From Bacillota bacterium (GTDB lineage Bacteria > Bacillota > Sulfobacillia > UBA3575 > DUQP01), in the NCBI GenBank assembly GCA_012837735.1, contig DUQP01000031.1, positions 16,581-80,580 on the forward strand: 64,000 nucleotides of DNA, read 5' to 3'. The notes beneath the pieces are model-generated. The model saw nothing but the letters and a program-made list of their open reading frames with translations, had not been told where the DNA came from and made no database searches. How positions within the stretch are numbered: the first letter of the stretch is position 1; every line of letters begins with the position of its first letter. Both the position numbers and the translations under genes were made by a program. Positions 1 through 64,000 of this stretch are shown here, in pieces.

Positions 1-35
1 CGTCTAATCCAAGTTGAAATATGGCTTAAGGAGAC

Positions 36-764
36 ATGGCCTTGCCCGCACTAATTGAACTGGAGAATATCACGAAGACATATCAGACCGGAAAGCTGAC
101 TGTGGAGGCTTTGCGTGGGGTGTCATTTTCCGTGTCGGCGGGCGCATTCATCTCCATTATGGGGCCATCCGGTTCCGGGAAATCCACTTTGATGAATGTG
201 CTCGGGTGCCTGGATTTGCCTGCCAGCGGCAGCTACCTTTTGGATGGCCAGGAAGTGGCCGCCATGAGCAACGGTCAATTGGCCGATCTGCGTAACCGGG
301 CGATTGGCTTTGTGTTTCAGACCTTCAACCTGTTGCCACGTTTGACTGCCCGGCAGAACGTAGAATTGCCACTCATTTACCGGGGAATGGACGATCAGGA
401 ACGAGCCAGGCGGGCGGATGCGGCTTTGCAGGCTGTCGGCCTATCGGACCGGATCCGGCATTTGCCAACTGAGCTATCAGGGGGCCAACAACAGCGCGTG
501 GCGATTGCGCGGGCGATCGTCGGTCAGCCGCGCATCATCCTAGCGGATGAACCGACTGGCAACCTGGACACGAAAAACGGCCAGGAGATCATGGCGTTGT
601 TCCAAGCGCTGAATGAAGAACAGGGGATCACTATTATCCAGGTGACGCACGATGAGCAGATGGCGCGCTATGCCAACCGGATCATCCGTTTGCGGGACGG
701 TCTGATCGCAAGCGATGCCGTCGTGCCGCAACCGATCGTTACCGGGGAGGGGACGTTGAAATGA
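36..764 (+). CDS. ABC transporter ATP-binding protein, MacB/LolD type
   Basis: Walker A GPSGSGKST, signature LSGGQQQRVAIARA, Walker B ILADEPTGNLD; RBS AAGGAGAC before ATG; first gene of ATPase-MFP-permease triad. Confidence 0.9.
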   Translation: MALPALIELENITKTYQTGKLTVEALRGVSFSVSAGAFISIMGPSGSGKSTLMNVLGCLDLPASGSYLLDGQEVAAMSNGQLADLRNRAIGFVFQTFNLLPRLTARQNVELPLIYRGMDDQERARRADAALQAVGLSDRIRHLPTELSGGQQQRVAIARAIVGQPRIILADEPTGNLDTKNGQEIMALFQALNEEQGITIIQVTHDEQMARYANRIIRLRDGLIASDAVVPQPIVTGEGTLK

Positions 765-2359
765 CCAGAAAAATCCTGCCACTGGTGCTGATCGGAGTCT
801 TGATATTTGCCTGTGGGGTATGGGCCAGCCGGGCCCTGTTTGCCACCGAAACCGGTGGTGGGCAGCCGGTATATGCGACGGCCCTTGTGGAGCGGGGCAC
901 GATTGAAGTGACGGTCGAGGGGTTTGGGCCGGTCCAGCCCATTTACCAGAGTGACATCCAAGCCTTCACAGAGGGGGTCGTGGAAGAAGTGTTCGTGGAC
1001 CGCGGGCAAATGGTGACGGAAGGGGACATCGTCGCCCGCCTGCGGAACGACAAGTTGATGGTGGAGATCGCCCAGCTGAGCAGTCAGTTGGAAAAGGCGC
1101 GCCTGGAGTTATCCGCTGTTTTGGGGGTTACCCCGGACCGCGTCACCACTGTCGATGCCAACCGCGGGATTAACGTCACAGCTCCTTGCAGCGGCCGCAT
1201 TCAGGACCTACAAGTGGCGATCACCGATGAAGTCTCGGAAGGGACATTGTTGGCCAGGATCGTCGATGATTCGCAGATCATCATTTTGGCCGAGGTGAAT
1301 GAACACACATTCAAAAATCTGCGCGAAGGCCAGGAATTGAATATGCAGGTGGAGGGTTTTCATGGTTTTATCACCGGCAAGATTACCGAGCTCGACCCGA
1401 CCCCGGTTCCGCGCAGTCACTCATTTTTGTACCGGGCGACGATCGTGGCGGAAAACACCGGGCTCTTGAAGCCGGGGCAGGTTGTGCGTATTGAGGTGCC
1501 GTTGGATGGAGGGGCGTTCACCCTGGTCAGCAAGATCGACCGCTACCGGGATGAAGAGGTGGTGCGTAGCCCGGCGGAGGGGACCGTCACCGAGTTGCCC
1601 GTCAAGGGCTGGAGTGTGGTGGAGCAGGGTGATGTGATCGCCGTGTTGGGGGGCTCCACCGCCCAGCGCTATATCAAGGGGCGGCAGCTCGACATTCAGG
1701 ATTTAGAGGTGGAATTGGCGCAAAAGCAAGAAGAACTGGAGAATCTCACCATCCGTTCGCCGATCACAGGCGTGGTGGCCTGGATCTGGGCTAACCGCGG
1801 CCAACAACTGCGTTCCGGCGAGACATTGGCCATGGTCATGGATCAGAGCAAAATGAGCCTCAATATCCAGGCTGACGAGCTGGATGTGGTTTATATCAGG
1901 GAGGGGCAGGAAGCGCGCATTACGGTCGATGCCGTCCCCGGCCAGCAGTTCCCGGCGCGGGTGGAGCGGGTGGACATGATGGGCCAGACCAATGACGGCA
2001 TCGCCACATACAACGTCAATTTACTGGTGGAGGACACCGAGGTCTTACGACCCGGGATGACGGCCAACGTCTACATATTCGTGGACAGCAAGGAAGATGT
2101 TTTATTGGTGCCGGTGGAGGCGATCTTTGACCAGGATGGGCAGGCGATGGTGGAAGTGATCGCAGCAAACGGGCGCCCGGAAGCCAGGCCCATCGAGATC
2201 GGCCTGATCAACAGCCGGGTGGCGGAAGTGGTGTCCGGGCTTGAGGAAGGTGAACAAGTTGTGACAGGCTCCACGTTTGATCGCCTGGAAGAACGGGCCG
2301 ACGAGGGACGGGGCGGTAATCCGTTGCCCGGCGGCCCGGTGATGGAGAAACGGATATGA
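761..2359 (+). CDS. HlyD-family membrane fusion (periplasmic adaptor) protein, unusually long (532 aa)
   Basis: N-terminal TM, long coiled-coil segment, beta-barrel/lipoyl-like MFP motifs; ATGA overlap with upstream ATPase gene. Confidence 0.8.
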   Translation: MTRKILPLVLIGVLIFACGVWASRALFATETGGGQPVYATALVERGTIEVTVEGFGPVQPIYQSDIQAFTEGVVEEVFVDRGQMVTEGDIVARLRNDKLMVEIAQLSSQLEKARLELSAVLGVTPDRVTTVDANRGINVTAPCSGRIQDLQVAITDEVSEGTLLARIVDDSQIIILAEVNEHTFKNLREGQELNMQVEGFHGFITGKITELDPTPVPRSHSFLYRATIVAENTGLLKPGQVVRIEVPLDGGAFTLVSKIDRYRDEEVVRSPAEGTVTELPVKGWSVVEQGDVIAVLGGSTAQRYIKGRQLDIQDLEVELAQKQEELENLTIRSPITGVVAWIWANRGQQLRSGETLAMVMDQSKMSLNIQADELDVVYIREGQEARITVDAVPGQQFPARVERVDMMGQTNDGIATYNVNLLVEDTEVLRPGMTANVYIFVDSKEDVLLVPVEAIFDQDGQAMVEVIAANGRPEARPIEIGLINSRVAEVVSGLEEGEQVVTGSTFDRLEERADEGRGGNPLPGGPVMEKRI

Positions 2360-3642
2360 AAGCGCTGCTTGTGCAATTGCGGTTTGGCCTGTCCCTGGCA
2401 ATCGGCGGCGTCACGATGAACAAACTGCGTTCTGCGTTGACGCTGCTCGGGGTGATGATCGGTGTGGCCTCCGTCGTCAGCCTGGTGGCGATCGGCGAGG
2501 GGGCGCGCATGGCGATCACGGAGCAGTTTGAGAGTCTCGGCACCAATATCATCCGGGTGCAAAGCCACCGCTGGGATGCCCGCTTGACGATCACTGAGGC
2601 GGAAGAATTGGCGGAGCGGGTGCCGTCTTTGTTGGCGGCTATGCCGGTGGTGCAGGCGGACGCGCAGGTCAAGTGGCGCCGCACTTCCACGGAGTTGCCA
2701 TTGCTCGGTGTGACGGAGGATTTTCCGGTCATTCGGGATCACCAGGTGCTGGCCGGGCGGTTCATCTCCCATCTGGATGTGCAGGAGCGCCTGCGGGTGG
2801 CGGTGGTGGGCTATGGTTTGGTGGACCAACTGTTCGGCGGCCGTGACCCGCTGGGGGAGGCGGTTTACCTGGGCGGGCAACGCTTTACCGTCGTGGGCGT
2901 GATGGCGCCGAAAGGAGCCGGGATGGCAGGCGGGATCGACGGGCAGATCATCGTGCCCGTGACGGCGGCGCAACGCCTGACGAAAAGCACCAGGGTGAGC
3001 GAGATTTGGGCGAAAGCGCGCGATAAGTCCACCACCCATCTGGCGATGGTACAGGTCAGCCGCTACTTCCGGCACAAGTTCAATATCCAGGACCCAGAAG
3101 AAGGGGCCAGTGAGGATCCGTACGGGTATTATTACTACCCGCGTTATTACGGATCGAGTGGCGTTGAGTTGCAGCTCGGTCAGGGGGGAGCCGGTGTGCC
3201 GGCCATCACTGTCACGAGCGTGAATGAGCTGGTGCAGGAAGCGAACGCTGCGCAACGGGTGATGACGCTCATGCTGGGCGGGATCGCTGGCGTGTCGCTG
3301 TTGGTGAGCGGCTTGGGGATCATGAATATTATGTTGATTTCCGTGGCGGAACGCAGCCGCGAGATCGGTTTGCGGAAAGCGGTCGGCGCCCATACCTGGC
3401 ACCTGGTTTATCAGTTTCTGCTCGAAGCTCTGATCCTGTGCCTGGCGGGCGGGATATTGGGGGTGGGGCTGGGCTGGCTGGGGGCTGGTCTATTCGCCCG
3501 CCTGGGGATGGAACCGGTGGTGACAGCCCAGGCGGCGGTGGTGGCGCTAGTGGCAGCCATGTTGGTCGGATTGGCCTTCGGTGTTTACCCGGCTTATAGC
3601 GCTGCCAACCTGCAGCCGGTGGAGGCTCTCCGGCGCGAGTAA
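2356..3642 (+). CDS. ABC transporter permease, MacB/FtsX family
   Basis: N-terminal TM, large extracytoplasmic domain, C-terminal FtsX-type 3-TM bundle; ATGA overlap with MFP gene; Tyr-rich insert YGYYYYPRYYGSSG. Confidence 0.85.
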   Translation: MKALLVQLRFGLSLAIGGVTMNKLRSALTLLGVMIGVASVVSLVAIGEGARMAITEQFESLGTNIIRVQSHRWDARLTITEAEELAERVPSLLAAMPVVQADAQVKWRRTSTELPLLGVTEDFPVIRDHQVLAGRFISHLDVQERLRVAVVGYGLVDQLFGGRDPLGEAVYLGGQRFTVVGVMAPKGAGMAGGIDGQIIVPVTAAQRLTKSTRVSEIWAKARDKSTTHLAMVQVSRYFRHKFNIQDPEEGASEDPYGYYYYPRYYGSSGVELQLGQGGAGVPAITVTSVNELVQEANAAQRVMTLMLGGIAGVSLLVSGLGIMNIMLISVAERSREIGLRKAVGAHTWHLVYQFLLEALILCLAGGILGVGLGWLGAGLFARLGMEPVVTAQAAVVALVAAMLVGLAFGVYPAYSAANLQPVEALRRE

Positions 3643-3649
3643 CCATTGC

Positions 3650-3678
3650 TTGTCACCCATATCCCGGTGTGTTATAAT
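3650..3678 (+). promoter_or_regulatory. sigma-A type promoter for rpmE: TTGTCA-17 nt-TGtTATAAT
   Basis: -35 TTGTCA 3650-3655, extended -10 TGT TATAAT 3670-3678, 17-nt spacer, about 60 nt upstream of rpmE. Confidence 0.6.
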
Positions 3679-3740
3679 GAGCGTGTTCTGTAGCTATTTT
3701 CGCATGCCGGCTTGGCGGCTTTCGAGTTGAGGTGAATAAT

Positions 3741-3944
3741 GTGAAAGAGAAAATCCATCCCAAGTATGAGCAGACGAAGATCACCTGTGCTTGCGGCGCT
3801 GTGTTTGAGGTGGGATGCACGGCCTCTAATTTGCGCGTCGAGGTTTGCTCGCAGTGTCATCCAGCTTATACCGGTCAGCGGCAGGTGGCGGCCAGGGGCG
3901 GCCGGATTGAACGGTTCCGCAAAAAATACGGCGGGGATTATTAG
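3741..3944 (+). CDS. rpmE: 50S ribosomal protein L31
   Basis: KEKIHPKY...CxCG...[10 protein letters not shown] zinc-ribbon L31 signature; RBS GAGGTG 6 nt before GTG 3741 (ORF track's upstream GTG 3732 lies inside the RBS). Confidence 0.9.
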
Positions 3945-3979
3945 CCAACGCTGCCAACGGGCCTTACAGGCAACAGACA

Positions 3980-4007
3980 GGCAGAGCCTTTGTGCTCTGC
4001 CGTTTTA
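3980..4007 (+). terminator. rho-independent terminator after rpmE
   Basis: GGCAGAGC-ctttgt-GCTCTGCC followed by GTTTT. Confidence 0.6.
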
Positions 4008-4034
4008 ACATACTGTTTTAGGAGGCGGATAGCA

Positions 4035-4898
4035 GTGCCGGAGGCCCTTTATGGTGGGCAAGCGGTGCTGGAGGGCGTGATGATGAAGGGCCCGCAGTGC
4101 ACCGCGATCGCCGTGCGGCGGCCGGACACCTCGATCGTCGTGAAAGAAGAGACTTGCGTATCCTGGACCCGGCGCAGCCCGCTGCTGGGCTTGCCGGTCG
4201 TACGTGGCGTGGTCTCATTAGTAGAAACACTGTTCTTGGGCATTAATGCCCTGATTTATTCCGCCAATCAGACCGCCGCAGATGAAAGCGAACAGCTGGG
4301 CTGGCTGGAAACCACCATTACGCTGGTCGTGGCGGTGGTGGCGGCCGTAGGGATATTCATCATCGCGCCCACCGCTCTCGGTGGGCTGGGACACCGTTTT
4401 ACCGCCAATCCCCTGTTGCTGAACCTGTTGGAAGGGGCCCTGCGTATTTTTTTCCTGTTAGCATACATTTATGCCATCTCTTTTATGAAAGATATTCAAC
4501 GGGTGCTGCAATACCATGGCGCGGAACACAAGGTGATCAATGCCTTTGAGTCCGGTGCCGAGTTGAGTCCCGCCTCCGTGCGCCCTTTTCCCACTCTGCA
4601 CCCGCGCTGCGGCACCAGCTTTCTATTGTTTGTGGCGGTCGTCAGCATTTTGCTGTTCACATTTTTCGGCTGGCCGGACCTGTGGACTCGCATCATCACC
4701 CGCCTATTGGCGGCACCTTTAGTGGCGGGGTTGGCTTATGAGGTGATCAGGTTGGCCGGTCGCAGCAAATCCCCGCTTGTCTGGCTGATTAGCCTGCCGG
4801 GCTTAGGTTTGCAACTCCTTACCACCCGGGAGCCGGACGATGCGCAGGTGGAGGTGGCGATCGCCGCCTTCCGTGCCGCTAAGATGGAGGGAAACTGA
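4035..4898 (+). CDS. DUF1385 (YqhQ-like) membrane protein
   Basis: N-terminus [14 protein letters not shown] typical of DUF1385; AGGAGG RBS 8 nt before GTG 4035; polytopic C-terminal half; sits between rpmE and prfA as in many Firmicutes. Confidence 0.7.
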
Positions 4899-4899
4899 C

Positions 4900-5970
4900 A
4901 TGCTGGAAAAATTAGAGGCCATAGCCAGGCGTTACCAAGAGTTGAGTGAGCAGCTTTCCGACCCGGATTTGCTGGCCGATCAGACCGAGTGGCGGCGGGT
5001 CGTGAAAGAGCATTCCCGCTTGGAAGATTTAGTGGCCACCTACCGCCAATTGCAGGCGGTGGAGCGGGAAATAGCGGGAGCCAACGAGCTTTTGCAGGAT
5101 AAACTGGAACCGGAGCTGCGCGAACTGGCGGAAACGGAGCTGGCTGATTTGCAGGAGCGGGCACAGGATTTGCGGGATAAGCTGAGACTAATGCTTTTAC
5201 CGCGTGACCCGCATGACGATAAAAACGTGATTGTGGAAATCAGAGGCGGTGCCGGCGGCGATGAGGCCGGTCTGTTTGCGGCGGTTTTGTTCCGCATGTA
5301 TACGCGCTTTGCGGAGCGCCAGGGTTGGAAGACGGAGGTGCTGGAGTCAAGCCCGACAGAGGTGGGCGGGTTCCGGGAAGTGATATTCGCCATCACCGGG
5401 GACGGTGCTTACAGCCGCATGAAATATGAGAGCGGTGTGCACCGGGTGCAGCGCGTGCCCACCACCGAGGCTAGCGGGCGCATCCATACGTCCACTGCCA
5501 CTGTCGCTGTCTTGCCGGAGGCGGAAGAGGTGGACGTGGAGATCGATCCAAATGATTTGCGCATTGACACATTTTGTTCCAGCGGTCCCGGCGGGCAGAG
5601 CGTCAATACCACCTACTCGGCCGTGCGCATCACCCATTTACCCACCGGGTTGGTGGTCTCCTGTCAAGATGAGAAATCCCAGATCAAGAACAGGGCGCGG
5701 GCCATGCGCGTGCTGCGGGCCCGGCTCTTGGATCAGGCGCAACAGCAGCAACGGCAGGAAGTGGCGGATGCGCGCCGCTCACAAGTCGGCAGCGGCGATC
5801 GCAGTGAACGCATCCGCACATACAACTACCCGCAAAACCGGGTTTCCGATCACCGGATTGGTTTCACCACCCATCGCCTGGAGGCGATCCTGGACGGTGA
5901 TTTGGAAGAAATAATCGATAACCTGGTGCTGGCGGACCAGACCGCCAAGCTGGCCGCCCTGGAGGCATGA
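4900..5970 (+). CDS. prfA: peptide chain release factor 1
   Basis: GGQ motif ([11 protein letters not shown]), RF1 PxT-region context, N-terminus MLEKLEAI...; start ATG 4900 after GGAGGG. Confidence 0.93.
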
Positions 5971-6842
5971 CGCGCGCCCAGGCATTGAAAAAGGCCGTCC
6001 AGGATTTACAACGGGCGGGCCTGGCACCGGCGCTGGCCGTGCGGGAGGCCGGCGATCTGCTCGCCCATGCCATTGGCCTGCGCCGCAGCGACCTATACTG
6101 GGAGCCGGATTTAGCATTGTCTGCCGGGGAGGAAGAAGCCTTCCAGGGATACGTGGCCCGGCGAATGGCCGGCGAACCATTGCAATATATTCTGGGCCAG
6201 TGGGAATTCATGGGCTTGACATTTGCCGTCGACCGGCGGGTGTTGATTCCGCGCCCGGAAACGGAAGGGCTGGTGATGGCCGTGCTGCAATTCCTGGCTG
6301 ACTGGCCGGGGTTCCCGCTGGTGATCGATGTCGGGACGGGCAGCGGGGCCATCGCGGTCAGCTTAGCCGTGGCCCATCCGCAGTGCCGGGTCCTGGCGAC
6401 GGATATCTCTGGCGAGGCGTTGCTGGTGGCAAAAGCGAACGCCCGGCGCCATAGCGTGGCCGACCGGATCGAATTCCGGCAGGGGGATCTGGTGATGGGG
6501 TCTGTCCCGGCGGCAGTGGTGGTTGCTAACCTGCCCTATGTGGCGGCGGGGGATTTCCAGGGGCTTGACCCGACGGTGCGGGATTATGAACCGGCCGTAG
6601 CGCTTTTGGGCGGGGAGAGGGGGACGGAAGTGATGGAACGCTTGATCGCGATAGCGCCCTCGGGCCTGGCGGCGGAGGGCTTGCTGGCCCTGGAGGTGGG
6701 CGAGGGGCAGGCGGCTGAGATTCAGGCGGCCTGCCTGGCGACGGGGGCCTTCCGGGATGTGGCCATCCGGCAAGATCTGGCGGGACGGGAGCGGATTGTG
6801 CTAGCTTATCGGACGGGGGAAGGGGCATGCACACGGAAGTGA
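5967..6842 (+). CDS. prmC: release factor glutamine N5-methyltransferase PrmC/HemK
   Basis: SAM motif [12 protein letters not shown]; substrate motif at the NPPY position reads NLPY; ATGA overlap with prfA. Confidence 0.85.
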
Positions 6843-8308
6843 TGGCGGTTGATCGGGATCATCCGGCGCCGGATGTGATCGACCGGGCGGCGGCGGTCAT
6901 CAAGCGCGGTGGGCTGGTGGTGTTCCCGACGGAAACGGTGTATGGGTTGGGGGCAAATGGACTGGATGCGGACGCCGTGCTGGGCATCTTTGCTGCCAAA
7001 GGGCGGCCGGCGGACAAGCCCCTCATCCTGCACGTGGGCGCTCCTGAGCAAGTGAGGAATCTGGTGCAAGAGTTGACCCCGGCGGCGGACGTTCTTATGG
7101 AGCGGTTCTGGCCGGGGCCGCTGACGCTGGTCCTGCGGCGTAGTGCGCTGGTCCCGGACGTGGTCACCGGGGGTGGGGACACGGTGGCAGTACGGATGCC
7201 GGCCCACCCGGTGGCGCAGGCGCTAATCAACCGGGCCGGCGTACCGCTGGCGGCACCGAGCGCCAATTTGTCCGGCGGCGCCAGTCCCACCGCCGCTGAA
7301 CACACCGCCGGGCTGCACGGGCGGGTGGATCTGATCCTGGATGCCGGGCCGACGGGCGTCGGGGTGGAGTCCACGGTGCTGGACTTGACCGGACCCGTGC
7401 CGGTCATTTTGCGCAGCGGCGGCGTGGGCCGGAATGAGATCGGCGCTGTCCTGGGGTGCGAAGTGGAAGTGCGGGAAGGCGATGAGGTTTATCAACTCGC
7501 GACGCCGTTCATGTTACTGGACGGACCCCCGGAACAGGTGATCAGGCATTTGCGTCATCTACTGGCTCTGGATCAGGCGCAGGGGCGCCGGGCCGGCGTG
7601 CTGGCCTATCGCGAGGAAGTCACTTTTTGGTCGCCAGCTGCGCTGGTGCAGGTGGTGGGCAGCCGGGATGACCAAAATGAGTTGGCCGGGAACCTGTTTG
7701 CCGCTTTGCACAGGCTGGATGGGGCCGGTTTGGATGTGATTTATGCCAGTTGTGGGCCGTCTTCCGGACTGGGCGCGGCCATCAACGAACGCCTGAAAAG
7801 GGCGGCCGGCGGGCGGGTACGGCGGGTGCCGGTGCGCAGCTTGCTGTTCGTCTGCACGGGCAACACTTGTCGCAGTCCGATGGCCGAAGCGCTGTTTTTG
7901 GCTGCCTGGCAACGACGGTGCCGGGAACAACCGCCGGCGGTTAGTTCGGCCGGGGTGGCGGCTGTGCCGGGGGATTTGGCCACACCTGGTGCGGTGGCGG
8001 CCATGGAGACGCGTGGCCTTTCCCTGGCGGAGCACCGCGCGCAGGCCCTGGGAGCCGGCACGCCGGACCTGGTTTTGACCATGACGGGCGGGCAGCGGCA
8101 GCGCGTGCGGGCGAATTTTCCGGCCCTGGCGGAGCGGACATTCACGCTCCGGGAATATCTTGGCCAGGGAGATCTGGATGTGGTGGACCCGTTCGGCGGG
8201 GACATGGCGGTCTACCGGGCTTGTGCCGATGAGCTGGAGCGGTTGTGCGGGCAATTAGTGGAAATGCTCTGCCTGGCAGGGAACGGCCCGGTGGAACACG
8301 AAGTTTAG
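6827..8308 (+). CDS. tsaC: fusion protein: L-threonylcarbamoyladenylate synthase (TsaC/Sua5, YwlC-like) + low-molecular-weight protein phosphatase (YwlE-like)
   Basis: N-terminal VFPTETVYGLGANG...KGRPADKPLILH (YrdC/Sua5 core plus Sua5 C-terminal domain, about 343 aa), then in-frame LLFVCTGNTCRSPMAEALF (CX5R P-loop) and DPFGGD acid loop; alternative start ATG 6842 (TGATG overlap with prmC stop). Confidence 0.8.
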   Translation: MHTEVMAVDRDHPAPDVIDRAAAVIKRGGLVVFPTETVYGLGANGLDADAVLGIFAAKGRPADKPLILHVGAPEQVRNLVQELTPAADVLMERFWPGPLTLVLRRSALVPDVVTGGGDTVAVRMPAHPVAQALINRAGVPLAAPSANLSGGASPTAAEHTAGLHGRVDLILDAGPTGVGVESTVLDLTGPVPVILRSGGVGRNEIGAVLGCEVEVREGDEVYQLATPFMLLDGPPEQVIRHLRHLLALDQAQGRRAGVLAYREEVTFWSPAALVQVVGSRDDQNELAGNLFAALHRLDGAGLDVIYASCGPSSGLGAAINERLKRAAGGRVRRVPVRSLLFVCTGNTCRSPMAEALFLAAWQRRCREQPPAVSSAGVAAVPGDLATPGAVAAMETRGLSLAEHRAQALGAGTPDLVLTMTGGQRQRVRANFPALAERTFTLREYLGQGDLDVVDPFGGDMAVYRACADELERLCGQLVEMLCLAGNGPVEHEV

Positions 8309-8332
8309 GAAACCTGACCCGAGGAGGCGGGA

Positions 8333-8785
8333 ATGGTGAAGTTGGCAGTCGGTAGCGATCATGGCGGGCTCCTGTTAAAACGCCATCTGTGCGCATTTAT
8401 TGAAGAGCTGGGCATTGAATTTCATGATTTTGGCACATACAGCCCAGAACCGGTGGACTACCCGGACATTGCCCGGCAGGTGGCGGAAGCCGTGGTCCGG
8501 GGTGAATGCGAGCGCGGGTTGTTGGTTTGCGGGACCGGGATCGGGATGGCGATCGCCGCCAACAAGCTACCGGGGATCAGGGCGGCGCTTTGTCATGACA
8601 CATTCTCGGCCGTTGCCACCCGGGAACACAATAATAGCAATATCCTGTGCCTGGGTGAGCGCGTGATCGGGCCCGGTTTGGCCTGCGTCATCTTCCAGGC
8701 CTGGTGGGAGGGGAAATTCCGCGCTGGCCGGCATGCCCGGCGGGTGGAGAAGATCGCCGCTTTGGAGCGGGAATATGGCCGTTAA
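8333..8785 (+). CDS. rpiB: ribose-5-phosphate isomerase B
   Basis: MVKLAVGSDHGG...LLVCGTGIGMAIAANK RpiB/LacAB motifs; RBS GAGGAGG. Confidence 0.9.
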   Translation: MVKLAVGSDHGGLLLKRHLCAFIEELGIEFHDFGTYSPEPVDYPDIARQVAEAVVRGECERGLLVCGTGIGMAIAANKLPGIRAALCHDTFSAVATREHNNSNILCLGERVIGPGLACVIFQAWWEGKFRAGRHARRVEKIAALEREYGR

Positions 8786-8798
8786 AGGAGGGCGGGCG

Positions 8799-9350
8799 GT
8801 GCCAGAGGTGGGGGAACAGGTCAAGGCAGCGGCGACGGAGCTGATCAAACTGGCTGGATTGGGGCCGGGGCAGCTGCTGGTGATCGGTTGCAGCACCAGC
8901 GAGGTGCTGGGGCGGCGGATCGGTACTGCCGGCAGCCTGCAACTGGCCGCCGAGATCATGGCCGCTGTGCAGGCGGCGGCGGCGGAGCGGGGTGTGGCCC
9001 TGGCCATTCAGTGCTGTGAGCATTTGAACCGGGCTCTGGTATTGCCCAGGGCGGTGGCCGAGCAACAGCGCCTGCCCGTGGTCAGCGCCTGGCCGGTGCC
9101 AAAGGCGGGCGGCGCCCTGGCGGCCGTTGCCATGGATGCCCTGCCGGACCCGGTTTTGGTGGAAAGCATCCAGGCCGATGCCGGTCTTGATATCGGGCAC
9201 ACCCTGATCGGCATGCACCTGCGCCCGGTGGTTGTGCCGGTGCGGCTGAGTGTGGAGCGGATTGGCCAGGCCCCGCTCGTGGCGGCGCGCACGCGGCCGA
9301 AGCTGATTGGCGGGGAACGGGCCGTTTACCGGCGGGAGGGGACGCCGTGA
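8799..9350 (+). CDS. TIGR01440 (YwlG/DUF436) family protein
   Basis: follows rpiB as in the B. subtilis ywl operon; AGGAGG 6 nt before GTG 8799 (ORF track's longer ATG 8733 or 8775 start would overlap rpiB). Confidence 0.6.
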
Positions 9351-9793
9351 GCCGACCGAGCTGGGACGAATATTTCATGCAAATTGCCGGGGTGGTGGCG
9401 GGCCGCTCCACGTGCCTGCGCCGGTCCGTGGGGGCGGTGTTGGTGAAAGACAAACGCCTGCTCGCCACCGGCTATAACGGGGCTCCCAGCGGATTAGCCC
9501 ACTGTGTGGACGTGGGTTGCCGGCGGGAGGCGGACAAAGTGCCTTCCGGCCAGCGGGCGGAAATCTGCCGCGGGTTGCACGCCGAGCAGAATGCTCTCCT
9601 GCAAGCGGCCAGGCACGGGATCTGCGTGCTGGGCGCGACCCTTTATTGCACGACGGAACCGTGCGTTCTGTGCAGCAAGATGTTGATCAACGCCGGGATT
9701 GTGCGGATCGTGTTCCAGGAACCATATGCCGATCCGCTGGCCCGGGAAATGCGCCAGGAGGCGGGGATAGAAGCGGTCCATTGGGGCTGCTAG
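9347..9793 (+). CDS. comEB: dCMP deaminase (ComEB-like cytidine/deoxycytidylate deaminase)
   Basis: HAEQNAL and PCVLC zinc-binding motifs, N-terminus [10 protein letters not shown]...RSTCLRR; GTGA overlap with upstream gene. Confidence 0.8.
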
Positions 9794-9796
9794 GAG

Positions 9797-10129
9797 GTGG
9801 CTCGTTTGTCAGAGGATACGAAAACGATTGCTTTGCCGCGGTTGAATAATCTCAAGCCGTCATTGGAATCGACCGCTTTGAAATTATTAGAAGAGGCCGG
9901 TGAGATGGCGGCCCTGATCGGTAAATTCCGCGGTATGAGCGGTGAGCGGGTGACGATGGACAGGCAGCAGGTGGTGAATGAGATCAGCGCCGAACTGCTT
10001 GATGTGGCGCAGACCGCCGTCACCATGATGTTTGTCCTGGAAGCGCAATATCAGGTTGATTTGCATGCCCTGATCGATGAACATATCCGCAAACTCTTAC
10101 GCAAAGGTTACCTGCGGTTGGAGGCCTGA
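9797..10129 (+). CDS. small MazG-like nucleotide pyrophosphohydrolase family protein
   Basis: EExGE-type motif LLEEAGEMAALIG and second acidic helix ELLDVAQT; likely true start TTG 9806 (AGGAGG 8 nt upstream). Confidence 0.5.
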   Translation: MARLSEDTKTIALPRLNNLKPSLESTALKLLEEAGEMAALIGKFRGMSGERVTMDRQQVVNEISAELLDVAQTAVTMMFVLEAQYQVDLHALIDEHIRKLLRKGYLRLEA

Positions 10130-10134
10130 GCAAT

Positions 10135-11193
10135 ATGGAAAGATACATCCTGGCGTTCCTGCTCTCCCTGGCCATCTCCTACCTGGTGACGCCCCTGGTC
10201 AGGTGGGTGGCCCTGCGCTGCGGCGTGGTGGACAAGCCCGGCGAGCGCAGCGCCCATACAGAACCAAAACCTCATCTGGGCGGAATCGCCATTTTCCTGG
10301 CCTTTACGGCCGCTGTGCTGTGGGCAGTGGGGGCGGGTACCCCGGCCATGCAGGGCCTCTTGTTGGGCGGCACATTGATCATGGTCGTGGGATTGGTGGA
10401 TGATCTATTTGGGTTGTCGCCGCGGCTCAAGCTCCTGGGGCAGGTGGCGGCGGCCATGGTTTTGGTCTTATTCGGCGTGCAAGTGGAGTTCTTGACGAAC
10501 CCGTTTGGCGGGCTGATCTGGCTCGGCTGGTGGTCGATCCCGTTCACCCTTTTGTGGGTGGTGGCGGTCACAAATGTGATGAACCTGATTGACGGGCTGG
10601 ATGGCCTGGCGGCCGGGATTGCCTCCATCGCCGCTCTGACGTTGCTGGTGGTGGCGGTGCAAGACAAGCAGGCGGTCACCATTTTGCTGACGGTGGCCTT
10701 GACGGGAGCCACGCTCGGCTTTTTGCCGCACAACTTCAACCCGGCCAAGATCTTCATGGGCGACACCGGTTCGTTGTTCCTCGGCTACGCGCTGGCGGCC
10801 GTATCCGTGCAGGGGACGCTGAAAAGCGCCACCGCCATCGCCCTGGTGGTACCCATTTTGGCGCTCGGGTTGCCGATTTTCGATACATTCTTTGCCATTG
10901 TGCGCCGGTTGCTGAACGGTCAGCCGATCTCGCAGGCGGACCGCGGTCACCTGCATCACCGGTTGCTGGCCCTGGGCCTCAGCCAGCGCCAGACTGTATT
11001 GGTGATGTATCTGGTCAGTGCTTGGCTCGGCCTGAGTGCGATCATCATCACGCATTTTGCCGCCTGGACAGGCTTGTTGTTTAGCGGCGGCGCCTTGTTG
11101 CTGGTGGTCCTCGGGGCGCGGCGCTATGGTGTTCTGGGACCCGGTCCGGGGAAGGTATTTCGTTTCCATAATCATAAGCAGATCAATCAGTGA
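10135..11193 (+). CDS. tagO: UDP-GlcNAc:undecaprenyl-phosphate GlcNAc-1-phosphate transferase (TagO/WecA, GT4 MraY family)
   Basis: MraY-like polytopic protein, motifs DDLxGL, NLIDGLDGLA, MGDTGS. Confidence 0.85.
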   Translation: MERYILAFLLSLAISYLVTPLVRWVALRCGVVDKPGERSAHTEPKPHLGGIAIFLAFTAAVLWAVGAGTPAMQGLLLGGTLIMVVGLVDDLFGLSPRLKLLGQVAAAMVLVLFGVQVEFLTNPFGGLIWLGWWSIPFTLLWVVAVTNVMNLIDGLDGLAAGIASIAALTLLVVAVQDKQAVTILLTVALTGATLGFLPHNFNPAKIFMGDTGSLFLGYALAAVSVQGTLKSATAIALVVPILALGLPIFDTFFAIVRRLLNGQPISQADRGHLHHRLLALGLSQRQTVLVMYLVSAWLGLSAIIITHFAAWTGLLFSGGALLLVVLGARRYGVLGPGPGKVFRFHNHKQINQ

Positions 11194-11252
11194 TGGCAGC
11201 GATGTGAAGCGCCCAACGGGCGCTTTTTGCCTTGTGTAAGGGGGTTATTGCC

Positions 11253-12425
11253 ATGTCTTGGAGAGTGCTGACGGTCTTCGGGGTGCGGCCGGAGGCAATC
11301 AAAATGGCCCCGGTGGTACTGGCGTTGCAGCGGGATCAAGATAATTTTATCACGCGCGTGGCTGTCACGGCGCAGCATCGCGAGATGCTGGACCAGGTTC
11401 TGGCCTGTTTCGGCATTGTGCCGGACTATGATCTCAATATCATGCAACCGCAACAATCGCTCACTGAGATCACGGTGCGCGCCCTGGCCGGCCTGGAGGG
11501 CGTCTTGCAGGCGGAACAGCCCGACCTGGTGTTGGTGCATGGTGATACCTCCACCACATTTGCGGCTGCCCTGGCCGCCTTCTATCAACAGGTGCGGATC
11601 GGGCACGTGGAGGCCGGTCTGCGCACGGGCGATAAATATGCGCCGTTTCCGGAGGAGATGAACCGGCGGCTGACGGGCGCGCTCTGTGATTTGCATTTCG
11701 CTCCCACCCAGACCGCCAAGACGAACCTGCGCCGCGAGGGCGTGCCGCCGGGGCAGATTTATGTGACTGGTAACACGGCCATCGATGCTTTGTTCCAGGT
11801 GGCGCGACCGGATTACCGGTTCCAGGAGCAGACGCTGGCCGGTTTGCCGTTTGACCGCTGCCGGGTGATTCTGGTCGATGCCCACCGGCGGGAGAACTTA
11901 GGCCGGCCAATGGTAGAGATTTGCCGGGCAGTGGCCGCTTTGCCAGCCATGGCACCCGATGTCCGGGTGGTGTTTTCAGTCCACCGCAACCCGCAGGTGA
12001 ACGAAGTGGCGCACCGGTACCTGGCCGGACGGGAGCGGATTCACTTGCTGGCCCCATTGGAGTATCCGGAGTGGGCAAATTTGATGGCCCGGGCCCATAT
12101 CATTTTAACCGATTCCGGCGGCATCCAGGAGGAAGCGCCAGCGCTTGGCACGCCGGTCCTGCTGTTGCGGGAGACGACGGAAAGGCCGGAGGCGATCAGC
12201 GCGGGTACGGTGCAATTGGTGGGGACAGACTACCGGGTGATCACGGCAGCGGTGCAGCGTTTGTTGACAGACGAAGTTGCTTATCGCCGCATGGCCGGTG
12301 CTGTCAACCCTTACGGCGATGGCCGGGCGGCGGAGCGGATCGTTGCCGCCCTGCACTATGAAATGGGGTTGCGCCCCACCCGGCCGCGGCCGTTTCGGGC
12401 AATAGTGCCGCAAGCCGCAAAGTAA
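11253..12425 (+). CDS. mnaA: UDP-N-acetylglucosamine 2-epimerase (non-hydrolysing)
   Basis: N-terminus VLTVFGVRPEAIKMAP, HGDTSTT and GGIQEE WecB/MnaA motifs; RBS AAGGGGG before ATG 11253. Confidence 0.9.
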   Translation: MSWRVLTVFGVRPEAIKMAPVVLALQRDQDNFITRVAVTAQHREMLDQVLACFGIVPDYDLNIMQPQQSLTEITVRALAGLEGVLQAEQPDLVLVHGDTSTTFAAALAAFYQQVRIGHVEAGLRTGDKYAPFPEEMNRRLTGALCDLHFAPTQTAKTNLRREGVPPGQIYVTGNTAIDALFQVARPDYRFQEQTLAGLPFDRCRVILVDAHRRENLGRPMVEICRAVAALPAMAPDVRVVFSVHRNPQVNEVAHRYLAGRERIHLLAPLEYPEWANLMARAHIILTDSGGIQEEAPALGTPVLLLRETTERPEAISAGTVQLVGTDYRVITAAVQRLLTDEVAYRRMAGAVNPYGDGRAAERIVAALHYEMGLRPTRPRPFRAIVPQAAK

Positions 12426-12635
12426 TTATTATTCACGGCAGGGATTTAGCCGGGGCTGTCGAAATGCACTACTTGTTGGCTGCTTAGGAGCCACAGACGC
12501 TGTATCGGTCTAGATTGCCGGTATTTTTCACCAAAAACAAAAGCAGGCAATCTTCTGATAATTCAGCCAGTGCTTGCTGTATTTTTATGCAATACATGAT
12601 TAGGTCAGACCCGGTTGTTCTTGCCCAATAGGGCT

Positions 12636-12661
12636 TTGCCCATCAGGCGAGATGCATAATT
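12636..12661 (+). promoter_or_regulatory. candidate atp operon promoter (extended -10 TGCATAAT, weak -35 TTGCCC)
   Basis: only an extended -10 is convincing; sits in a 256-nt spacer upstream of atpZ. Confidence 0.2.
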
Positions 12662-12681
12662 TTTAACCGGGGGGTGCAGCG

Positions 12682-12927
12682 ATGGCAGGTTCTGGTCCTC
12701 GCAAGGGACTGCAGTACTTCAGCCTGATGCTGTCATTCGGTGCCACGCTGGTGGTGGCCATGTATTTCGGTTACCGGGCCGGGCAATGGCTGGACGCCCG
12801 TTTTGGTACCGCGCCCTGGTTAGCCCTGGTGGGGATCATGATGGGGGTCACGGTTGGTTTTCGCCATTTGGTGCGGGAACTGCTGCGGGCCGAGAAACTG
12901 GACCGGGATAATGGCGGCGCACGGTAA
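12682..12927 (+). CDS. AtpZ/AtpI-family small membrane protein (ATPase_gene1)
   Basis: 81-aa two-TM protein immediately upstream of atpI/atpB, as in Bacillus atp operons. Confidence 0.65.
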   Translation: MAGSGPRKGLQYFSLMLSFGATLVVAMYFGYRAGQWLDARFGTAPWLALVGIMMGVTVGFRHLVRELLRAEKLDRDNGGAR

Positions 12928-12935
12928 GGGGGGCT

Positions 12936-13223
12936 TTGCCCTTGCGGTTTTTGGCAGGGCTGGTGATCGGTCTTGTGGCTGGCGGCATCAACCATTACCT
13001 GTTGTTACTGGCGGTGAAAAAAGCCGCTGCCGGGGGCAAGCCGGCTCAGCTGTTAGGCCGCTATCTCATGCGCTATTTGGTGGATTTCGCCGTGTTCGCC
13101 TGTGTTTACCTGCTCTTTCGTGATCCGCTGGCAATCGGCGGTACGCTGTTGGGACTGTTGACAGTGTTAGTGGTTGGCCTGTGGCTATATATCCGTCGGG
13201 AAAGGGGGGCAAATCTGGGATGA
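12936..13223 (+). CDS. atpI: ATP synthase protein I
   Basis: 95-aa hydrophobic protein directly upstream of atpB; TTG start. Confidence 0.6.
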   Translation: MPLRFLAGLVIGLVAGGINHYLLLLAVKKAAAGGKPAQLLGRYLMRYLVDFAVFACVYLLFRDPLAIGGTLLGLLTVLVVGLWLYIRRERGANLG

Positions 13224-13951
13224 GTTGGTATGAACTGGCCAGTGCCGCAGGGGAAAGTGGGCACAGCAGTGATTTGATTTTTGTTATCCCCGGCATCGGC
13301 CTGGAGGTCACAAGCGTAGTCACCACAATGTGGGTGATTATGGGACTATTGATTTTGCTGGGTTGGTTGACGACCCGCAGTATGCAGCGGCTGCCGGAAG
13401 GGCGCCTGCAAAACATTATGGAGATGGTCGTGGAAGCATTGCTTGGCCTCCTGGAACAGGTGATGGACCGCAAGCGGGCGGTTCAGTATCTGCCATTGCT
13501 GGGCAGTTTTTTCCTGTTTATCATTGTCTCGAATTATTCCGGACTGATCCCGGGTGCCGGTGAGATAAAAGGTTTCAAGGCTCCTACCAGTCACTGGGGT
13601 GTGACCGCCGGCCTGGCGATTGTCGTATTTGTGGCGGTGCAGTTGAACGGCATTCGCAAGAAGGGTTTAAAGTATTTTAAGCATTTCGCTGAACCTGTCA
13701 TGATGGCGCCGCTGATGATCCCGCTGAACATCCTGGAGGAAGTCGTGAAGCCGTTTTCACTCAGCCTCCGTCTCGCGGCGAATATTTATGGCGGTGAGGT
13801 AGTGCTAATGGGCCTCCTGATGGCCATACCGTATTTCTTACCGATTACGGTACTTGGCCTGGAGGTCGTTTTTGGTTTCATTCAGGCGTTTATCTTCACG
13901 GTGCTGGCAGCGGTTTATATCGGTAGTGCCACATCGGAGGAGTCCCACTAG
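13220..13951 (+). CDS. atpB: F0F1 ATP synthase subunit a
   Basis: conserved LSLRLAANIYGGE (essential Arg) and C-terminal helices; ATG 13220 after GAAAGGGGGG. Confidence 0.9.
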   Translation: MSWYELASAAGESGHSSDLIFVIPGIGLEVTSVVTTMWVIMGLLILLGWLTTRSMQRLPEGRLQNIMEMVVEALLGLLEQVMDRKRAVQYLPLLGSFFLFIIVSNYSGLIPGAGEIKGFKAPTSHWGVTAGLAIVVFVAVQLNGIRKKGLKYFKHFAEPVMMAPLMIPLNILEEVVKPFSLSLRLAANIYGGEVVLMGLLMAIPYFLPITVLGLEVVFGFIQAFIFTVLAAVYIGSATSEESH

Positions 13952-14058
13952 GGTAGCCGTTTGGGATGTCCACCGGATACCGGCCGGTGCTCTCAAATTC
14001 TATCAACCGGCAGCACGCCGGCATAAAGCAAGATTTGTGGTAGTCGAAAGGAGGGAAC

Positions 14059-14316
14059 GTGGCAATGGAGTTGGCAGCTGCACTTTTTGGTTTCGGGGCT
14101 TTGCTGGCAGTCGGTATTGCGGCTGTAGGGTCTGCTACGGGACAGGGGAGGACTGCGGCGGCGGCAATGGAGGCCATCGCCCGGAATCCTGAAGCTGGTG
14201 GCCGGATCTTTATCTCGATGTTGTTGGCTTTGGCCTTTATGGAGGCCCTGACCCTGTTCGTCTTCGCCCTCGTTTTTATTGTTCAAGGTTCGGTACTCGG
14301 CATCATTGGCGGTTAA
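14059..14316 (+). CDS. atpE: F0F1 ATP synthase subunit c
   Basis: hairpin proteolipid with GxGxGxG helix and RNPE loop (AIARNPEAGG), carboxylate helix MEALTLF. Confidence 0.9.
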   Translation: MAMELAAALFGFGALLAVGIAAVGSATGQGRTAAAAMEAIARNPEAGGRIFISMLLALAFMEALTLFVFALVFIVQGSVLGIIGG

Positions 14317-14415
14317 TTGACAGTTCTTTGACACCACGATACCTCGGGCGGTTGGGTCCAACCGCCTCGGGGTGTCTGGGGTGGGCCTACCGAACCGAAG
14401 GAGGGGAATGGCCAC

Positions 14416-14897
14416 ATGGAATTTTCCATGTATGAACTTATTTGGGCTATCATCAATTTCCTCATCTTCTTCGGCGTGATCCGCTTGGTGTTTTGGAAGC
14501 CGATCATTAAGATGTTGGAAGATCGGCGTCAGGCGGTAATCGAGAATATCGCCCGGGCCGAAGAAGCGAAAGCGGAAGCCGAGCGGCTGCGGCAGGAATA
14601 TGAACAGCAGCTACAGGCGGCCCGGGAGGAGTCGAAGGAGATTATCAATAAGGCCGTCAAGATGGCGGATGAAACCCGCGGTCGTCTGCTGAACGATGCG
14701 CGCGGGGAAGCGGACCGGATCATGGAACGGGCTCAGCGCAGCATTCGCGAAGAAAAGGACAAAGCGCTTGCTGAGCTACGTGAAGAGGTGGCGAGTCTGG
14801 CCGTGCTGGCGGCAGAACGAGTGATTGAAAAGGAAATCAACGAGGCCGACCACAAACACTTTGTGCGTCAGGTCATCGATGAGGTTGGGGAAGTACA

Positions 14898-14901
<4 letters not shown>
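14416..14901 (+). CDS. atpF: F0F1 ATP synthase subunit b
   Basis: single N-terminal TM then long charged coiled coil; RBS GAAGGAGGGG. Confidence 0.9.
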
Positions 14902-17014
<2,113 letters not shown>

Positions 17015-17066
17015 GGCAGTTAATAGCGCCGAAAGGTGGTGACAGAGGCCGTTGGCAGGAGCAGGA

Positions 17067-19373
<2,307 letters not shown>

Positions 19374-19374
<1 letters not shown>

Positions 19375-19781
19375 TGATGGCGGATGCGATGACGCTGGAG
19401 ATTATCACCCCGGAAAGAGTGGTCCTTAAAGAAGAGGTGGCCTCGGTAGTAGTACCTGGTACGGATGGGTATTTGGGTATTCTGCCGCACCACGCGGCGA
19501 TGATTGCCTCTTTGCGCATCGGTGTGGTGAAATACCGGCAGGGAGATAGATTCTATCCTTTGGCGATCGGCGGCGGTTTCTTTGAAGTAGTTGACAACCG
19601 GGCCGTGATCCTGGCCAATACGGCAGAGCGCCCGGAGGAGATCGACATTGGACGGGCGCAGGCGGCAGCGGAACGAGCGCGCCGGCGGTTGCAGGAGAGC
19701 AGCGATGAGACGGATGTGCAACGGGCGGAAGCAGCGCTGAAACGCGCTTTGAATCGCCTGCGGGTAGCGAAAGGCGAATAA
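19374..19781 (+). CDS. atpC: F0F1 ATP synthase subunit epsilon
   Basis: 135-aa beta-sandwich plus helical hairpin; TAATG overlap with atpD. Confidence 0.9.
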
Positions 19782-19795
19782 TTGTGTATAAGAGG

Positions 19796-19830
19796 AAAAA
19801 GCTCCGGGCATCTCGCCCGGGGCTTTTTTT
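19796..19830 (+). terminator. rho-independent terminator of the atp operon
   Basis: AAAAA-GCTCCGGGC-atctc-GCCCGGGGC-TTTTTTT. Confidence 0.8.
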
Positions 19831-19948
19831 GGCAAGAAAGGGCTGAGAGCTCAAAAGTAGGTTTGCCCCTGCGCAGTATACGAAGGCGCTGCTGGAAAAC
19901 AATAAAAACACCTACCGATTATCCACTCGCGCAAGGGGGAACTTATAA

Positions 19949-21202
<1,254 letters not shown>

Positions 21203-21262
21203 GACAAGACATACATAACCAACCGGGGTCCCCCATAGATTGTTACTGAGGGGGGACCCGTC

Positions 21263-22237
21263 TTGTGGCGTTTGCTAGGCTGGTTGGTGGTGTTGGTTTT
21301 TGTGCTGGTGATCGTCCTGCCGACGGTGGTGGTGCGCGGCTGCAGCATGGCGCCGGACAGAACGATAGATGAGGCCGGGTTAACGGTCCATCTCTGGCGC
21401 AGCGACCTGGGCTGTGTGCAAGAACTGCCGTTGGAAGAGTATGTGAAAGGGGTAGTGGCGGCGGAAATGCCGGCTGCTTTCCCTTTAGAGGCATTGAAGG
21501 CACAAGCGGTGGTGGCCCGCACTTACGTCATCCGCCGCTTGCGGATCCTGGGCGGTGCCGGTTGCCCGGAACACCCCCAGGCGGATATTAGCGATCAGCC
21601 CAGCGAGGGGCAGGCCTGGCTCAGCAAGGAGGCCCTGCGGGAGCGTTGGGGTGGCATGATCGCTTTTTACCGTTATTGGGGCAAGATTTCGGAAGCGGTG
21701 GAGAAAACTGCCGGTCTTTATTGCACTTACGACGGGCTGCCAGTGGATCCGGTCTACCATTCCACCTCCGGCGGCTACACGGAAAGCGCTGCTGCTGTCT
21801 GGGGGCGGGATGTGCCGTATCTGCAGGCCGTGGCATCACCCCATGAACAGGACTCGCCGCGCCTATTTGAGTCGGTGGAGTTTGCCTGGGAAGAACTGCG
21901 GCGGCGCTTGGGGATTCCGGCTGACGATGGCGACCCGACGGCACCGCTGGAGCTGCAAGTGCTTTCCCGCAGTGAGACAGGACGCGTGCTGGAGTTGCGG
22001 GTGGGAGAAGCGGAGTTCACCGGCACAGAGTTTCGCCGCTTGCTGGGCCTGAACTCCACCCTCTTTTCCTGGGAGGCAATCCCCGGCGGCCTGCGCATCT
22101 CCACCACCGGTTATGGCCATGGGGTGGGCATGTCCCAATATGGGGCGCGTGGCATGGCATTGCAGGGATACGATTTTCGTGCAATCATCGCCCATTATTA
22201 CCAGGGCGTGGCCATAGAGCCGTTGTTTAAAGATTAA
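21263..22237 (+). CDS. spoIID: stage II sporulation protein D (SpoIID/LytB lytic transglycosylase family)
   Basis: N-terminal TM; SpoIID domain motifs YVKGVVAAEMP, ALKAQAVVARTY, YHSTSGGYTE; TTG start; position after murA as in B. subtilis. Confidence 0.85.
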   Translation: MWRLLGWLVVLVFVLVIVLPTVVVRGCSMAPDRTIDEAGLTVHLWRSDLGCVQELPLEEYVKGVVAAEMPAAFPLEALKAQAVVARTYVIRRLRILGGAGCPEHPQADISDQPSEGQAWLSKEALRERWGGMIAFYRYWGKISEAVEKTAGLYCTYDGLPVDPVYHSTSGGYTESAAAVWGRDVPYLQAVASPHEQDSPRLFESVEFAWEELRRRLGIPADDGDPTAPLELQVLSRSETGRVLELRVGEAEFTGTEFRRLLGLNSTLFSWEAIPGGLRISTTGYGHGVGMSQYGARGMALQGYDFRAIIAHYYQGVAIEPLFKD

Positions 22238-22249
22238 ATGGCAGTAATT

Positions 22250-22280
22250 GCATAAATAGGCGGCGCATCCGGGCATAATA
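22250..22280 (+). promoter_or_regulatory. candidate forespore (sigma-F/sigma-G type) promoter: GCATA-16 nt-GGGCATAATA
   Basis: -10 GGGCATAATA fits sigma-F GGnnAnAhTR and sigma-G CATnnTA; -35 GCATA fits GhATR; lies in the 62-nt spoIID to spoIIQ-like spacer. Confidence 0.4.
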
Positions 22281-22299
22281 CCCCCCAGGGGTGATCTGG

Positions 22300-23040
22300 A
22301 TGCGATTGCATAGGAGTGGGTGGCGGTCGTTGCTTGCTGCCTTCGGGGCGCTTGTCATGTGGCTGCCGCGGCGCATCGGCGATACGGTGCGGGGAGTCGT
22401 CATGCATGGGTTGCCGGGCGGGCCGAAGTGGGCCATATTGGGTTTGGCGGTCTTCATTTTCGTTGCTGGGATAGCATTTTGGTGGACAGTCAACAACAGC
22501 CTGCCTGAGCCCCAACCGCAGGGCGCCGAGGTGAGCGGGGAGGAGGTAGCGCCTGAAATCCCGCTGGACGTGCCGCTGGAGCCGGAGGAACCGGTCGCCG
22601 AGCAGCCGGTGCTAGCAACACCGGAGCCAACCGTGCCTGTGCTCGGGGAACCGATCTGGCCGGTGGCAGGGGATGTGCAAGTGCCCTTTGGCTGGTATTT
22701 CTCGGACACATACCAGGATTGGCGGTTCAACCCGGGTTGGCAGATTGCGGCCGCTGCCGGGAGTGAGGTATGTGCAGTTTATCCCGGGCAAGTGATAACG
22801 GTGCAAGCGGACCCGCAAGTTGGGCAGCAAGTAATCGTTCAACATGCGCAAGATGCTGCGCTTTTGTATGGCGGGTTGCAGGCAGTGGCCCTCAATCCGG
22901 GGGATTTTGTCTCCGCCAGCGAACCCTTGGGTTGCCTGGCGGATGATCCATGGACCGGTCCCCACTTGCGGTTCCAATACCTGGTGGCTGGCCAACCGGA
23001 GGATCCACAGCTTTTGTTTCCCATCAGCTCTCAGGAGTAG
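22300..23040 (+). CDS. spoIIQ: SpoIIQ-like membrane protein with degenerate (non-catalytic) LytM/M23 domain
   Basis: N-terminal TM, Pro/Glu-rich linker, M23 fold with catalytic residues replaced (NPGWQ for HxGxD; PHLRFQ for PHLHFE); RBS GGGGTGA 6 nt before ATG 22300; position between spoIID and spoIIID. Confidence 0.6.
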   Translation: MRLHRSGWRSLLAAFGALVMWLPRRIGDTVRGVVMHGLPGGPKWAILGLAVFIFVAGIAFWWTVNNSLPEPQPQGAEVSGEEVAPEIPLDVPLEPEEPVAEQPVLATPEPTVPVLGEPIWPVAGDVQVPFGWYFSDTYQDWRFNPGWQIAAAAGSEVCAVYPGQVITVQADPQVGQQVIVQHAQDAALLYGGLQAVALNPGDFVSASEPLGCLADDPWTGPHLRFQYLVAGQPEDPQLLFPISSQE

Positions 23041-23052
23041 CGGATCAGTAAC

Positions 23053-23088
23053 CTCAGCCCCGGCCAAGCCGGGGCTGAGGTATTTTTG
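23053..23088 (+). terminator. rho-independent terminator
   Basis: 13-bp perfect stem CCTCAGCCCCGGC / GCCGGGGCTGAGG followed by TATTTTT. Confidence 0.8.
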
Positions 23089-23137
23089 TGTCCCCCCGGC
23101 ATATAAATAACCAACTTTGTATCCGGGGGGGCCACAC

Positions 23138-23389
23138 GTGAAGGACTACATCTGGGAACGGGTCCTGGAGGTGAGCAATCATATCGTAACCCATGGCGCC
23201 ACCGTACGAGACGCGGCCAGAGTATTTGATGTCAGCAAAAGCACAGTCCACAAAGATGTCACGGAACGGCTGCCCAGGATGAACCCGGCGCTGGCCAAGG
23301 AAGTGAAAGCGGTATTGGAGCGCAACAAGGCGGAACGCCATCTGCGGGGCGGGGAAGCCACCCGTCGCAAGTACAAGGGGGATGGCTAG
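23138..23389 (+). CDS. spoIIID: stage III sporulation protein D, DNA-binding regulator
   Basis: VSKSTVHKDVTERLPRMNPALAKEV...RHLRGGEATRRKYKG matches the SpoIIID HTH signature; GTG 23138 after GGGGGGG. Confidence 0.9.
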   Translation: MKDYIWERVLEVSNHIVTHGATVRDAARVFDVSKSTVHKDVTERLPRMNPALAKEVKAVLERNKAERHLRGGEATRRKYKGDG

Positions 23390-23477
23390 GAAATTATTAC
23401 CGCAAAAAAGGTTTCCAGCCCACCTGAGCGAACTTATTATGGCAAGCCTGGCCATTATTGGCAAAGGGGTGGGCGCT

Positions 23478-24500
23478 TTGTTTGGCCTCGACATGGACAT
23501 TGCGATTGATCTTGGTACCGCGAGCGTTCTGGTTTATGTGAAAGGAAAGGGGATCGTCATTCGGGAGCCCTCCGTGGTGGCGATCGAACGGGACAAAAAA
23601 CGGATCCTGGCGATCGGAGAGGAAGCCCGCCGGATGCTCGGTCGCACACCGGGGAACGTAGTGGCTCTGCGGCCGTTGCGGGAGGGCGTGATTGCCGATT
23701 ATGAATTGACTGAGGCAATGCTGAAGCACTTTTTGGCCCAGGTCAGCAATCGGCGCCGGTTCTTCCGTCCCCGGGTGATGGTCTGTGTGCCTTCCGGCGT
23801 CACGAGCGTGGAGAAGCGCGCTGTGATTGAGGCATGTGGACAAGCTGGTGCCAGGGAAACCTTTGTGATTGAAGAACCGTTGGCAGCCGCCCTGGGTGTG
23901 GGGATCGACATCACGGAACCGAGCGGTTCTATGTTGGTGGACATCGGCGGTGGTACCACCGATGTGGCGGTGCTGTCTTTGGGCGGGATCGTTGTCAGCG
24001 AATCGCTCCGGGTGGGCGGGGACCGCTTTGATGAGGCGCTTATGCGGTACGTGAAACGGGAGCACAATATGTTAATCGGGGAACGGACTGCAGAAGAGCT
24101 GAAGATCGAAATCGGCACTGCTTGCCCCGATGAGCGGGACGGCGAGATGGATGTGCGGGGCCGGGATTTGGTAACCGGTCTGCCCAAGACGATCACGGTC
24201 ACGGCGCGGGAAACGTTCCTGGGGATGTCGGAACCGATCATGGCGATTGTGGATGTGGTGAAACATGTGCTGGAGCGCACGCCCCCGGAACTGGCAGCGG
24301 ATATCGCTGACAAAGGGATAGTGATGACCGGTGGTGGTGCCAAATTGCACGGCTTCGACACGCTGTTGGCCCGGGCCACCAATACACCCACCCACTTGGC
24401 GGAAGATCCTCTGACCTGTGTCGTGCTGGGCGCAGGGCGGGCTTTAGAGAACTATGAGACACTGCAGGACCACGTCGTAGTGTTGAAAAAGGTGATGTAA
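23478..24500 (+). CDS. mreB: rod shape-determining protein MreB/Mbl
   Basis: MFGLDMDIAIDLGTASVLVYVKGKGIVIREPSVVAI actin-fold N-terminus; TTG 23478 after GGGGTGGG (in-frame ATG 23439 and GTG 23469 are alternatives). Confidence 0.88.
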   Translation: MFGLDMDIAIDLGTASVLVYVKGKGIVIREPSVVAIERDKKRILAIGEEARRMLGRTPGNVVALRPLREGVIADYELTEAMLKHFLAQVSNRRRFFRPRVMVCVPSGVTSVEKRAVIEACGQAGARETFVIEEPLAAALGVGIDITEPSGSMLVDIGGGTTDVAVLSLGGIVVSESLRVGGDRFDEALMRYVKREHNMLIGERTAEELKIEIGTACPDERDGEMDVRGRDLVTGLPKTITVTARETFLGMSEPIMAIVDVVKHVLERTPPELAADIADKGIVMTGGGAKLHGFDTLLARATNTPTHLAEDPLTCVVLGAGRALENYETLQDHVVVLKKVM

Positions 24501-24584
24501 ACTGGTGGACTTTAATCAGCCCCGGGGCGGCTGTGTCGTCCTGGGGCTGACGCATTTCCGGAGTGCTGATCAGGTGGTGAGACT

Positions 24585-25019
24585 ATGTTGGAAAGCAAAG
24601 ACATAATGGCGATTATTCCTCATCGGGCACCGTTTTTGTTAGTGGATCGGATCATGGAGTTGCAACCCGGACAGCGGGCGGTAGGCAGTAAAGCGGTGAG
24701 CGGCAACGAACCATACTTCGCAGGGCACTTCCCGGGGCAGCCGGTGATGCCCGGCGTGCTAATCATCGAGGCGCTGGCACAGGTTGGGGCCGTGGCCATC
24801 CTGGCTATACCGGAAAACCGCGGCCGGCTGGCCCTGTTTGCCGGCATCGACAAAGCCCGTTTCCGGCGCCCGGTGTATCCGGGGGACGTATTGCGGTTGG
24901 AAGTGGAGATCGGCCAGACGCGCGGGGCGATTGGGAAAGGAGAGGCAAAGGCCTTTGTCGGGCAAGAGTTGGTGGCCAGTGCCGTTCTGACCTACGCTTT
25001 AGTGGCTGGACAAGCTTAA
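24585..25019 (+). CDS. fabZ: 3-hydroxyacyl-ACP dehydratase FabZ
   Basis: [17 protein letters not shown]...[20 protein letters not shown] hot-dog fold motifs. Confidence 0.9.
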
Positions 25020-25038
25020 CCAGGGAGGAGGACCAGGA

Positions 25039-26247
25039 ATGCCAGAGACACCAGTAGTTCTAAACGGCCTATTTACATCGGAATCCGTTACGGAGGGTCA
25101 TCCCGACAAGGTGGCGGACCAGATCTCGGATGCCATTTTGGATGCTATTTTAGCCCTTGACCCGTATGGCCGGGTGGCGTGCGAGACGCTCGTCACCACC
25201 GGCCTGGTTCTGGTGGCCGGCGAGATTACGACTGATTGCTACGTGGATATTCCGCATGTGGTGCGCGAAACAGTGCGCCGGATCGGCTACACGCGGGCGA
25301 AATACGGTTTTGATTGCGATACCTGTGCTGTCTTGACAGCTATCGATGAGCAGTCCCCGGATATTGCCGGGGGAGTGGACGTGGCTTGGGAGGAACGCAC
25401 CGGCTTGAGCCGGGCGGAAGGGGGAAACCTGGGGGCCGGGGACCAGGGCATGATGTTCGGTTTTGCCTGCGATGAGACGCCGGAGTTGATGCCAATGCCG
25501 ATTGCTTTGGCCCATAAGTTGGCGCGGCGCCTGGCGCAGGTCAGGCACGACCGGCAGATCCCGTACCTGCGGCCCGATGGCAAGACGCAGGTGACGATTG
25601 AATATCGCGATGGCAAACCGGTCAGGGTAGACACGATCATCGTTTCCGCCCAGCATAAGCCGGGGATCGGTCAGGACCGGATCGCCCAGGATGTGTTGGA
25701 AAAGGTAGTGACACCGATTGTCCCGGCCGCCTTGATTGATTCACAGACGCGCTTTTTGGTCAACCCCTCCGGGCGGTTCGTGATGGGAGGACCGCAGGCG
25801 GACACGGGCTTGACCGGCCGCAAAATCATCGTGGACACCTACGGCGGCTATGCCCGGCATGGGGGCGGAGCGTTCTCCGGCAAAGACCCGACGAAGGTAG
25901 ATCGTTCCGGCGGCTATGCCATGCGCTGGGTGGCGAAAAACCTGGTGGCAGCCGGCCTGGCTAGCCGGTGTGAAGTGCAGGTGGCATACGCCATCGGTGT
26001 GGCGGAGCCCGTCTCAATTGCGGTGGAGACTTTCGGTACCGGGGTTCTGCCGGACGAACGCTTGGCCGAACTGGTACGCCAGGTGTTCGATTTGCGCCCG
26101 GCGGCCATTATCCACGCTCTGCAACTGCGCCGGCCGATATATTCCGCCACAGCGGCCTACGGACATTTTGGCCGGACTGATTTGGACTTGCCCTGGGAGT
26201 GCACGGATCACAAAGACCTGTTGCGTGAGCGGGCCGGTTTGGTCTAA
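25039..26247 (+). CDS. metK: S-adenosylmethionine synthetase
   Basis: [40 protein letters not shown] motifs; RBS GGGAGGAGG; only 19 nt after fabZ, no room for an S-box leader. Confidence 0.95.
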
Positions 26248-26311
26248 GGCACCAATCCCCCCTTGCCGGGCATATGAATGAGGGAGAGCAAATCCCGGCG
26301 AGAAGGGCTGA

Positions 26312-26767
26312 TTGGCCATGGTTTGGGTAGCGGTGGGCATTTGCCTTTGTTTGAGCCTGTTGGCTTTGGCCGGCGGCGGTCGTCAGCCGGAGCCGAAAAC
26401 AATCCGGGTAGTGTTACTGGTGCATGAACAGGCAAATGCCCTCGAAGGATTAGTGCGGACAGTGGGTAGGGTAGTGGGATACCTGGCCCCTCCTGGCCGG
26501 GAGCCGCGCCTGACGGTCGTTGACCTCGGTTCGGCGGATGACACAGGCCAGGTTTTGGAGCGCTTAAGCGCCATGTATGGGTTTTTGGATTGGCGTGTAG
26601 TCCCGCTGACGGAGGCAGTAAGGAGCTGGCCGGAGAGCCGCCGGGAGCAGATTTACCTGCTCGACGCCCGCGGCCAACGGGATGTCCGCCCCTTGGCGCG
26701 CGTCGTCTGCCGGCGTTTCCTGGGTGACCAGCTGGACAACTCCCTTGGGACGGAAGGCACTGGCTAA
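26312..26767 (+). CDS. hypothetical protein with signal/TM segment and a truncated GT2-like N-terminal segment
   Basis: IRVVLLVHEQANALEGLV...LTVVDLGSADDTGQVLERL resembles the first two beta strands and DGS region of GT-A glycosyltransferases, but the protein is only 151 aa. Confidence 0.45.
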   Translation: MAMVWVAVGICLCLSLLALAGGGRQPEPKTIRVVLLVHEQANALEGLVRTVGRVVGYLAPPGREPRLTVVDLGSADDTGQVLERLSAMYGFLDWRVVPLTEAVRSWPESRREQIYLLDARGQRDVRPLARVVCRRFLGDQLDNSLGTEGTG

Positions 26768-26785
26768 GACAGGAGGATGTGAATT

Positions 26786-28942
26786 GTGGGGGAAGGAGGA
26801 ACCGTCATCGTGCGCGGCACGGTGGAAAGGGTGACATTCGAGCAGCCTGACTCAGGTTGGGCGGTGCTGAGAATCAGCGGGCCGGAGGGCCTGTACACGG
26901 CGGTGGGGAATCTGGCCGGTTTGAGCGCCGGAGAGGAAGTGGAGCTACAGGGCGAGTGGACAAGCCATCCACGCTTTGGTCGCCAATTCAAAACTACTTC
27001 TTTTCGCACGATTCTACCGGTGACGACAGCCGGGATGAAACGCTTCTTGGCTTCAAACCTCGTGAAAGGAATCGGTCCGCAGTTGGCGGAAGCGATCGTG
27101 GCCAGGTTTGGTCAGGATACACTACGGGTGATCGAACAGGAGCCGCAGCGCTTGAGTGAGGTGGAGGGGATTGGTGCCGCCCGCATCGCGGCCCTGCGGC
27201 AAGCCTGGGATGAACAAAAGACATGGCGGGAACTGATGGTGTTCTTGCAGGGCCTTGGCATCAGCCCCGGACTAGCCTTCAAGATTTGCCGCCGCTACGG
27301 GCAAGGTGCCGGGGCGGTGGTCCGGCAAGACCCGTACCGGCTGGCGCGGGAAGTGCGCGGGATTGGTTTTGCCACTGCCGACCGCGTGGCGTCCTTAGTG
27401 GGTGTGGGGCCGAAGGCGACGGCGCGCGCCGCCGCCGGACTAATCCACGTTTTGGAAACGGCGCTGGAGGCCGGTCACACCGCCTTGCCGCACATGGAGC
27501 TTTTGACGCGCACCGCCGAACTCCTGGCATGGCAGGAAGCAGAACTGATCCCGGTATTGGAGCACATGGTGCAAAAAGGCGAACTAAGGCGGGAGTTTGC
27601 CGCCTTGCCGGCCGGCCCTTATATTTACTTGCCGCAGTTTGCTCGTGCGGAAGCCCAGGTTGCCCAGCGGGTGATGGAATTGCTGGCTGCCCCCCCGGGC
27701 CTATGGCACGGTCCGCCGCAAGGGGAGGAATTATCTTTGTTGGCGGCCCTTTCGCCGGAACAGGCCACAGCCGTTCGTACCGCTTTGACGGAGCGACTGA
27801 CGGTCATCACCGGTGGCCCGGGCACAGGCAAGACCACCACCATCCGGACCCTGCTACAGATCGCCACCGGCCGGAAAGCGCGCGTTTTGCTGGCGGCTCC
27901 CACCGGGCGCGCTGCTAAGCGCCTGTCCGAGGTGACTGGTGCCCCTGCCAGTACATTGCACAGAATGCTGGAGTTGCGCCCGCAAGCCCCATCAGAACCG
28001 GGACGAATTCTTGCCGCTGAGATGGTGATCGTGGACGAGATGTCCATGGTCGATTTACCGTTATGCGATCAACTGTTGCAGGCGGTTCAGCCAGGCACGC
28101 ACCTGGTGTTGGTTGGGGATGTGGATCAGCTCCCGCCGGTGGGGCCCGGGCAGGTATTGAAAGACCTGATTGACAGTGCTAGAGTGCCGACGGTGCGGCT
28201 GCGGACCATTTTCCGGCAACGGGAGGCGAGCGGCATTGTGACGAACGCCCACCGCATTAACCGCGGCCAGCTCCCGTATTGGGGCAAGTCAGCGCCGGAT
28301 TTTTTCTTCTTTTCCGCCCAGGATGCCGAAACCTGCGCCGGAATCATCACTGCCCTGGTGACAGAGCGTATTCCCCGCCGGTTTGGCATCCCACCGGAGC
28401 AAATCCAGGTGTTGAGCCCCGTGCACAGGGGTGTGGCCGGCGTGCAAAGTTTGAATCAGCGCCTGCAAGAAGCGCTTAACCCTGCCCGGCCGGGTTTGCC
28501 CCAGTTGCCCAGCGGCGGTAGCACGTTTCGGCCTAATGACAGGGTGATCCAAGTGGTGAACAATTACCAAAAAGAGGCCTTCAACGGAGACCTGGGATGT
28601 TTGACCGCTGTCGATCCCACCGCCCGGCGCCTGCAGGTGTCGTTTGACGGCGGGCCCCCGGTTTCCTATGAGGCGACCGAGTTGGATGAATTGATGCTGG
28701 CCTATGCCATTTCCGTGCACAAGAGCCAGGGCAGCGAATACCCGGCGGTCGTGCTGCCGGTGATGTGGATCATGCCTGCCATGATGACCAGGCGCCTGCT
28801 TTATACCGCTGTGACGCGCGCTAAGCGCCTGGTGGTGCTGGTGGGGAATGTCGGGGCGCTGAAAAAACATGTTACAAATGATGCCCAGGAAATCCGCTTT
28901 GGCCATCTCGCCCACCGCCTGGCCATGGTCGGTGGCCAGTGA
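26786..28942 (+). CDS. recD2: ATP-dependent RecD-like DNA helicase (RecD2/YrrC, SF1B)
   Basis: N-terminal OB/HhH region, Walker A GGPGTGKTT, VDEMSMVD, SVHKSQGSEY; RBS AGGAGG. Confidence 0.9.
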   Translation: MGEGGTVIVRGTVERVTFEQPDSGWAVLRISGPEGLYTAVGNLAGLSAGEEVELQGEWTSHPRFGRQFKTTSFRTILPVTTAGMKRFLASNLVKGIGPQLAEAIVARFGQDTLRVIEQEPQRLSEVEGIGAARIAALRQAWDEQKTWRELMVFLQGLGISPGLAFKICRRYGQGAGAVVRQDPYRLAREVRGIGFATADRVASLVGVGPKATARAAAGLIHVLETALEAGHTALPHMELLTRTAELLAWQEAELIPVLEHMVQKGELRREFAALPAGPYIYLPQFARAEAQVAQRVMELLAAPPGLWHGPPQGEELSLLAALSPEQATAVRTALTERLTVITGGPGTGKTTTIRTLLQIATGRKARVLLAAPTGRAAKRLSEVTGAPASTLHRMLELRPQAPSEPGRILAAEMVIVDEMSMVDLPLCDQLLQAVQPGTHLVLVGDVDQLPPVGPGQVLKDLIDSARVPTVRLRTIFRQREASGIVTNAHRINRGQLPYWGKSAPDFFFFSAQDAETCAGIITALVTERIPRRFGIPPEQIQVLSPVHRGVAGVQSLNQRLQEALNPARPGLPQLPSGGSTFRPNDRVIQVVNNYQKEAFNGDLGCLTAVDPTARRLQVSFDGGPPVSYEATELDELMLAYAISVHKSQGSEYPAVVLPVMWIMPAMMTRRLLYTAVTRAKRLVVLVGNVGALKKHVTNDAQEIRFGHLAHRLAMVGGQ

Positions 28943-29628
28943 TGCGCGCGGGCATTGGCAGCCAGGTGTGGAGTGGGATTGTCAGTTTGGTTTTTCCTGT
29001 CCGCACCACTTGTTGGGGATGCGGCGGGGAACTGGCGGCACAGGAGCCCTTGTTCTGCCTTGTTTGCCGGCAAGGCTTTGCCGCCGGCCTGGCCGGCTGG
29101 GACTTGACAGATGACTTGATCGCCCGGGCCTGGGCCGTGGGGCCTTATCAAGGCGGGCTGCGCCGCGCTGTCCTGGCATACAAGTATAGCGGCAAAGAGT
29201 ATCTGGCGGAACCTTTGGGCCGGTTGCTGGCCGCCCGCTTGGCAGGGGCGGTTCCCGGGTCGTGCCAGGTGATCCCGGTCCCATTACACCGCACCAGACG
29301 CCGGCAAAGAGGTTTCAACCAGGCAGAGGCCTTGGCCCAAGTGTTAGGAAAGGAATTGCGGCTACCGGTGCGGGCGGATATCCTCGTGCGGCGTCAGGCC
29401 ACGCGCCCCCTTAGTACACTTAATCACGATAATCGCCACCAGGAGTTGCGCGGGGCATTCCATGTCGCCTGGCCGGGTTTGCCGGGGACCCCGGTTTTGC
29501 TGGTGGATGATGTTGTGACAAGTGGTGCGACCGTGCACGAATGCGCGGGGGTCTTGCGGGCCGCTGGTTATGGGCCGGTGTATGTAGCGACAGTTTGTGC
29601 TGTTACGGATAATTGCCAAAGAGCTTAG
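28939..29628 (+). CDS. comFC: ComF family protein (ComFC-like phosphoribosyltransferase)
   Basis: N-terminal Cys cluster CWGCGG...CLVC, PRTase motif VLLVDDVVTSGAT. Confidence 0.85.
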   Translation: MMRAGIGSQVWSGIVSLVFPVRTTCWGCGGELAAQEPLFCLVCRQGFAAGLAGWDLTDDLIARAWAVGPYQGGLRRAVLAYKYSGKEYLAEPLGRLLAARLAGAVPGSCQVIPVPLHRTRRRQRGFNQAEALAQVLGKELRLPVRADILVRRQATRPLSTLNHDNRHQELRGAFHVAWPGLPGTPVLLVDDVVTSGATVHECAGVLRAAGYGPVYVATVCAVTDNCQRA

Positions 29629-29733
29629 TTTTTTCCACAGGTTGGGCAGGAAAAAAACGCCTTGTGACGAATCGTATAATTGGTCTTATTCAGGATTGGG
29701 TATCTCATAGATTTGTACCTTGTTGTTCTGATG

Positions 29734-29777
29734 GTGTTGCCGGATCCCTCCGGCAGCACCATTTTTCGCGTTTTTTT
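29734..29777 (+). terminator. rho-independent terminator downstream of comFC
   Basis: 11-bp stem GTGTTGCCGGA-tccc-TCCGGCAGCAC then CATTTTTCGCGTTTTTTT. Confidence 0.8.
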
Positions 29778-29988
29778 AACATTTAGCGGGACAACGACTG
29801 ACGGGAAACGACAATCCACAAAATAATCCCCAGCCTAAACCCCTGGAAACGGTGTTATTAACAGACTTATCCACATAATACACAAGCATTTTTATCCCCA
29901 GCCTGGGTTTATCCCCTGCAACTTCACATAATATTGGATCACCCAAATAGCCTCTGTCGAAGCATGACATTTGGAGAAGGCAGGATTC

Positions 29989-30018
29989 TCTTGCCAGGAA
30001 GCGGAATACTATTATTAT
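29989..30018 (+). promoter_or_regulatory. candidate sigma-A promoter for hpf (TTGCCA ... TATTAT)
   Basis: -35 TTGCCA 29989-29994; overlapping TATTAT hexamers at 15 or 18 nt spacing; about 25 nt upstream of the hpf RBS. Confidence 0.35.
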
Positions 30019-30045
30019 CAGTCCACGCCGGAAGGAGATGAGACT

Positions 30046-30561
30046 GTGCAGATTAACATCCGGGGCAAGAGCATTGATATCACGCCTTCTTTGCGCGCGT
30101 ATGTCGAGAAGAAGGTGGGCAAAATCGGCAAGTATTTCGCAGGACTGGATCTCAACTGTCAGGTTGCTTTGAGTGTTGAGAAGGACCGCCACATTGTCGA
30201 GGTCACATTGCCTGTAAACGGTTGGCTGCTGCGCGGTGAAGAGGAAAGCGAGGATATGTACAGTTCCGTGGATTTGGTGGTCGATAAGCTAGAGCGTCAG
30301 ATCCGCAAGTATAAGACTCGTTTGAATCGCAAGTTGCGGCGGATGGAAAAACCGGAGGTGCAGGCGGTGCCGGATGACGATCAGCAGGTCGTGAAAATCA
30401 AACGCTTCACGTTCAAACCGATGCCCGTCGATGAAGCGATCATGCAAATGAACATGTTGGGGCATGATTTCTATGTGTTCACCAACTCCGAAAGTGAACA
30501 AATCAATGTGCTCTACCGGCGGCGTGATGGCAACTATGGTTTGATCCAGCCAGATTTCTAA
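30046..30561 (+). CDS. hpf: ribosome hibernation-promoting factor (long HPF, YvyD)
   Basis: VQINIRGKSIDITPSLRAYVEKKVGKIGKYF N-terminal domain plus C-terminal dimerisation domain; GTG 30046 after GGAAGGAG (ORF track's upstream extension is unlikely). Confidence 0.9.
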   Translation: MQINIRGKSIDITPSLRAYVEKKVGKIGKYFAGLDLNCQVALSVEKDRHIVEVTLPVNGWLLRGEEESEDMYSSVDLVVDKLERQIRKYKTRLNRKLRRMEKPEVQAVPDDDQQVVKIKRFTFKPMPVDEAIMQMNMLGHDFYVFTNSESEQINVLYRRRDGNYGLIQPDF

Positions 30562-30574
30562 GCCCGACCAGGGG

Positions 30575-30602
30575 CGGGGGGCAGCATGCCCCCCGTTTTT
30601 TA
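30575..30602 (+). terminator. rho-independent terminator after hpf
   Basis: CGGGGGGC-agcat-GCCCCCCG-TTTTTT. Confidence 0.8.
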
Positions 30603-30622
30603 TTATGTGGGGAGTGAAGCCG

Positions 30623-31750
30623 ATGGGAACGGGTGTGCTGCTACTGGAGGGCGGGTCGGCCTCTGGTGAGGTGGACTCCACATTGCAGGCGCTGCGGCGA
30701 GCGATTGCCATGGATACCCTGATAAATTGGTTGACGGTACCGGGTACGCAGGTGGTTCTGGCCAGCGGTAATCGGCAGCTACTACAGGCGGCGGAAAAAT
30801 TGGGGGCCGGCAGGTACGATACCGGGGGCGGGCCGTTCAGGCTGTTGGATACGCTGCGCGCGGTGCTGCAAGAGCAGAAATGGCAAAGGGTCCTGTGCAT
30901 GGGCGGCGCCGCGGCCCCATTGGCCACCCGGCAGGATTTGACGGAAATTCTGGGCATGTTGCAGGCCGCACCGGAACCGGCTGTGTTGATGAACAACCCG
31001 CTCTCAGCGGATATCGTCGGCTTTTCGCCCACCAGTTGCCTGGCGGGGATCCAAGCGGCCGGTTGTGACAACGACCTGGCTTTTCAACTTTGTCATATCG
31101 GATTACGCCGGGTGCTGCTGCCCCCGGAACCGCGCTTGACCTTCGATCTCGATACCCCGAGCGATGCTCTGCTGTTGCAGTGGTTGGTCGAGCGCGGGCA
31201 GCCGGTCGGGGAACGGACGAGACAGGCCTTAGCTGGCCTGCCCTGGGATGGCTGGCGGCTGCAGGCGGCGGTGGATGTTTTGGCCCGCCCGGGGTGTGAA
31301 GTGGCTTTGCTGGGCCGGGTTGGGCCAGGGGTGGTGAGTGAGATTAACCAGCGTCTCCAGTGCCGGTTACGGGTTTTTTCGGAAGAACGGGGCATGAAGG
31401 CCCTGGGGCGACTGGCGTCCCGGTCGGTGACGTCTCTGCTTGGCCATTATTACCAGGCGGTGGGGGGAGCGGAGTTTTTCCGTGCCCTGGGGCAGGTGGC
31501 GGATGTGGCTTTTTTCGATACCCGGGTATTGTTGGCCCATTTGGGATGCTACGTTGAGGCAGAACAGCGCTTTTGTTCCGACCTGGGCTGGTGGCGGGAA
31601 ATCACCCATCCGGGGCTGCGGGAGTTCACGCGGCTTGCTTGGCAAACGGAGGTGCCGGTCGTTCTGGGGGGACATTCACTGGTGTCCGGCGGTCTCCGTC
31701 TGTTGGTGGCCACACTGCCGGCCGGGCGGGAAAGGAATTCGCCCGAATAA
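30623..31750 (+). CDS. hypothetical protein: N-terminal MobA/CofC/DUF2064-like nucleotidyltransferase fold plus about 190-aa C-terminal domain of unknown function
   Basis: pattern ...DTLINW...VVLASGN...VLCMGGAAAPLATRQDL...FDLDTPSDA (the terminal D-x-D-T-P-x-D is typical of MobA-like NTP transferases); GGGGAG 7 nt before ATG 30623. Confidence 0.5.
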   Translation: MGTGVLLLEGGSASGEVDSTLQALRRAIAMDTLINWLTVPGTQVVLASGNRQLLQAAEKLGAGRYDTGGGPFRLLDTLRAVLQEQKWQRVLCMGGAAAPLATRQDLTEILGMLQAAPEPAVLMNNPLSADIVGFSPTSCLAGIQAAGCDNDLAFQLCHIGLRRVLLPPEPRLTFDLDTPSDALLLQWLVERGQPVGERTRQALAGLPWDGWRLQAAVDVLARPGCEVALLGRVGPGVVSEINQRLQCRLRVFSEERGMKALGRLASRSVTSLLGHYYQAVGGAEFFRALGQVADVAFFDTRVLLAHLGCYVEAEQRFCSDLGWWREITHPGLREFTRLAWQTEVPVVLGGHSLVSGGLRLLVATLPAGRERNSPE

Positions 31751-31762
31751 AGAGAACCCGTA

Positions 31763-32242
31763 TTGGAGAACTATTCCAGTACGGGCGAGGTGATCCGGGT
31801 GGTTTATGCCGTAGGGGCTTTCCTATTGGCATTGATCGGAGCTTGGTTGCGGGGCGGCAGCTTTCATAACCTGCGTTTTTTGGAACTGGAGCGGGCTGGC
31901 TTTTTCCTGGCGGCCCTTTTGCTGCAGTTGGTTTTGTGGCTAGGGGCACCGTATTTCAATGAGCGAATTGCGACTTGGCCGGCCTGGATGCTCGGCATCT
32001 CCTTGCTATCGTACTTATTTTTGTTTGTGGCTTTGGCCAGTAACGCCCGTATCCCGGGCATGAAGCCGCTTTTCCTGGGCTGCGTGCTGAAATTGGGAGA
32101 GATGCTGGCCAAGAATTGGGCATACCAACTATGGTTGGAACGGGTGGGGGATGCGGTAATCATCATCGGTTTGGCGGTGTTCGTGCATCAGGCTCTCATG
32201 GGGCCGCCCAGCCGGCGCCGGAGCGCAGTGCGGAGTGTTTGA
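31763..32242 (+). CDS. hypothetical small integral membrane protein (4-5 TM)
   Basis: 159 aa, hydrophobic helices; 12 nt after the preceding gene; TTG start; no family recognised with confidence. Confidence 0.45.
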   Translation: MENYSSTGEVIRVVYAVGAFLLALIGAWLRGGSFHNLRFLELERAGFFLAALLLQLVLWLGAPYFNERIATWPAWMLGISLLSYLFLFVALASNARIPGMKPLFLGCVLKLGEMLAKNWAYQLWLERVGDAVIIIGLAVFVHQALMGPPSRRRSAVRSV

Positions 32243-32267
32243 CCCCCTCCCCCGTGAGAGTTATAAT
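32239..32267 (+). promoter_or_regulatory. sigma-A promoter for thiT-thiN(-secA): TTGACC-17 nt-TATAAT
   Basis: -35 TTGACC 32239-32244 (contains the stop codon of the upstream gene), -10 TATAAT 32262-32267, exact 17-nt spacer. Confidence 0.6.
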
Positions 32268-32303
32268 GGTCTGTGGTAGGAATAGCGGGGAATCACGAAC
32301 TTT

Positions 32304-32338
32304 AGCACGCCTTCAAAAGAAGGCGTGTTGCCATCTTC
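32304..32338 (+). promoter_or_regulatory. leader hairpin (possible attenuator) in the thiT 5' UTR
   Basis: 9-11 bp stem (A)GCACGCCTTC-aaaa-GAAGGCGTG(TT) followed by TTGCCATCTT; lies between the promoter and the RBS GAGGAGGG. Confidence 0.35.
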
Positions 32339-32362
32339 CGCGCCACCCGAGGAGGGCGAACA

Positions 32363-32911
32363 ATGAAAAATGACCGACAAAGCGGCCGTCGCAGCCGTGG
32401 CCTGCCCACCAGGGCGTTGGCAGAGGCCGGCGTGATGCTGGCGCTGTCCACTTTTTTGAGTTTCATCAAGATTTGGGAGTCACCCCAGGGTGGAGCTGTC
32501 ACCCTCGGCAGCATGATTCCGGTTTTGGTATTTGCATTGCGCTGGGGTGTGCGGCCGGGGTTTCTGGTCGGTGCCCTGCATGGTGTGATCCAATTCCTCG
32601 TGGCCCCATTTTTCTTCCATCCCATCCAGGTATTGCTTGATTATCCGATCGGGTTTGGAATGCTGGGATTGGCCGGCGCTTACCGACGCTATCCGGCCCT
32701 GGGGGTCATCATAGCGGTGGTCGGGCGCCTGGCGGCCCATGTGTTGGCGGGGGTGGTCTTTTTTACCTCTTTTGCGCCTGAGGGCGTTAACCCCTGGATT
32801 TATTCCACCATCTATAACGGCACATTCCTGTTGCCGGAGCTGGCCATCAGTCTGGTGGTGGTGTTCGTACTGGGTTTGCTGCCGGCGCTGCGCCGGATTG
32901 ATGCGCTGTAA
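32363..32911 (+). CDS. thiT: ECF-transporter S component, ThiT/YuaJ-like (thiamine)
   Basis: 182 aa, 6 TM; QGGAVTLGSMIPVLVFALRWGVRPG, HPIQVLLDY, RLAAHVLAGVVFFTSFAPEGVNPWIYSTIYNGTF closely parallel B. subtilis YuaJ as recalled from memory; followed by a thiamine pyrophosphokinase gene. Confidence 0.65.
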   Translation: MKNDRQSGRRSRGLPTRALAEAGVMLALSTFLSFIKIWESPQGGAVTLGSMIPVLVFALRWGVRPGFLVGALHGVIQFLVAPFFFHPIQVLLDYPIGFGMLGLAGAYRRYPALGVIIAVVGRLAAHVLAGVVFFTSFAPEGVNPWIYSTIYNGTFLLPELAISLVVVFVLGLLPALRRIDAL

Positions 32912-32926
32912 GCTGGGGGGATAGTA

Positions 32927-33598
32927 ATGGACCTGCACGGGAAAAGGGTCGTGGTTTGTGTCAATGGCCATTGGGAGCATTTAGTGCAGACGGGCTGGCA
33001 GCGCCAGCCGGATGATTTTGTGATTGCGGCCGACGGCGGCTATTATTTGGCCAAAGCCCTCGGTTTGGAATTGGATTTGCTGATCGGGGATTTTGATTCA
33101 TTGCCGGCGGAATTGGTCCGGGAGTTGGCCCAGACCGTCACAGTGATCCGGTTTCCGGTCGCAAAGGACATGACTGACCTGGAATTGGCCATGGATTGGG
33201 CATTGGCCCGCGGTTGCCGGGAGATTTTGGTGCTGGGCGGTCTGGGCAAGCGCTTGGACCACACTCTGGGCGGGATCTGGTTATTGCCGCGCTGGGTGCG
33301 CGCCGGTGTGCCGGTGATGTTCTGGGATCCCTCTTGCACGGTGACCGCGGCCGAGAAAGAAGTCGTCTTGACCGGGCAAGCAGGTGACATACTTTCCCTT
33401 TTTCCCGTCACCCAGCTGGTGGAGGGAATAGAAACCCACGGGTTGAAGTATCCGCTGGTGAACGGTCGTTTGCGGTGGGGTGAAACCCTCGGTGTGAGCA
33501 ATGAGTTTCAGCAAGCCACCGTGCGCGTGACCTGGCGGCGGGGAATCTTGCTGGCAGTGCACTGGCACCTGGAAAGGGGAGCACAAAGCAGTGATTAA
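32927..33598 (+). CDS. thiN: thiamine pyrophosphokinase (thiamine diphosphokinase)
   Basis: TPK motifs [22 protein letters not shown], plus C-terminal thiamine-binding domain. Confidence 0.8.
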
Positions 33599-36185
33599 TA
33601 TTTTTCGCGGCCTGTTCGGCGGCTTCAATGAAAAGGAGTTGAAACGGATCGGCCGGATCGTGGAGCAGGTGAATGGCCTTGAACCCGAAATCAGAGCGCT
33701 TAGCGATGACGATCTGAAGGCACAGACAGGGCGCTTCCGGGACCAACTGGCCAACGGCGCGACTCTCGAGGATATCCTGCCGCGGGCGTTTGCGGTCGTC
33801 CGCGAGACGGCCTGGCGGGTTCTGGGAATGCGCCATTTCGATGTCCAAATCATGGGCGGCGTTGTCCTGCATGAAGGCAATATCGCCGAAATGAAGACCG
33901 GGGAAGGGAAAACGCTCGTGGCCACCCTGCCGGTTTATCTGAATGCGCTCACGGGCAAAGGCGTCCATATCGTGACGGTGAACGACTACCTGGCGCGGCG
34001 CGACAGCGAGTGGATGGGCAAGGTATACCGGTTCTTGGGCTTGAACGTCGGTTTGATTGTGCACGGCCTGACATTTGCGGAGCGACGGGCCGCGTACCAG
34101 GCGGATGTCGTGTATGGGACGAATAACGAGTTTGGGTTTGATTATCTGCGCGACAATATGGCTATGCACCCGGATGAGATCGTGCAGCGCCCTTTGCACT
34201 ACGCCATCGTGGACGAGGTGGATAGTATTTTGATCGATGAGGCCCGGACCCCATTGATCATTTCTGGCCCCGGCGACAAGTCTACGGACCTTTACTACAA
34301 ATTCGCCCGCTTGGTGGCCGGCATGCGGCCGGAGGTGGATTACACAATAGACGAGCAGGCGCGGAGCGTGGTTCCGACGGAAATGGGGATCGCCAAGGCG
34401 GAAAACATGTTGGGTGTGGCTAATCTTTATGAAGGCGAGCACATGGACCTGGCCAACTACCTGAATCAGGCACTCAGGGCCAAGGCTTTAATGAAGCGCG
34501 ACCGGGATTATGTGGTGAAAGACGGCCAGGTGATCATTGTGGACGAGTTCACCGGCCGGTTGATGTTTGGTCGCCGCTACAGCGGCGGGTTGCACCAGGC
34601 GATTGAGGCCAAAGAAGGAGTCAAGATTGAGCGCGAAAGCCAGACGCTGGCCACCATCACATTCCAAAATTATTTCCGGATGTATGAGAAGCTGGCCGGG
34701 ATGACCGGCACGGCCCTCACCGAGGAAGAAGAATTCCGCAAAATCTACGGCCTAGATGTGGTCGTGATACCGACTAATATGGAGATGATCCGCCAGGATC
34801 TGCCGGACCGGGTCTATAAGACTGAGCGGGGCAAATTTGCGGCGGTGGTGGAAGATATCGCCGCCAGGCACGCCACGGGCCAGCCGATCCTGGTCGGCAC
34901 GGTTTCGATTGAAAAGTCGGAGCAGCTGAGTGCCCTGTTAAAGAAACGCGGTATCAAGCATCAGGTTTTGAATGCCAAGTATCACGAAAAGGAAGCGGAG
35001 ATCGTCGCCCAGGCGGGCCGCCTAGGTGCCGTCACGATCGCCACCAACATGGCCGGGCGGGGGACGGATATCATGCTGGGCGGAAACCCGGAGTTTTTGG
35101 CCCGCCAGCGGTGGGAGGCGGACGGCGCGGATGAAGACGCTTACCCGCGGTACCTGGCCATTGCCCAGCAAGAGACAAAGCAGGAGCATGAGCAGGTCGT
35201 GGCTTTGGGCGGTCTCCACATCGTAGGTACAGAACGCCATGAAAGCCGGCGCATTGATAACCAGCTGCGTGGTCGCGCCGGTCGTCAGGGCGACCCGGGT
35301 TCTTCCACGTTCTATGTCTCCCTGGAGGACGATCTGATGCGCCTGTTCGGGTCGGACAACCTGAAGGGCTTGATGGAGCGGCTGGGCATGCAGGATGACG
35401 AGGCGATTGAACACAACATGGTCACCCGGGCGATCGAAAACGCTCAGAAAAGAGTTGAGGCGCGCCACTTCGACCTGCGCAAGCACATCCTTAATTATGA
35501 CGATGTGATGAACAAACAGCGCGAGGTGATCTATGACCAGCGCCGGCGCGTGTTGACCGGAGACAATTTGCGGGACTTGATCATGGAAATGGTGGCGGAT
35601 GTGCTGGCGGAGCTGCTGGACATTTACTGCCCGGAAAAGGAAAGCCCGGAGGATTGGAACTTCAGCGGGCTGTTGGAAAACCTGCAGGTTTTATTCCTGC
35701 CGGTCGATGCTGTGACAGCGGACGATTTGGCCGGCTTTGGGCGGGCCGCTCTGCAGGAGCACTTGTTTGCCCTGGCCGAACGGCGTTATGCCGAACGGGC
35801 GGAGGAATTTGGGGACGAAACGATGCGGGCCTTGGAGCGGATGGTTTTGCTGCGAGTGGTTGACCAGAAATGGATGGACCACTTGGATGCGATGGATGAC
35901 CTACGCGAGGGGATTGGGCTGCGTGCGATCGGCAACCGGGATCCGCTGATTGAATACAAGCTAGAAGCATACGAGATGTTCCAAGCGATGGTCCAGAGCA
36001 TCAGAGAAGATGTGGTGCGCTATATCTACCGGGTGAGTGTGGTGCGGGAACCGGAGCGCCGGCAAGCCCAGGAAAATCGGGCTGCTGCGCCGGTGGCCAG
36101 CCAAGAGCCGCGCGTTGGTCGCAACGCACCTTGCCCATGTGGCAGCGGCAAGAAATATAAAAAGTGTTGCGGTAAGGTGAGCTAG
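33591..36185 (+). CDS. secA: preprotein translocase ATPase SecA
   Basis: N-terminus [20 protein letters not shown], Walker [13 protein letters not shown]-like VDEVD, C-terminal zinc-binding [17 protein letters not shown] start overlaps the thiN stop by 8 nt. Confidence 0.95.
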
Positions 36186-36199
36186 AGGGGGATGGGGCA

Positions 36200-37307
36200 T
36201 TGTACGAGGAGTTGCAGCGGCAGATCAGCGACCTGGAAAAGACGTTAAAAGAAATCGGTGATTCACTTTGACCCGGTTGGGCGGGCCAAGCGCGTGGCTG
36301 AGCTGGAAAACGCGATGGCCAGACCGGATTTCTGGGATGACAACCAGGCCGCCCAACGGCTGGTGCGGGAGCTGTCTATGGCGCGCGGGCCATTGGAGGA
36401 ATACCGGGCTTTGCAGGCCCGTTGGGAAGACGTGCGGGTTTTGCTGGAGCTAGCGGTGGAAGAGGACGATGACTCCGTTATTGTGGAGATTGCCCGGGAA
36501 ATTAAGGATCTCACCGCGGCCTGCCATGACCTGGAGTTGAAGGTGCTGCTGAAAGGTGAGTATGACAACCACAACGCTATTTTGGCCCTGCATGCCGGTG
36601 CCGGTGGCACTGAGGCCCAGGACTGGGTGGCGATGCTGTACCGGATGTATAGTCGCTGGGCGGAGCGGCATGGCTACCGGTTGCAGGTATTGGATTTGCT
36701 GGAGGGCGAAGAGGCCGGTCTGAAGAGCGTGACGTTCCTGGTGGAGGGTGATTGGGCCTACGGGTTTCTCAAATCGGAAAAAGGCGTGCATCGCCTGGTG
36801 CGCATATCGCCTTTTGATGCCTCCGGGCGCCGCCATACGTCCTTCGCTTCCCTGGATGTGCTGCCGGAAATCCAGGACGACGAGCAGGTGGAGATCAATT
36901 CCGAGGAACTGCGCATCGATACGTTCCGAGCCGGGGGCGCCGGCGGGCAACATGTGAATAAGACGGACTCGGCCGTGCGGATTACCCATTTGCCGACCGG
37001 GATCGTGGTGAGTTGCCAGAATGAGCGTTCCCAGCACGCTAACCGTGAGGCCGCCATGAAGATCTTGCGGGCTCGGTTGGCGGAAAAGCGAAGGCAAGAA
37101 CAGGAAGCGGAACTGGCCAAGCTGCGTGGTGAGCAGATGGAGATCGCCTGGGGCAGCCAGATCCGCTCCTATGTCTTCCAGCCATATACCCTGGTGAAAG
37201 ACCACCGCACAAATGTGGAGATTGGCAATGTCCAGGCGGTGATGGACGGAGACCTGGATCAGTTTATTTATGCTTTTTTGCAAAAGCAGGCTGCCTCAGC
37301 CCATTAG
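36200..37307 (+). CDS. prfB: peptide chain release factor 2, with programmed +1 ribosomal frameshift at CTT TGA C (36266-36272)
   Basis: frame 0 TTG 36200 encodes MYEELQRQISDLEKTLKEIGDSL then the UGA stop; the +1 frame continues DPVGRAKRVAELE...SPGQ-context, GGQ motif (AGGAGGQHVNKT); internal SD-like GGTGAT 3 nt upstream of CTT. Confidence 0.9.
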
Positions 37308-37391
37308 CGGCAGATCCTGGAAAGGAATCAAACGCCTATTGCCGAAACATTAGGCAACGTGCCGGAGTGTGAGCCGGAGGGGGGCACGAAC

Positions 37392-38117
37392 ATGAAGAGG
37401 TTTCTGGTTGGCTTGCTGATCTTGGTGGTGGTGTTGGGGGTCGGGACTGAACTTTTCCTGCCCAGAGCGGTGGAGCGCGGGGTTACGGCCGCTTTGGCCA
37501 GGGCGACCGGTGAGCAGGACTTGGCCGTCTTTTTGGAAAGCCACCCGGTCTTGCGGATGATGTTAGGCGAGTTCAGTACGGTGACGGTGGAAAATACTGA
37601 TGTGTCTGTGGATGGCCTAGCTTTTCAGACTGTCGCCACCACATTGCAGCAGGTGCGCATGAACTTGGAGCAGCTCTTGCAGGAAAGACAAGTCTCGGCA
37701 GGCCGGGGCCGCCTGCAGACTGTTTTCCGGCTCAGCGCCACCGATATTGAAAACCACCTCCTGGTGCGGATCCCGAACCTGCAAGCCGCCGAGGCGGCGC
37801 TGCTGGACGACAGGATATTGGTTGATGGCACATTTGCGTTAGAGGGAGGGCGACAGCTGCATTTCAAGACCGTCAACAGTCTGCAACAGCCCGATGAAAC
37901 TCATTTGGCTTTGACGGTGGAACAGATGTGGCTGAACGACGTGGCGATTGCTCCGGAACTCGCTCGTGACCTGGTGGAGTTCTTCGCTCCGGAACCACTG
38001 GCAATCGATTTTGGCGCTTTCCCCGTGCCCCTGAAAATCACGGACGTGCAAATGGATGCCAGGGCGATCGTAATCACCGCCCAGGAGCAGGTAGGGCAAC
38101 AGGAGGATGTTAGGTGA
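37392..38117 (+). CDS. DUF2993/LmeA-like envelope protein
   Basis: N-terminal TM then a repeated beta-rich organisation similar to LmeA-family proteins; GGAGGGGGG 7 nt before ATG 37392. Confidence 0.55.
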   Translation: MKRFLVGLLILVVVLGVGTELFLPRAVERGVTAALARATGEQDLAVFLESHPVLRMMLGEFSTVTVENTDVSVDGLAFQTVATTLQQVRMNLEQLLQERQVSAGRGRLQTVFRLSATDIENHLLVRIPNLQAAEAALLDDRILVDGTFALEGGRQLHFKTVNSLQQPDETHLALTVEQMWLNDVAIAPELARDLVEFFAPEPLAIDFGAFPVPLKITDVQMDARAIVITAQEQVGQQEDVR

Positions 38118-39265
38118 TAAAAAAAGCATTGCCGGTGTGTTGGTTTGTGATCATTCTCCTGACATTTTCCAGCATTGCCATCGCTGCGCCGGAGGTCCCA
38201 TCCGGTGACTATGTGGAAGAGGTCCAGCCGGGGGTATCCCTGCGCGGTCGCGTGATGGCCATCATCTCGGAAACAGAAGAAGACTTTGGCTATGGTATGG
38301 TGATGAGGACCCAGGTGGCGCGGGTGCGCCTTGCCTCCGGGGCTTGGAGAGGCCAGGTCTTAGAAATCGAGAACGTGCTGGGTGGCAATCCGGCTTACGA
38401 TATCCACCTGGCGCCCGGCGATGACGTCCTGCTTTATACCATTATTGAAAACGACCAGATCGTAGAGGCCCATGTGGAGTCACTGGCCAGGGACCGGGAG
38501 CTGCTTTACCTGGTTTTGTTGTTTGTAATCCTGTTAATCGTGGTCGGTGGCTGGAAAGGAGTCAAGGCCAGCTTAACGCTTGCTTTCACAGTGCTCGTCG
38601 TGTTCAAGGTGCTGTTGCCGCTTGTTTTGCAGGGCTATCATCCCATCCTCCTCACTATCCTGGTGGCGGCCGTAACAACCGCCGTTACCCTGTTGGCGGT
38701 CGGGGGCGTAAACCGCAAGACCGTGACTGCGATTACGGGCACCCTGGGCGGGGTAGTGGTGGCGGGGTTGCTCGGGGTCTTGTTCGGCTCAATGGGCAAG
38801 CTGACCGGATTGTCGGGGGAAGAGGCGCAGATGCTGATGTTTATCCCGCAAGGGATAGAATTCGATTTCCGCGGCCTTTTGTTTGCCGGCATGATCATCG
38901 GGGCTCTGGGTGCGGTGATGGATGTGGCGATGTCGATCGCCTCGGCTTTGGAGGAGATTAAGCAGGCGAATCCCACGACCTCCGGGCGCTCTTTATGGCG
39001 GGCCGGGATGAACGTGGGCCGTGATATCATGGGCACCATGTCAAACACCTTGATCCTGGCCTATACGGGCGGTTCTCTCCCGCTATTGCTCCTTTTCCTG
39101 GCTTATGATACGCCATTGGTCAAGATTGTCAATTTGGACCTGATCGCTACTGAGATCATCCGTGCCGTGGCCGGCAGCACGGGCCTGGTGGCGGCAATTC
39201 CGATCACGGCGCTTGTCGGCGCGGGCATTTTGCCATCACAACGCCATGCAAAAGTACGGAACTGA
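38114..39265 (+). CDS. YibE/F-family integral membrane protein
   Basis: signal/TM, soluble N-domain, then multi-TM C-terminal half typical of YibE/F (pfam07907). Confidence 0.6.
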   Translation: MIKKALPVCWFVIILLTFSSIAIAAPEVPSGDYVEEVQPGVSLRGRVMAIISETEEDFGYGMVMRTQVARVRLASGAWRGQVLEIENVLGGNPAYDIHLAPGDDVLLYTIIENDQIVEAHVESLARDRELLYLVLLFVILLIVVGGWKGVKASLTLAFTVLVVFKVLLPLVLQGYHPILLTILVAAVTTAVTLLAVGGVNRKTVTAITGTLGGVVVAGLLGVLFGSMGKLTGLSGEEAQMLMFIPQGIEFDFRGLLFAGMIIGALGAVMDVAMSIASALEEIKQANPTTSGRSLWRAGMNVGRDIMGTMSNTLILAYTGGSLPLLLLFLAYDTPLVKIVNLDLIATEIIRAVAGSTGLVAAIPITALVGAGILPSQRHAKVRN

Positions 39266-39299
39266 TATTTGTCATTATTGGTCCCCTGCCGCCAGGGAA

Positions 39300-39320
39300 G
39301 AGTAGTGTATAATGGTGAGG
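39300..39320 (+). promoter_or_regulatory. candidate promoter with extended -10 TGTATAAT for the downstream envelope operon
   Basis: TG-TATAAT at 39306-39313; poor -35; about 65 nt upstream of RBS GGGAGG and ATG 39387. Confidence 0.35.
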
Positions 39321-39386
39321 GAGAGGAATGTGGGCCTACCCGGTCCGGCGACTGGACGGGGTATGCCGGTGTGCGGGAGGTTGTTT

Positions 39387-41459
39387 ATGGGTCGTGGCCA
39401 GACCATCATGCTGTGGCTGATGATCGCCGTTGCCCTGGGGGCGGCCGGCGTTACGTTTGTTATGCGGGAATGCGCCCTGGGCGACAGCGCACAAATTGAA
39501 CTGGCATTGGACTATGATCACACCGCGCGCTATGTCAGGCAGCAGGGAATGGATCTGGATACATTTCTGTCCGGTATGCGTGAGGCGGGCATCACCACCG
39601 CTGTGGTGGGTGAGATGACTTTGCGGGAATTGGCGGAGGAGGGCCGGGTGGCCCTGATTGATGGCAGTAGTTACCGGGACATTGCCAGGATGTTTCCTGC
39701 TGGCAGTGTTCCCGCGCTGCATAGCGGCAACCTGGTGGTTTTGGTGCCGGAGCAGGAACTGTGGGTTGAATTGCTGCCGGCTTTGCGTACGCGTTTGGGG
39801 CTGGAGCGGGTGACACCGCTGGCGGACCAGGCCATTTTGATCGCCAGGCAACCGGATGAGCGGGAAGAAGAAGAGGCGGAAATCTTGCGCCGCACCCCTT
39901 GGACGGACGGCGAGCTGCTCGATCTCGGTCTGGGCCTGGATAGAAAGTCCCTGCGGATCGCGCAAGCGCATGGTCTGGCGGTCCTGGCTTACGTGGCCGA
40001 TTATCCGGGCGCCGGCCCGGAGGCGGTGACGGATCTGGCCAACCGCTTGCAAGGGGTGGCCTCCGTTTCCGGAGTGATGTTTTCAGGCGACTCCGTGCTT
40101 GGTGGGGCGGCAATTCGGGCCGAATTGGCGCAATTGCTTACAGACCGCGGTTGGTATTTAGCCTTTATGGAACATAAAGAGCAGCGGGGTCTGGACGAAT
40201 TGGCCAATGCCGTGTCTTATCGGGCCGTCAAGCTGCATCATGCTTATCGTGGCGAACCTTTGGATTACGTGCGGGCCGCCGTCCGGGAACGGCATGTGCG
40301 CATGCTTTATTTCCGGCCAATTGTCTCCGGGGCCGGGGGGCGTGACTTGCTGACATATAACCAGGAATATGTGACGAGGATCGTAAACGCCCTGACTACC
40401 TGGGGATATCGGACCGGGCAGGCAGAACCCTTGCCCCCGTTCACTGTCCCGAAATGGGCCCAGACGCTCCTGATCGGGGGAGTGGCGGGCGCCTGGATAT
40501 TGTTATGGAACAGATGGTGGCAAAAGGACTGGCATCCGGTCATGTTCATGGTGGTCCTGGCGGGGGTATACCTGGGCGGTTACGCTTTGCTGAGTAGCCC
40601 ATTGGCCAATCAAATGCGGGAACTGGCTGCCTGGTGCGCGGCGGTCGGATTCCCCGTGCTGGGCCTGTCCGGTTTGGTGGCCAGGCAAAAGTTGCTTGGG
40701 CGCCAATTCGGGTTTTGGGCACCGGGCCTTGCCCGGGCAATGGGTGATTTGCTTTTGGTAAGCCTGGTGACGGTCAGCGGCGGCCTGTTATTGAACGCCC
40801 TTTTGGGTGACAGCCGCTATGTTCTGCAGCTGGATCAGTTCCGCGGTGTAAAGCTGGCTCTGGCACTGCCCCCAGTTGTGATGGCGGGTTTGTTCTTTTT
40901 GCAGACCGATATCAGTCCGGCCGGTGGACAAGCGGTGGCCCGCAGCCCCTGGCAGCGGCTGTCCCGGTTTGGGAAAGACCTGTGGTCACTCCCCTTAACG
41001 TATGGCTTAGTGGTGGGGGCGGCGGCCGCTTTGCTGATCGCGGCTGTGATTTTGTTGCGGGCGGGCAATTTCCCCTTGATTCCCATTCCGGATCTGGAGG
41101 TGGCGATGCGGGATCTGCTCAGCCAGGCCCTGGTGGTGCGCCCGCGCACAAAGGAGTTTCTGTTTGGCCACCCGGCCCTGTTGCTGGCCGCTTACTTGGG
41201 GTTGTTCTACCGCGGCCGCTACCAGGTCATTTTTTTGGGGCTGGCGGCCATCGGACAAGCCTCGGTGGCCAATACGTTTTCCCATATCCACACCCCGCTC
41301 GTGTTCAGCCTGTGGCGGACATTTAACGGGCTGTGGCTGGGGGCAGCGTTGGGGGTGGCCGCAGTGGGGGTCATGATCGGTCTTTATTATTGCGGTCGAA
41401 ATTGGCGGACCAGCCTGGCTGGCTATATTTGCGATGACGGCGGGGGTGGGCGGGAATGA
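39387..41459 (+). CDS. large polytopic membrane protein, paralog A (possibly DUF5693-like); uncharacterised
   Basis: N-terminal TM, about 330-aa extracytoplasmic domain, about 10-TM C-terminal domain with conserved motif VRPRTKEFLFGHPALLLAAYLG. Confidence 0.7.
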   Translation: MGRGQTIMLWLMIAVALGAAGVTFVMRECALGDSAQIELALDYDHTARYVRQQGMDLDTFLSGMREAGITTAVVGEMTLRELAEEGRVALIDGSSYRDIARMFPAGSVPALHSGNLVVLVPEQELWVELLPALRTRLGLERVTPLADQAILIARQPDEREEEEAEILRRTPWTDGELLDLGLGLDRKSLRIAQAHGLAVLAYVADYPGAGPEAVTDLANRLQGVASVSGVMFSGDSVLGGAAIRAELAQLLTDRGWYLAFMEHKEQRGLDELANAVSYRAVKLHHAYRGEPLDYVRAAVRERHVRMLYFRPIVSGAGGRDLLTYNQEYVTRIVNALTTWGYRTGQAEPLPPFTVPKWAQTLLIGGVAGAWILLWNRWWQKDWHPVMFMVVLAGVYLGGYALLSSPLANQMRELAAWCAAVGFPVLGLSGLVARQKLLGRQFGFWAPGLARAMGDLLLVSLVTVSGGLLLNALLGDSRYVLQLDQFRGVKLALALPPVVMAGLFFLQTDISPAGGQAVARSPWQRLSRFGKDLWSLPLTYGLVVGAAAALLIAAVILLRAGNFPLIPIPDLEVAMRDLLSQALVVRPRTKEFLFGHPALLLAAYLGLFYRGRYQVIFLGLAAIGQASVANTFSHIHTPLVFSLWRTFNGLWLGAALGVAAVGVMIGLYYCGRNWRTSLAGYICDDGGGGRE

Positions 41460-43453
41460 AGGGCATAAACCAACCCATACAAATCGGTCTGGTATTAATC
41501 CTGGTTGTTTCCCTTTTAGCGGGCCTGTGGGTGTTCTATGGCCGGGCGGTGGACGAAGGGAGTGCCGACAGCGTCGCTCTGGTGGTTGACCTGAATGAAA
41601 TATCAGTCCTGGCCCGGGCTGCCGGGCAGGATCCCGCCAGCATGTTGGCCAGTATCAAGGAGACGGGGGTAACGGCGGTGGCAGTGCCGGAAAAGACCCC
41701 GGCCGCCTTGCATGCGGAAGGGCGCCTGTCACTGTTCAGCGGTGAAGAGCTGCTGGTGTTGCTGCGCTTGACGGACCGACTTGGTTGGCCGGCGGATCTT
41801 GATCCGGCCCGCATCAAACCGGAATACACCTATTTGCATGTGACTGAGGATGAGTTGATAAAGCAGGTGCGGGATGCCCTGGTCAGGCGCGTGGAAGAGG
41901 TTCAGGAGTACCAGCTGGGGGGCGGAACGCTGTTTGTAGTGGCGGCCGCCAAAGAAGACGTCGCTGCGCTTGGATTGGGCATTTGGCCGGTGGACGTGGC
42001 AATGGTAAATGGGCTCGGATTGGCCGTCATTCCCCGCTTGCAGAACCTGCCGGATGTTTCCGCCCAGGAGGTCAGTCAGGCCTTTAGCGGTTTTCAGGCC
42101 GGGACGGTGGTGTTTGCCGGCAGTGAAGTGCTGGGTTATCCGCATCTAATTGGCCACACCGCCAAGGTGATGCGCGCGCAAGGGCTACACTTGGGTTTAA
42201 TCGAGAATTGGAGCCAGACCGGCTTTTTGGATCAGGCTGGTGGGCGCCAACTATATGATGAGCTGGGGGAAGAGGTCGTCCGGGTTTATAGCATTGAAGA
42301 AAGCAAGCAAAAGGCGCGCGCACCGGACGACGTGGTTGATATCTGGGCCAGGGCGGTGCGGGAGCGCAAAATCCGCCTGCTTTATTTGCATCCGTTCTTC
42401 CATACGGCAGATCCGGTCGCCGATACATTAAACAGCTTTCGTGAGCTGTCAGAGAGGCTCGCTGCGGAAGGATTCGTGGCCGGTAATCCTGCTCCCTTGC
42501 CGGTGGGGGAAAGCCACCGCGGGGCGGATCTCCTGTTGGCCTGGGGAGTGGCGGCAGCGGGGCTATTGTTGTTGCAACTGCTTTGCCCATTGGCGCCTGG
42601 ACCTAGGTTGATTTTCAGCGGGTTGGCTTTCCTGGCGGTGACTGGTTTGCTGTTCCAGGGCCCATTGGGCAGACAGCTTTTGGCGTTGGGGGCGGCGATC
42701 GTCTTTCCGGCTTTGGCCGTTTTGTCCCAGGTTCAGACCTGGCCCATCAAGGCCATCTGGGGTGGGTTCACTGCCCATGCCGCCCGGGGTGTGGTCGCCC
42801 TAATTTCCGCCAGTGCCATCTCTTTGCTGGGGGGACTGCTCGTGGCCGGGATCTTGACGCAACCCGACTACTTGAATGGCTGGCAGGTATTCCGTGGCGT
42901 GAAAATTTCGCTCCTTTTGCCGCCGCTGTTGGTCCTGGTGGCTGTGCTGACAGCGCCGCTGGGACCCGGGGAAGCGCCTAGCCTGCGGGCGGCTTGGACG
43001 CGCTTGCGCGGCTATCTGATGCGCCCGTTGGCGCTGGGGGAAGTCTTTGTACTCATGCTGATCCTGCTGGCCGCCTTTTTATATGTTGCGCGCAGTGGCA
43101 CGATTTTGCCCGTGGCGGGTTTCGAATTGGAGGCGCGCTCTTTTTTGGAGAGCGTTTTCGGGGTCCGACCGCGCACGAAGGAGTTTTTGATCGGACATCC
43201 CGCCCTGTTTTTGGCAGCTGTGGCGGCCAGCCTCCGGCGTGTCGACTTAGCCAGCCTGTTAGCAGTAGCTGGTGCCATTGGCCAGGTATCGATCGTGAAC
43301 TCGTTTGAACATTTGTTCACCCCTGTGGTGCTGTCATTGCTGAGAGGGGCCAATGGCCTCACCCTCGGTTTGGTGGTCGGTTTGGCGGTCACCGCTGTGC
43401 TGTGGCCGTTCATCAGGACGGCCCGCCCGGCGCCATGGGAGAAGGAGAGTTGA
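41456..43453 (+). CDS. large polytopic membrane protein, paralog B (tandem duplicate of the upstream gene)
   Basis: same architecture and conserved motif VRPRTKEFLIGHPALFLAAVAA plus FRGVKISLLLPP / FRGVKLALALPP; ATGA overlap with paralog A. Confidence 0.7.
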   Translation: MKGINQPIQIGLVLILVVSLLAGLWVFYGRAVDEGSADSVALVVDLNEISVLARAAGQDPASMLASIKETGVTAVAVPEKTPAALHAEGRLSLFSGEELLVLLRLTDRLGWPADLDPARIKPEYTYLHVTEDELIKQVRDALVRRVEEVQEYQLGGGTLFVVAAAKEDVAALGLGIWPVDVAMVNGLGLAVIPRLQNLPDVSAQEVSQAFSGFQAGTVVFAGSEVLGYPHLIGHTAKVMRAQGLHLGLIENWSQTGFLDQAGGRQLYDELGEEVVRVYSIEESKQKARAPDDVVDIWARAVRERKIRLLYLHPFFHTADPVADTLNSFRELSERLAAEGFVAGNPAPLPVGESHRGADLLLAWGVAAAGLLLLQLLCPLAPGPRLIFSGLAFLAVTGLLFQGPLGRQLLALGAAIVFPALAVLSQVQTWPIKAIWGGFTAHAARGVVALISASAISLLGGLLVAGILTQPDYLNGWQVFRGVKISLLLPPLLVLVAVLTAPLGPGEAPSLRAAWTRLRGYLMRPLALGEVFVLMLILLAAFLYVARSGTILPVAGFELEARSFLESVFGVRPRTKEFLIGHPALFLAAVAASLRRVDLASLLAVAGAIGQVSIVNSFEHLFTPVVLSLLRGANGLTLGLVVGLAVTAVLWPFIRTARPAPWEKES

Positions 43454-43454
43454 G

Positions 43455-44549
43455 ATGGCACGGGTTCTGGTTTCGGGATATTTTGGGTTTGGCAATGTGG
43501 GTGACGAGGCTTTGCTGGCCGCTATGGTGGGAGCCTGGCGCCGCCGGATACCCGAGCTGGAGATCACCGTCACATCGGCTGATCCCGCCCATACAGCCAG
43601 GCAACACGGGGTGATTGCGATTGGTCGCACAGATCTGCCGGCCATCTTGCGGGCTCTGGCGAAAACCGATTTGCTGGTCAGCGGTGGTGGCAGCCTGTTG
43701 CAGGATGTCACTGGTCGCTGGACGATTCCCTATTATCTCGGTATCGTCTGTTTGGCATTGGCGCGTCGTTGCCCGGTGTTGATGTATGCGCAGGGGATCG
43801 GCCCTGTCACCGGCCGCCTGGGCAAAGCTCTCATCCGGACGGTCGTGAACCGGATGGATTGGCTGACGGTGCGGGATCCCGGTTCGGCTGCCCTGCTGCG
43901 CCAGCTTGGGGTGCATGCGCCTCCTCTGGAGGTGACTGCCGATGCCGTTTTCACCCTGCAGCCTACTGACAGGGGACGAGGCCGGGCTTTTTTATGGCAG
44001 GAAGTGCCGGTGGGGGGAAAGCCGGTGATTGGTGTGTCGGTGCGAGAATGGGAGGCCGTTTCACCGCGGACGCTTGCGAAAGCCCTGGATGACTTGGTGG
44101 CGGCCACGGGGGCGGTGTTATTGTTCATCCCCATGCAATACCCGGCGGACTATGAATTCTCCCGCCTGGTCGCCTCCCATATGTTTAACCCGGCGCGGGT
44201 GATGAGCCAGCGGCTGGGCACCCAAGACCTGCTCGATCTGTGCAGTGGGTTGGATATGATGGTGGGAATGCGGTTGCATTCCTTGATCTTTGCCGCCCTC
44301 GGTTCAGTGGTGCCGGTTGGCATCAGCTATGACCCGAAAATAGATGCTTTCCTGGCTTCATTGGGCCTGGCACCGGCCGCTATGGCCAACAATCTGCAGC
44401 CGCAAGAATTTGTCGCGCAGGCATGGCAGATATGGCAAAGGCGAGGGGAGCTGGTCGGGCAGTTGGCCAGGCGCGTAGGCGAGCTGCGCAAGCGGGCGGA
44501 GTGGAACGCCGATTTATTGGTTTCCCTGTTGCCGGGTGAGGGGAGATGA
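43455..44549 (+). CDS. csaB: polysaccharide pyruvyl transferase CsaB
   Basis: N-terminus MARVLVSGYFGFGNVGDEALL...LVSGGGSLLQD typical of CsaB/PS pyruvyl transferases; TGAgATG junction with upstream gene. Confidence 0.85.
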   Translation: MARVLVSGYFGFGNVGDEALLAAMVGAWRRRIPELEITVTSADPAHTARQHGVIAIGRTDLPAILRALAKTDLLVSGGGSLLQDVTGRWTIPYYLGIVCLALARRCPVLMYAQGIGPVTGRLGKALIRTVVNRMDWLTVRDPGSAALLRQLGVHAPPLEVTADAVFTLQPTDRGRGRAFLWQEVPVGGKPVIGVSVREWEAVSPRTLAKALDDLVAATGAVLLFIPMQYPADYEFSRLVASHMFNPARVMSQRLGTQDLLDLCSGLDMMVGMRLHSLIFAALGSVVPVGISYDPKIDAFLASLGLAPAAMANNLQPQEFVAQAWQIWQRRGELVGQLARRVGELRKRAEWNADLLVSLLPGEGR

Positions 44550-45292
44550 ATGATTTGGCCAGGAGGCGGGTCGATCTCCTCGGTGTGCCGGTGGATGCCG
44601 TCACGATGGCGGAGGCATTGCATTGGGCGCTGGAACAATTGCCCACAGGAGAGACCAACCTCATTTTTACTCCCAACCCGGAGATAGTGTATCGGGCGTG
44701 GCATGATCCGGTCTTTTACCAAGCCCTCACCAGCGCCGACCTATTGGTGCCGGATGGGATCGGGGTGGTATGGGCGGCGGCCCGCCTGGGCCAGCCGGTA
44801 CCGGAACGGGTGCCCGGTTACGATTTGATGATTCATCTACTTGCTGCGTTGGCGAGGCGCCACGGCAGGGTGTTTTTCCTGGGCGCCAGGCCGGAGGTGG
44901 TGCAGGCTGCCGCCCAGGTAGCGTCCCGGCGCTGGCCAGGCCTGGTGGTGACAGGTTATCACCACGGCTACTTCCAACCCGGGCAAGAGGAGCAAGCGGT
45001 GCTCCAGAAAATCCGCGCTGCCGCCCCCGATTTATTGTTGGTGGCGCTGGGGGCCGGCAAACAGGAAGAATGGCTGGCCTTTCATCGGGCGGAATTGCAG
45101 GTGCCGCTGGCCATCGCGGTCGGGGGCAGCTTTGATGTCCTGGCAGGGATCACTCAGCGGGCCCCCACCTGGATGCAACGCCTGCATTTGGAATGGTTGT
45201 ATCGGTTGTTGCGGCAGCCCAGCCGGTGGCGCCGGATGCTGGCTTTACCCCGGTTTGCCTGGACCATCATCAAGGCTGGGGCAAAAAGATAG
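44546..45292 (+). CDS. tagA: WecG/TagA/CpsF-family glycosyltransferase (N-acetylmannosaminyltransferase)
   Basis: GVPVDAVTMAEAL...IFTPNPEIV...LVPDGIGVVWAA...FFLGARPEV GT26 motifs; ATGA overlap with csaB. Confidence 0.85.
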   Translation: MNDLARRRVDLLGVPVDAVTMAEALHWALEQLPTGETNLIFTPNPEIVYRAWHDPVFYQALTSADLLVPDGIGVVWAAARLGQPVPERVPGYDLMIHLLAALARRHGRVFFLGARPEVVQAAAQVASRRWPGLVVTGYHHGYFQPGQEEQAVLQKIRAAAPDLLLVALGAGKQEEWLAFHRAELQVPLAIAVGGSFDVLAGITQRAPTWMQRLHLEWLYRLLRQPSRWRRMLALPRFAWTIIKAGAKR

Positions 45293-45316
45293 TGGTTGTA
45301 GGGAGGAATGTACTAA

Positions 45317-46144
45317 ATGTCTGCCGAGGAACTAACACTTACAGCAAGAGCGCAGCGGATTCGCCGCCATATCATCCGCATGACGGCGGCGGCCGGCTCT
45401 GGACATCCGGGAGGGTCGCTGTCATGCGTTGAGATTTTGGTGAACTTGTATTTTCGCATCATGCGCATCGATCCGGCCCGGCCAGATTGGCCTGATCGGG
45501 ACCGCTTCGTGCTCTCCAAGGGGCACGCCGCGCCAGCCCTTTACGCCACGCTGGCGGAGCGGGGCTTCTTCCCCACCACACAGTTGACCACCCTGCGCAA
45601 GTGGGGCAGCATGCTGCAGGGCCATCCGGATGCCAAACGCACGCCGGGCGTGGAGGCCTCAACGGGTTCGCTGGGCCAGGGTCTGTCGATGGCCGTTGGT
45701 ATGGCCCTGGCCGGGCGCGTGGACAAAAAGGACTTCCGCGTTTTTGCCCTCCTGGGAGACGGTGAGAGCGAAGAAGGACAGATTTGGGAAGCGGCGATGG
45801 CCGGCGCCCATTACCGGCTCAGTAATTTAGTGGCCTATTTGGACTTTAACCGCCTGCAGGTCGATGGGCGGATTGAGGATGTGATGTCGCCCACCCCGCT
45901 GGCCGATCGGTGGCGGGCATTCGGTTGGGCTGTGCATGAGATCGACGGACACGATTTGACGGCCCTGGCGCAGGTGACAGAACGGGCTTTGGCGGAGGCG
46001 CAAGGACCGCAGCTGATCCTGGCCCATACCAAGAAGGGAAAAGGGGTTTCATTCATGGAAGATGCCATCGATTGGCACGGGGTAGCCCCGAACGCCGAGC
46101 AAGCCCGGCAAGCGTTGCGGGAATTGGGGGGTGAGGACGAATGA
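45317..46144 (+). CDS. transketolase, N-terminal (TPP-binding) subunit
   Basis: SGHPGGSLSCVEIL, GDGESEEGQIWEA motifs; split-type transketolase. Confidence 0.9.
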   Translation: MSAEELTLTARAQRIRRHIIRMTAAAGSGHPGGSLSCVEILVNLYFRIMRIDPARPDWPDRDRFVLSKGHAAPALYATLAERGFFPTTQLTTLRKWGSMLQGHPDAKRTPGVEASTGSLGQGLSMAVGMALAGRVDKKDFRVFALLGDGESEEGQIWEAAMAGAHYRLSNLVAYLDFNRLQVDGRIEDVMSPTPLADRWRAFGWAVHEIDGHDLTALAQVTERALAEAQGPQLILAHTKKGKGVSFMEDAIDWHGVAPNAEQARQALRELGGEDE

Positions 46145-47082
46145 GCGAACCCATGGCTACCAGAGATGCTTATGGCAAGGCTTTGGCGGAATTGGGAGCA
46201 CAAAACCCGAATATCGTGGTGTTGGATGCGGACTTGTCCAAATCCACAAAAACCGCCCTGTTCGGCGAGCGGTTCCCGGAACGCTTTTTTAACATGGGGA
46301 TTGCGGAACAAAATATGATTGGCGTGGCAGCCGGTTTGGCGGCCGCCGGCAAGATTCCTTTTGCCAGCACATTCGCCGTGTTCGCCCCGGGCCGGGTATT
46401 CGATCAGATCCGCAATTCCATTGCCTATGCGGATTTGAACGTGAAGATCGCCGCGTCCCACGCCGGGCTGACCGTCGGCGCAGACGGTGCTTCGCACCAG
46501 GCGGTGGAGGATATCGCTTTGGTTCGCGCCATCCCCCATATGACGGTGATCGTCCCCGCCGATGGCGAGCAGGCCCGGCAGGCGGTGTTTGCCGCCGCCC
46601 AGCACCACGGGCCCGTTTATTTGCGATTGGGGCGTCCCAAGGTGCCGGTGGTCTATGATCAGGAACACCGCTTCCAAATCGGCCGGGCGGACCAATTACG
46701 GACGGGAGACGATGTAGCGATCATCGCCTGCGGCCTGATGGTGTCGCTGGCCTTGCAGGCCGCTGACCAGTTGGCGGCAGAAGGGATAGCGGCCAGCGTG
46801 ATAAACATGGCCACCATCAAGCCGCTGGACATCGGGGCGGTCGTGCGGGCGGCCAAAACCTGTGGGGCGGTGGTGACGGCGGAGGAACACAATATCATTG
46901 GCGGCTTGGGCAGCGCCGTGGCCGAGGCGCTGGGCGAATTCTACCCCGTGCCGCTCCGCCGGGTGGGGATTCAGGACCAGTTTGGGCAATCCGGTGAACC
47001 GGATGAGTTGTTGGCGCACTACGGCATGACCGCCGAACACATTGCCATGGCGGCCAGAGAGGCGGTGGCTAGAAAAGTGTAA
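46141..47082 (+). CDS. transketolase, C-terminal (pyrimidine-binding) subunit
   Basis: FFNMGIAEQNMIGVAAGLA...; ATGA overlap with the N-terminal subunit. Confidence 0.9.
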   Translation: MSEPMATRDAYGKALAELGAQNPNIVVLDADLSKSTKTALFGERFPERFFNMGIAEQNMIGVAAGLAAAGKIPFASTFAVFAPGRVFDQIRNSIAYADLNVKIAASHAGLTVGADGASHQAVEDIALVRAIPHMTVIVPADGEQARQAVFAAAQHHGPVYLRLGRPKVPVVYDQEHRFQIGRADQLRTGDDVAIIACGLMVSLALQAADQLAAEGIAASVINMATIKPLDIGAVVRAAKTCGAVVTAEEHNIIGGLGSAVAEALGEFYPVPLRRVGIQDQFGQSGEPDELLAHYGMTAEHIAMAAREAVARKV

Positions 47083-47086
47083 CGGG

Positions 47087-47115
47087 GGCCGGGCGATCTG
47101 CCCGGCCTTTTTTCT
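47087..47115 (+). terminator. rho-independent terminator after the transketolase genes
   Basis: GGCCGGGC-gatct-GCCCGGCC-TTTTTTCT. Confidence 0.8.
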
Positions 47116-47128
47116 CAGCAGTGAGTGC

Positions 47129-47168
47129 GAGAGGGGGCGGCAGCCTCCTCTCATTTTTTACCTTTTTT
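47129..47168 (+). terminator. second, tandem terminator hairpin
   Basis: GAGAGGGGGC-ggca-GCCTCCTCTC followed by ATTTTTTACCTTTTTT. Confidence 0.55.
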
Positions 47169-47339
47169 CGCAATTAAGAGGAATTTTTCTGTTACCGTCG
47201 AACCTTATGTCGAGTATCTGCGGCTTGATCCGGTGATTCCATTAGGAAATAGGAGCGGTATTGTCATCTCACAAATTTTTATGTCATCTGAGCCGTGATT
47301 ATTGTCGCTGTCCGCTGGAGATGAGAGGGGGCGGAAACA

Positions 47340-48053
47340 GTGATTCATATCAAGCATGTTTCCAAGATCTATTACCCGCGCCGGGTAGTAGCCTTACAGG
47401 ATATCAACGTCCGCATTCGCCCGGGTGAGTTCGTCTTTTTGGTGGGAGCCAGTGGTGCCGGCAAATCCACGTTCCTGAAACTGCTTTATCGCGAGGAGCT
47501 GCCCTCGGAAGGGCAGCTGCTGATTGGGGGCAAAGACGTAGCGCGCTTACGCCAACGGGATGTACCGTACCTGCGCCGCCGTATCGGGATCATTTTCCAG
47601 GATTTCAAGCTATTGCCGGACCGGACTGTGTTTGAAAATGTGGCTTTCGCCCTGCGCGTGACGGAGGCCAGTCCCAAGGAGATTAGGCGCCGGGTTCCGA
47701 CTGTTTTAGAGATGGTGGGGTTAGCGGAGAAAGAGCGCCACTACCCCTCACAGCTTTCCGGTGGGGAACAACAACGGGTTGGGCTGGCCCGCGCCCTGGT
47801 GAACAGGCCGCCGCTGATTCTGGCCGATGAACCCACTGGCAACCTCGATCCACAGACCTCGCTGGAAATCATGGCCCTTCTGGAACAGATCAACCGCATG
47901 GGTGCCACCGTTGTGATGGCCACCCATGCCAGCAACATTGTCGATATGTTTCGGAAACGCGTGATCGCCCTTGACCGGGGCCGCATTGTGCGGGATCAGG
48001 AAAGGGGGGTCTATAGCAATGAAGCCAAGCACCTGGAAGTACATCCTGGGTGA
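47340..48053 (+). CDS. ftsE: cell-division ABC transporter ATP-binding protein FtsE
   Basis: Walker A GASGAGKST, LSGGEQQRVGLARA, ILADEPTGNLD; GTG start after GAGAGGGGG. Confidence 0.9.
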   Translation: MIHIKHVSKIYYPRRVVALQDINVRIRPGEFVFLVGASGAGKSTFLKLLYREELPSEGQLLIGGKDVARLRQRDVPYLRRRIGIIFQDFKLLPDRTVFENVAFALRVTEASPKEIRRRVPTVLEMVGLAEKERHYPSQLSGGEQQRVGLARALVNRPPLILADEPTGNLDPQTSLEIMALLEQINRMGATVVMATHASNIVDMFRKRVIALDRGRIVRDQERGVYSNEAKHLEVHPG

Positions 48054-48906
48054 GGCCGGCCGCGGGATCAAGAAAAACACTCTGATGAGCGTGGCAGCGG
48101 TCACAACCGTCACGCTTTCCCTGCTCACGCTCGCTTTGGTGCTGTTATTGGTATTTAACTTCAACCATCTGGCCGGCACATTGGAGTCGCAGATGCAGGT
48201 GGTGGCCTACCTGGATGATAATTTACCGGCCCCCCGGGTGGCCGAGCTTGACGCTCAAATCAAGGCTATTGAGGGTGTGAGCGAGGTCGCTTATGTGACT
48301 AAAGCGGAGGCTTTGGAGCGTTTAAAGGCAGAGTTTGGGGTGGACAGTGACATCCTGGCGGCGGTGGAGGACATGAATCCATTGCGGGATTCCTTTGAGA
48401 TCGCTGCTGCCGACCCGGAACAGATCAGTGCCATCGCTGGCCAGGTGGCTGAGCTCGCCGGCGTGGCGGAAGTGAATTATGGCCAGGAGATCCTGGAACT
48501 GCTGTTGTCGCTGACCAGTGTGATCCGGTACGGTGGTGCGGCGCTGTTGGTGGCTTTCATTTTGGCCACTGTGATGATCATTGCCAACGCTATCCGGATG
48601 ACGGTCGTGGCGCGCCGGCGCGAGGTGGCAATCATGAAGCTGGTGGGAGCCACTGACGCATTGATCCGGTGGCCATTCCTGCTGGAAGGAGTATTGTTGG
48701 GCCTGGCGGGCGCAGTCGTCACGGCGGCACTGGTGTGGGCTGGTTACAGCTGGGTGGTGGGTGCCATGCAACGTTCTTTGCCATTTGTGCCCATCGTCGC
48801 TGAGTGGCAACCGATCCTTTTGGTGCTGGCTTTGCTGATAGTGGGGGGAGTGGTGATTGGAGCGGTGGGAAGCACCATCTCTATCCGCCGTTTCCTGCGG
48901 GTATAG
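48019..48906 (+). CDS. ftsX: cell-division permease FtsX
   Basis: N-terminus MKPSTWKYILGEAGRGIKKN, TM1, extracytoplasmic loop, 3 C-terminal TMs; ATG 48019 after GAAAGGGGGG, overlapping the ftsE 3' end. Confidence 0.85.
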   Translation: MKPSTWKYILGEAGRGIKKNTLMSVAAVTTVTLSLLTLALVLLLVFNFNHLAGTLESQMQVVAYLDDNLPAPRVAELDAQIKAIEGVSEVAYVTKAEALERLKAEFGVDSDILAAVEDMNPLRDSFEIAAADPEQISAIAGQVAELAGVAEVNYGQEILELLLSLTSVIRYGGAALLVAFILATVMIIANAIRMTVVARRREVAIMKLVGATDALIRWPFLLEGVLLGLAGAVVTAALVWAGYSWVVGAMQRSLPFVPIVAEWQPILLVLALLIVGGVVIGAVGSTISIRRFLRV

Positions 48907-48926
48907 CATTGCTTGGGGGGATACCG

Positions 48927-50099
48927 ATGAACTCGATGGGGCGCACGCTTTGGCGGTGGGTAGCCCTGATGATAGCCCTGACATTTCTGTTTACCATCCT
49001 GGCGCCGGCCATTGTCCGGGCTGATGGGAACGATTATGAACAGCAAATAGCCGAACAGGAAAAACGCCTGGAACAGGTGCGGGCGCAGATAGAACAACAA
49101 AAAGCACAGCTGCAGCAAAACGAGCAAAAGCGGCAAACGCTCATTCAAGAGCTGGCCAACACGCAAGCCCGCCTGGATATTGCCCAGCAAGAACTGGCGG
49201 TGGCGGAAGAAGAATTGACATTGAAGGCCCGCCAGGTCGCCCATACTGAGCAAGAGCTGGCCACGACGGAAGCGGAGCTGGAAGAAAGGACGGAGCTGCT
49301 GAAAAACCGGGTGCGCGCCATCTATGAATCGCGGGGCTTAGGGTACCTGGAGGTGTTGCTGAAGGCGGAGGACCTGGGGGATTTCTTCAGTCGTTTCTCG
49401 CTGTTGCGGCAGATCGTGGCGGCCGATGTGGATTTGTTCCAGCAGATCCGCGCCGAACGGGACAAGCTGGCAGCGCAACGAGTCAAGCTGGAGCAGGAAA
49501 AGCAGCAGCTAGCGGTTTTGCGGAATGAAGCGCAGGCAAAACGTGATGCCGTGCAGCAAGAGAAGAACAGCCAGCAACAGATGATGGCCCGCATCCAGAG
49601 CGACAAAAAGATGCATGAGCGGGCGATCGCGGAGTTGGAGGAGCTCTCGGAAGAGTTGATCGGCATCATCCAGCGTTTGCAGTTAGCCCAGGAGGGTAAA
49701 CTGAGCACTGTGAACAAGGATTTCACCTGGCCCACCGCCGGTCCGATCACCTCTTATTTCGGGCGGCGCTTCCACCCGGTACTTAAGGTCTGGAAAGGCC
49801 ACACCGGGATTGACATTGGCGCCCCGCATGGCCAGCAGATTAAAGCCGCTGAAAGCGGGATTGTGATTTTCAGCGGCTGGTTGGGCGGTTACGGGCAGGC
49901 GATCATCATTGATCACGGCGGTGGCTACTCCACGCTCTATGCGCACGCCAGCCGGTTGCTGGCCAGCGTGAACACTACGGTGGTGAAAGGACAACACATC
50001 GCCAATATCGGTTCCACCGGGCTGAGCACCGGGCCACATTTGCACTTTGAAATCCGCGTCAATGGTACCCCGGTGAACCCGCTCGGCATGTTACCTTGA
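48927..50099 (+). CDS. M23-family peptidase with long N-terminal coiled coil (EnvC/PcsB-like, FtsEX-associated)
   Basis: about 200-aa heptad-rich coiled coil; intact M23 active site HTGIDIGAPHG ... GPHLHFEIR; GGGGGGA before ATG 48927. Confidence 0.85.
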   Translation: MNSMGRTLWRWVALMIALTFLFTILAPAIVRADGNDYEQQIAEQEKRLEQVRAQIEQQKAQLQQNEQKRQTLIQELANTQARLDIAQQELAVAEEELTLKARQVAHTEQELATTEAELEERTELLKNRVRAIYESRGLGYLEVLLKAEDLGDFFSRFSLLRQIVAADVDLFQQIRAERDKLAAQRVKLEQEKQQLAVLRNEAQAKRDAVQQEKNSQQQMMARIQSDKKMHERAIAELEELSEELIGIIQRLQLAQEGKLSTVNKDFTWPTAGPITSYFGRRFHPVLKVWKGHTGIDIGAPHGQQIKAAESGIVIFSGWLGGYGQAIIIDHGGGYSTLYAHASRLLASVNTTVVKGQHIANIGSTGLSTGPHLHFEIRVNGTPVNPLGMLP

Positions 50100-50114
50100 C
50101 AGGGCGCGACAGGC

Positions 50115-50146
50115 TCAGGGGGCTACGGCCCCCTGATTTGTTTTCT
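50115..50146 (+). terminator. rho-independent terminator
   Basis: TCAGGGGGC-tacg-GCCCCCTGA then TTTGTTTTCT. Confidence 0.75.
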
Positions 50147-50156
50147 GGGGGTGGCG

Positions 50157-50185
50157 TTGTCAATCGGGGTCGCTTCCGGTAGAAT
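50157..50185 (+). promoter_or_regulatory. sigma-A promoter TTGTCA-17 nt-TAGAAT for the S41 protease gene
   Basis: -35 50157-50162, -10 50180-50185, 17-nt spacer; immediately downstream of a terminator. Confidence 0.55.
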
Positions 50186-50206
50186 AGTAGGAGAGACTTT
50201 GGCGGA

Positions 50207-51409
50207 ATGGATGGGATGCCTGTGCGTGGAAATCGGCGGTCCATTCTATGGGCAGCTTTAGCTTTAGTGTTGGTGACCGCCTTGGCAACATATCAGATTA
50301 CGGCAGGGTTTTATCAGGCCCGTCTGGCGGAGATGCGAGACGGGCTTTCTTACCTGGGAGAGGCGGAGAATTTCCGCGACCTGCTCCAGGTCGCGGAACA
50401 CATCCGTGATCAAGCCGTGGGCAATCCGGCGCCGGAAACGCTCGTGCAAGGGGCGATCGCAGGGATGGTGGATGCCCTTGATGACCGCTACTCCGTGTAT
50501 TTGCCGGCTGATCAATACCGGCGGCTGTTGGATCAGAACAGCGGCTCTTTCGAGGGGATCGGGGTGGTCGTCGAGTTGAGCGAAGGCCTGGTGACGATAG
50601 TCACTCCTTTACCGGGGACCCCGGGCGAACGGGTCGGTCTGCAACCGCAGGATGTCATCCTGGCTGTGGATGGCCATAGCGTGGCCGGCATGACGTTACT
50701 GGAGGCAGTCGGGTTGATCACCGGACCACAGCATACCCAGGTCAGGTTGACGATACAGCGCGGCAGCGAACAGTTGGAAATGATGGTGGAGCGGGAGCAT
50801 ATTGAATTACCGACTGTAGATAGTATCATGCTGCCGGCCAACACCGGGTATCTGCGTTTATTCTTCTTTAACGAACGGACGGCCCAATTAACCGCGCAGG
50901 CGTTGGATGGGCTGCGTGCCCAGGGCATGGAGAAGTTGATCCTGGATTTACGCCGCAACCCGGGCGGTTTGCTAGAAGATGCCCTGCGGGTGGCGGAGAT
51001 GCTAGTCCCAGAGGGGCCGATCCTGATTTTGGAGGACCAGCTGGGCCAGCGTTTGACGCGTTATTCATATTCCCAGGGGTTGGGGATGCCCCTGGTAGTA
51101 TTGATAGATGAAGGCAGTGCCAGTGCGGCTGAAATCGTGGCGGGAGCGGTCCGGGATCGCGCTGCCGGGACATTGGTCGGCACCAGCACATACGGCAAGG
51201 GTTCTGTGCAGACGATTATTGCTTTGGATTCGGGGGCCGGGCTGAAGCTGACCAGCGGCCACTTTCTCACTCCCCGGGGGATAGCACTGGACGGTGAGGG
51301 TCTGGAGCCTGACCTGGCTGTGGCAGCCAGCGTACCGCTCGGGATGGAACGGCCGAATATGCCGCAGGATGATCAGTTGAGAGCGGCCTGGAAACTGCTG
51401 AACGAGTGA
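50207..51409 (+). CDS. S41-family carboxy-terminal processing protease (CtpA/CtpB-like) with PDZ domain
   Basis: PDZ GLQPQDVILAVDG, catalytic region LDLRRNPGG...VLIDEGSASAAEIVAGA (Ser/Lys dyad context). Confidence 0.88.
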   Translation: MDGMPVRGNRRSILWAALALVLVTALATYQITAGFYQARLAEMRDGLSYLGEAENFRDLLQVAEHIRDQAVGNPAPETLVQGAIAGMVDALDDRYSVYLPADQYRRLLDQNSGSFEGIGVVVELSEGLVTIVTPLPGTPGERVGLQPQDVILAVDGHSVAGMTLLEAVGLITGPQHTQVRLTIQRGSEQLEMMVEREHIELPTVDSIMLPANTGYLRLFFFNERTAQLTAQALDGLRAQGMEKLILDLRRNPGGLLEDALRVAEMLVPEGPILILEDQLGQRLTRYSYSQGLGMPLVVLIDEGSASAAEIVAGAVRDRAAGTLVGTSTYGKGSVQTIIALDSGAGLKLTSGHFLTPRGIALDGEGLEPDLAVAASVPLGMERPNMPQDDQLRAAWKLLNE

Positions 51410-51422
51410 GAGGTGAAGGCAG

Positions 51423-52658
51423 TTGTTCCCTTTTTGGCCGGTATTATGGGAAATGCTACGTACGCTGCCACGGCTGGGCTATGATCCGCGCCTGGCATTG
51501 ATCTTCTGGATTGTGATTGCCCTGGTGGGATGGCAGTATCGGAGGGTGGCGAGACTGCAAAAGCAGTTGTATGGAGTGGCGCTCATTAACCCGGTGCGGG
51601 AAACCATCGTCACCACCCTACAGGGAGTGGTCGGGGGGCTGGTGGGGAGCATCCTGCTGGTTGTGGTGGGGATCAGCGCTACGGATCTGGGTGCCGGTTA
51701 CCTGCTGTTGGTGGCTGTGTTGTTGTCAATGATCCATCCCCGCTTGATGTGTTTCTCGTATGCGGGAGCCATTTTAGCGTTTTCGCATTTGTTGTTCGGC
51801 TGGCCGCGCTTGAGCGTACCGGCAGTGGTGGCACTGGTCGCGATCCTGCACATAATGGAGAGCATCTTGATTCGCTTCACAGGCCACCAGGGGGCAGCCG
51901 CAATGCCGATCAGTACGGAGCGGGGAGAGCTGGTCGGTGGTTTCGCCCTACAACGCTTCTGGGCAATGCCGATCTTCCTGTTGCTGTTGATTCAGCTGCC
52001 CTCCGGCGTGCCGGCCGGGGCGATCCCGATGCCGGACTGGTGGCCGCTGATCCCGGCTCTGGATCTGGCCGGTGCCGGGGAAAACGGGTTGTTCGTCCTT
52101 TTGCCGGTGGCGGCCGCGCTTGGATATTCCGACCTGGCGCTCACCCAGTGGCCTCGTCAGCGCACCAGGCAAAGCGCCTGGCAACTTGGCGTCTATAGCG
52201 TTTCGTTGTTGCTGTTGGCGGTGGCGTCCGCCTTTTACCCCATCTTGCATTGGGCGGCGGCGGCGGCCAGTGCCTTTGGGCATGAGCTGGTAATCAAGCT
52301 GGGAACCCGCAATCAGGAGGGTGCCCGGCCGGTGCTGAGTCAACCGGCCATGGGCGTGCTGGTGCTGGATACCCTGCCCCAGAGCCCGGCCCGGCAGGCC
52401 GGGTTGCGCTCCGGGGATGTGATCCGGGCGGTGGACGGGGAGCCGGTGTATAGCCGGGACGCCGTGCAGAGCGCCCTGGCCCAGCCGGGGCGGCGGGAAT
52501 TGACATTGCGGGACGGGCAAAGGATAACGGTCAGCGGGGCTGTCGATCTGGCCGGCGAGCTGGGGCTGTTGCTGCTGCCGCCCGCGGGCGGAGTGTATGT
52601 GCAGCGGCGGCGGGGCGGGTTGCTGCAGCGCTGGTGGCGCAAATGGCGCCGGATGTGA
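51423..52658 (+). CDS. polytopic membrane protein with C-terminal PDZ domain; function unknown
   Basis: about 8 predicted TM helices followed by [21 protein letters not shown] start after GAGAGGTGAAGG. Confidence 0.65.
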
Positions 52659-52671
52659 GGGGGGTGGGGTA

Positions 52672-54687
52672 GTGGACGGGCGGTTCCGGATAGTATCAGA
52701 ATTCACACCCCAGGGTGATCAGCCGCAGGCCATCGCGCAACTGAGCGACGGGATCCGCAATGGGCTGCGCAACCAGACACTGCTGGGAGTGACCGGTAGC
52801 GGCAAGACATATACCATGGCGGCGGTCATTGCGCAAGTGCAACGCCCGACGCTGGTGATCGCCCACAACAAGATCCTGGCGGCCCAGTTGTGCAGTGAAT
52901 TCAAAGAGTTCTTTCCCCATAACAGCGTCGAGTATTTCGTCAGCTACTATGATTATTACCAGCCTGAAGCCTATATCCCGCAATCTGATACTTATATCGA
53001 AAAGGATGCGGCCGTGAACGAGGAGATCGACAAGCTGCGCCACTCGGCCACTTCCGCCATTCTGGAGCGGCGGGACGTGATTGTGGTGGCAAGTGTGTCC
53101 TGCATCTACGGCCTTGGGTCGCCGGAAGACTATCGCGACCTGTGTTTGTCGCTGCGGCCGGGTATGGAAAAGGACCGGGACGAGATCTTGCGCAAGTTGG
53201 TGCAGATCCGTTATATGCGCAATGATGTGGATTTTCATCGCGGCACATTCCGGGTGCGGGGGGACTGCATTGAAATCCTGCCGGCTTCGCTGGTGGAGCG
53301 CGCCATTCGGGTCGAGCTGTTTGGTGATGAAGTGGAACGCATTACTGAAATAGACGTCATTACCGGGGAAGTGTTGGGGGAGCGGCAGCATGTGGCGATT
53401 TTCCCCGCCAGCCACTATGTCACGACAGAGGGAAAAATGCAGCAGGCCATCCGTTCCATCAAGGCCGAGCTGGCCGAGCGGCTGGCCGAGCTGCGCAATC
53501 AGGGCAAGCTGCTGGAAGCGCAGCGGTTGGAACAACGCACAAGTTATGATTTAGAGATGATGCAACAGCTCGGTTATTGCAACGGGATCGAGAACTACTC
53601 GCGCCACTTCACAGACCGCCGACCGGGGGACCCTCCTTTCACTCTCTTGGATTTCTTCCCGGAGGATTTTTTGACCATCATCGATGAGTCCCACGTCACT
53701 CTGCCACAATTACGGGCCATGCATGCCGGTGATAAATCCCGCAAGGATGCCCTGGTGGAACATGGTTTTCGGTTACCGTCCGCCTATGACAACCGCCCGT
53801 TGACGTTCGCCGAATTCGAACAAAAGCGTGGTCAAATCATATTTGCCTCCGCCACTCCCGGCCAATATGAACTTCAGTTATCGCATCGGGTGGTGGAGCA
53901 GATCGTCCGACCCACAGGGCTCGTGGACCCCAGGGTGGAAGTGCGGCCGACCGCCGACCAGATCGACGATTTGCTGGCAGAAATCAACCGGGTGGTGGGG
54001 CGCGGCTACCGGGTGCTGGTGACAACTTTGACCAAACGCATGGCGGAGGGCCTGACGGAATATCTGCGGGAGGTAGGGGTGAAGGTCCGCTATATGCATT
54101 CTGAGGTGGCCACGATCGAACGGATGGAAATCGTGCGGGACCTGCGCCTGGGCCAGTTCGACGTGTTGGTGGGAATCAACCTGTTGCGAGAAGGGCTGGA
54201 TTTGCCGGAAGTGGCTCTGGTGGCGATCCTGGATGCGGACAAGGAAGGATTTTTGCGTTCCGAGACCTCATTGGTGCAGACGATTGGGCGGGCAGCCCGG
54301 AACGTGGATGGGTATGTGATCATGTATGCGGACCGGGTCACGGAGGCGATGCGGCGGGCGATTGATGAAACACAACGGCGCCGGGACCGGCAAATGGTAT
54401 TTAACGAACGGCATGGCATCACACCCCAGACGGTGCGCAAAGCGGTGCGGGAAGTCCTGGAGGCCACCAGGGTTGCCGAGCAGGATCAGGGGGCGGAAGC
54501 GGTCACCACATTCCAGGGCAAGCGGTTGGCCGATTTGCGCCCGGACGAACTCCCGAGAGCGATCGCGCGCCTGCGGGAGCAAATGCAGGAGGCCAGCAAG
54601 CGGCTGGAATTTGAACAGGCGGCCGTGTTACGGGATGTGATTTTCGAATTGGAAGAAAGGCGTTATGGCGCGGTGCGGCGGAGTTAG
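52672..54687 (+). CDS. uvrB: excinuclease ABC subunit B
   Basis: N-terminus [17 protein letters not shown], Walker A GVTGSGKT, beta-hairpin and C-terminal UVR domain; GTG 52672 about 14 nt after the upstream stop. Confidence 0.93.
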
Positions 54688-54699
54688 CCCTGGCCGGTG

Positions 54700-54725
54700 C
54701 CAGCGACCGCATGAGCGGTCGCCGG
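54700..54725. terminator. GC-rich hairpin between convergent uvrB and DUF1540 genes (no U-tract)
   Basis: CCAGCGACCGC-atga-GCGGTCGCCGG. Confidence 0.35.
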
Positions 54726-54743
54726 CCACCGACGACAGGCCCG

Positions 54744-54995
54744 TTATTGGCGGTAGACCCCGTCCAGTTTGACACTGTCAGAACCCTTTGAGACGTAGGT
54801 CTTGCAGCAGGTCTCCATACAGCTGCCGACTGGGGTTTCGGACATGCTGGTGGCCATAGTGGCGTCATAACTATCGCCACGGCTTTCACCGATCCGGTCC
54901 GATGTCACCAGAATTTCGTTCGCTTGGCATTTGTTGCCTTGATTCCAGTAGTGGCAGCTATTGACAGTGCAGTGAATGTGTTGGTTGTTGGCCAT
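54744..54995 (-). CDS. DUF1540 domain-containing small Cys-rich protein
   Basis: CTVNSCHYWNQGNKCQANEILV matches the DUF1540 repeat; strong RBS AAAGGAGGTGA upstream on the - strand. Confidence 0.7.
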   Translation of the reverse strand: MANNQHIHCTVNSCHYWNQGNKCQANEILVTSDRIGESRGDSYDATMATSMSETPVGSCMETCCKTYVSKGSDSVKLDGVYRQ

Positions 54996-55169
54996 GTGTT
55001 CACCTCCTTTTATGCACGCTGACTATATCATGCCCTGGCGGACGAAACAGTATCATCAGCGGACTTTGGCAGGATTCCCGGTCCACAAACAGAAAACACG
55101 AATTTTGGAAACAATAATAATCCCGCCGGGTGCCAATGGCCCGGCGGTCTCCTTCAGAAAGGCAGGATC

Positions 55170-58001
55170 ATGGTGGCAAAAGACGTCATCTTTGTCAAAG
55201 GGGCAAGGGAGCACAATTTGAAAAATATCGATGTTACGATTCCGCGTAATGCCTTAGTGGTCGTGACGGGGCTTTCCGGGAGCGGCAAGAGCACTTTGGC
55301 TTTTGATACCATTTATGCGGAAGGCCAGCGCCGTTACGTGGAATCCTTGTCCGCTTACGCGCGCCAGTTTTTAGGCCAAATGGACAAGCCAGATGTGGAT
55401 TATATCGAGGGTTTAAGCCCGGCGATCTCCATCGATCAGAAAACGACTAGCCAAAACCCCCGTTCCACGGTGGGCACCGTCACGGAGATCTACGATTATC
55501 TGCGGTTGTTGTTCGCCCGCATCGGGCATCCGCATTGCCATCGCTGCGGGCGGCCGATCACGCGCCAGACCGTCGATCAGATGGTGGATCAGATCATGGC
55601 GCTGCCGGAGGGGAGTAGGGTACAAATCCTGGCCCCGGTGGTGCGCGGGCGTAAAGGGGAGCACGAGCAGATCCTGAATAATATCCGCCGGGGCGGTTTC
55701 GTGCGCGTGCGCATCGACGGGCAAATGCAGGAATTGAGCGCCGAAATCAAGCTGGATAAAAACAAAAAGCACAACCTGGAGATCGTGGTGGACCGGTTAG
55801 TGATCAAAGCCGGGATCGAGAGCCGCCTGGCGGACTCCCTGGAAACGGCCCTTGCCTGGGCGGACGGGTTAGTATTGGTGGATGTGATTGATGGGGAAGA
55901 ACTGCTGTTTAGCCAAAACCTGGCCTGCCCGGACTGTGGGGTGAGTGTGGAGGAGATTGCGCCCCGCACATTCTCATTCAACAGCCCGTTTGGGGCCTGC
56001 CCGGTGTGTACCGGTTTGGGCCAGCAAACGGAGATCGATCCGGATCTGGTACTGCCGGACCGTACCCGTTCCATCTCCCAGGGCGGTGTGGCGCCTTGGG
56101 CGTTTGGTTCCTATTTGCCGCAACTGCTGCAGGCGGTGGCGGATCATTACGGTTTTAGCACGGAGACCCCCCTGCAGGACCTGGAGCAGCGTTTCATTGA
56201 TATCATTCTGTATGGGTCCGGGCGGGAGCGGATTAGATTCGAGCGCCAGGACAGCTATGGGCACAGGCGGGTGCGGACGATCCATTTCAGCGGCGTGATC
56301 CCGACTTTGAAACGCTGGCACCGGGAAACGAAAATGGAGCATGCCCGGCGTGAGATAGAGCAATACATGACCACTCTGCCCTGTCCGGCTTGCCGGGGTG
56401 CCCGGTTGCGACCGGAGGCTTTAGCGGTTTTGGTCGCCGGTCGCAACATATCGCAGGTTACTGCCATGTCCGTCAAGGAGGCGCTGGCATTTTTCCGGGA
56501 TCTGCATTTGTCGGAACGGGAAGGAATGATTGCCCGGCAGGTTCTGAAAGAGATCACGGAACGGTTGACGTTCTTGGTCAATGTCGGTCTCGACTACCTG
56601 ACGCTGGACCGGCAGACGGGCACCCTGTCCGGGGGTGAGGCGCAGCGGATCCGCCTCGCCACCCAGATCGGATCCGGCTTGGTGGGGGTGCTTTATATCC
56701 TGGATGAACCGAGTATCGGTTTGCACCAGCGCGACAACCGGCGGCTGCTTGATACCCTACTGCACCTGCGCGATTTGGGGAACACCCTGATTGTGGTTGA
56801 GCATGACGAGGAGACCATCCGCACGGCGGATCATATTGTGGATATCGGGCCGGGGGCCGGTGAGCACGGCGGCCAGGTGGTGGTGAGCGGCAATCTGGCG
56901 GATGTGCTGAATTGCCCGGAATCCATCACCGGGCAGTATTTGCGTGGGCAGCGTCACATCCCGCTACCCAAGACCCGCCGGCAGGCAAATGGTAAGTTCC
57001 TGCAGGTGGTGGGGGCGTGCCAGCACAATCTACGCGATTTGACGGTCACGATTCCCCTAGGAGTGCTAATTTGTGTTACGGGTGTCTCGGGATCGGGCAA
57101 AAGCACTTTAGTGAATGAAATCCTTTACAAGCGCCTGGCGCAGGAATTGCATGGCGCGAAAGGGCGACCGGGAGCCCACGAGCAGCTGCTGGGATTCGCC
57201 CAGCTCGATAAAGTGATCGCCATCGACCAGGCCCCGATTGGCCGCACTCCGCGTTCCAATCCCGCCACTTATACCGGGGTGTTTGACTACATCCGGGAAT
57301 TGTTCGCGCTGACGCCGGAGAGCAGGATGCGGGGTTATAAACCGGGCCGGTTCAGCTTCAATGTGAAAGGCGGCCGCTGTGAGGCGTGCCGGGGGGACGG
57401 GATCATTCGCATCGAGATGCATTTTTTGCCGGATGTGTATGTGCCTTGCGAGGTGTGCAAAGGCCAGCGCTATAACCGGGAAACGCTGGAAGTGCATTAC
57501 AAGGGGAAGACGATTGCCGATGTTTTGGCCATGACGGTCAGCGAGGCTTTGGAGTTTTTCCGCGAGATCCCGCGCATCAAGCGCAAACTGCAAACCCTGG
57601 AGGACGTTGGCCTCGGTTATATCAAGCTAGGGCAACCGGCAACCACCCTTTCCGGGGGCGAGGCGCAGCGCGTGAAGCTGGCTGCCGAACTGAGCCGCCG
57701 CAGCAACGGCAAGACACTATATATTCTCGATGAACCGACCACCGGTTTGCATATGGCGGACATCGACCGCTTGCTCAGCGTCCTGCAGCGGTTGGTGGAT
57801 GCCGGCGATACCGTGCTGGTGATCGAGCACAATCTGGATGTGATCAAAACGGCCGACTATCTGATCGACCTGGGACCGGAAGGGGGAGACGGTGGTGGTC
57901 TGCTGGTGGCCTGCGGTACCCCGGAAGAGGTGGCCGGGGTGGAGGCCTCGTTTACGGGGCAGTACCTGCGGCGGGTATTGAAGGAGGGCAGGTCAAGATG
58001 A
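55170..58001 (+). CDS. uvrA: excinuclease ABC subunit A
   Basis: two ABC modules (GLSGSGKST / GVSGSGKST), zinc fingers [13 protein letters not shown]. Confidence 0.95.
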
Positions 58002-59836
58002 GCACTGCTAGACCTGAAAAGCTGAAAAACCTGCCGGACCGGCCGGGGGTGTATATATTCCGGGATGCGGCCCACAAGCCCCTTTATGTGGGCAAGGCGG
58101 CTTCCCTGCGTAACCGGGTGCGCTCCTATTTCACGGGTACCCTGGCACCGCGGACCAGGTTGCTGATGCAGGAGGCGGCCGATTTCGAATACATCGTCAC
58201 CGACTCGCCCATGGAGGCCTTGATTTTGGAGAGCAACCTGATCAAGCGCTTCCGGCCGCGCTTTAACATCCGGCTAAGGGATGACAAACAGTACCCGTAT
58301 CTAAAGGTGACGATGGATGAAGAATTCCCGCGGTTGTCAGTGGTGCGCAGACCGGCTCGGGACGGCGCCCGCTACTTCGGCCCCTTTACGGATGTGGGGG
58401 CGATGAAGGAAACGGTGAAACTGGCTCGCCGGTTATTTCCCTATCGCTCTTGCGAAACATTTGACCGGGGTCGCTCCCGGCCCTGTTTGGACTACCACAT
58501 TCAGCTCTGCCCCGGTCCTTGCCAGGGATGGGTAGCGCCGAGGGAATACCGGGATAATATTGAGCAGCTCTGTTCGTTTCTGGCCGGACGACATACGGAG
58601 ACAATGGAACGGCTGGAAAAAGAGATGCAGCAGGCGGCGGCTGACCTGGATTTTGAACGGGCGGCCGAGCTGCGGAACCGGTTGCAGGCGGTGCAAAGAG
58701 CTGCCACCAAGCACAAGGTGGTTTCCACCAGCGGGGATGACCGGGATGTGGTGGCGTTGGCCAAAGCAGGGCACGATGCCCTGATCCAGGTCTTTATTGT
58801 GCGGGACGGACTGTTGGTGGGGCGCGAGGAATATTTTTTCCCGGCTGCTGGAGATGTGGCGGGGGGCGAGCTGATGGGGGCGTTCGTGAAACAATATTAC
58901 GAGCGGGCCGCTTTCATTGCCCCGGAGATCTTGTTGAGCGAAGAACTGGAGGAAAAAGCGGATATCGAGATCTGGTTGGGGCATCGCGCCGGGCGGCGGG
59001 TACGGCTGCATCGCCCGCAACGTGGAGATAAGCGGCGGCTGGTGGCGATGGCGCAAGAGAACGCCGAACTGGCCTTGCAGGAACGGCAAGCGGGCCGGCA
59101 GCAAGCCGAGGAGTTGCGCCAGGTGGCCCTGCGGGACCTGGCGGAGAGTTTGAAGTTGCCATCGGTCCCAAACCGGATTGAGTGCTACGATATCTCCCAT
59201 TTGCACGGGGCCAGTGCCGTGGCCTCCATGGTGGTCTTTCGCGCTGGCGAACCGGCAAAGGAAGATTACCGGCGCTTTCGCGTGCATGTGCCGGGGCCGG
59301 ATGACTACGCTGCCATGCGGGAAGTGATCAGGCGTCGCTTCCGGCGCCTGATGGCCACTGATGAGCGGGATGGGAGTTTTTCTGCCTGGCCGGATTTGGT
59401 GCTGGTGGATGGCGGCAAAGGACAACTGCAAGCTGCCCTGGATGCTTTGCCAGACCTAACGCAGCCAGTGGAATTGGCGGCCCTGGCCAAGGAACATGAA
59501 CACTTGTTTCGGCCAGGCGAAAGTGAGCCGATCGTTTTGCCGCGCGATGCGGCGGCCCTGCATTTGCTGCAACGGATTCGCGACGAAGCGCACCGGTTTG
59601 CCGTTTCATACCACCGGCGGCTGCGGGATGAGGAGGGGCGGCGCTCGCTATTGGATGAGATCCCGGGCATCGGCCCGCGCCGGCGCAAGAATCTCTTGAA
59701 GCACTTCGGATCAATAGCAGGGATACGGGCTGCCAGTTTAGAAGAACTGGCGCGGGTGCCGGGGATGACCAAACGGGCGGCCTTAGCAGTACACGCCCAT
59801 CTTGGCAGCCAGGAGCCGGACCGGGCGCAGTCATAA
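57998..59836 (+). CDS. uvrC: excinuclease ABC subunit C
   Basis: GIY-YIG N-terminus [21 protein letters not shown] domain, RNaseH-like/HhH C-terminus; ATGA overlap with uvrA. Confidence 0.93.
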
Positions 59837-59859
59837 AATGGCCAGGGGGGAAGCCGCTG

Positions 59860-60576
59860 ATGCCATGGCGGACTTTATTTTTTAGATACGGCTGGATGTT
59901 TCTGGGCATGATGTGCCTTGCCTTTGGTATCGTGTTAGTGGCGAAAGGGAGCACATTTGGGGTCGATCCCTGGACAGTGTTTCACCTTGGCCTAACTTAC
60001 AAAACCGGTTGGACCCTGGGGCGCATCTCGCAGGGCGCCGGTCTGGTGATCATTGTGATTAGCGCCCTGCTGGGCGTGCGGCCCCAATTGGGGACAGTAT
60101 TGAACATGATTTTCGTGGGGTTTTTTATCGATGTAATCAATGCCCATTTAATCAGTCCCGACCCGGTAGCCCTTCCGGCCGCCATCTTACTCGTCTTCGT
60201 GGGCAGCGGCATCATCGGGTTTGGCGGTGCCTGGTATCTTTCTGCGGATCTGGGCGGCGGTCCCCGCGACTCATTGATGCTGGCTATTTCCAAGCGCTCC
60301 CCCTGGCGGGTGGGGAATGTCCGCACGGCGATGGAGCTGACGGTGCTGGTGGTTGGTTATGTGCTGGGTGGACCGGTGGGCCTCGGGACAGTGTGTAGTG
60401 CGGTGATCGTTGGTCAAACGGTCGATATTGCCCTCAGTCTGTTCCGTATTTTGGGGGAGTGGGGGCCGTTCCGCGGCATTATCCATGTCCAGGTGCGTAC
60501 CGGTAAGACCAGCTGGTTGACCCGGCTGGGTCGCCAGGAGGAAGCAGCCCCCTGCCAATCCCAAATCAAACCCTAG
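59860..60576 (+). CDS. YczE/YyaS/YitT-like integral membrane protein
   Basis: GVDPW, GGGPRDSLML motifs, 6 TM. Confidence 0.55.
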   Translation: MPWRTLFFRYGWMFLGMMCLAFGIVLVAKGSTFGVDPWTVFHLGLTYKTGWTLGRISQGAGLVIIVISALLGVRPQLGTVLNMIFVGFFIDVINAHLISPDPVALPAAILLVFVGSGIIGFGGAWYLSADLGGGPRDSLMLAISKRSPWRVGNVRTAMELTVLVVGYVLGGPVGLGTVCSAVIVGQTVDIALSLFRILGEWGPFRGIIHVQVRTGKTSWLTRLGRQEEAAPCQSQIKP

Positions 60577-60598
60577 GCGCCCGCAGGGGCGCTTTTTT
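60577..60598 (+). terminator. rho-independent terminator
   Basis: GCGCCC-gcag-GGGCGC-TTTTTT. Confidence 0.75.
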
Positions 60599-60663
60599 GG
60601 CAGGACTTGGTTTGGGGGGTGTGGAAAGATGGTGCAGAATGAATTCTGGAGGGGGTCAAGCTG

Positions 60664-61653
60664 ATGAGCAAACCGCGCGTTTTCGTGACCCGCACCATGC
60701 CCGGGCCGGCCCTGCAGATGCTGGAGGCTGAGCTGCAGGTGGACATGTGGGAAGAGGACCGGCCCATTCCGCGGGAGGAATTTTTGCGCCGGGTACCGGG
60801 AGTGGATGGGATCCTCACGCATGTCACGGATCGGGTTGACGGCGAGTTGTTGGATGTGGCTGGGCAGGCGAGAGTGGTCAGCAATTATGCGGTCGGTTAT
60901 GACAACATAGATGTCCCCGCTGCCAGCGCGCGCGGCGTTTTAGTGACGAACACCCCCGGTGTGTTGACGGACGCCACGGCCGACATGGCGTTTGCCTTGT
61001 TAATGGCGGCCGCCCGGATGCTGACGCGCGCGGAGCGCGCCCTGCGGGACGGGGAATGGCGGCAATGGCAGCCGGACTGGTTGCTGGGGGCACCGGTTTG
61101 GGGCGCGACGCTCGGGGTAATTGGGTTGGGCCGGATTGGCCAGGCGATGGCCAGGCGGGGACGCGGTTTTGATATGGAAGTCCTTTATTACAGCCGGCGC
61201 CGCCGGCCGGAGCTGGAAGCACAGCTCGGGCTGCAATATCGGCCTTTGGAGGATTTGCTGGCGGCATCCGACTTTGTATCATTGCATGTGCCGCTTTCTG
61301 AACAAACTCACCACCTGATTGGAGAGCGGGAACTGGGCTTGATGAAAAAGTCAGCCATTTTGATCAACACGGCGCGCGGGCCGGTTGTTGATGAAAAAGC
61401 TTTAGTAGCGGCGTTGCGCACTGGGCAAATCGCCGCTGCCGGTCTTGATGTGTTTGAGCGGGAGCCGATCTCCCTGGACAATCCGCTCCTGGAATTGGAC
61501 AATGTGGTCTTGATCCCACATTTGGGCAGCGCTACCCGTCCTTCGCGCTACGAAATGGGCACCACTGCGGCCCGCAACTTGTTGGCGGCCGTATCCGGGC
61601 GCAAGCCGCCGAATCTGGTTAACCCCGAAATATGGGATCAGCGGCGTAGATGA
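60664..61653 (+). CDS. D-isomer-specific 2-hydroxyacid dehydrogenase (glyoxylate/hydroxypyruvate reductase family)
   Basis: NAD fold GLGRIGQAMARRG, catalytic R/E/H context ARGPVVDE...HLGSAT. Confidence 0.85.
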   Translation: MSKPRVFVTRTMPGPALQMLEAELQVDMWEEDRPIPREEFLRRVPGVDGILTHVTDRVDGELLDVAGQARVVSNYAVGYDNIDVPAASARGVLVTNTPGVLTDATADMAFALLMAAARMLTRAERALRDGEWRQWQPDWLLGAPVWGATLGVIGLGRIGQAMARRGRGFDMEVLYYSRRRRPELEAQLGLQYRPLEDLLAASDFVSLHVPLSEQTHHLIGERELGLMKKSAILINTARGPVVDEKALVAALRTGQIAAAGLDVFEREPISLDNPLLELDNVVLIPHLGSATRPSRYEMGTTAARNLLAAVSGRKPPNLVNPEIWDQRRR

Positions 61654-61737
61654 AAAGGCGGTTAAGAAGGAACTGGTCGCAGGACTTGCGAAAGAATAAT
61701 AATTTGGGTCTGAAATGAAGGATAAGGAGGATATGGA

Positions 61738-62484
61738 ATGGCGGAAAAAGTTTGTGTCATTACCGGTGGTGCCAACGGCATCGGCTTGGCTACGGCGCGG
61801 ATGTTGGCGGAGCAGGGCGAGATCGTAGTGTTGGCGGATTGGGATGAAGAGGCTTTAGCGCGGTCCGAACAGGAATTGGCTGCCGCTGGAGCCAAAGTGT
61901 TGGCGGTTCCGACCAATGTGGCAGAGAAAGAATCTGTGCAGGCCCTATTTGCAAAGGTGCGCCAAGAATATGGGCGCCTGGATGTGCTGGTGAATTCAGC
62001 CGGCATCTGCCGGTTGACTCCGATCGACGAGTTGTCCGTGGAAGAATGGGATCTGATGATGGATGTGAACCTGAAGGGCACATTCCTGTGCAGTCAGGCT
62101 GCCGTGCCATTTTTCAAAGCACAAAAAAGCGGCAACATCGTTAATATTTCATCGGTGGCCGGGAAGGTGGGCGGCATAGCCGTCGGGCCGCACTATTCCG
62201 CCTCCAAAGCAGGCGTCATTTGCCTGACAATGTCTTTTGCCAAATACTTGGTGAAAGATGGGGTGCGGGTGAATGCCGTGGCACCGGGGCCGATTACCAC
62301 TAATATGACCGATGAGTGGCCGGATGACGTGCGGGAGCGCATGGGGCGCAATATCCCGCTCACGGGCAGGATGGGCACTGTGGAAGAGGTTGCGAATGTG
62401 ATTATGTTTCTGATTTCTGATCAATCCGCCTTCATCACAGGGGAAATCATAGATGTGAACGGCGGCGTGTTAATGGATATCTGA
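61738..62484 (+). CDS. SDR-family oxidoreductase (FabG-like)
   Basis: TGGANGIG, NSAG, YSASKAG catalytic tetrad context; AGGAGG 7 nt before ATG. Confidence 0.85.
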   Translation: MAEKVCVITGGANGIGLATARMLAEQGEIVVLADWDEEALARSEQELAAAGAKVLAVPTNVAEKESVQALFAKVRQEYGRLDVLVNSAGICRLTPIDELSVEEWDLMMDVNLKGTFLCSQAAVPFFKAQKSGNIVNISSVAGKVGGIAVGPHYSASKAGVICLTMSFAKYLVKDGVRVNAVAPGPITTNMTDEWPDDVRERMGRNIPLTGRMGTVEEVANVIMFLISDQSAFITGEIIDVNGGVLMDI

Positions 62485-62501
62485 ACATGACAGGCGGTAA
62501 A

Positions 62502-62535
62502 GGACAGCCTTTTTCAAGGCTGTCCCTCCTTTTTC
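62502..62535 (+). terminator. rho-independent terminator
   Basis: GGACAGCC-tttttcaa-GGCTGTCC then CTCCTTTTT. Confidence 0.7.
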
Positions 62536-62608
62536 AATGTGCAAAAATCTGCTGGCCGCAACTGCTCAAACCAGAAACGATTTTTGCTTTCACTGGATCG
62601 GTTATTTA

Positions 62609-62872
62609 TCACTTAAAGAATCCGCCAAATAAAGGGATACTTTCCATGCCGGATGCTTTTGAACTCGATGTATTGGGTAGAATTAGGATTGCAAGTGCTG
62701 CAACCGCAGCAATAGCCCATCCTTTATAAGCTTTTTTCTTTGACATAGATCTCTTGGTCTTCTTTCCTTGATTTATACGCTGTTCCATTTCAAAAACAAC
62801 CTTATCGCTCATGACTGGTTTTTCATACTTTTTCTTAAATAATCTTAAATTTTTATCATCATAATCAGACAA
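62609..62872 (-). CDS. small single-TM membrane protein; putative (possibly 3'-truncated) anti-sigma factor cotranscribed with the sigma fragment
   Basis: starts right after the sigma ORF stop: TGA-AAGGAGG-tccttgtta-TTG (ORF track's ATG 62899 lies inside the sigma ORF); charged N-domain, TM AIAAVAALAILIL, very short ectodomain; region GC about 33%. Confidence 0.45.
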   Translation of the reverse strand: MSDYDDKNLRLFKKKYEKPVMSDKVVFEMEQRINQGKKTKRSMSKKKAYKGWAIAAVAALAILILPNTSSSKASGMESIPLFGGFFK

Positions 62873-62888
62873 TAACAAGGACCTCCTT

Positions 62889-63260
62889 TCAACCAACATT
62901 ATCCATACATTTGAGTTTTTTCAGGCCTCTATATAATCTGCTCTTAATCGTACTAAGATTTTCCCCAAGTACATATGCAATTTCGTCAAGTATAAGACCT
63001 TCAAAAAACTTCAACTGAATTACTGTTTTGTCTTTATCAGACATAGAATTTAATGCTCTCATTAAATCTATATTTTCATATGTATCTTCGACCTGAGGCT
63101 CTGTGAAACTTTCATCATCAATAGAATTTATTGCTTTCATGTCTAAACGTCTATAGATTTCATTCATCATGATCCTATATACCCAGGTCTCTGCATATTC
63201 AATATTTTTGAGAGAATCGCTAGTGTTATCAGTTGAGGATGAAAAGCGCTGAAATCTCCC
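62889..63260 (-). pseudogene. 5'-truncated sigma-70/ECF-family sigma factor (end of region 2 plus region 4 only)
   Basis: ...KNIEYAETWVYRIMMNEIYRRL (region 2.3/2.4-like) and DKDKTVIQLKFFEGLILDEIAYVLGENLSTIKSRLYRGLKKL (region 4 HTH); the in-frame open reading frame runs to a TGA at 63261-63263 with no start codon before Met-Met at 63170; region 2.1-2.2 is absent; AT-rich coding sequence abuts GC-rich DNA at about 63233. Confidence 0.5.
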
Positions 63261-63375
63261 TCAGCCAGCCAGCCGGGAACCATGGCGGGGGCAATTGCGC
63301 TGATGGCGACGCAGGCCAGCGCCAACTCCGCGACAGCGGAAACATGGCTGTCACGGCCTATTTCAGCAAATCTCT

Positions 63376-63561
63376 TCAGATCTGCTTCAATCCTGAGATA
63401 TGCAGGGTAGTCCCCCCCAGGCTGATTGCTGCCACCACCGCTGGCAGGGAGGCGCGCAGCCTTGCCGCTTCATTCCCTTGGGTCTTTTCGTAGTAGCACA
63501 TTATCCGGGCAAAATCACCCCGCAGGTAGGCAAGTTCCATTTCGTATTGCAGCCGTGACAT
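63376..63561 (-). CDS. 61-aa hypothetical ORF (could be a detached N-terminal remnant of the sigma factor: LRGDFARIMCYYEK resembles sigma-70 region 1.2/2.1)
   Basis: GC-rich; starts 3 nt after the upstream HTH ORF stop; speculative. Confidence 0.25.
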   Translation of the reverse strand: MSRLQYEMELAYLRGDFARIMCYYEKTQGNEAARLRASLPAVVAAISLGGTTLHISGLKQI

Positions 63562-63564
63562 TTC

Positions 63565-63837
63565 CTATGTCACCATACTGAGAATCTCAGCGGGGTTATT
63601 GGCTGGCATGGGCATGGAAGTAGCCTCAAAAAGACGGACCAGTTCGCAGGACAGCGCTTCTAACGGGTGTTTTTTCTCTTTACGCAAATCCCCTGGTTTT
63701 TCGACATCAGCGGGAATCATCCACGCCCGTCCGTATTTTGGGCGCGGGGGATCCTCCGGGCGGCCAGAAGCCGCTGCCCCCGCCGGAGGGAAACGCCCCC
63801 ACTTTTCAGCAGCTTCTGATGCTGAAATGTATCCCAT
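63565..63837 (-). CDS. small helix-turn-helix protein of the Xis/HTH_17-like family common in Firmicute integrative elements
   Basis: MGYISASEAAEKWG...GRPEDPPRPKYGRAWMIPADVEKPGDLRK follows the recurrent pattern M.YLSIKEAAEKWG...GRIPGA..FG..W.IP.DAEKP.D.RK; start taken at the internal Met (ORF track start 63921 adds 28 aa). Confidence 0.45.
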   Translation of the reverse strand: MGYISASEAAEKWGRFPPAGAAASGRPEDPPRPKYGRAWMIPADVEKPGDLRKEKKHPLEALSCELVRLFEATSMPMPANNPAEILSMVT

Positions 63838-64000
63838 CCTTCCGTAGGCCTTTCTGTTGGAAATTATGTCCTTATTATAGTCGTTTGAGCGACGTACTTT
63901 AAAGAACTGTAAGACACGCATCCCTGTTTTCCGACGGTGAAACCCAGGTTTGAAGTTTTTCTTTTTTATTCAAGGAGATTTTCCAAGCGGCGGATTCGCC

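Follow-up and report, generated by a model that had tools for sequence, protein, structure and literature searches.

The stretch of DNA analysed here (64,000 nt in all; hereafter the window) carries between hpf and secA what is best read as a composite of three independent layers, namely an hpf-ORF1 pair, an ORF2 remnant and a thiT-thiN add-on, and we put the probability of this reading at roughly 0.65. The first-pass annotation correctly placed four open reading frames (ORFs) in this interval and took them for a single four-gene insertion; comparison with related loci contradicts the latter view, and the one linkage found to be conserved there, that of hpf with ORF1, had been absent from the earlier proposal. 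The comparative sample comprises the best 80 of 512 species-level ORF1 loci. Close relatives of the window organism are missing from the databases, where the best non-self identities are 45-46% for ORF1 and 44% for ThiN.

Organization of the hpf-secA interval

The interval and its flanks contain the following features.

30046..30561, + strand: hpf, long-form ribosome hibernation-promoting factor (PF02482, PF16321, TIGR00741)
30570..30600, + strand: intrinsic-terminator-like hairpin, a GC-rich stem followed by T6, right behind the hpf stop (terminator scan, fold)
30623..31192, + strand: ORF1 N-terminal domain (residues ~1-190), FbiD/CofC/MobA-like nucleotidyltransferase (GT-A-like) fold
31205..31750, + strand: ORF1 C-terminal domain (residues ~195-375), orphan Rossmann-like alpha/beta
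31763..32242, + strand: ORF2, DUF5317-family membrane protein, shortened, four hydrophobic segments (PF17248, syntenic profile, hydropathy)
32239..32267, + strand: predicted promoter of sigma-70 type, close to consensus (TTGACC-17 nt-TATAAT), which overlaps the stop of ORF2 (11/12 consensus matches)
32303..32330, + strand: 12-bp hairpin in the thiT leader, no U-tract (leader fold)
32363..32911, + strand: thiT, thiamine-specific ECF S-component (PF09515, TIGR02357)
32927..33598, + strand: thiN, thiamine pyrophosphokinase (TPK) (PF04263, PF04265, TIGR01378)
33591..36185, + strand: secA, GTG start, GGAAAGGGGAG Shine-Dalgarno (SD) sequence within the thiN 3' end (ORF, N-terminal sequence, junction)
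36200..37307, + strand: prfB (RF2), classic programmed +1 frameshift (sequence, translation)

The mechanically called hpf ORF spans 29971-30561 from a TTG at 29971, and the true start is likely the GTG at 30046, which is preceded by the SD sequence GGAAGGAG. Its product contains both domains of long HPF, the S30AE N-domain and the C-terminal dimerisation domain (PF02482, E 3.7e-30; PF16321, E 8.6e-29), and reaches 97 bits against TIGR00741 (cutoff 41). For the hairpin behind hpf, the terminator scan reports a 14-pair stem and the predicted fold (-29.4 kcal/mol) has an 8-bp G/C stem ahead of U6. Only 23 nt separate the annotated terminator end from the start of ORF1 (30623-31750, 375 aa), an ATG with the SD sequence GGGGAG 8 nt upstream; the other possible starts, 30605 and 30614, fall within or right behind the T-run of the terminator, and the GenBank annotation uses the GTG at 30614 (378 aa, P0001).

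Three probable layers rather than one insertion

Could the four genes be one inserted functional unit, in which ORF1 and ORF2 work with thiT and thiN in the metabolism of thiamine or a related cofactor? In the window they are adjacent, on the same strand and separated by small gaps, and the fold of the ORF1 N-domain resembles that of cofactor-pathway enzymes (FbiD/CofC, MobA). Nevertheless, thiT and thiN occur in none of the best 80 of 512 ORF1 loci, which speaks against the thiamine or cofactor role initially considered for ORF1 and ORF2, and the nearest ThiN homologs reside in unrelated contexts, e.g. prpC-prkC-rsgA-rpe-thiN, never beside ORF1, thiT or secA. To this must be added the strong predicted promoter at 32239-32267, the best site within 8 kb, which divides ORF1-ORF2 from thiT-thiN-secA, and the fact that in relatives the family of ORF2 pairs with HD-GYP proteins (see below). 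The comparative data thus already largely refute the one-insertion reading, being of the kind that the first pass had itself named as fatal to it, and we consider that reading extremely improbable.

That ORF2 might be a DUF5317 protein had been suggested on first pass, and it does match PF17248, with 25.2 bits (cutoff 25). The ORF encodes 159 aa from a TTG located 12 nt past the ORF1 stop; the GTG at 31799, another possible start, is preceded at 6 nt by a better SD sequence (GAGGTG) and agrees more closely with the N-terminus of the family. When 35 DUF5317 proteins from syntenic loci serve as the profile, ORF2 reaches E 7.5e-22 and aligns to positions 5-94 and 159-182, with the ~64 central positions (95-158) missing. 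In relatives DUF5317 pairs with a membrane protein of HD-GYP type rather than with ORF1: the X216/HD_5/DUF5317 module is present in 35-46 of the best 80 of 512 loci, with tight HD_5 (HD-GYP)-DUF5317 pairing in 35 of these 80. X216 itself gave only sub-threshold matches to LeuA_dimer. No HD_5 or X216 homolog was found anywhere in the 64-kb window. In our reading ORF2 is a truncated remnant of the X216/MASE9-HD-GYP/DUF5317 module, which many relatives carry ahead of secA. We rejected an interpretation as a defence system, the PADLOC matches being generic HD-domain similarity confined to the HD-GYP protein of relatives; a literature search for 'DUF5317' retrieved no paper containing the name.

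The identities proposed for thiT and thiN are upheld by Pfam and NCBIfam profiles: ThiT matches PF09515 (E 1.8e-46) and TIGR02357 (132.2 bits, cutoff 108.45), and ThiN matches TIGR01378 (154.7 bits, cutoff 76.4) and has a catalytic as well as a B1-binding domain (PF04263, PF04265). The pair is, as far as its sequence tells, an ordinary thiamine-salvage add-on seen only in the lineage of the window. Its leader folds with -33.7 kcal/mol (z -2.66), and the hairpin within it matched no Rfam family. A TPP riboswitch or other known leader ahead of thiT was rejected, as Rfam searches gave no hit at E<=1 for 28500-37500 and no hit that reached the gathering score anywhere in the window.

At the other end of the pair, the thiN stop and the secA GTG overlap by exactly the 8 nt reported at the outset (33591-33598), the sequence reading GCA GTG ATT AAT in the secA frame and AGT GAT TAA in the thiN frame. 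The secA matches in relatives show 51-74% identity; prfB starts with a TTG at 36200 and shifts frame at CTT TGA C (36266-36272) into the downstream ORF (36258-37307). Translational coupling of secA to thiN is predicted from the sequence, as are the promoter at 32239-32267 and read-through of the hpf terminator. This promoter probably drives thiT-thiN-secA-prfB; because the 8-nt overlap fuses thiN to secA, secA and prfB would probably be transcribed from it too, sharing a transcript with thiT-thiN. Expression of thiT is reportedly usually under TPP riboswitch control. Since a riboswitch that terminates transcription here would render secA and prfB thiamine-dependent, its absence could plausibly be explained in this way, and it is conceivable that placing a gene ahead of essential genes constrains how that gene can be regulated.

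ORF1 as an uncharacterised two-domain family

ORF1 is one of a family of two-domain proteins, as yet uncharacterised, from deep-branching Bacillota. This family counts 780 representatives (317 at E<=1e-30) and 512 species-level loci, and is uniform in architecture, with some members carrying a fused TrkA_C regulatory ligand-binding domain. The window copy is the most divergent in the sample, with 12 of 91 near-invariant positions altered, including the HFG motif of the family. Structure prediction and fold search bear out both the nucleotidyltransferase fold assigned to the N-terminal half and the description of the C-terminal domain as unrecognised. The N-domain has a GT-A-like alpha/beta nucleotidyltransferase fold, closest to FbiD/CofC and also similar to MobA. 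At the family level the window protein has no Pfam or NCBIfam match; searches of Pfam, NCBIfam and PADLOC gave nothing or noise only (CruG, E 0.13). Sequence-profile searches of the PDB returned only sub-threshold KdsB matches for full-length ORF1 and nothing meaningful for the C-domain. The latter has many invariant Arg, Lys, Asp and His residues, with the invariant motifs GR, R, SEERGxK, R, DxR, R, D and GGH. Both the family as a whole and its C-terminal domain could be proposed for a new entry in Pfam.

Is ORF1 a genuine MocA/MobA (molybdopterin cytidylyl- or guanylyltransferase), does it guanylylate in an F420-type pathway as CofC/FbiD do, or is it perhaps no enzyme at all? The first of these is what database names would suggest, several members being called 'CTP:molybdopterin cytidylyltransferase MocA' and one 'CobY/MobA/RfbA family' by JGI/NCBI, and it agrees with the nearest folds and with matches to PF12804 (NTP_transf_3) in 8 of 37 ORF1 relatives (best E 6.1e-07). 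These matches are, however, sub-threshold (L015, the sole member with a score listed, has 18.6 bits, below the gathering score of 27), and the window protein has none at E<=1. Likewise, the CofC Pfam and NCBIfam equivalog models matched neither window ORF1 nor any of the 37 members, only one of which gave a weak match to DUF2064 (E 0.013). Neither the window nor the best 80 of 512 loci showed neighbouring Moco genes, and no cofD/fbiA, cofE or fbiC was seen in the neighbourhoods examined. The family also has an additional conserved domain of 180 aa, and it shows Ala where an acidic residue would be expected after strand 4. Taken together, these observations make such an identity very unlikely and give annotators a reason to drop the 'MocA' label.

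The catalytic status of ORF1 is uncertain because this canonical Asp is Ala in all members. More specifically, the N-domain retains FDLDTPxD, whose D175 and D177 are invariant, and has GGAAAPL in place of the canonical G-D-x-P; in a sub-threshold HMM alignment, this consensus lies opposite QGDEP of KdsB. The three-Asp metal site of FbiD is formed by D116/D188/D190. After strand 1 the family has an invariant E9-G10-G11 and then no G-x-R; the canonical N-terminal NTP-binding loop of MobA/MocA reads LAGGxGxR(M/L)G. Loss of the metal-binding Asp, apparent truncation of the Gly-rich loop to E-G-G and the TrkA_C fusions would all suit a catalytically dead pseudo-nucleotidyltransferase acting solely as a ligand (nucleotide) sensor or scaffold. 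Yet the forty invariant residues of the family, among them E9, D130, D149, D175 and D177, resemble a preserved active site, and the invariant Glu of the N-terminal loop could stand in for the missing Asp, leaving a purely non-catalytic ORF1 rather unlikely.

Linkage of hpf and ORF1

In 78 of the best 80 of 512 loci, hpf lies directly upstream of ORF1 on the same strand, with a median gap of 46.5 nt. The pair also occurs in cultured Symbiobacterium terraclitae and in a more distant family member. Exceptions exist: in Natranaerobius thermophilus a peptidase gene on the opposite strand lies between hpf and the ORF1 homolog, the divergent member L090 adjoins recR with no hpf nearby, and five loci have a gene-sized gap of 1.1-1.5 kb between hpf and ORF1. 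In three of these five, L003, L012 and L026, a B12/radical-SAM gene occupies the gap; such a gene also abuts ORF1 in L015.

Do hpf and ORF1 stay together because they work together, or because the order of genes was simply inherited? The operon link is drawn from synteny, within an ancient comFC...hpf...secA-prfB block, and the antiquity of this entire arrangement is what one would expect if ORF1 were a housekeeping or metabolic enzyme functionally unrelated to hpf in a slowly rearranging region. N. thermophilus, which keeps the position with the operon broken, L090, and the terminator-like hairpin that separates hpf from ORF1 both in the window and in 24 of 78 relatives fit this explanation as well. 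On the other hand, the flanking junctions are highly variable, with comFC->hpf below 300 nt in only 5% and ORF1->secA in only 7% of the loci compared, versus 90% for hpf->ORF1 (94% for secA->prfB). This tightness holds across relatives whose ORF1 is only ~40% identical to the window copy. Moreover, half of the hpf-ORF1 gaps are shorter than 47 nt and some measure 1-5 nt, which would leave no room for independent transcription signals. Inherited order without any functional tie is a serious possibility, somewhat short of an even chance.

How is ORF1 expressed? Because it starts 23 nt past the strong hpf terminator, with no promoter-like site found ahead of it on the + strand of the window, ORF1 would most likely depend on terminator read-through. 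Such an arrangement could furnish abundant, stoichiometric HPF and low, catalytic amounts of ORF1 under shared stationary-phase or stress control. In a working model, the N-domain would bind an NTP, probably GTP or CTP, and the basic C-domain would bind a phosphorylated partner or perform a second step, so that ORF1 would act as an enzyme or sensor that depends on nucleotides and has a role linked to HPF and the dormant state. Extended to the whole family, this becomes the proposal of an unrecognised ribosome-hibernation accessory, co-transcribed with long HPF and equipped with a rearranged nucleotidyltransferase active site and a new phosphate-binding domain, that regulates or modifies HPF, the 100S ribosome or the transitions into and out of dormancy; we regard it as speculative and unlikely. 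To our knowledge, ribosome hibernation via long HPF in Firmicutes is generally regarded as a one-protein process. A literature search combining HPF, nucleotidyltransferase and operon found nothing relevant, and a 2025 preprint on the evolution of hibernation factors makes no mention of such a partner. The locus touches no long-standing open question and its value is moderate; if the proposal were true, however, a conserved enzyme-like operon partner in several hundred species would imply an unstudied regulatory or chemical step in hibernation.

Comparison with known systems

The yvyD(hpf)-secA-prfB synteny of B. subtilis is well established, and the window resembles it in having recD2-comFC-hpf...secA-prfB on one strand; this clade differs in consistently placing ORF1 right after hpf, followed by variable cargo before secA. 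With the MASE9/HD-GYP (HD_5) plus DUF5317 pair of relatives, ORF2 shares the match to DUF5317 at both ends and the same ORF1-secA interval, whereas the HD-GYP partner and X216 are missing and thiT-thiN intervene before secA, directly ahead of which the DUF5317 gene of relatives stands. The thiT-thiN pair resembles the Firmicute salvage genes thiT (yuaJ) and thiN, scoring above the curated family cutoffs, and departs from them in having no TPP riboswitch, a near-consensus promoter that looks constitutive and a thiN that overlaps secA.

The nucleotidyltransferases offer more distant parallels. To FbiD/CofC (M. tuberculosis Rv2983, PDB 6bwg/6bwh; the 3-phospho-D-glycerate guanylyltransferase 7p97; MM2497, 2i5e) ORF1 is only 13-18% identical with no HMM-level match, and it differs from them by the Ala after strand 4, by the extra domain and by its linkage to hpf instead of F420 genes. 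In comparison with MobA/MocA (PF12804), ORF1 is twice as large, has the LAGGxGxRMG loop apparently reduced to E-G-G, and has neither the D-x-P motif nor a molybdenum-cofactor gene context. From the uncharacterised DUF2064/TIGR04282-type proteins of nucleotidyltransferase fold (PDB 3cgx), finally, it is set apart by both architecture and gene context.

Gene order and start sites

The first-pass annotation had placed four genes between hpf and secA; its coordinates and gene content, from the ORFs and their families to the 8-nt junction at secA, are correct. All genes listed lie on the + strand.

Genes of the hpf–secA region (window coordinates)
26786–28942, +, recD2-like helicase (ORF call)
28939–29628, +, comFC (ORF call)
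29971–30561, +, hpf ORF; probable start GTG 30046, preceded by GGAAGGAG
30623–31750, +, ORF1, the two-domain protein gene after hpf, 375 aa
31763–32242, +, ORF2, a small membrane protein gene, 159 aa
32363–32911, +, thiT (TIGR02357)
32927–33598, +, thiN (TIGR01378)
33591–36185, +, secA, GTG start, next after thiN
from 36200 (TTG), +, prfB, after secA; CTT TGA C at 36266–36272

In family scans the hpf product is a long HPF (PF02482 plus PF16321), thiT scores 132 bits against the TIGR02357 cutoff of 108 and thiN 155 bits against the TIGR01378 cutoff of 76, while ORF1 matched no family among the Pfam/NCBIfam-type HMMs. The best ORF1 start is ATG 30623, which GGGGAG precedes by 8 nt; the remaining candidate starts fall within or right behind the T-run of a terminator-like element. 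For ORF2, sequence features make GTG 31799 a more probable start than TTG 31763: the former has GAGGTG 6 nt upstream and fits the family N-terminus, and the signal at the latter is poor. The prfB gene shows the classic, and ordinary, RF2 programmed +1 frameshift, in that a short frame-0 ORF runs from the TTG to the CTT TGA C, beyond which the main ORF is in the +1 frame, so that the ORF list entry 36258–37307 misses the true start. Further downstream, at 39312–47082, come two DUF5693 paralogs in tandem (715 and 665 aa), genes for a polysaccharide pyruvyl transferase and for a WecG/TagA glycosyltransferase, and a TPP-dependent transketolase split into separate genes for its N and C halves.

Transcription signals

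Right behind the hpf stop lies a GC-rich hairpin followed by T6 (30570–30600), and ORF1 starts 23 nt beyond it. A promoter scan of 8 kb found no + strand promoter-like site ahead of ORF1; its top site, TTGACC-17-TATAAT with 11/12 matches, lies at 32239–32267 and overlaps the ORF2 stop. The likely transcription units, as predicted from these signals, are hpf, extended to ORF1 and ORF2 by read-through, and thiT-thiN-secA-prfB. The 417 nt upstream of hpf (29629–30045) are AT-rich (GC about 0.47 versus about 0.60 around) and contain two weak promoter-like sites; this stretch is probably the hpf regulatory region.

The 95-nt thiT leader behind this promoter-like site at 32239–32267 carries a stable 12-bp hairpin at 32303–32330, GCACGCCUUC-AAAA-GAAGGCGUGU, that has no U-tract, and the fold of 32274–32362 has a z-score of −2.66. 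No Rfam family matched the leader at E<=1 or the whole window at gathering score. The hairpin could be an RNA-stabilising or a novel regulatory element.

Conservation of the hpf–ORF1 pair

Scanning one genome per GTDB species yielded 512 loci with an ORF1 relative, the best 80 of which were fetched and had the window proteins mapped onto them (L-numbers denote ORF1-family loci). In 78 of these 80, hpf lies immediately 5' of ORF1 on the same strand; in L032 the upstream side is too short to judge, and L015 has unrelated ORFs, not hpf, upstream of a B12/radical-SAM gene and ORF1. Across the 78 loci the median distance between the two genes is 46.5 nt, several gaps measure only 1–5 nt, and in 24 loci, as in the window, the gap contains a terminator-like hairpin.

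Gene junctions shorter than 300 nt (share of loci)
comFC to hpf: 5%
hpf to ORF1: 90%
ORF1 to secA: 7%
secA to prfB: 94%

Since the hpf–ORF1 junction is this tight so much more often than the junctions flanking it, the pair has evidently stayed joined while both of its flanks were repeatedly remodelled. It persists even where ORF1 shares only about 40% identity with the window copy, in lineages that include Symbiobacteriaceae, Fermentithermobacillaceae, Dethiobacteria, Syntrophomonadaceae-labelled MAGs, NPL-UPA2 and Ca. Acetocimmeria; the cultured Symbiobacterium terraclitae has the order metK...comFC...hpf-ORF1-secA. A B12-binding radical SAM gene (443 aa) directly precedes ORF1 in L003, L012, L026 and L015, in NPL-UPA2-type genomes; in the first three it stands between hpf and ORF1, and in L015 (1787–4468) it abuts the ORF1 start. 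A more distant member, L081, has the order hpf, two MFS fragments, ORF1, secA-prfB. In Natranaerobius thermophilus (L087, CP001034 2352717–2364114) a gene for an S58 peptidase, on the opposite strand, stands between hpf and the ORF1 homolog; one divergent member adjoins recR, hpf being absent nearby. Just upstream of hpf, N. thermophilus also encodes a PAS-GGDEF-HD_5 protein and a cold-shock protein.

The interval between ORF1 and secA

Comparison of what relatives carry between hpf and secA divides the four genes: ORF1 accompanies hpf almost throughout, and none of the best 80 of 512 loci has thiT or thiN. The proposal that the four form one inserted unit therefore falls. The commonest content of the ORF1–secA interval is instead X216, a gene of about 216 aa (46/80), followed by a MASE9 plus HD_5 gene of about 420 aa encoding an HD-GYP-type membrane protein (46/80) and a DUF5317 gene of about 190 aa (35/80), which begins a few nt past the HD-GYP gene and ends shortly upstream of secA. 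In L037, X216 occupies 11187–11837, directly 3' of ORF1 as in most relatives; it has no Pfam or NCBIfam family, with sub-threshold LeuA_dimer matches only. The MASE9/HD_5 and DUF5317 genes of that locus span 12112–13927, just 5' of secA, with equivalents in about 35 of the 80 loci. This arrangement suggests that DUF5317, which went unmentioned in the literature searched, is a dedicated partner of MASE9/HD_5 phosphodiesterase-like proteins. In Dethiobacter-type loci (13/80), hisD, hisB (IGPD) and a 400-aa HAD-family gene replace the HD-GYP module (L030, L047, L048, L050, L052, L056, L058, L064, L066, L077 and L078; hisB was undetected in L047), and in a few genomes secA follows ORF1 directly.

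The DUF5317 assignment put forward as a check on ORF2 is borne out, borderline in the family scan (25.2 bits, cutoff 25) and clear against a profile of 35 syntenic DUF5317 proteins (E 7.5e-22), to which ORF2 aligns at positions 5–94 and 159–182 only, about 64 central positions being missing. Homologs of X216 and HD_5 are absent from the entire 64-kb window. ORF2 is best read as the shortened survivor of the X216/HD-GYP/DUF5317 module and not as a partner of ORF1; such a remnant is ordinary genome rearrangement. The lineage of the window, which has the most divergent ORF1, is also the one without X216 and the HD-GYP gene and with a truncated DUF5317.

thiT-thiN-secA

The thiN and secA frames overlap by 8 nt (AGC AGT GAT TAA in thiN, GTG ATT AAT in secA), and the secA Shine-Dalgarno sequence, GGAAAGGGGAG, is located inside thiN. 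In relatives secA likewise sits close behind DUF5317, at gaps estimated from coordinates as about 15–60 nt; such tight packing ahead of the gene is usual for the clade. Outside this MAG, the ThiN homolog that comes closest shares 44% identity, and three of the nearest lie in a prpC-prkC-rsgA-rpe-thiN context or among unrelated genes, never by thiT or secA, so that thiT-thiN-secA is found only in this lineage. Firmicute thiT genes reportedly usually stand behind a TPP riboswitch. Rfam detected none here (E<=1 at the locus, gathering score across the window). With secA overlapping thiN and prfB coming next, a riboswitch that terminates transcription here would place both secA and prfB under thiamine control, and the combination of no riboswitch with a near-consensus promoter would fit that constraint. 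No ECF energising module was present among the ten other window genes annotated. The arrangement, like the ORF2 remnant, is ordinary genome rearrangement; what is of interest is neither the set of four genes nor the coupling to secA but the conserved hpf–ORF1 pair.

The ORF1 family and its possible role

A protein search with ORF1 returned 337 relatives. The sole entry at 100% identity comes from a 'Firmicutes bacterium' MAG, and the match after it is 45–46% identical, which marks the organism as one without a close sequenced relative. The best 120 of the 337 are about 345–410 aa long with query coverage of at least 91%, mostly at least 94%; a single one (P0060) has a precomputed Pfam domain, PF12804, and some sources call some relatives 'MocA'. 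When 1.84 billion representatives were searched exhaustively with a profile, 780 matched at E<=1e-3, of which 317 reached E<=1e-30; among the 150 matches listed, most are 355–410 aa and matched end to end, apart from short partial-coverage entries (265–310 aa) and a few extended forms (423–465 aa). Some members, such as the L015 homolog and P0128, have a C-terminal TrkA_C domain, and the N. thermophilus member (465 aa) is extended at its N-terminus by about 140 residues that match nothing in Pfam.

The AlphaFold2 model built from the family alignment is very confident (pLDDT 93, pTM 0.91) and upholds the first-pass call of a MobA/CofC-like fold with an unrecognised C-terminal domain, the latter having no solved structural relative. 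Forty columns are invariant, including E9-G10-G11, N124-N125-x-x-S128-x-D130, D149-N150 and D175-x-D177-T-P-x-D181 in the N half and G231-R232, R250, S253-E-E-R-G257-x-K259, R263, D299-x-R301, R316, D320 and G349-G350-H351 in the C half. The window protein is the most divergent of 37 aligned (12 of 91 near-invariant positions changed, median 2), losing the HFG motif through H73R, F74L and G75L and keeping all invariant residues. PF12804 is matched by 8 of the 37 (best E 6.1e-07), the window protein not among them. In a sub-threshold KdsB alignment the family GGAAAPL lies opposite QGDEP, so the residue after strand 4 is Ala instead of acidic throughout the family; the FDLDTPxD motif further along is kept. 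The strand-4 Asp is missing, yet invariant E9 and several Asp/Asn could complete a rearranged site.

What might such a protein do beside hpf? ORF1 would be made from hpf transcripts, in smaller amounts than HPF wherever a terminator intervenes, which would make it a protein of stationary phase or stress. Its N-domain may bind nucleotide, as the analogy with all of its structural neighbours suggests, and its C-domain, with its invariant Arg, Lys, Asp and His, may bind a phosphorylated ligand or a macromolecule. For a direct action of ORF1 on HPF or on ribosomes we put the chance at roughly 0.17; co-regulation in dormancy, with no direct contact, is somewhat more probable. The pair might also be no more than inherited gene order, a rival at rather less than even odds; against it stands the persistence of this junction amid remodelled flanks.

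A 2025 preprint on hibernation-factor evolution describes no hpf-linked partner like ORF1, and we rate the family as NTase-fold proteins whose combination of domains is new, as is their conserved association with hpf. It is well defined and experimentally approachable, its putative role being read from synteny. Placing ORF1 in the MobA, MocA or CofC families is unsupported: ORF1 departs from FbiD, CofC and MobA in its HMM scores, in the residue after strand 4, in size and in the genes around it, and what the N-domain shares with these NTases is the fold.

What the first reader, a model, noticed from the sequence alone, without database searches (positions are those of the whole stretch)
39300..45292. 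Two tandem ~680-aa paralogous polytopic membrane proteins with RPRTKEFLxGHPAL motif, coupled to csaB and tagA: candidate uncharacterised SCWP polymerisation/ligation/export module
Genes 39387-41459 and 41456-43453 are clear paralogs from a tandem duplication. Both have an N-terminal TM, a soluble domain of about 330 aa that would lie outside the cell (GITTAVVGE / GVTAVAVPE; LHHAYRGEPLDYV / LYLHPFFHTADPV) and a C-terminal block of about 10 TM helices. Both carry strictly conserved V-R-P-R-T-K-E-F-L-x-G-H-P-A-L and F-R-G-V-K-(I/L)-x-L-x-L-P-P motifs. They overlap by ATGA with each other and feed directly into csaB (ManNAc pyruvyl transferase) and tagA (ManNAc transferase). tagO and mnaA elsewhere in the window complete a pathway for a pyruvylated ManNAc-GlcNAc secondary cell-wall polymer of the kind that anchors SLH-domain S-layer proteins. 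Pathway enzymes for polymerisation, ligation to peptidoglycan or export of this polymer are largely unassigned in any organism. A pair of large membrane proteins with a conserved Arg/His-rich motif, reminiscent of the essential R/H residues of Wzy/WaaL-type enzymes, locked into the same operon is the best candidate here for an undescribed functional system. I may be remembering this family as Pfam DUF5693, but I cannot verify that without a search.
Basis: partly seen in the sequence, partly recalled or inferred. Interest (0 to 1): 0.72.

Follow-up and report, generated by a model that had tools for sequence, protein, structure and literature searches.

The report
Uncharacterised membrane partner of pyruvyltransferase CsaB
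Two neighbouring genes encode large membrane proteins of an unstudied family (DUF5693) that sits directly in front of the cell-wall sugar-modifying enzyme CsaB in bacteria from several phyla, which makes it a strong, testable candidate for a missing step in building the wall polymer that anchors surface layers and outer membranes.

Summary
Genes 39387-41459 (A) and 41456-43453 (B) are full-length DUF5693 (PF18949) paralogs, 29% identical. They are translationally coupled to csaB (43455-44549) and a TagA-family gene (44546-45292). A tagO-like gene and mnaA lie 28 kb upstream.

No paper in the searchable library mentions DUF5693.

- **Linkage:** csaB follows DUF5693 directly in 64 of 80 related loci from Bacillota (including Negativicutes), Armatimonadota and Margulisbacteria, with a median gap of -1 nt. 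This holds whatever the surrounding genes are. An LmeA-like lipid-binding protein sits just upstream in 40 of 80 loci.
- **Structure:** AlphaFold (pLDDT 86) gives one N-terminal TM helix, a 7-stranded beta/alpha barrel weakly like deacetylase-type barrels, and nine more TM helices.
- **Topology:** the positive-inside rule puts the barrel and all invariant Arg/Lys/His motifs (FRGVK, RPRTKE, FxHxxTP) on the outer face.
- **Paralogs:** copy A has diverged at conserved barrel sites, while copy B is canonical.

Best reading: an outward-facing enzyme that handles the lipid-linked pyruvylated glycan, as a polymerase or transferase. Its involvement with CsaB is well supported. The specific step is inferred.

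The parts
37392..38117 (+). LmeA-like (PF11209 family) membrane-anchored protein, a conserved upstream partner of DUF5693. The ATG at 37392 is preferred over the GTG at 37359.
   Evidence: The window protein has phmmer hits of 83-99 bits to orthologs in L001, L002 and L010. 18 of 20 family members hit Pfam LmeA, best E 3e-23. Orthologs in L084 and L086 carry precomputed PF11209. An HMM of the family finds it just upstream of DUF5693 in 40 of 80 loci. The window protein itself does not reach Pfam LmeA directly.
38114..39265 (+). YibE/F-family membrane protein, inserted between the LmeA-like gene and DUF5693-A. It is specific to this window and probably not part of the conserved module.
   Evidence: Pfam PF07907, E 2e-88. 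It overlaps the LmeA-like stop by GTGA. It does not occupy this position in any of the related loci.
39387..41459 (+). DUF5693 paralog A (690 aa), the diverged upstream copy.
   Evidence: PF18949, E 9e-131. GGGAGG lies 6 nt before the ATG at 39387. It belongs to a separate clade with the upstream copies of L001, L002, L010, L063 and L081. At conserved barrel sites it has E34->L, R194->Y and R276->K, while all TM-face motifs are retained.
41456..43453 (+). DUF5693 paralog B (665 aa), the canonical copy. Layout: TM1 residues 5-36, beta/alpha barrel 39-340, nine further TM helices 355-655.
   Evidence: PF18949, E 6e-150. AlphaFold pLDDT 85.7, pTM 0.83. It keeps every family-conserved residue. The exact sequence is present in two Logan assemblies.
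43455..44549 (+). csaB, ketal-pyruvyltransferase.
   Evidence: TIGR03609 CsaB equivalog at 277 bits, above the 213 cutoff; PF04230. The start lies 1 nt after the B stop.
44546..45292 (+). WecG/TagA/CpsF-family (GT26) glycosyltransferase, probably the ManNAc transferase TagA.
   Evidence: PF03808 E 1e-66; TIGR00696 179 bits against a cutoff of 69. The TarA equivalog model is below cutoff, 189 against 350.
45317..47082 (+). Split transketolase (N-terminal part 45317-46144, C-terminal part 46141-47082). It is co-directional and probably in the same transcript. Its functional link to the module is unclear.
   Evidence: PF00456. The same tktN-tktC pair follows tagA in at least 14 related loci.
47129..47152 (+). 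Terminator-like hairpin with a T-run, the likely 3' end of the operon.
   Evidence: 10-bp stem with 7 G-C pairs, followed by ATTTTTT. This is a consensus match only. The total number of terminator-like sites in the region does not exceed the shuffled expectation.
10135..11193 (+). TagO/WecA/MraY-family polyprenyl-phosphate sugar-phosphate transferase, the candidate initiating enzyme.
   Evidence: PF00953, E 3e-45. It is adjacent to mnaA.
11232..12425 (+). mnaA, UDP-GlcNAc 2-epimerase, which supplies UDP-ManNAc.
   Evidence: PF02350, E 2e-116.

Best explanation
The two genes encode a paralogous pair of DUF5693 proteins. This family is the conserved membrane partner of the pyruvyltransferase CsaB.

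**Shown**
- Each protein has ten TM helices, with N and C termini inside.
- A 7-stranded beta/alpha barrel lies on the outer face between TM1 and TM2.
- Near-invariant basic and polar residues lie on the outer face, by sequence position in the predicted topology: R30, K483, R546, E557, R561, R571, R573, K575, E576, H619 and R630.
- The gene is translationally coupled to csaB across phyla and often preceded by an LmeA-like lipid-binding protein.

**Inferred mechanism**
1. TagO, TagA and CsaB build Und-PP-GlcNAc-ManNAc(4,6-pyruvate) on the inner face.
2. A MOP-type flippase moves this unit across the membrane.
3. DUF5693 binds its pyrophosphate, and possibly its pyruvate carboxylate, with the cationic ring.
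4. DUF5693 then transfers the glycan. Most likely it polymerises repeat units onto a growing chain held by the barrel (D45, E79, R194, E250, R276, R304, R307). Alternatively it hands the unit to its acceptor.
5. The LmeA-like protein assists with the lipid-linked intermediate. This is by analogy with LmeA and the polyprenol-dependent mannosyltransferase MptA in mycobacteria.

In this lineage the duplicated genes probably work as a heteromer of a canonical subunit (B) and a subunit with a relaxed barrel site (A).

I put general involvement in CsaB-dependent wall-glycopolymer assembly at about 0.8. The confidence field refers to the specific outer-face transferase or polymerase role.
For: **Family and paralogy:**

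**Linkage to csaB**
- csaB lies immediately downstream in 64 of 80 loci, from Bacillota (Clostridia, Negativicutes, Thermaerobacter), Armatimonadota and Margulisbacteria/Saganbacteria.
- The adjacency holds both in the secA-prfB context (41 of 50) and in other contexts (23 of 30).
- The median gap is -1 nt, and 39 of 52 gaps are 20 nt or less.

**Gene order:** the same order occurs in the cultured Caldinitratiruptor microaerophilus and in L084.

**LmeA-like partner:**. The LmeA-MptA precedent is PMC7643837.

**Structure and topology**
- Confident models: pLDDT 85.7 and 82.6.
- Loop charges alternate across 182 sequences: inside +1.3 to +1.9, outside -0.8 to +0.5. This places the barrel and all the conserved motifs outside.
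- The conserved barrel residues sit at the C-terminal ends of the predicted strands, the usual active-site end of beta/alpha barrels.
- No conserved charged residue lies in the inner half of the membrane. That fits an interfacial enzyme better than an alternating-access transporter.

**Other steps are covered elsewhere:** known families for other steps are encoded beside DUF5693 in some loci. These are LCP and tagA/tagO in L009 and MurJ/Wzx-type flippases in L050, L057, L058, L061 and L067. Polymerisation is the step most often left unassigned.

**Literature**
- CsaB acts on the lipid-linked disaccharide.
- The authors call SCWP polymerisation and ligation open questions (PMC6030368).
Against: - There is no experimental datum for any family member. 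No paper in the library mentions DUF5693 or PF18949.
- There is no sequence or fold similarity to any known glycan polymerase, ligase or GT-C enzyme.
- In L067 a Wzy_C protein, a GT4 glycosyltransferase and a MOP flippase lie directly next to DUF5693. A canonical polymerase can therefore coexist with it.
- In four marine Margulisbacteria-type loci, RNase III follows DUF5693 and no csaB is found in the locus.
- I could not inspect model coordinates. That the barrel site and the membrane-face site form one pocket is assumed, not shown.
- No SLH protein is in the window.
Confidence: 0.42

Rival explanations
1. DUF5693 is the dedicated translocase (flippase) that moves the pyruvylated lipid-linked disaccharide made by CsaB across the membrane. 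It would be a non-orthologous replacement for the Wzx-like CsaA that precedes csaB in Bacillus anthracis.
For: It occupies the position directly upstream of csaB with translational coupling. In B. anthracis a MOP-type protein is assigned this step in the published model (quoted in PMC6030368; csaA-csaB is from my own knowledge). It is a ten-TM protein with conserved basic residues. Most loci have no flippase gene next to the pair.
Confidence: 0.12
2. The outer barrel is the catalytic part: a hydrolase, deacetylase or processing enzyme acting on the wall polymer or on peptidoglycan (for example trimming, de-N-acetylation or chain-length control). The TM block would serve as anchor and substrate guide.
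Against: No conserved His lies in the barrel, so the CE4/YdjC Asp-His-His metal site is absent. No Pfam deacetylase or hydrolase hit appears even at E<=10. Foldseek against the PDB finds nothing with E<0.01. The most strongly conserved residues of the family are in the TM-face motifs, not the barrel. Paralog A keeps those motifs while its barrel sites drift, which suggests the TM-face site is the indispensable one.
Confidence: 0.15
3. The TM domain is a PAP2-like phosphatase or phosphotransferase that recycles or uses undecaprenyl pyrophosphate released during wall-polymer assembly.
Confidence: 0.05
4. DUF5693 is a non-catalytic scaffold. It would recruit CsaB and the LmeA-like protein to the membrane or to sites of wall growth without itself acting on the glycan.
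For: Coupled translation with csaB suggests a stoichiometric complex. The module is embedded among division and elongation genes (ftsEX, an M23/EnvC-like peptidase, ctpB). The upstream paralog of Caldinitratiruptor has lost nearly all conserved residues yet is retained.
Against: More than 20 polar or charged residues are at least 98% conserved across phyla, and many are basic residues on the outer face, against the positive-inside rule. That pattern is typical of a binding or catalytic site, not of a scaffold.
Confidence: 0.08
5. The adjacency to csaB is inherited synteny inside an old housekeeping cluster (secA-prfB ... ftsEX), and DUF5693 has nothing to do with pyruvylated glycans.
For: 50 of 80 loci share the secA-prfB context. 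In four marine loci, DUF5693 follows prfB and is followed by RNase III, and no csaB is found in the locus.
Against: The pair stays together in 23 of 30 loci that lie outside that context. One of these is a dedicated wall-glycan cluster with tagA, LCP and tagO. Overlapping stop and start codons are the rule. The linkage holds across several phyla.
Confidence: 0.05

Closest known systems
Pfam DUF5693 (PF18949), named 'DUF5693 family protein' by NCBI
   Same: Both window proteins are full-length members. Architecture and length are those of the family, which has about 3,400 clusters at 50% identity.
   Different: Nothing differs at family level. What is added here is the tandem A/B pair with a diverged upstream copy, found only in the Thermaerobacter / Caldinitratiruptor / Ca. 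Acetocimmeria group. The family has no described function.
Wzy O-antigen polymerases and WaaL ligases (Pfam Wzy_C, clan CL0499), including B. anthracis WpaA/WpaB
   Same: Both are polytopic membrane proteins with conserved Arg/His residues on the outer face. Both would act on Und-PP-linked glycans after flipping. The proposed role is analogous.
   Different: There is no sequence-profile similarity and no fold similarity. DUF5693 has a large N-proximal beta/alpha barrel that Wzy and WaaL lack. A true Wzy_C gene lies next to DUF5693 in L067.
LmeA with MptA in mycobacteria: a periplasmic lipid-binding protein supporting a polytopic polyprenol-dependent glycan-elongating transferase
   Same: An LmeA-family gene directly precedes DUF5693 in half of the loci. 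This mirrors a lipid-binding helper paired with a membrane glycan-elongating enzyme (PMC7643837).
   Different: MptA is a GT-C enzyme and DUF5693 is not. The mycobacterial pair is not an operon-coupled module with a pyruvyltransferase. The window's own LmeA-like protein is too diverged to hit the Pfam model directly.
CE4 / YdjC / divergent polysaccharide deacetylase / LamB-YcsF barrels (the 7-stranded glycoside hydrolase/deacetylase superfamily)
The Paenibacillus alvei SCWP locus (orf1-csaB-tagA-tagO) and the B. anthracis csaA-csaB operon
   Same: The core csaB-tagA arrangement is the same. In P. alvei an unnamed orf1 lies directly upstream of csaB (PMC6030368).
   Different: I could not obtain the orf1 sequence or its description, so whether it is a DUF5693 protein is untested. 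The source paper, PMC4401010, is not held. In B. anthracis the upstream gene is a MOP-type protein (my own knowledge).

Membership tests
DUF5693 (PF18949) | Full-length match to the Pfam model above the gathering score | tested here: met
   A scores 437.8 bits and B 501.2 bits against a cutoff of 29, covering profile positions 2-605 of 609. Each half also matches on its own.
DUF5693 (PF18949) | Family-invariant residues (R30, G262, G481, K483, R546, E557, R561, R571-P-R573, K575, E576, H619, R630) | tested here: met
   All are present in A and in B. A differs only at barrel positions 34, 194 and 276.
Wzy_C / O-antigen ligase (PF04932, clan CL0499) | Profile match to Wzy_C or a related clan member | tested here: not met
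   No hit at E<=0.01 on the full proteins. No hit at E<=10 on six isolated TM domains. The same search does detect a Wzy_C protein in L067.
Wzy_C / O-antigen ligase (PF04932, clan CL0499) | Fold similarity to the solved WaaL structure | tested here: not met
Wzy_C / O-antigen ligase (PF04932, clan CL0499) | Conserved Arg/His in loops on the outer face | tested here: met
   Positive-inside analysis of 182 sequences places R546, R561, R571, R573, K575, H619 and R630 outside. This is a functional resemblance only.
GT-C glycosyltransferases | The GT-C transmembrane fold | tested here: not met
MOP flippases (MurJ / Wzx) | Profile match or fold match | tested here: not met
PAP2 phosphatases | Signature KX6RP / PSGH / SRX5HX3D | tested here: not met
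   L564 stands where the Lys would be. H619 is the only invariant His. P623 stands where the Asp would be. No Pfam PAP2 hit.
PAP2 phosphatases | Fold similarity | tested here: inconclusive
CE4 / NodB polysaccharide deacetylases | Asp-His-His metal site plus catalytic Asp and His | tested here: not met
   No His in the barrel reaches 85% conservation.
CE4 / NodB polysaccharide deacetylases | Deformed 7-stranded beta/alpha barrel | tested here: inconclusive
CsaB (TIGR03609) | Score above the equivalog cutoff | tested here: met
   276.9 bits against 213.1.
TagA / TarA ManNAc transferase | Score above the equivalog cutoff | tested here: not met
   NF041710 scores 189.4 bits against 350. The superfamily model TIGR00696 is passed (179 against 69). 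The gene is therefore a GT26 family member whose exact specificity is inferred from context.
LmeA-like (PF11209) | Profile match | tested here: inconclusive
   The window protein has no direct hit. It is homologous to proteins that do hit: 18 of 20 family members, plus L084 and L086.
SLH-anchoring system (CsaB plus SLH proteins) | SLH-domain proteins encoded in the genome | not testable with these tools
   Only 64 kb of the genome is available. A consensus-seeded jackhmmer found no SLH protein in the window and one in L053.

The most novel reading that the evidence does not exclude
DUF5693 is a previously unrecognised class of membrane glycan polymerase or transferase, with a fold unrelated to Wzy/WaaL, GT-C or SEDS. 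It would assemble the pyruvylated wall polymer recognised by SLH domains throughout the Terrabacteria. That would make it a core component both of S-layer anchoring in monoderms and of OmpM-type outer-membrane tethering in diderm Bacillota, Armatimonadota and Margulisbacteria. It would work with an LmeA-like lipid-handling partner.
Probability: 0.3. Interest if true: 0.85.

Novelty: new variant of a known kind. Interest (0 to 1): 0.68.

Why it matters
Pyruvylated wall polymers anchor S-layers, and in diderm Terrabacteria they anchor the outer membrane. The enzymes that polymerise, export and attach them are explicitly described as unresolved (PMC6030368).

DUF5693 is a large family, about 3,400 clusters at 50% identity. 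It is locked to csaB across phyla and has a conserved outward-facing cationic site. No known fold in the membrane domain explains its function.

This gives the field a concrete candidate gene, defined residues to mutate, and a defined substrate to test it on, since Und-PP-GlcNAc-ManNAc(Pyr) has already been synthesised. If it proves to be the polymerase or transferase, it would be a new enzyme class and a possible target in pathogens that use SLH anchoring.

Tried and rejected
- **Sequence relatives with solved structures:** a profile of 18 family members against all PDB sequences gave nothing below E 0.1.
- **Pfam on the isolated halves:** searches at E<=10 on the TM and barrel halves of several members returned only DUF5693. 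NCBIfam has no model for the family.
- **Foldseek against the PDB:** the full model gave no match with E<0.01.
- **Second homolog search:** a word-indexed search with a broader alignment returned the same 36 proteins and added nothing.
- **Domain fusions:** eight of the longest family members carry no extra Pfam domain.
- **Names of cluster members:** only 'DUF5693 family protein' or 'hypothetical protein'.
- **Literature:** searches for DUF5693, PF18949 and for a membrane protein upstream of csaB found nothing relevant.
- **P. alvei orf1:** Zarschler 2010, which defines it, is not held. Three other P. alvei papers do not describe it.
- **SLH search:** a search of the window and 81 loci found one protein, in L053.
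- **First genome-contig query:** the 18-sequence alignment was too diverse to yield a search pattern. An 8-sequence alignment worked.
- **PAP2 idea:** rejected after checking the signature motif against the family consensus.
- **Wzy/WaaL membership:** rejected on profile and fold evidence.
- **Structural RNAs and tRNAs:** none in the window.

Full report
**1. What is in the sequence**

The region carries co-directional genes on the + strand:
- an LmeA-like gene (37392-38117);
- a YibE/F-family gene (38114-39265);
- DUF5693 paralog A (39387-41459);
- DUF5693 paralog B (41456-43453);
- csaB (43455-44549);
- a TagA-family gene (44546-45292);
- a split transketolase (45317-47082).

A strong terminator-like hairpin follows at 47129-47152. 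A and B overlap by ATGA. The B stop and the csaB start are one base apart. csaB and tagA overlap by ATGA. GGGAGG lies six bases before the ATG at 39387 and favours that start for A.

A and B are 29% identical over their whole length (E 6e-45). Both match Pfam DUF5693 from end to end (E 9e-131 and 6e-150). csaB passes the NCBIfam CsaB equivalog cutoff. The tagA gene passes only the GT26 superfamily model. A TagO/WecA-family gene (10135-11193) and mnaA (11232-12425) lie 28 kb upstream, next to the ATP synthase operon.

Two details need correction. The model shows nine, not ten, TM helices in the C-terminal block.

**2. The family**

A profile search of 1.84 billion representatives finds 3,446 clusters at 50% identity (2,114 at E<=1e-30). 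Nearly all are 630-720 residues long and matched over their full length. The closest relatives of B are only 34-39% identical, so the window comes from a poorly sampled lineage. The exact B sequence occurs in two Logan assemblies.

Relatives come from several groups:
- Clostridia;
- Thermaerobacter and Caldinitratiruptor;
- Negativicutes (Selenomonas, Mitsuokella, Megamonas, Anaerovibrio, Phascolarctobacterium);
- Desulfotomaculum relatives;
- Armatimonadota;
- Margulisbacteria and Saganbacteria.

No paper in the searchable library contains 'DUF5693' or 'PF18949'. NCBIfam has no model for the family. Source names are only 'DUF5693 family protein' or 'hypothetical protein'.

**3. Genomic linkage**

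In 80 loci fetched around relatives, csaB lies immediately downstream of DUF5693 in 64. It lies elsewhere in the locus, or is cut by a contig end, in 5 more. The adjacency does not depend on the neighbourhood: it holds in 41 of 50 loci within the conserved secA-prfB context and in 23 of 30 outside it. The median distance from the DUF5693 stop to the csaB start is -1 nt, and 39 of 52 measured gaps are 20 nt or less.

A second conserved partner emerged. The small protein encoded just upstream (window 37392-38117) belongs to a family found directly before DUF5693 in 40 of 80 loci. 18 of 20 of its members match Pfam LmeA-like phospholipid-binding, PF11209. Precomputed annotations for L084 and L086 agree. 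In mycobacteria LmeA is a periplasmic protein that maintains the polyprenol-dependent mannosyltransferase MptA and its product lipomannan (PMC7643837).

Other genes seen beside the pair in particular loci:
- tagA, an LCP ligase, an acyltransferase-3, a NAGPA phosphodiester glycosidase and tagO in L009;
- MurJ/Wzx-family flippases in L050, L057, L058, L061 and L067;
- a Wzy_C protein plus a GT4 transferase in L067.

In four marine Margulisbacteria-type loci DUF5693 is followed by RNase III, and no csaB is found in the locus. SLH proteins are not neighbours as a rule. There is one in 81 loci and none in the window.

**4. Structure and topology**

AlphaFold2 on an 18-sequence alignment gives a confident model of B (pLDDT 85.7, pTM 0.83). 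It has a TM helix at residues 5-36 and an alpha/beta domain at 39-340. Seven of that domain's strands (39-45, 74-78, 190-195, 217-220, 245-250, 274-279, 308-311) fit a 7-stranded barrel, with an inserted subdomain at about 91-170. Nine more TM helices follow, with amphipathic helices at 510-522 and 555-568.

Across 182 family members, net loop charge alternates regularly. It is +1.7 at the N terminus and -0.8 after TM1. Thereafter it runs +1.3, +0.3, +1.8, +0.5, +1.9, +0.5, +1.9, -0.1 and +1.5. That pattern gives N-in and C-in, with the barrel outside.

On this topology the near-invariant polar residues all lie at the outer interface. They are R30, E34, K483 (in FRGVK), R546, E557, R561, R571-P-R573-x-K575-E576, F617-x-H619-x-x-T-P, S627 and R630. 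The inner half of the bilayer holds only conserved Gly, Pro and Ala. A cluster of eight conserved basic residues on the outside runs against the positive-inside rule. It points to a site for an anionic ligand, such as the pyrophosphate of a lipid carrier or the pyruvate carboxylate. This is inference.

Conserved barrel residues (D45, E79, R194, E250, Q260, R276, R304, R307) sit at or near the C-terminal ends of the strands.

**5. Fold comparisons**

Profile searches give nothing beyond DUF5693. The PAP2 signature is not present in the consensus. The membrane domain therefore resembles no solved fold convincingly.

**6. The two copies are not equivalent**

Tandem pairs occur only in the window and its nearest relatives: L001 (Ca. 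Acetocimmeria), L002, L010, L063 (Thermaerobacter), L081 (Caldinitratiruptor) and L084. In a neighbour-joining tree the upstream copies group apart from the downstream copies and the single-copy orthologs.

The downstream copy (B) keeps every conserved residue. The upstream copy (A) keeps the TM-face motifs but has substitutions at barrel positions. In the window's A these are 34 (E to L), 194 (R to Y) and 276 (R to K). In some relatives positions 250 and 260 also change. The Caldinitratiruptor upstream copy has lost most conserved residues altogether.

This suggests an old duplication followed by relaxation of the barrel site in one subunit of a heteromer. This is inference.

**7. Mechanism**

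Established knowledge (PMC6030368):
- TagO and TagA make Und-PP-GlcNAc-ManNAc.
- CsaB pyruvylates the lipid-linked disaccharide.
- LCP enzymes attach wall polymers to MurNAc.
- Polymerisation and ligation of SCWP remain open questions.

Because flippase and LCP genes co-occur with DUF5693, I favour a step after flipping. In this reading DUF5693 binds the lipid-linked pyruvylated unit at the outer leaflet and transfers the glycan, most likely as the repeat-unit polymerase. The barrel would hold the growing pyruvylated chain, and the LmeA-like protein would assist with the lipid intermediate.

I put about 0.8 on involvement in CsaB-dependent wall-polymer assembly and about 0.4 on this specific step. 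Rivals are a dedicated flippase (0.12), a barrel-based hydrolase, deacetylase or processing enzyme (0.15), a scaffold (0.08), a PAP2-like lipid-carrier enzyme (0.05) and coincidental synteny (0.05).

The L067 locus carries its own Wzy_C gene and is the main caution against the polymerase reading.

**8. Novelty and verdict**

The genes are members of a catalogued but unstudied family, so the family itself is not new. What is new or newly documented here:
- the strength and breadth of the csaB coupling;
- the LmeA-like third partner;
- the outward-facing cationic site;
- the absence of any known membrane-enzyme fold;
- the asymmetric paralog pair.

The finding turns an acknowledged gap in SCWP biosynthesis into a directly testable hypothesis. 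Through OmpM/SLH tethering it may also bear on outer-membrane attachment in diderm Terrabacteria (bioRxiv 10.1101/2021.05.31.446380).

I rate interest at 0.68. I file it as a new variant of a known kind of system: lipid-linked wall-glycopolymer assembly with a non-canonical, uncharacterised membrane component.

Noticed in passing
window 37392-38117; also L084 6875-7579 and L086 9257-9931: A small membrane-anchored protein just upstream belongs to the LmeA-like phospholipid-binding family (PF11209). It directly precedes DUF5693 in 40 of 80 loci, making it a third conserved member of the module that the finding did not mention.
   Followed up: yes
L001 7082-7537, L002 1135-1584, L010 7392-7847, L081 7047-7775, L020, L026, L030, L033, L036, L061, L062, L079: A second small signal-anchored protein family (about 140-190 aa, motif PGSxxDPxVTxSYV) lies between the LmeA-like gene and DUF5693 in 12 loci, including the window's closest relatives. 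It is absent from the window, where a YibE/F gene (38114-39265) occupies that position. It has no precomputed Pfam family in L081 or L084, and I did not scan it myself.
   Followed up: partly
window 45317-47082; the same in L002, L010, L020, L026, L030, L033, L036, L054, L062, L063, L072, L081 and L084 (L055 and L079 are cut within or just after tktN): A split transketolase (N- and C-terminal halves as separate genes) directly follows tagA in the window and in at least 14 related loci, apparently in the same transcript. It may be the housekeeping enzyme or may be tied to the glycan module. This is unresolved.
   Followed up: partly
L081 7839-9989 (Caldinitratiruptor microaerophilus AP025628.1): The upstream DUF5693 paralog of this cultured species has lost most family-invariant residues, including RPRTKE, FRGVK and H619, yet is retained as a 716-aa ORF. 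It is likely a pseudo-enzyme subunit.
   Followed up: partly
L067 9953-16158 and L061 9974-15560: In L067 DUF5693 is followed by a Wzy_C protein, a GT4 glycosyltransferase and a MurJ/Wzx-family flippase, with csaB 6 kb further on. In L061 a MurJ-family gene sits between DUF5693 and csaB.
   Followed up: partly
L009 3095-20081 (Desulfotomaculum sp.): A dedicated wall-glycan cluster reads: tagA, LCP ligase, acyltransferase-3, a 669-aa FAD_oxidored (PF12831) protein, DUF5693, csaB, a NAGPA phosphodiester glycosidase with a Cu_amine_oxidN1 domain, and further on tagO. L023 and L047 have ORFs of matching size and order, which I did not annotate.
   Followed up: partly
window 62500-64000: GC content drops from about 0.59 to 0.47, GC skew turns negative and the ORFs switch to the minus strand. 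ORF 62889-63170 (-) reads like region 4 of an ECF sigma factor. ORF 62609-62899 (-) reads like a small membrane anti-sigma-type protein. Both are by eye only. This may be a foreign island.
   Followed up: no
window 1-62000: Almost every gene is on the + strand and GC skew is positive throughout, so the window lies on a leading strand. spoIID (21263-22237) and spoIIID (23117-23389) indicate an endospore-forming Bacillota lineage. The gene order hpf-...-secA-prfB-...-ftsE-ftsX-M23 peptidase-ctpB-uvrBAC is the classic Bacillota arrangement, with the DUF5693-csaB module embedded in it.
   Followed up: partly
window 32363-33598: A thiT-type thiamine transporter gene and a thiamine pyrophosphokinase gene lie between DUF5317 and secA. 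No TPP riboswitch or any other Rfam family reaches the gathering score anywhere in the window.
   Followed up: no
window 30605-31750 and 26312-26767: Two sizeable ORFs (381 aa and 151 aa) have no Pfam family at E<=0.001. The gene before DUF5317 in L084 is a MASE9/HD-domain protein.
   Followed up: no

Follow-up and report, generated by a model that had tools for sequence, protein, structure and literature searches.

At the edge of a 64,000-nt stretch of DNA from an uncultured high-GC Bacillota species (the window), base composition falls sharply and a sigma factor gene, a small membrane-protein gene and a helix-turn-helix (HTH) gene lie in pieces. The original prediction described this patch as a decayed mobile or horizontally acquired element. 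This raises the questions of what was acquired, whether any of it still works and how it came to lie in the chromosome. We located the following features in and around the patch, where L020 denotes a contig that holds the same region in reverse orientation:

62450..62487, plus strand: right-hand copy of an imperfect direct repeat of 38 nt (87%), formed by the 3' end of the intact SDR gene
62502..62535, plus strand: intrinsic-terminator-like hairpin and T-run downstream of the SDR gene
62536..62608, no strand: spacer of 41% GC, unlike the sigV-rsiV donor-type locus
62609..62872, minus strand: rsiV' remnant, an 87-aa ORF (TTG 62870-62872, TGA 62609-62611), assigned by RsiV alignment
62889..63231, minus strand: sigV' remnant, codons ~77-187 of a 187-aa SigV-type ECF sigma factor, assigned by Pfam, NCBIfam and alignments to relatives
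63222..63236, no strand: recombination joint where low-GC sigV DNA meets the GC-rich regulator remnant, set by the limits of homology
63233..63837, minus strand: regulator pseudogene, N-terminal ~47% of an HTH_17/TPR-like/LuxR-type regulator, assigned by frame-repaired homologue alignment
63838..63905, minus strand: native 5' region of the regulator remnant with a Shine-Dalgarno (SD) sequence and a promoter-like site, conserved upstream of the homologue L040
63966..64000, minus strand: last 11 codons and TAA of an ABC-F ribosomal-protection-type gene, the remainder lying beyond the window
L020 6494-6531, beyond the window: left copy of the 38-nt repeat, fused to a thiolase pseudogene

The sharp GC drop past the SDR terminator was confirmed, with 33.7% GC across 62609-63232 against 59.5% across 1-62535 and 32.0% in 62889-63232. 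The lowest 500-nt segment reached 0.322 GC, which lies over 6 SD under the mean of the window (0.592, SD 0.043). The hairpin at 62502-62525 is followed by a T-run and resembles an intrinsic terminator. Composition and truncated genes support foreign, horizontally acquired DNA, and the truncations together with disabling lesions support its decay. In the spacer no homology to the sigV-rsiV donor-type locus was found. Strains differ there by substitutions at 62536, 62552 and 62584; further differences lie in the terminator region at 62508 and 62529-62530.

The sigma and anti-sigma remnants

On the minus strand the sigma frame reads ...DSLKNIEYAETWVYRIMMNEIYRRL...STIKSRLYRGLKKLKCMDNVG* and covers the end of region 2 and the whole of region 4. 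In Pfam the fragment matched Sigma70_r4_2 (8.8e-12; 44.9 > 25.7) and Sigma70_r4 (5.6e-10; 39 > 24.1), and the same search gave no match to region 2 (PF04542), which all full-length relatives carry. The top NCBIfam match was SigV (1.8e-27); its score of 95.9 bits lies below the NF053879 cut-off of 190, a shortfall expected of a fragment. The remnant is 86% identical in amino acids and 84% in nucleotides to its nearest full-length relative (P0001, L017), the protein alignment spanning sigma residues 80-186 of 187. The N-terminal ~76 codons, most of region 2 among them, are missing. Region 2 of sigma factors is required for core binding and -10 recognition. As had been noted, the frame runs open upstream to a stop (TGA 63261-63263) and contains no plausible native start. 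The 5' truncation and region 4 of the proposed sigma factor piece were borne out. An exact look-up of the 93-aa NCBI sigma ORF returned no record; the 92-aa version matched.

The rsiV' remnant corresponds to about codons 1-90 of a 301-aa RsiV-type anti-sigma factor and is 74% identical to residues 3-90 of the L017 anti-sigma. It keeps the cytoplasmic anti-sigma segment and the transmembrane (TM) helix; the entire extracytoplasmic DUF3298 domain is gone, and no further rsiV homology was found in the window beyond 62612. It gave weak matches to DUF4179 in Pfam and to RsiV in NCBIfam, where RsiV was the sole match, at a score of 29.8 that is far below the cut-off of 250. The small single-TM ORF of the original prediction is therefore anti-sigma-derived, but it is not an intact small gene, as it holds only the first 90 of 301 codons.

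The predicted sigma/anti-sigma junction TGA-AAGGAGG-N9-TTG is present and is the same as the native sigV/rsiV junction in L017. This native operon encodes a 187-aa sigma factor with regions 2 and 4 and a 301-aa DUF4179+DUF3298 protein on a contig of 36.8% GC. DNA homology to it is limited to 62612-63221, at 84% identity, and the fragment is free of internal stops and frameshifts.

SigV-RsiV has been described as a lysozyme-sensing ECF sigma/anti-sigma pair in Bacillus subtilis, Clostridioides difficile and Enterococcus faecalis (PMC4183432, PMC5014341, PMC9044953), in which the extracytoplasmic domain of RsiV binds lysozyme (PMC5014341). The remnants share the gene order and the tight arrangement of sigma stop, SD and anti-sigma start of the native operon, and their nearest full-length relatives show the RsiV architecture DUF4179+DUF3298. 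However, the window holds an internal ~610-bp fragment only; the extracytoplasmic domain of ~210 residues is missing from the anti-sigma piece, and ~76 N-terminal residues are missing from the sigma piece. From its sequence, the pair is predicted to be incapable of acting like SigV-RsiV. With most of region 2 gone from the sigma piece and the lysozyme-binding domain gone from the anti-sigma piece, the fragment is presumably inert, a doubly truncated and putatively non-functional piece of debris from a foreign sigV-rsiV operon.

The regulator pseudogene and its joint to sigV'

The HTH ORF (118 aa) and a 61-aa ORF upstream of the sigma remnant, both found where the original prediction had placed them, are pieces of one decayed GC-rich regulator gene from a family of ~430 aa. 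Its 3' half has been replaced by sigV' DNA. Two fixed frameshifts, a +1 in the G-run 63796-63800, confirmed against the DNA of a homologue, and a -1 in the A-run 63736-63739, compensate each other, and an in-frame TAG (63565-63567) separates the 61-aa ORF from the HTH ORF. Two other homopolymers vary in length by strain, 63412-63418 (G7/G8) and 63287-63291 (C5/C4). With the frame repaired, the regulator has 37 relatives, the closest at 69% identity and several with a coverage of 100%, and the repaired stretch WGVSLRRGQRLLAARRIPRAQKYGRAWMIP aligns colinearly with them. The longest relatives extend ~230 residues further, into a LuxR-type HTH. The 5' region carries the SD GAAAGG (~63849-63854) and a TTTAAA-18-TATAAT promoter-like site (63903-63874).

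The 61-aa ORF had been considered as the displaced sigma N-terminus. This assignment was rejected, as its LAYLRGDF motif is invariant across the HTH_17/TPR-like/LuxR regulator family and lies in frame with the HTH ORF across the TAG. The HTH ORF had in turn been regarded as Xis-like. As called, it gave no Pfam match; the repaired regulator matched HTH_17 (4.4e-5; 24.1 < 27, the Pfam cut-off), TIGR01764 (16.4 < 28.8) and the PHROG excisionase family (1.7e-4), all scores staying below the cut-offs. This HTH_17/excisionase-type motif, which occupies the first ~50 residues, is the feature shared with Xis/HTH_17 proteins of integrative elements. In contrast to these, members of the regulator family carry, fused to this HTH, a long TPR-like stretch and a LuxR-type HTH, and an adjacent integrase is absent within 10 kb on either side (L020, L021, L052-L054). 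We therefore consider the ORF the N-terminus of a ~430-aa regulator and not an Xis.

At the joint the minus strand reads ..CATCCTCAACTG|ATAACACT|AGCGATTC.., where the last regulator homology is ..FHPQL and the first unambiguous sigV homology is AGCGA. The ~8 nt of ATAACACT between the clear homologies are ambiguous, and microhomology cannot be called there because the nearest donor relative, at only 84% identity, is too diverged. This sharp joint supports the claim of a recombination scar inside a single reading frame. For annotation, these results mean that three pipeline-named ORFs are debris of pseudogenes and should be taken neither for regulators nor for markers of mobile elements: the 'sigma-70 family RNA polymerase sigma factor' (HHT01932.1, 93 aa) and two hypothetical proteins.

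The islet and its ABC-F gene

The segment 62536-64000 is the right-hand third of an islet of ~4.15 kb (L020 6532-10680). It adjoins the 3' end of the SDR gene, and its surroundings otherwise consist of core genes (uvrB-uvrA-uvrC-...-2-hydroxyacid dehydrogenase-SDR), with YitT between uvrC and the 2-hydroxyacid dehydrogenase. The SDR gene ends in ..DVNGGVLMDI* (stop 62482-62484), and the two copies of the 38-nt repeat bracket the islet. On the far side a frameshifted thiolase fragment meets a second, orphan SDR tail at the shared VN(G/A)G-coding microhomology ATGTGAACGSCGGCGTG; the flanking repeat is the tail of an SDR gene attached to a thiolase fragment and has no recognisable att core.

An integrase and an att or tRNA site had been expected just past position 64,000. 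Instead, the ABC-F gene, a thiolase_C fragment and HEAT, Fer4, MarR, IclR and POR genes follow there, and neither an integrase, recombinase, relaxase, T4SS or phage gene nor a tRNA was found in the islet or in the 10 kb that flank it on each side. The proposed check against mobile-element databases likewise gave no nucleotide match for 62536-64000 among 72,556 plasmids and 50,697 phages. Rfam searched over the islet at a permissive threshold gave no match. The only transposase belongs to a strain-specific IS256-family insertion, which lies with an 8-bp TSD inside the sigma fragment of one strain.

The ABC-F gene is intact. It encodes 549 aa from an ATG at L020 7552 (568 aa according to gene-callers) with two ABC cassettes (PF00005 x2 and PF12848) and scores above the NCBIfam cut-off for ribo_prot_ABC_F (NF000355, 535.5 > 380). 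The best named subfamilies were CplR (656.1 < 780) and Vga (581.2 < 725); as both scores are under the cut-offs, the protein belongs to neither of them. Proteins of other genomes, e.g. of Defluviitalea raffinosedens, share 85-94% identity with it. Its close relatives occur in at least three unrelated contexts, and their nucleotide homology comprises the ORF and a leader of ~310-400 nt. Against the plasmid collection the module gave distant Vga/ABC matches only. A common origin in which sigV-rsiV travelled with ABC-F in the donors was rejected, because the close ABC-F relatives have other neighbours; the two low-GC pieces therefore need not stem from one donor segment.

The ABC-F leader folds with z = -5.6 and ends in an SD-sequestering hairpin and U6 immediately before the ATG. 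For cplR, a leader architecture with uORF-terminator attenuation was shown experimentally (PMC10201436). Like the CplR/Vga-type ARE ABC-F proteins of that study, the islet gene encodes a two-cassette ABC-F and has a leader ending in an SD-sequestering terminator hairpin with a U-run; unlike in CplR, the uORF consensus MR[I/M] was not identified in the leader. Expression would be induced by uORF/terminator attenuation. As the islet's only intact gene, ABC-F is its putative working cargo, of a predicted antibiotic-resistance type, and the islet may have been retained because the protein would protect the ribosome from PLSA-type antibiotics. For resistome ecology, this would mean that an intact, attenuator-controlled ARE-type ABC-F gene is fixed in a core chromosomal locus, with near-identical alleles in co-resident low-GC Clostridia and no recognisable vehicle, a modest but concrete case of resistance-type genes spreading independently of classical mobile elements. 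In L020 the ABC-F ORF shows 2.9% divergence, which may reflect true exchange of alleles or a consensus blended with a co-resident 91-92% allele from the same sample (L033).

Origin of the islet

We favour, with a probability of about 0.78, a mosaic islet free of mobility genes and built by illegitimate or short-homology recombination. Its pieces, which differ sharply in composition, are a donor-type SDR tail with terminator, a 610-620-bp internal sigV-rsiV fragment of low-GC clostridial origin, the GC-rich HTH_17/TPR-like/LuxR regulator gene, reduced to its promoter and N-terminal half and broken by frameshifts and a stop, the ARE-type ABC-F with its attenuator leader as an intact module of ~2.1 kb, and the frameshifted thiolase fragment joined to the orphan SDR tail. 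Small genomic islets arising by homology-facilitated illegitimate recombination (HFIR) have been reported (PMC3240628). As in these, the foreign DNA here lacks mobility genes, its joints are sharp and lie inside ORFs, one side is set in a conserved host gene (SDR), and the other joint falls at the short shared ATGTGAACGSCGGCGTG. In contrast to these, the mechanism here follows from the end state only, and no pre-insertion allele was recovered in searches of GTDB representative genomes or JGI metagenome contigs, in which the best matches to the SDR protein reached 41% and 40% identity, respectively, none of them close. As no empty-site relative was found, insertion polarity, donor and order of events are inferred from this one end state. 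The islet could have formed by HFIR with the SDR gene as anchor and the other end at the VNGG microhomology, or through a circular intermediate with Campbell-type insertion via the same short homology.

An assembly artefact, i.e. a chimeric contig or sequencing-error frameshifts in intact genes, would fit the observations that every frameshift in the regulator remnant lies in a homopolymer run, that two such runs vary among assemblies and that several short-read contigs end ~78 nt inside the ABC-F 3' end. However, 20 or more contigs assembled from many different samples (JGI, ENA, NCBI and Logan assemblies) show the same arrangement, with 99.4-100% identity across independent assemblies, so that the patch is not a misassembly, the alternative the original prediction had wished to see excluded. 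The junctions, both fixed frameshifts and the TAG recur unchanged in 10 or more aligned assemblies from differing samples and pipelines, among them contigs as long as 312 kb, 829 kb and 833 kb. Moreover, sequencing error could not end a 33% GC sigV fragment inside a 57% GC gene, which leaves this explanation hardly credible. The patch is genuine but ordinary and does not overturn current knowledge. It is also very improbable, if slightly less so, that the truncated pair is a working module by which a resident ECF sigma factor would be regulated through decoy or dominant-negative action. Both reading frames are open, the anti-sigma piece retains a strong SD (AAGGAGG-N9-TTG), the promoter-like site of the upstream regulator remnant could read through, and comparison with the nearest relative gave low dN/dS values (0.084 and 0.248). 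These low values are consistent with recent capture and are by themselves no proof of deadness, yet they mostly reflect divergence between functional ancestors. The sigma piece has no dedicated start or SD, its possible start being an internal ATGATG that the intact relative shares, no second sigV or rsiV copy was found in the window as a target, and one strain persists with the IS256-family element inside the sigma piece. The islet is present in every sampled strain, and the strains are almost clonal (about 99.98% identical) and thus too uniform to show constraint, so that population data are silent on selection on the fragments.

That the mosaic is instead the decayed remains of an integrative element (ICE, IME, transposon or prophage) whose integrase, Xis and att site lie just outside the window appears unlikely. 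Foreign composition, truncated genes, the excisionase-type fold at the regulator N-terminus and the direct repeat around the islet would suit such an element, and the IS256-family insertion marks a site tolerant of mobile DNA. Nevertheless, the insertion is secondary, the HTH stems from a regulator family rather than a small Xis, the repeat joins a gene tail to a thiolase at a coding microhomology with no att core beside a recombinase, and mobility, transfer and phage genes, tRNAs and plasmid or phage matches are all missing from the regions and collections named above. Decay of the region was supported and mobility genes were not found; the islet is at most a remnant that has lost them, possibly derived from a larger mobile element through their later deletion. 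The 38-nt repeat could instead have been left by an in-situ microhomology deletion that joined a thiolase gene to a former SDR paralogue.

More tentatively, and less likely than not, the islet may represent a gene-sized capture in which the ABC-F module and stray fragments of other genomes entered a core locus by way of very short homologies and without any mobility gene, possibly via a Campbell-style circular intermediate. If true and general, microhomology capture would be a measurable route of resistance-gene flow between distant Firmicutes in anaerobic digesters. The VNGG-coding stretch common to the thiolase and the SDR gene measures 14-38 nt, and the ~2.1-kb ABC-F-plus-leader module shows 90-92% nucleotide identity between unrelated low-GC Clostridia and this high-GC Bacillota species.

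The sigV-rsiV fragment at the window edge

The low-GC edge at 62536-64000 belongs to an islet (6532-10680 of L020, the same region reversed in another assembly, which covers DNA past the window end). Judged by its sequence, the islet is a mosaic of gene debris lacking mobility genes around one working ARE-type ABC-F gene, and a new instance of a familiar type of feature. The original prediction of a decayed mobile or acquired element was right about foreign, decayed and recombination-scarred DNA and did not hold for the Xis, the displaced sigma N-terminus and the integrase nearby.

The sharp GC drop was confirmed, with 33.7% at 62609-63232 and 32.0% at 62889-63232 versus 59.5% over the first 62.5 kb. 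The lowest 500-nt GC (0.322) lies more than 6 SD under the window mean (0.592, SD 0.043). The expected terminator 3' of the SDR gene, the right-hand border gene, was found as a terminator-like hairpin (62502-62525) with a T-run. Only one other stretch of the window, 29501-30250, has a 500-nt GC below 50% (0.468-0.478).

On the minus strand, the sigma frame reads DSLKNIEYAETWVYRIMMNEIYRRL...LSTIKSRLYRGLKKLKCMDNVG*. In the domain profile search it matched Sigma70_r4_2 and Sigma70_r4 above their cut-offs and gave no match to region 2 of sigma-70; the nearest NCBIfam model was SigV (1.8e-27). The frame stays open 5' into GC-rich DNA as far as the TGA at 63261-63263, which bears out the proposed 5' truncation with retention of region 4. 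After the sigma stop follow AAGGAGG, 9 bases and a TTG (62870-62872) starting an 87-aa ORF with a single hydrophobic helix; both the junction and the small single-TM ORF are present as claimed.

Relatives of the sigma piece obtained by protein search are full-length (160-190 aa), all contain region 2 and are at most 86-87% identical. The best of them, P0001 (187 aa), is encoded on a contig of 36.8% GC (L017), directly 5' of the gene for a 301-aa DUF4179 and DUF3298 protein with RsiV architecture. Nucleotide homology between the window and this operon covers 62612-63221 only (84%), and at the protein level it spans residues 80-186 of the 187-aa sigma and residues 3-90 of the 301-aa anti-sigma. 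Because both homologies are confined to an internal stretch, the low-GC patch is, by this comparison, an internal fragment of about 610 bp of a sigV-rsiV operon with both ends cut. About 76 N-terminal residues, most of region 2 among them, are missing from the sigma piece, and the anti-sigma piece lacks the entire extracytoplasmic domain, which in RsiV is the lysozyme receptor (PMC5014341, PMC4183432). The loss predicted for the sigma 5' part stood, and the presumed complete small anti-sigma protein proved to be the first 90 of 301 residues only. Within the window no second sigV or rsiV copy was found, and the fragment contains no internal lesions. Compared with L017, dN/dS is 0.084 for the sigma piece and 0.248 for the anti-sigma piece. 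These low values and the intact frames fit a capture that would be recent relative to the divergence from L017, and are no proof of function.

Most likely, the sigma/anti-sigma fragment is without function. Going by the established domain functions of the sigma-70 family, a sigma piece without most of region 2 cannot bind core polymerase or recognize the -10 element, and the anti-sigma piece would be unable to sense lysozyme because its outer domain is gone. A role of the truncated pair as a decoy or dominant-negative regulator found no support and is very improbable. In L054 (JGI 3300053716), a further locus of the species, the sigma piece carries at window 63030-63037 a strain-specific IS256-family element of 1,492 bp (L054 10375-11866), which encodes a 396-aa Transposase_mut/MULE protein and shows imperfect terminal inverted repeats and an 8-bp target duplication (GTCTTTAT).

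A decayed regulator upstream of the sigma piece

Two ORFs in one frame and several lesions were located upstream of the sigma piece:

63565-63921: 118-aa "HTH" ORF
63376-63561: 61-aa ORF, same frame as the 118-aa ORF, one TAG between them
63796-63800: +1 in a G-run, confirmed by DNA comparison with the homologue locus L040
63736-63739: compensating -1 in an A-run
63565-63567: in-frame TAG
63412-63418 (G7/G8) and 63287-63291 (C5/C4): homopolymer runs that vary in length between otherwise identical strains

As called, the 118-aa ORF had no match in the domain profile search. A neighbouring frame within it reads GVSLRRGQRLLAARRIPRAQ, and frame splicing yields a regulator, MGYISASEAAEKWGVSLRRGQRLLAARRIPRAQKYGRAWMIPADVEKPGD..., of 203 aa, which falls just below the cut-off for HTH_17 (4.4e-5). 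The repaired protein has 37 relatives with up to 69% identity, several at 100% coverage, and is colinear with them in the alignment, in which LAYLRGDF is invariant. In the longest relatives about 230 further residues follow, leading into a LuxR-type HTH (family length about 430 aa); one relative is annotated as TPR_MalT and another as CsgD-family. The window retains the native promoter/SD region, which is conserved in L040, and about 47% of the coding sequence. Homology stops at ...EGDFSAFHPQL, a few bases from the start of the sigV homology (63222-63236).

According to the alignment, the supposedly Xis-like HTH ORF is the N-terminal domain of this regulator rather than an excisionase. The 61-aa ORF, formerly proposed as the displaced sigma N-terminus, is likewise rejected in that role, being the middle of the regulator with the family-invariant motif.

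In L020 and L023, G8 and C5 create a 131-aa ORF that runs through the GC-rich/low-GC joint up to the ATG of the sigma fragment. Among the 37 relatives listed, none combines the N-terminal HTH with the LuxR HTH of the C-terminus, and several HTH-bearing ones on long contigs have unrelated tails from about 230-260 aa, near the end of the window copy. This shared end may be a recurrent breakpoint or merely reflect fragmentary data. The homologue in L040 (6001-6777) abuts a convergent MalT-like gene; L041 (289-984) was also compared.

The ABC-F gene and the region beyond coordinate 64000

The DNA past the window end contains the following features:

stop at window 63966-63968: intact ABC-F gene, 568 aa by gene-callers, 549 aa if started at the ATG of L020 7552
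upstream of the ABC-F gene: low-GC region of about 600 nt
about L020 6494-6870: GC-rich thiolase pseudogene fragment spanning about residues 225-375, with 3 or more frameshifts
further out in L020: HEAT, Fer4, MarR, IclR, pyruvate:ferredoxin-oxidoreductase-type and HpaB genes

In place of the integrase or att site anticipated just outside the window, the ABC-F gene, the thiolase remnant and metabolic or regulatory genes were found. The 10 kb to each side contain neither an integrase nor a recombinase, relaxase or phage gene, no tRNA was found near the islet and no Rfam family over it, and 62536-64000 had no nucleotide match in plasmid or phage collections.

The ABC-F protein scores above the cut-off of the NCBIfam 'ribosomal protection-like ABC-F' equivalog (535.5 > 380) and stays under the cut-offs of the nearest named families, CplR (656 < 780) and Vga (581 < 725). 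Many relatives with 85-94% protein identity, including Defluviitalea raffinosedens and biogas-fermenter contigs, occupy at least three unrelated gene neighbourhoods; their nucleotide homology to L020 (90-92%) is limited to L020 7089/7162/7184-9202, a stretch made up of the ORF and 310-400 nt of leader. This leader shows strong structure (z = -5.6) and ends with CCUCUCCGG...CGGAGGGG-U6 right before the AUG, where a predicted hairpin sequesters the SD. Such a layout was experimentally shown to control cplR (PMC10201436). The uORF consensus MR[I/M] described for CplR (PMC10201436) was not seen in the leader. Besides the SD-sequestering terminator, L020 7255-7552 contains short uORFs, e.g. MKARYLQKMHS* and MHFFL*. 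The ABC-F gene is the sole intact, plausibly selected gene of the islet.

Between L020 7495-9201 and L053 11302-13008 (another locus and strain of the species) 50 sites (2.9%) differ, all confined to the ABC-F ORF; the flanks differ by at most 0.4%. The sample of L020 also contains an allele of another organism (L033) with 91-92% identity, and several Logan contigs of the species begin within the 3' end of the ABC-F gene, about 78 nt in. Either alleles were exchanged with co-resident bacteria, or consensus sequences were mixed in metagenome assembly.

Assembly, borders and origin of the islet

Exact look-up in assemblies from JGI, ENA, NCBI and Logan, made from different samples, returned 20 contigs with the 92-aa sigma ORF and 13 with the 2-hydroxyacid dehydrogenase, some as long as 312 kb, 829 kb and 833 kb. 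The same arrangement is seen in all contigs that extend past the SDR gene, and a JGI contig of 4.65 kb matches the window at 100% identity across 4,047 bases. In the source TPA MAG the sigma ORF has the accession HHT01932.1. Over the 1.5 kb of the edge region the contigs are 99.4-100% identical; variants are 2 homopolymer lengths, substitutions at 62508, 62536, 62552 and 62584, and the loss of 2 nt at 62529-62530. Identical junctions in independent assemblies of different samples exclude the misassembly that the original prediction had wanted checked, and the islet is fixed in an uncultured Bacillota species of high GC.

The islet is flanked by a direct repeat of 38 nt (87% identical) at L020 6494-6531 and L020 10681-10718 (window 62450-62487). 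Its right copy coincides with the end of the intact SDR gene (..DVNGGVLMDI*), the left one with the end of the thiolase fragment, which reads 28 residues (not shown) followed by VLMDI*; the last thiolase codons are replaced by an orphan SDR tail, joined at a shared VN(G/A)G-coding stretch. On the 3' side of this tail lie a small hairpin and then the HEAT gene in convergent orientation. In the simplest reading, the SDR and HEAT genes would have been convergent neighbours, and the insertion of 4.15 kb between them would have duplicated the SDR tail. This could have happened by homology-facilitated illegitimate recombination (concept in PMC3240628), with the anchor in the SDR gene and the illegitimate joint at the microhomology, or by a single crossover of a circular intermediate via the same short homology. 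An in-situ microhomology deletion between the thiolase gene and a lost SDR paralogue is also a possibility, since an SDR protein search of GTDB representative genomes and JGI metagenome contigs found no empty-site relative. We infer insertion with SDR-tail duplication as the origin. That the islet documents resistance-gene capture via very short homologies between distant Firmicutes is a speculative proposal which we consider rather doubtful.

Between the IclR gene and the islet, L020 4700-6455 forms a block of intermediate GC (47-49%) with a MarR gene, a 78-aa ORF and a 188-aa Fer4_16 ORF that overlaps an 84-aa HEAT-repeat ORF. The latter two resemble a split or truncated epoxyqueuosine-reductase-like gene, and the block may be an older foreign patch.
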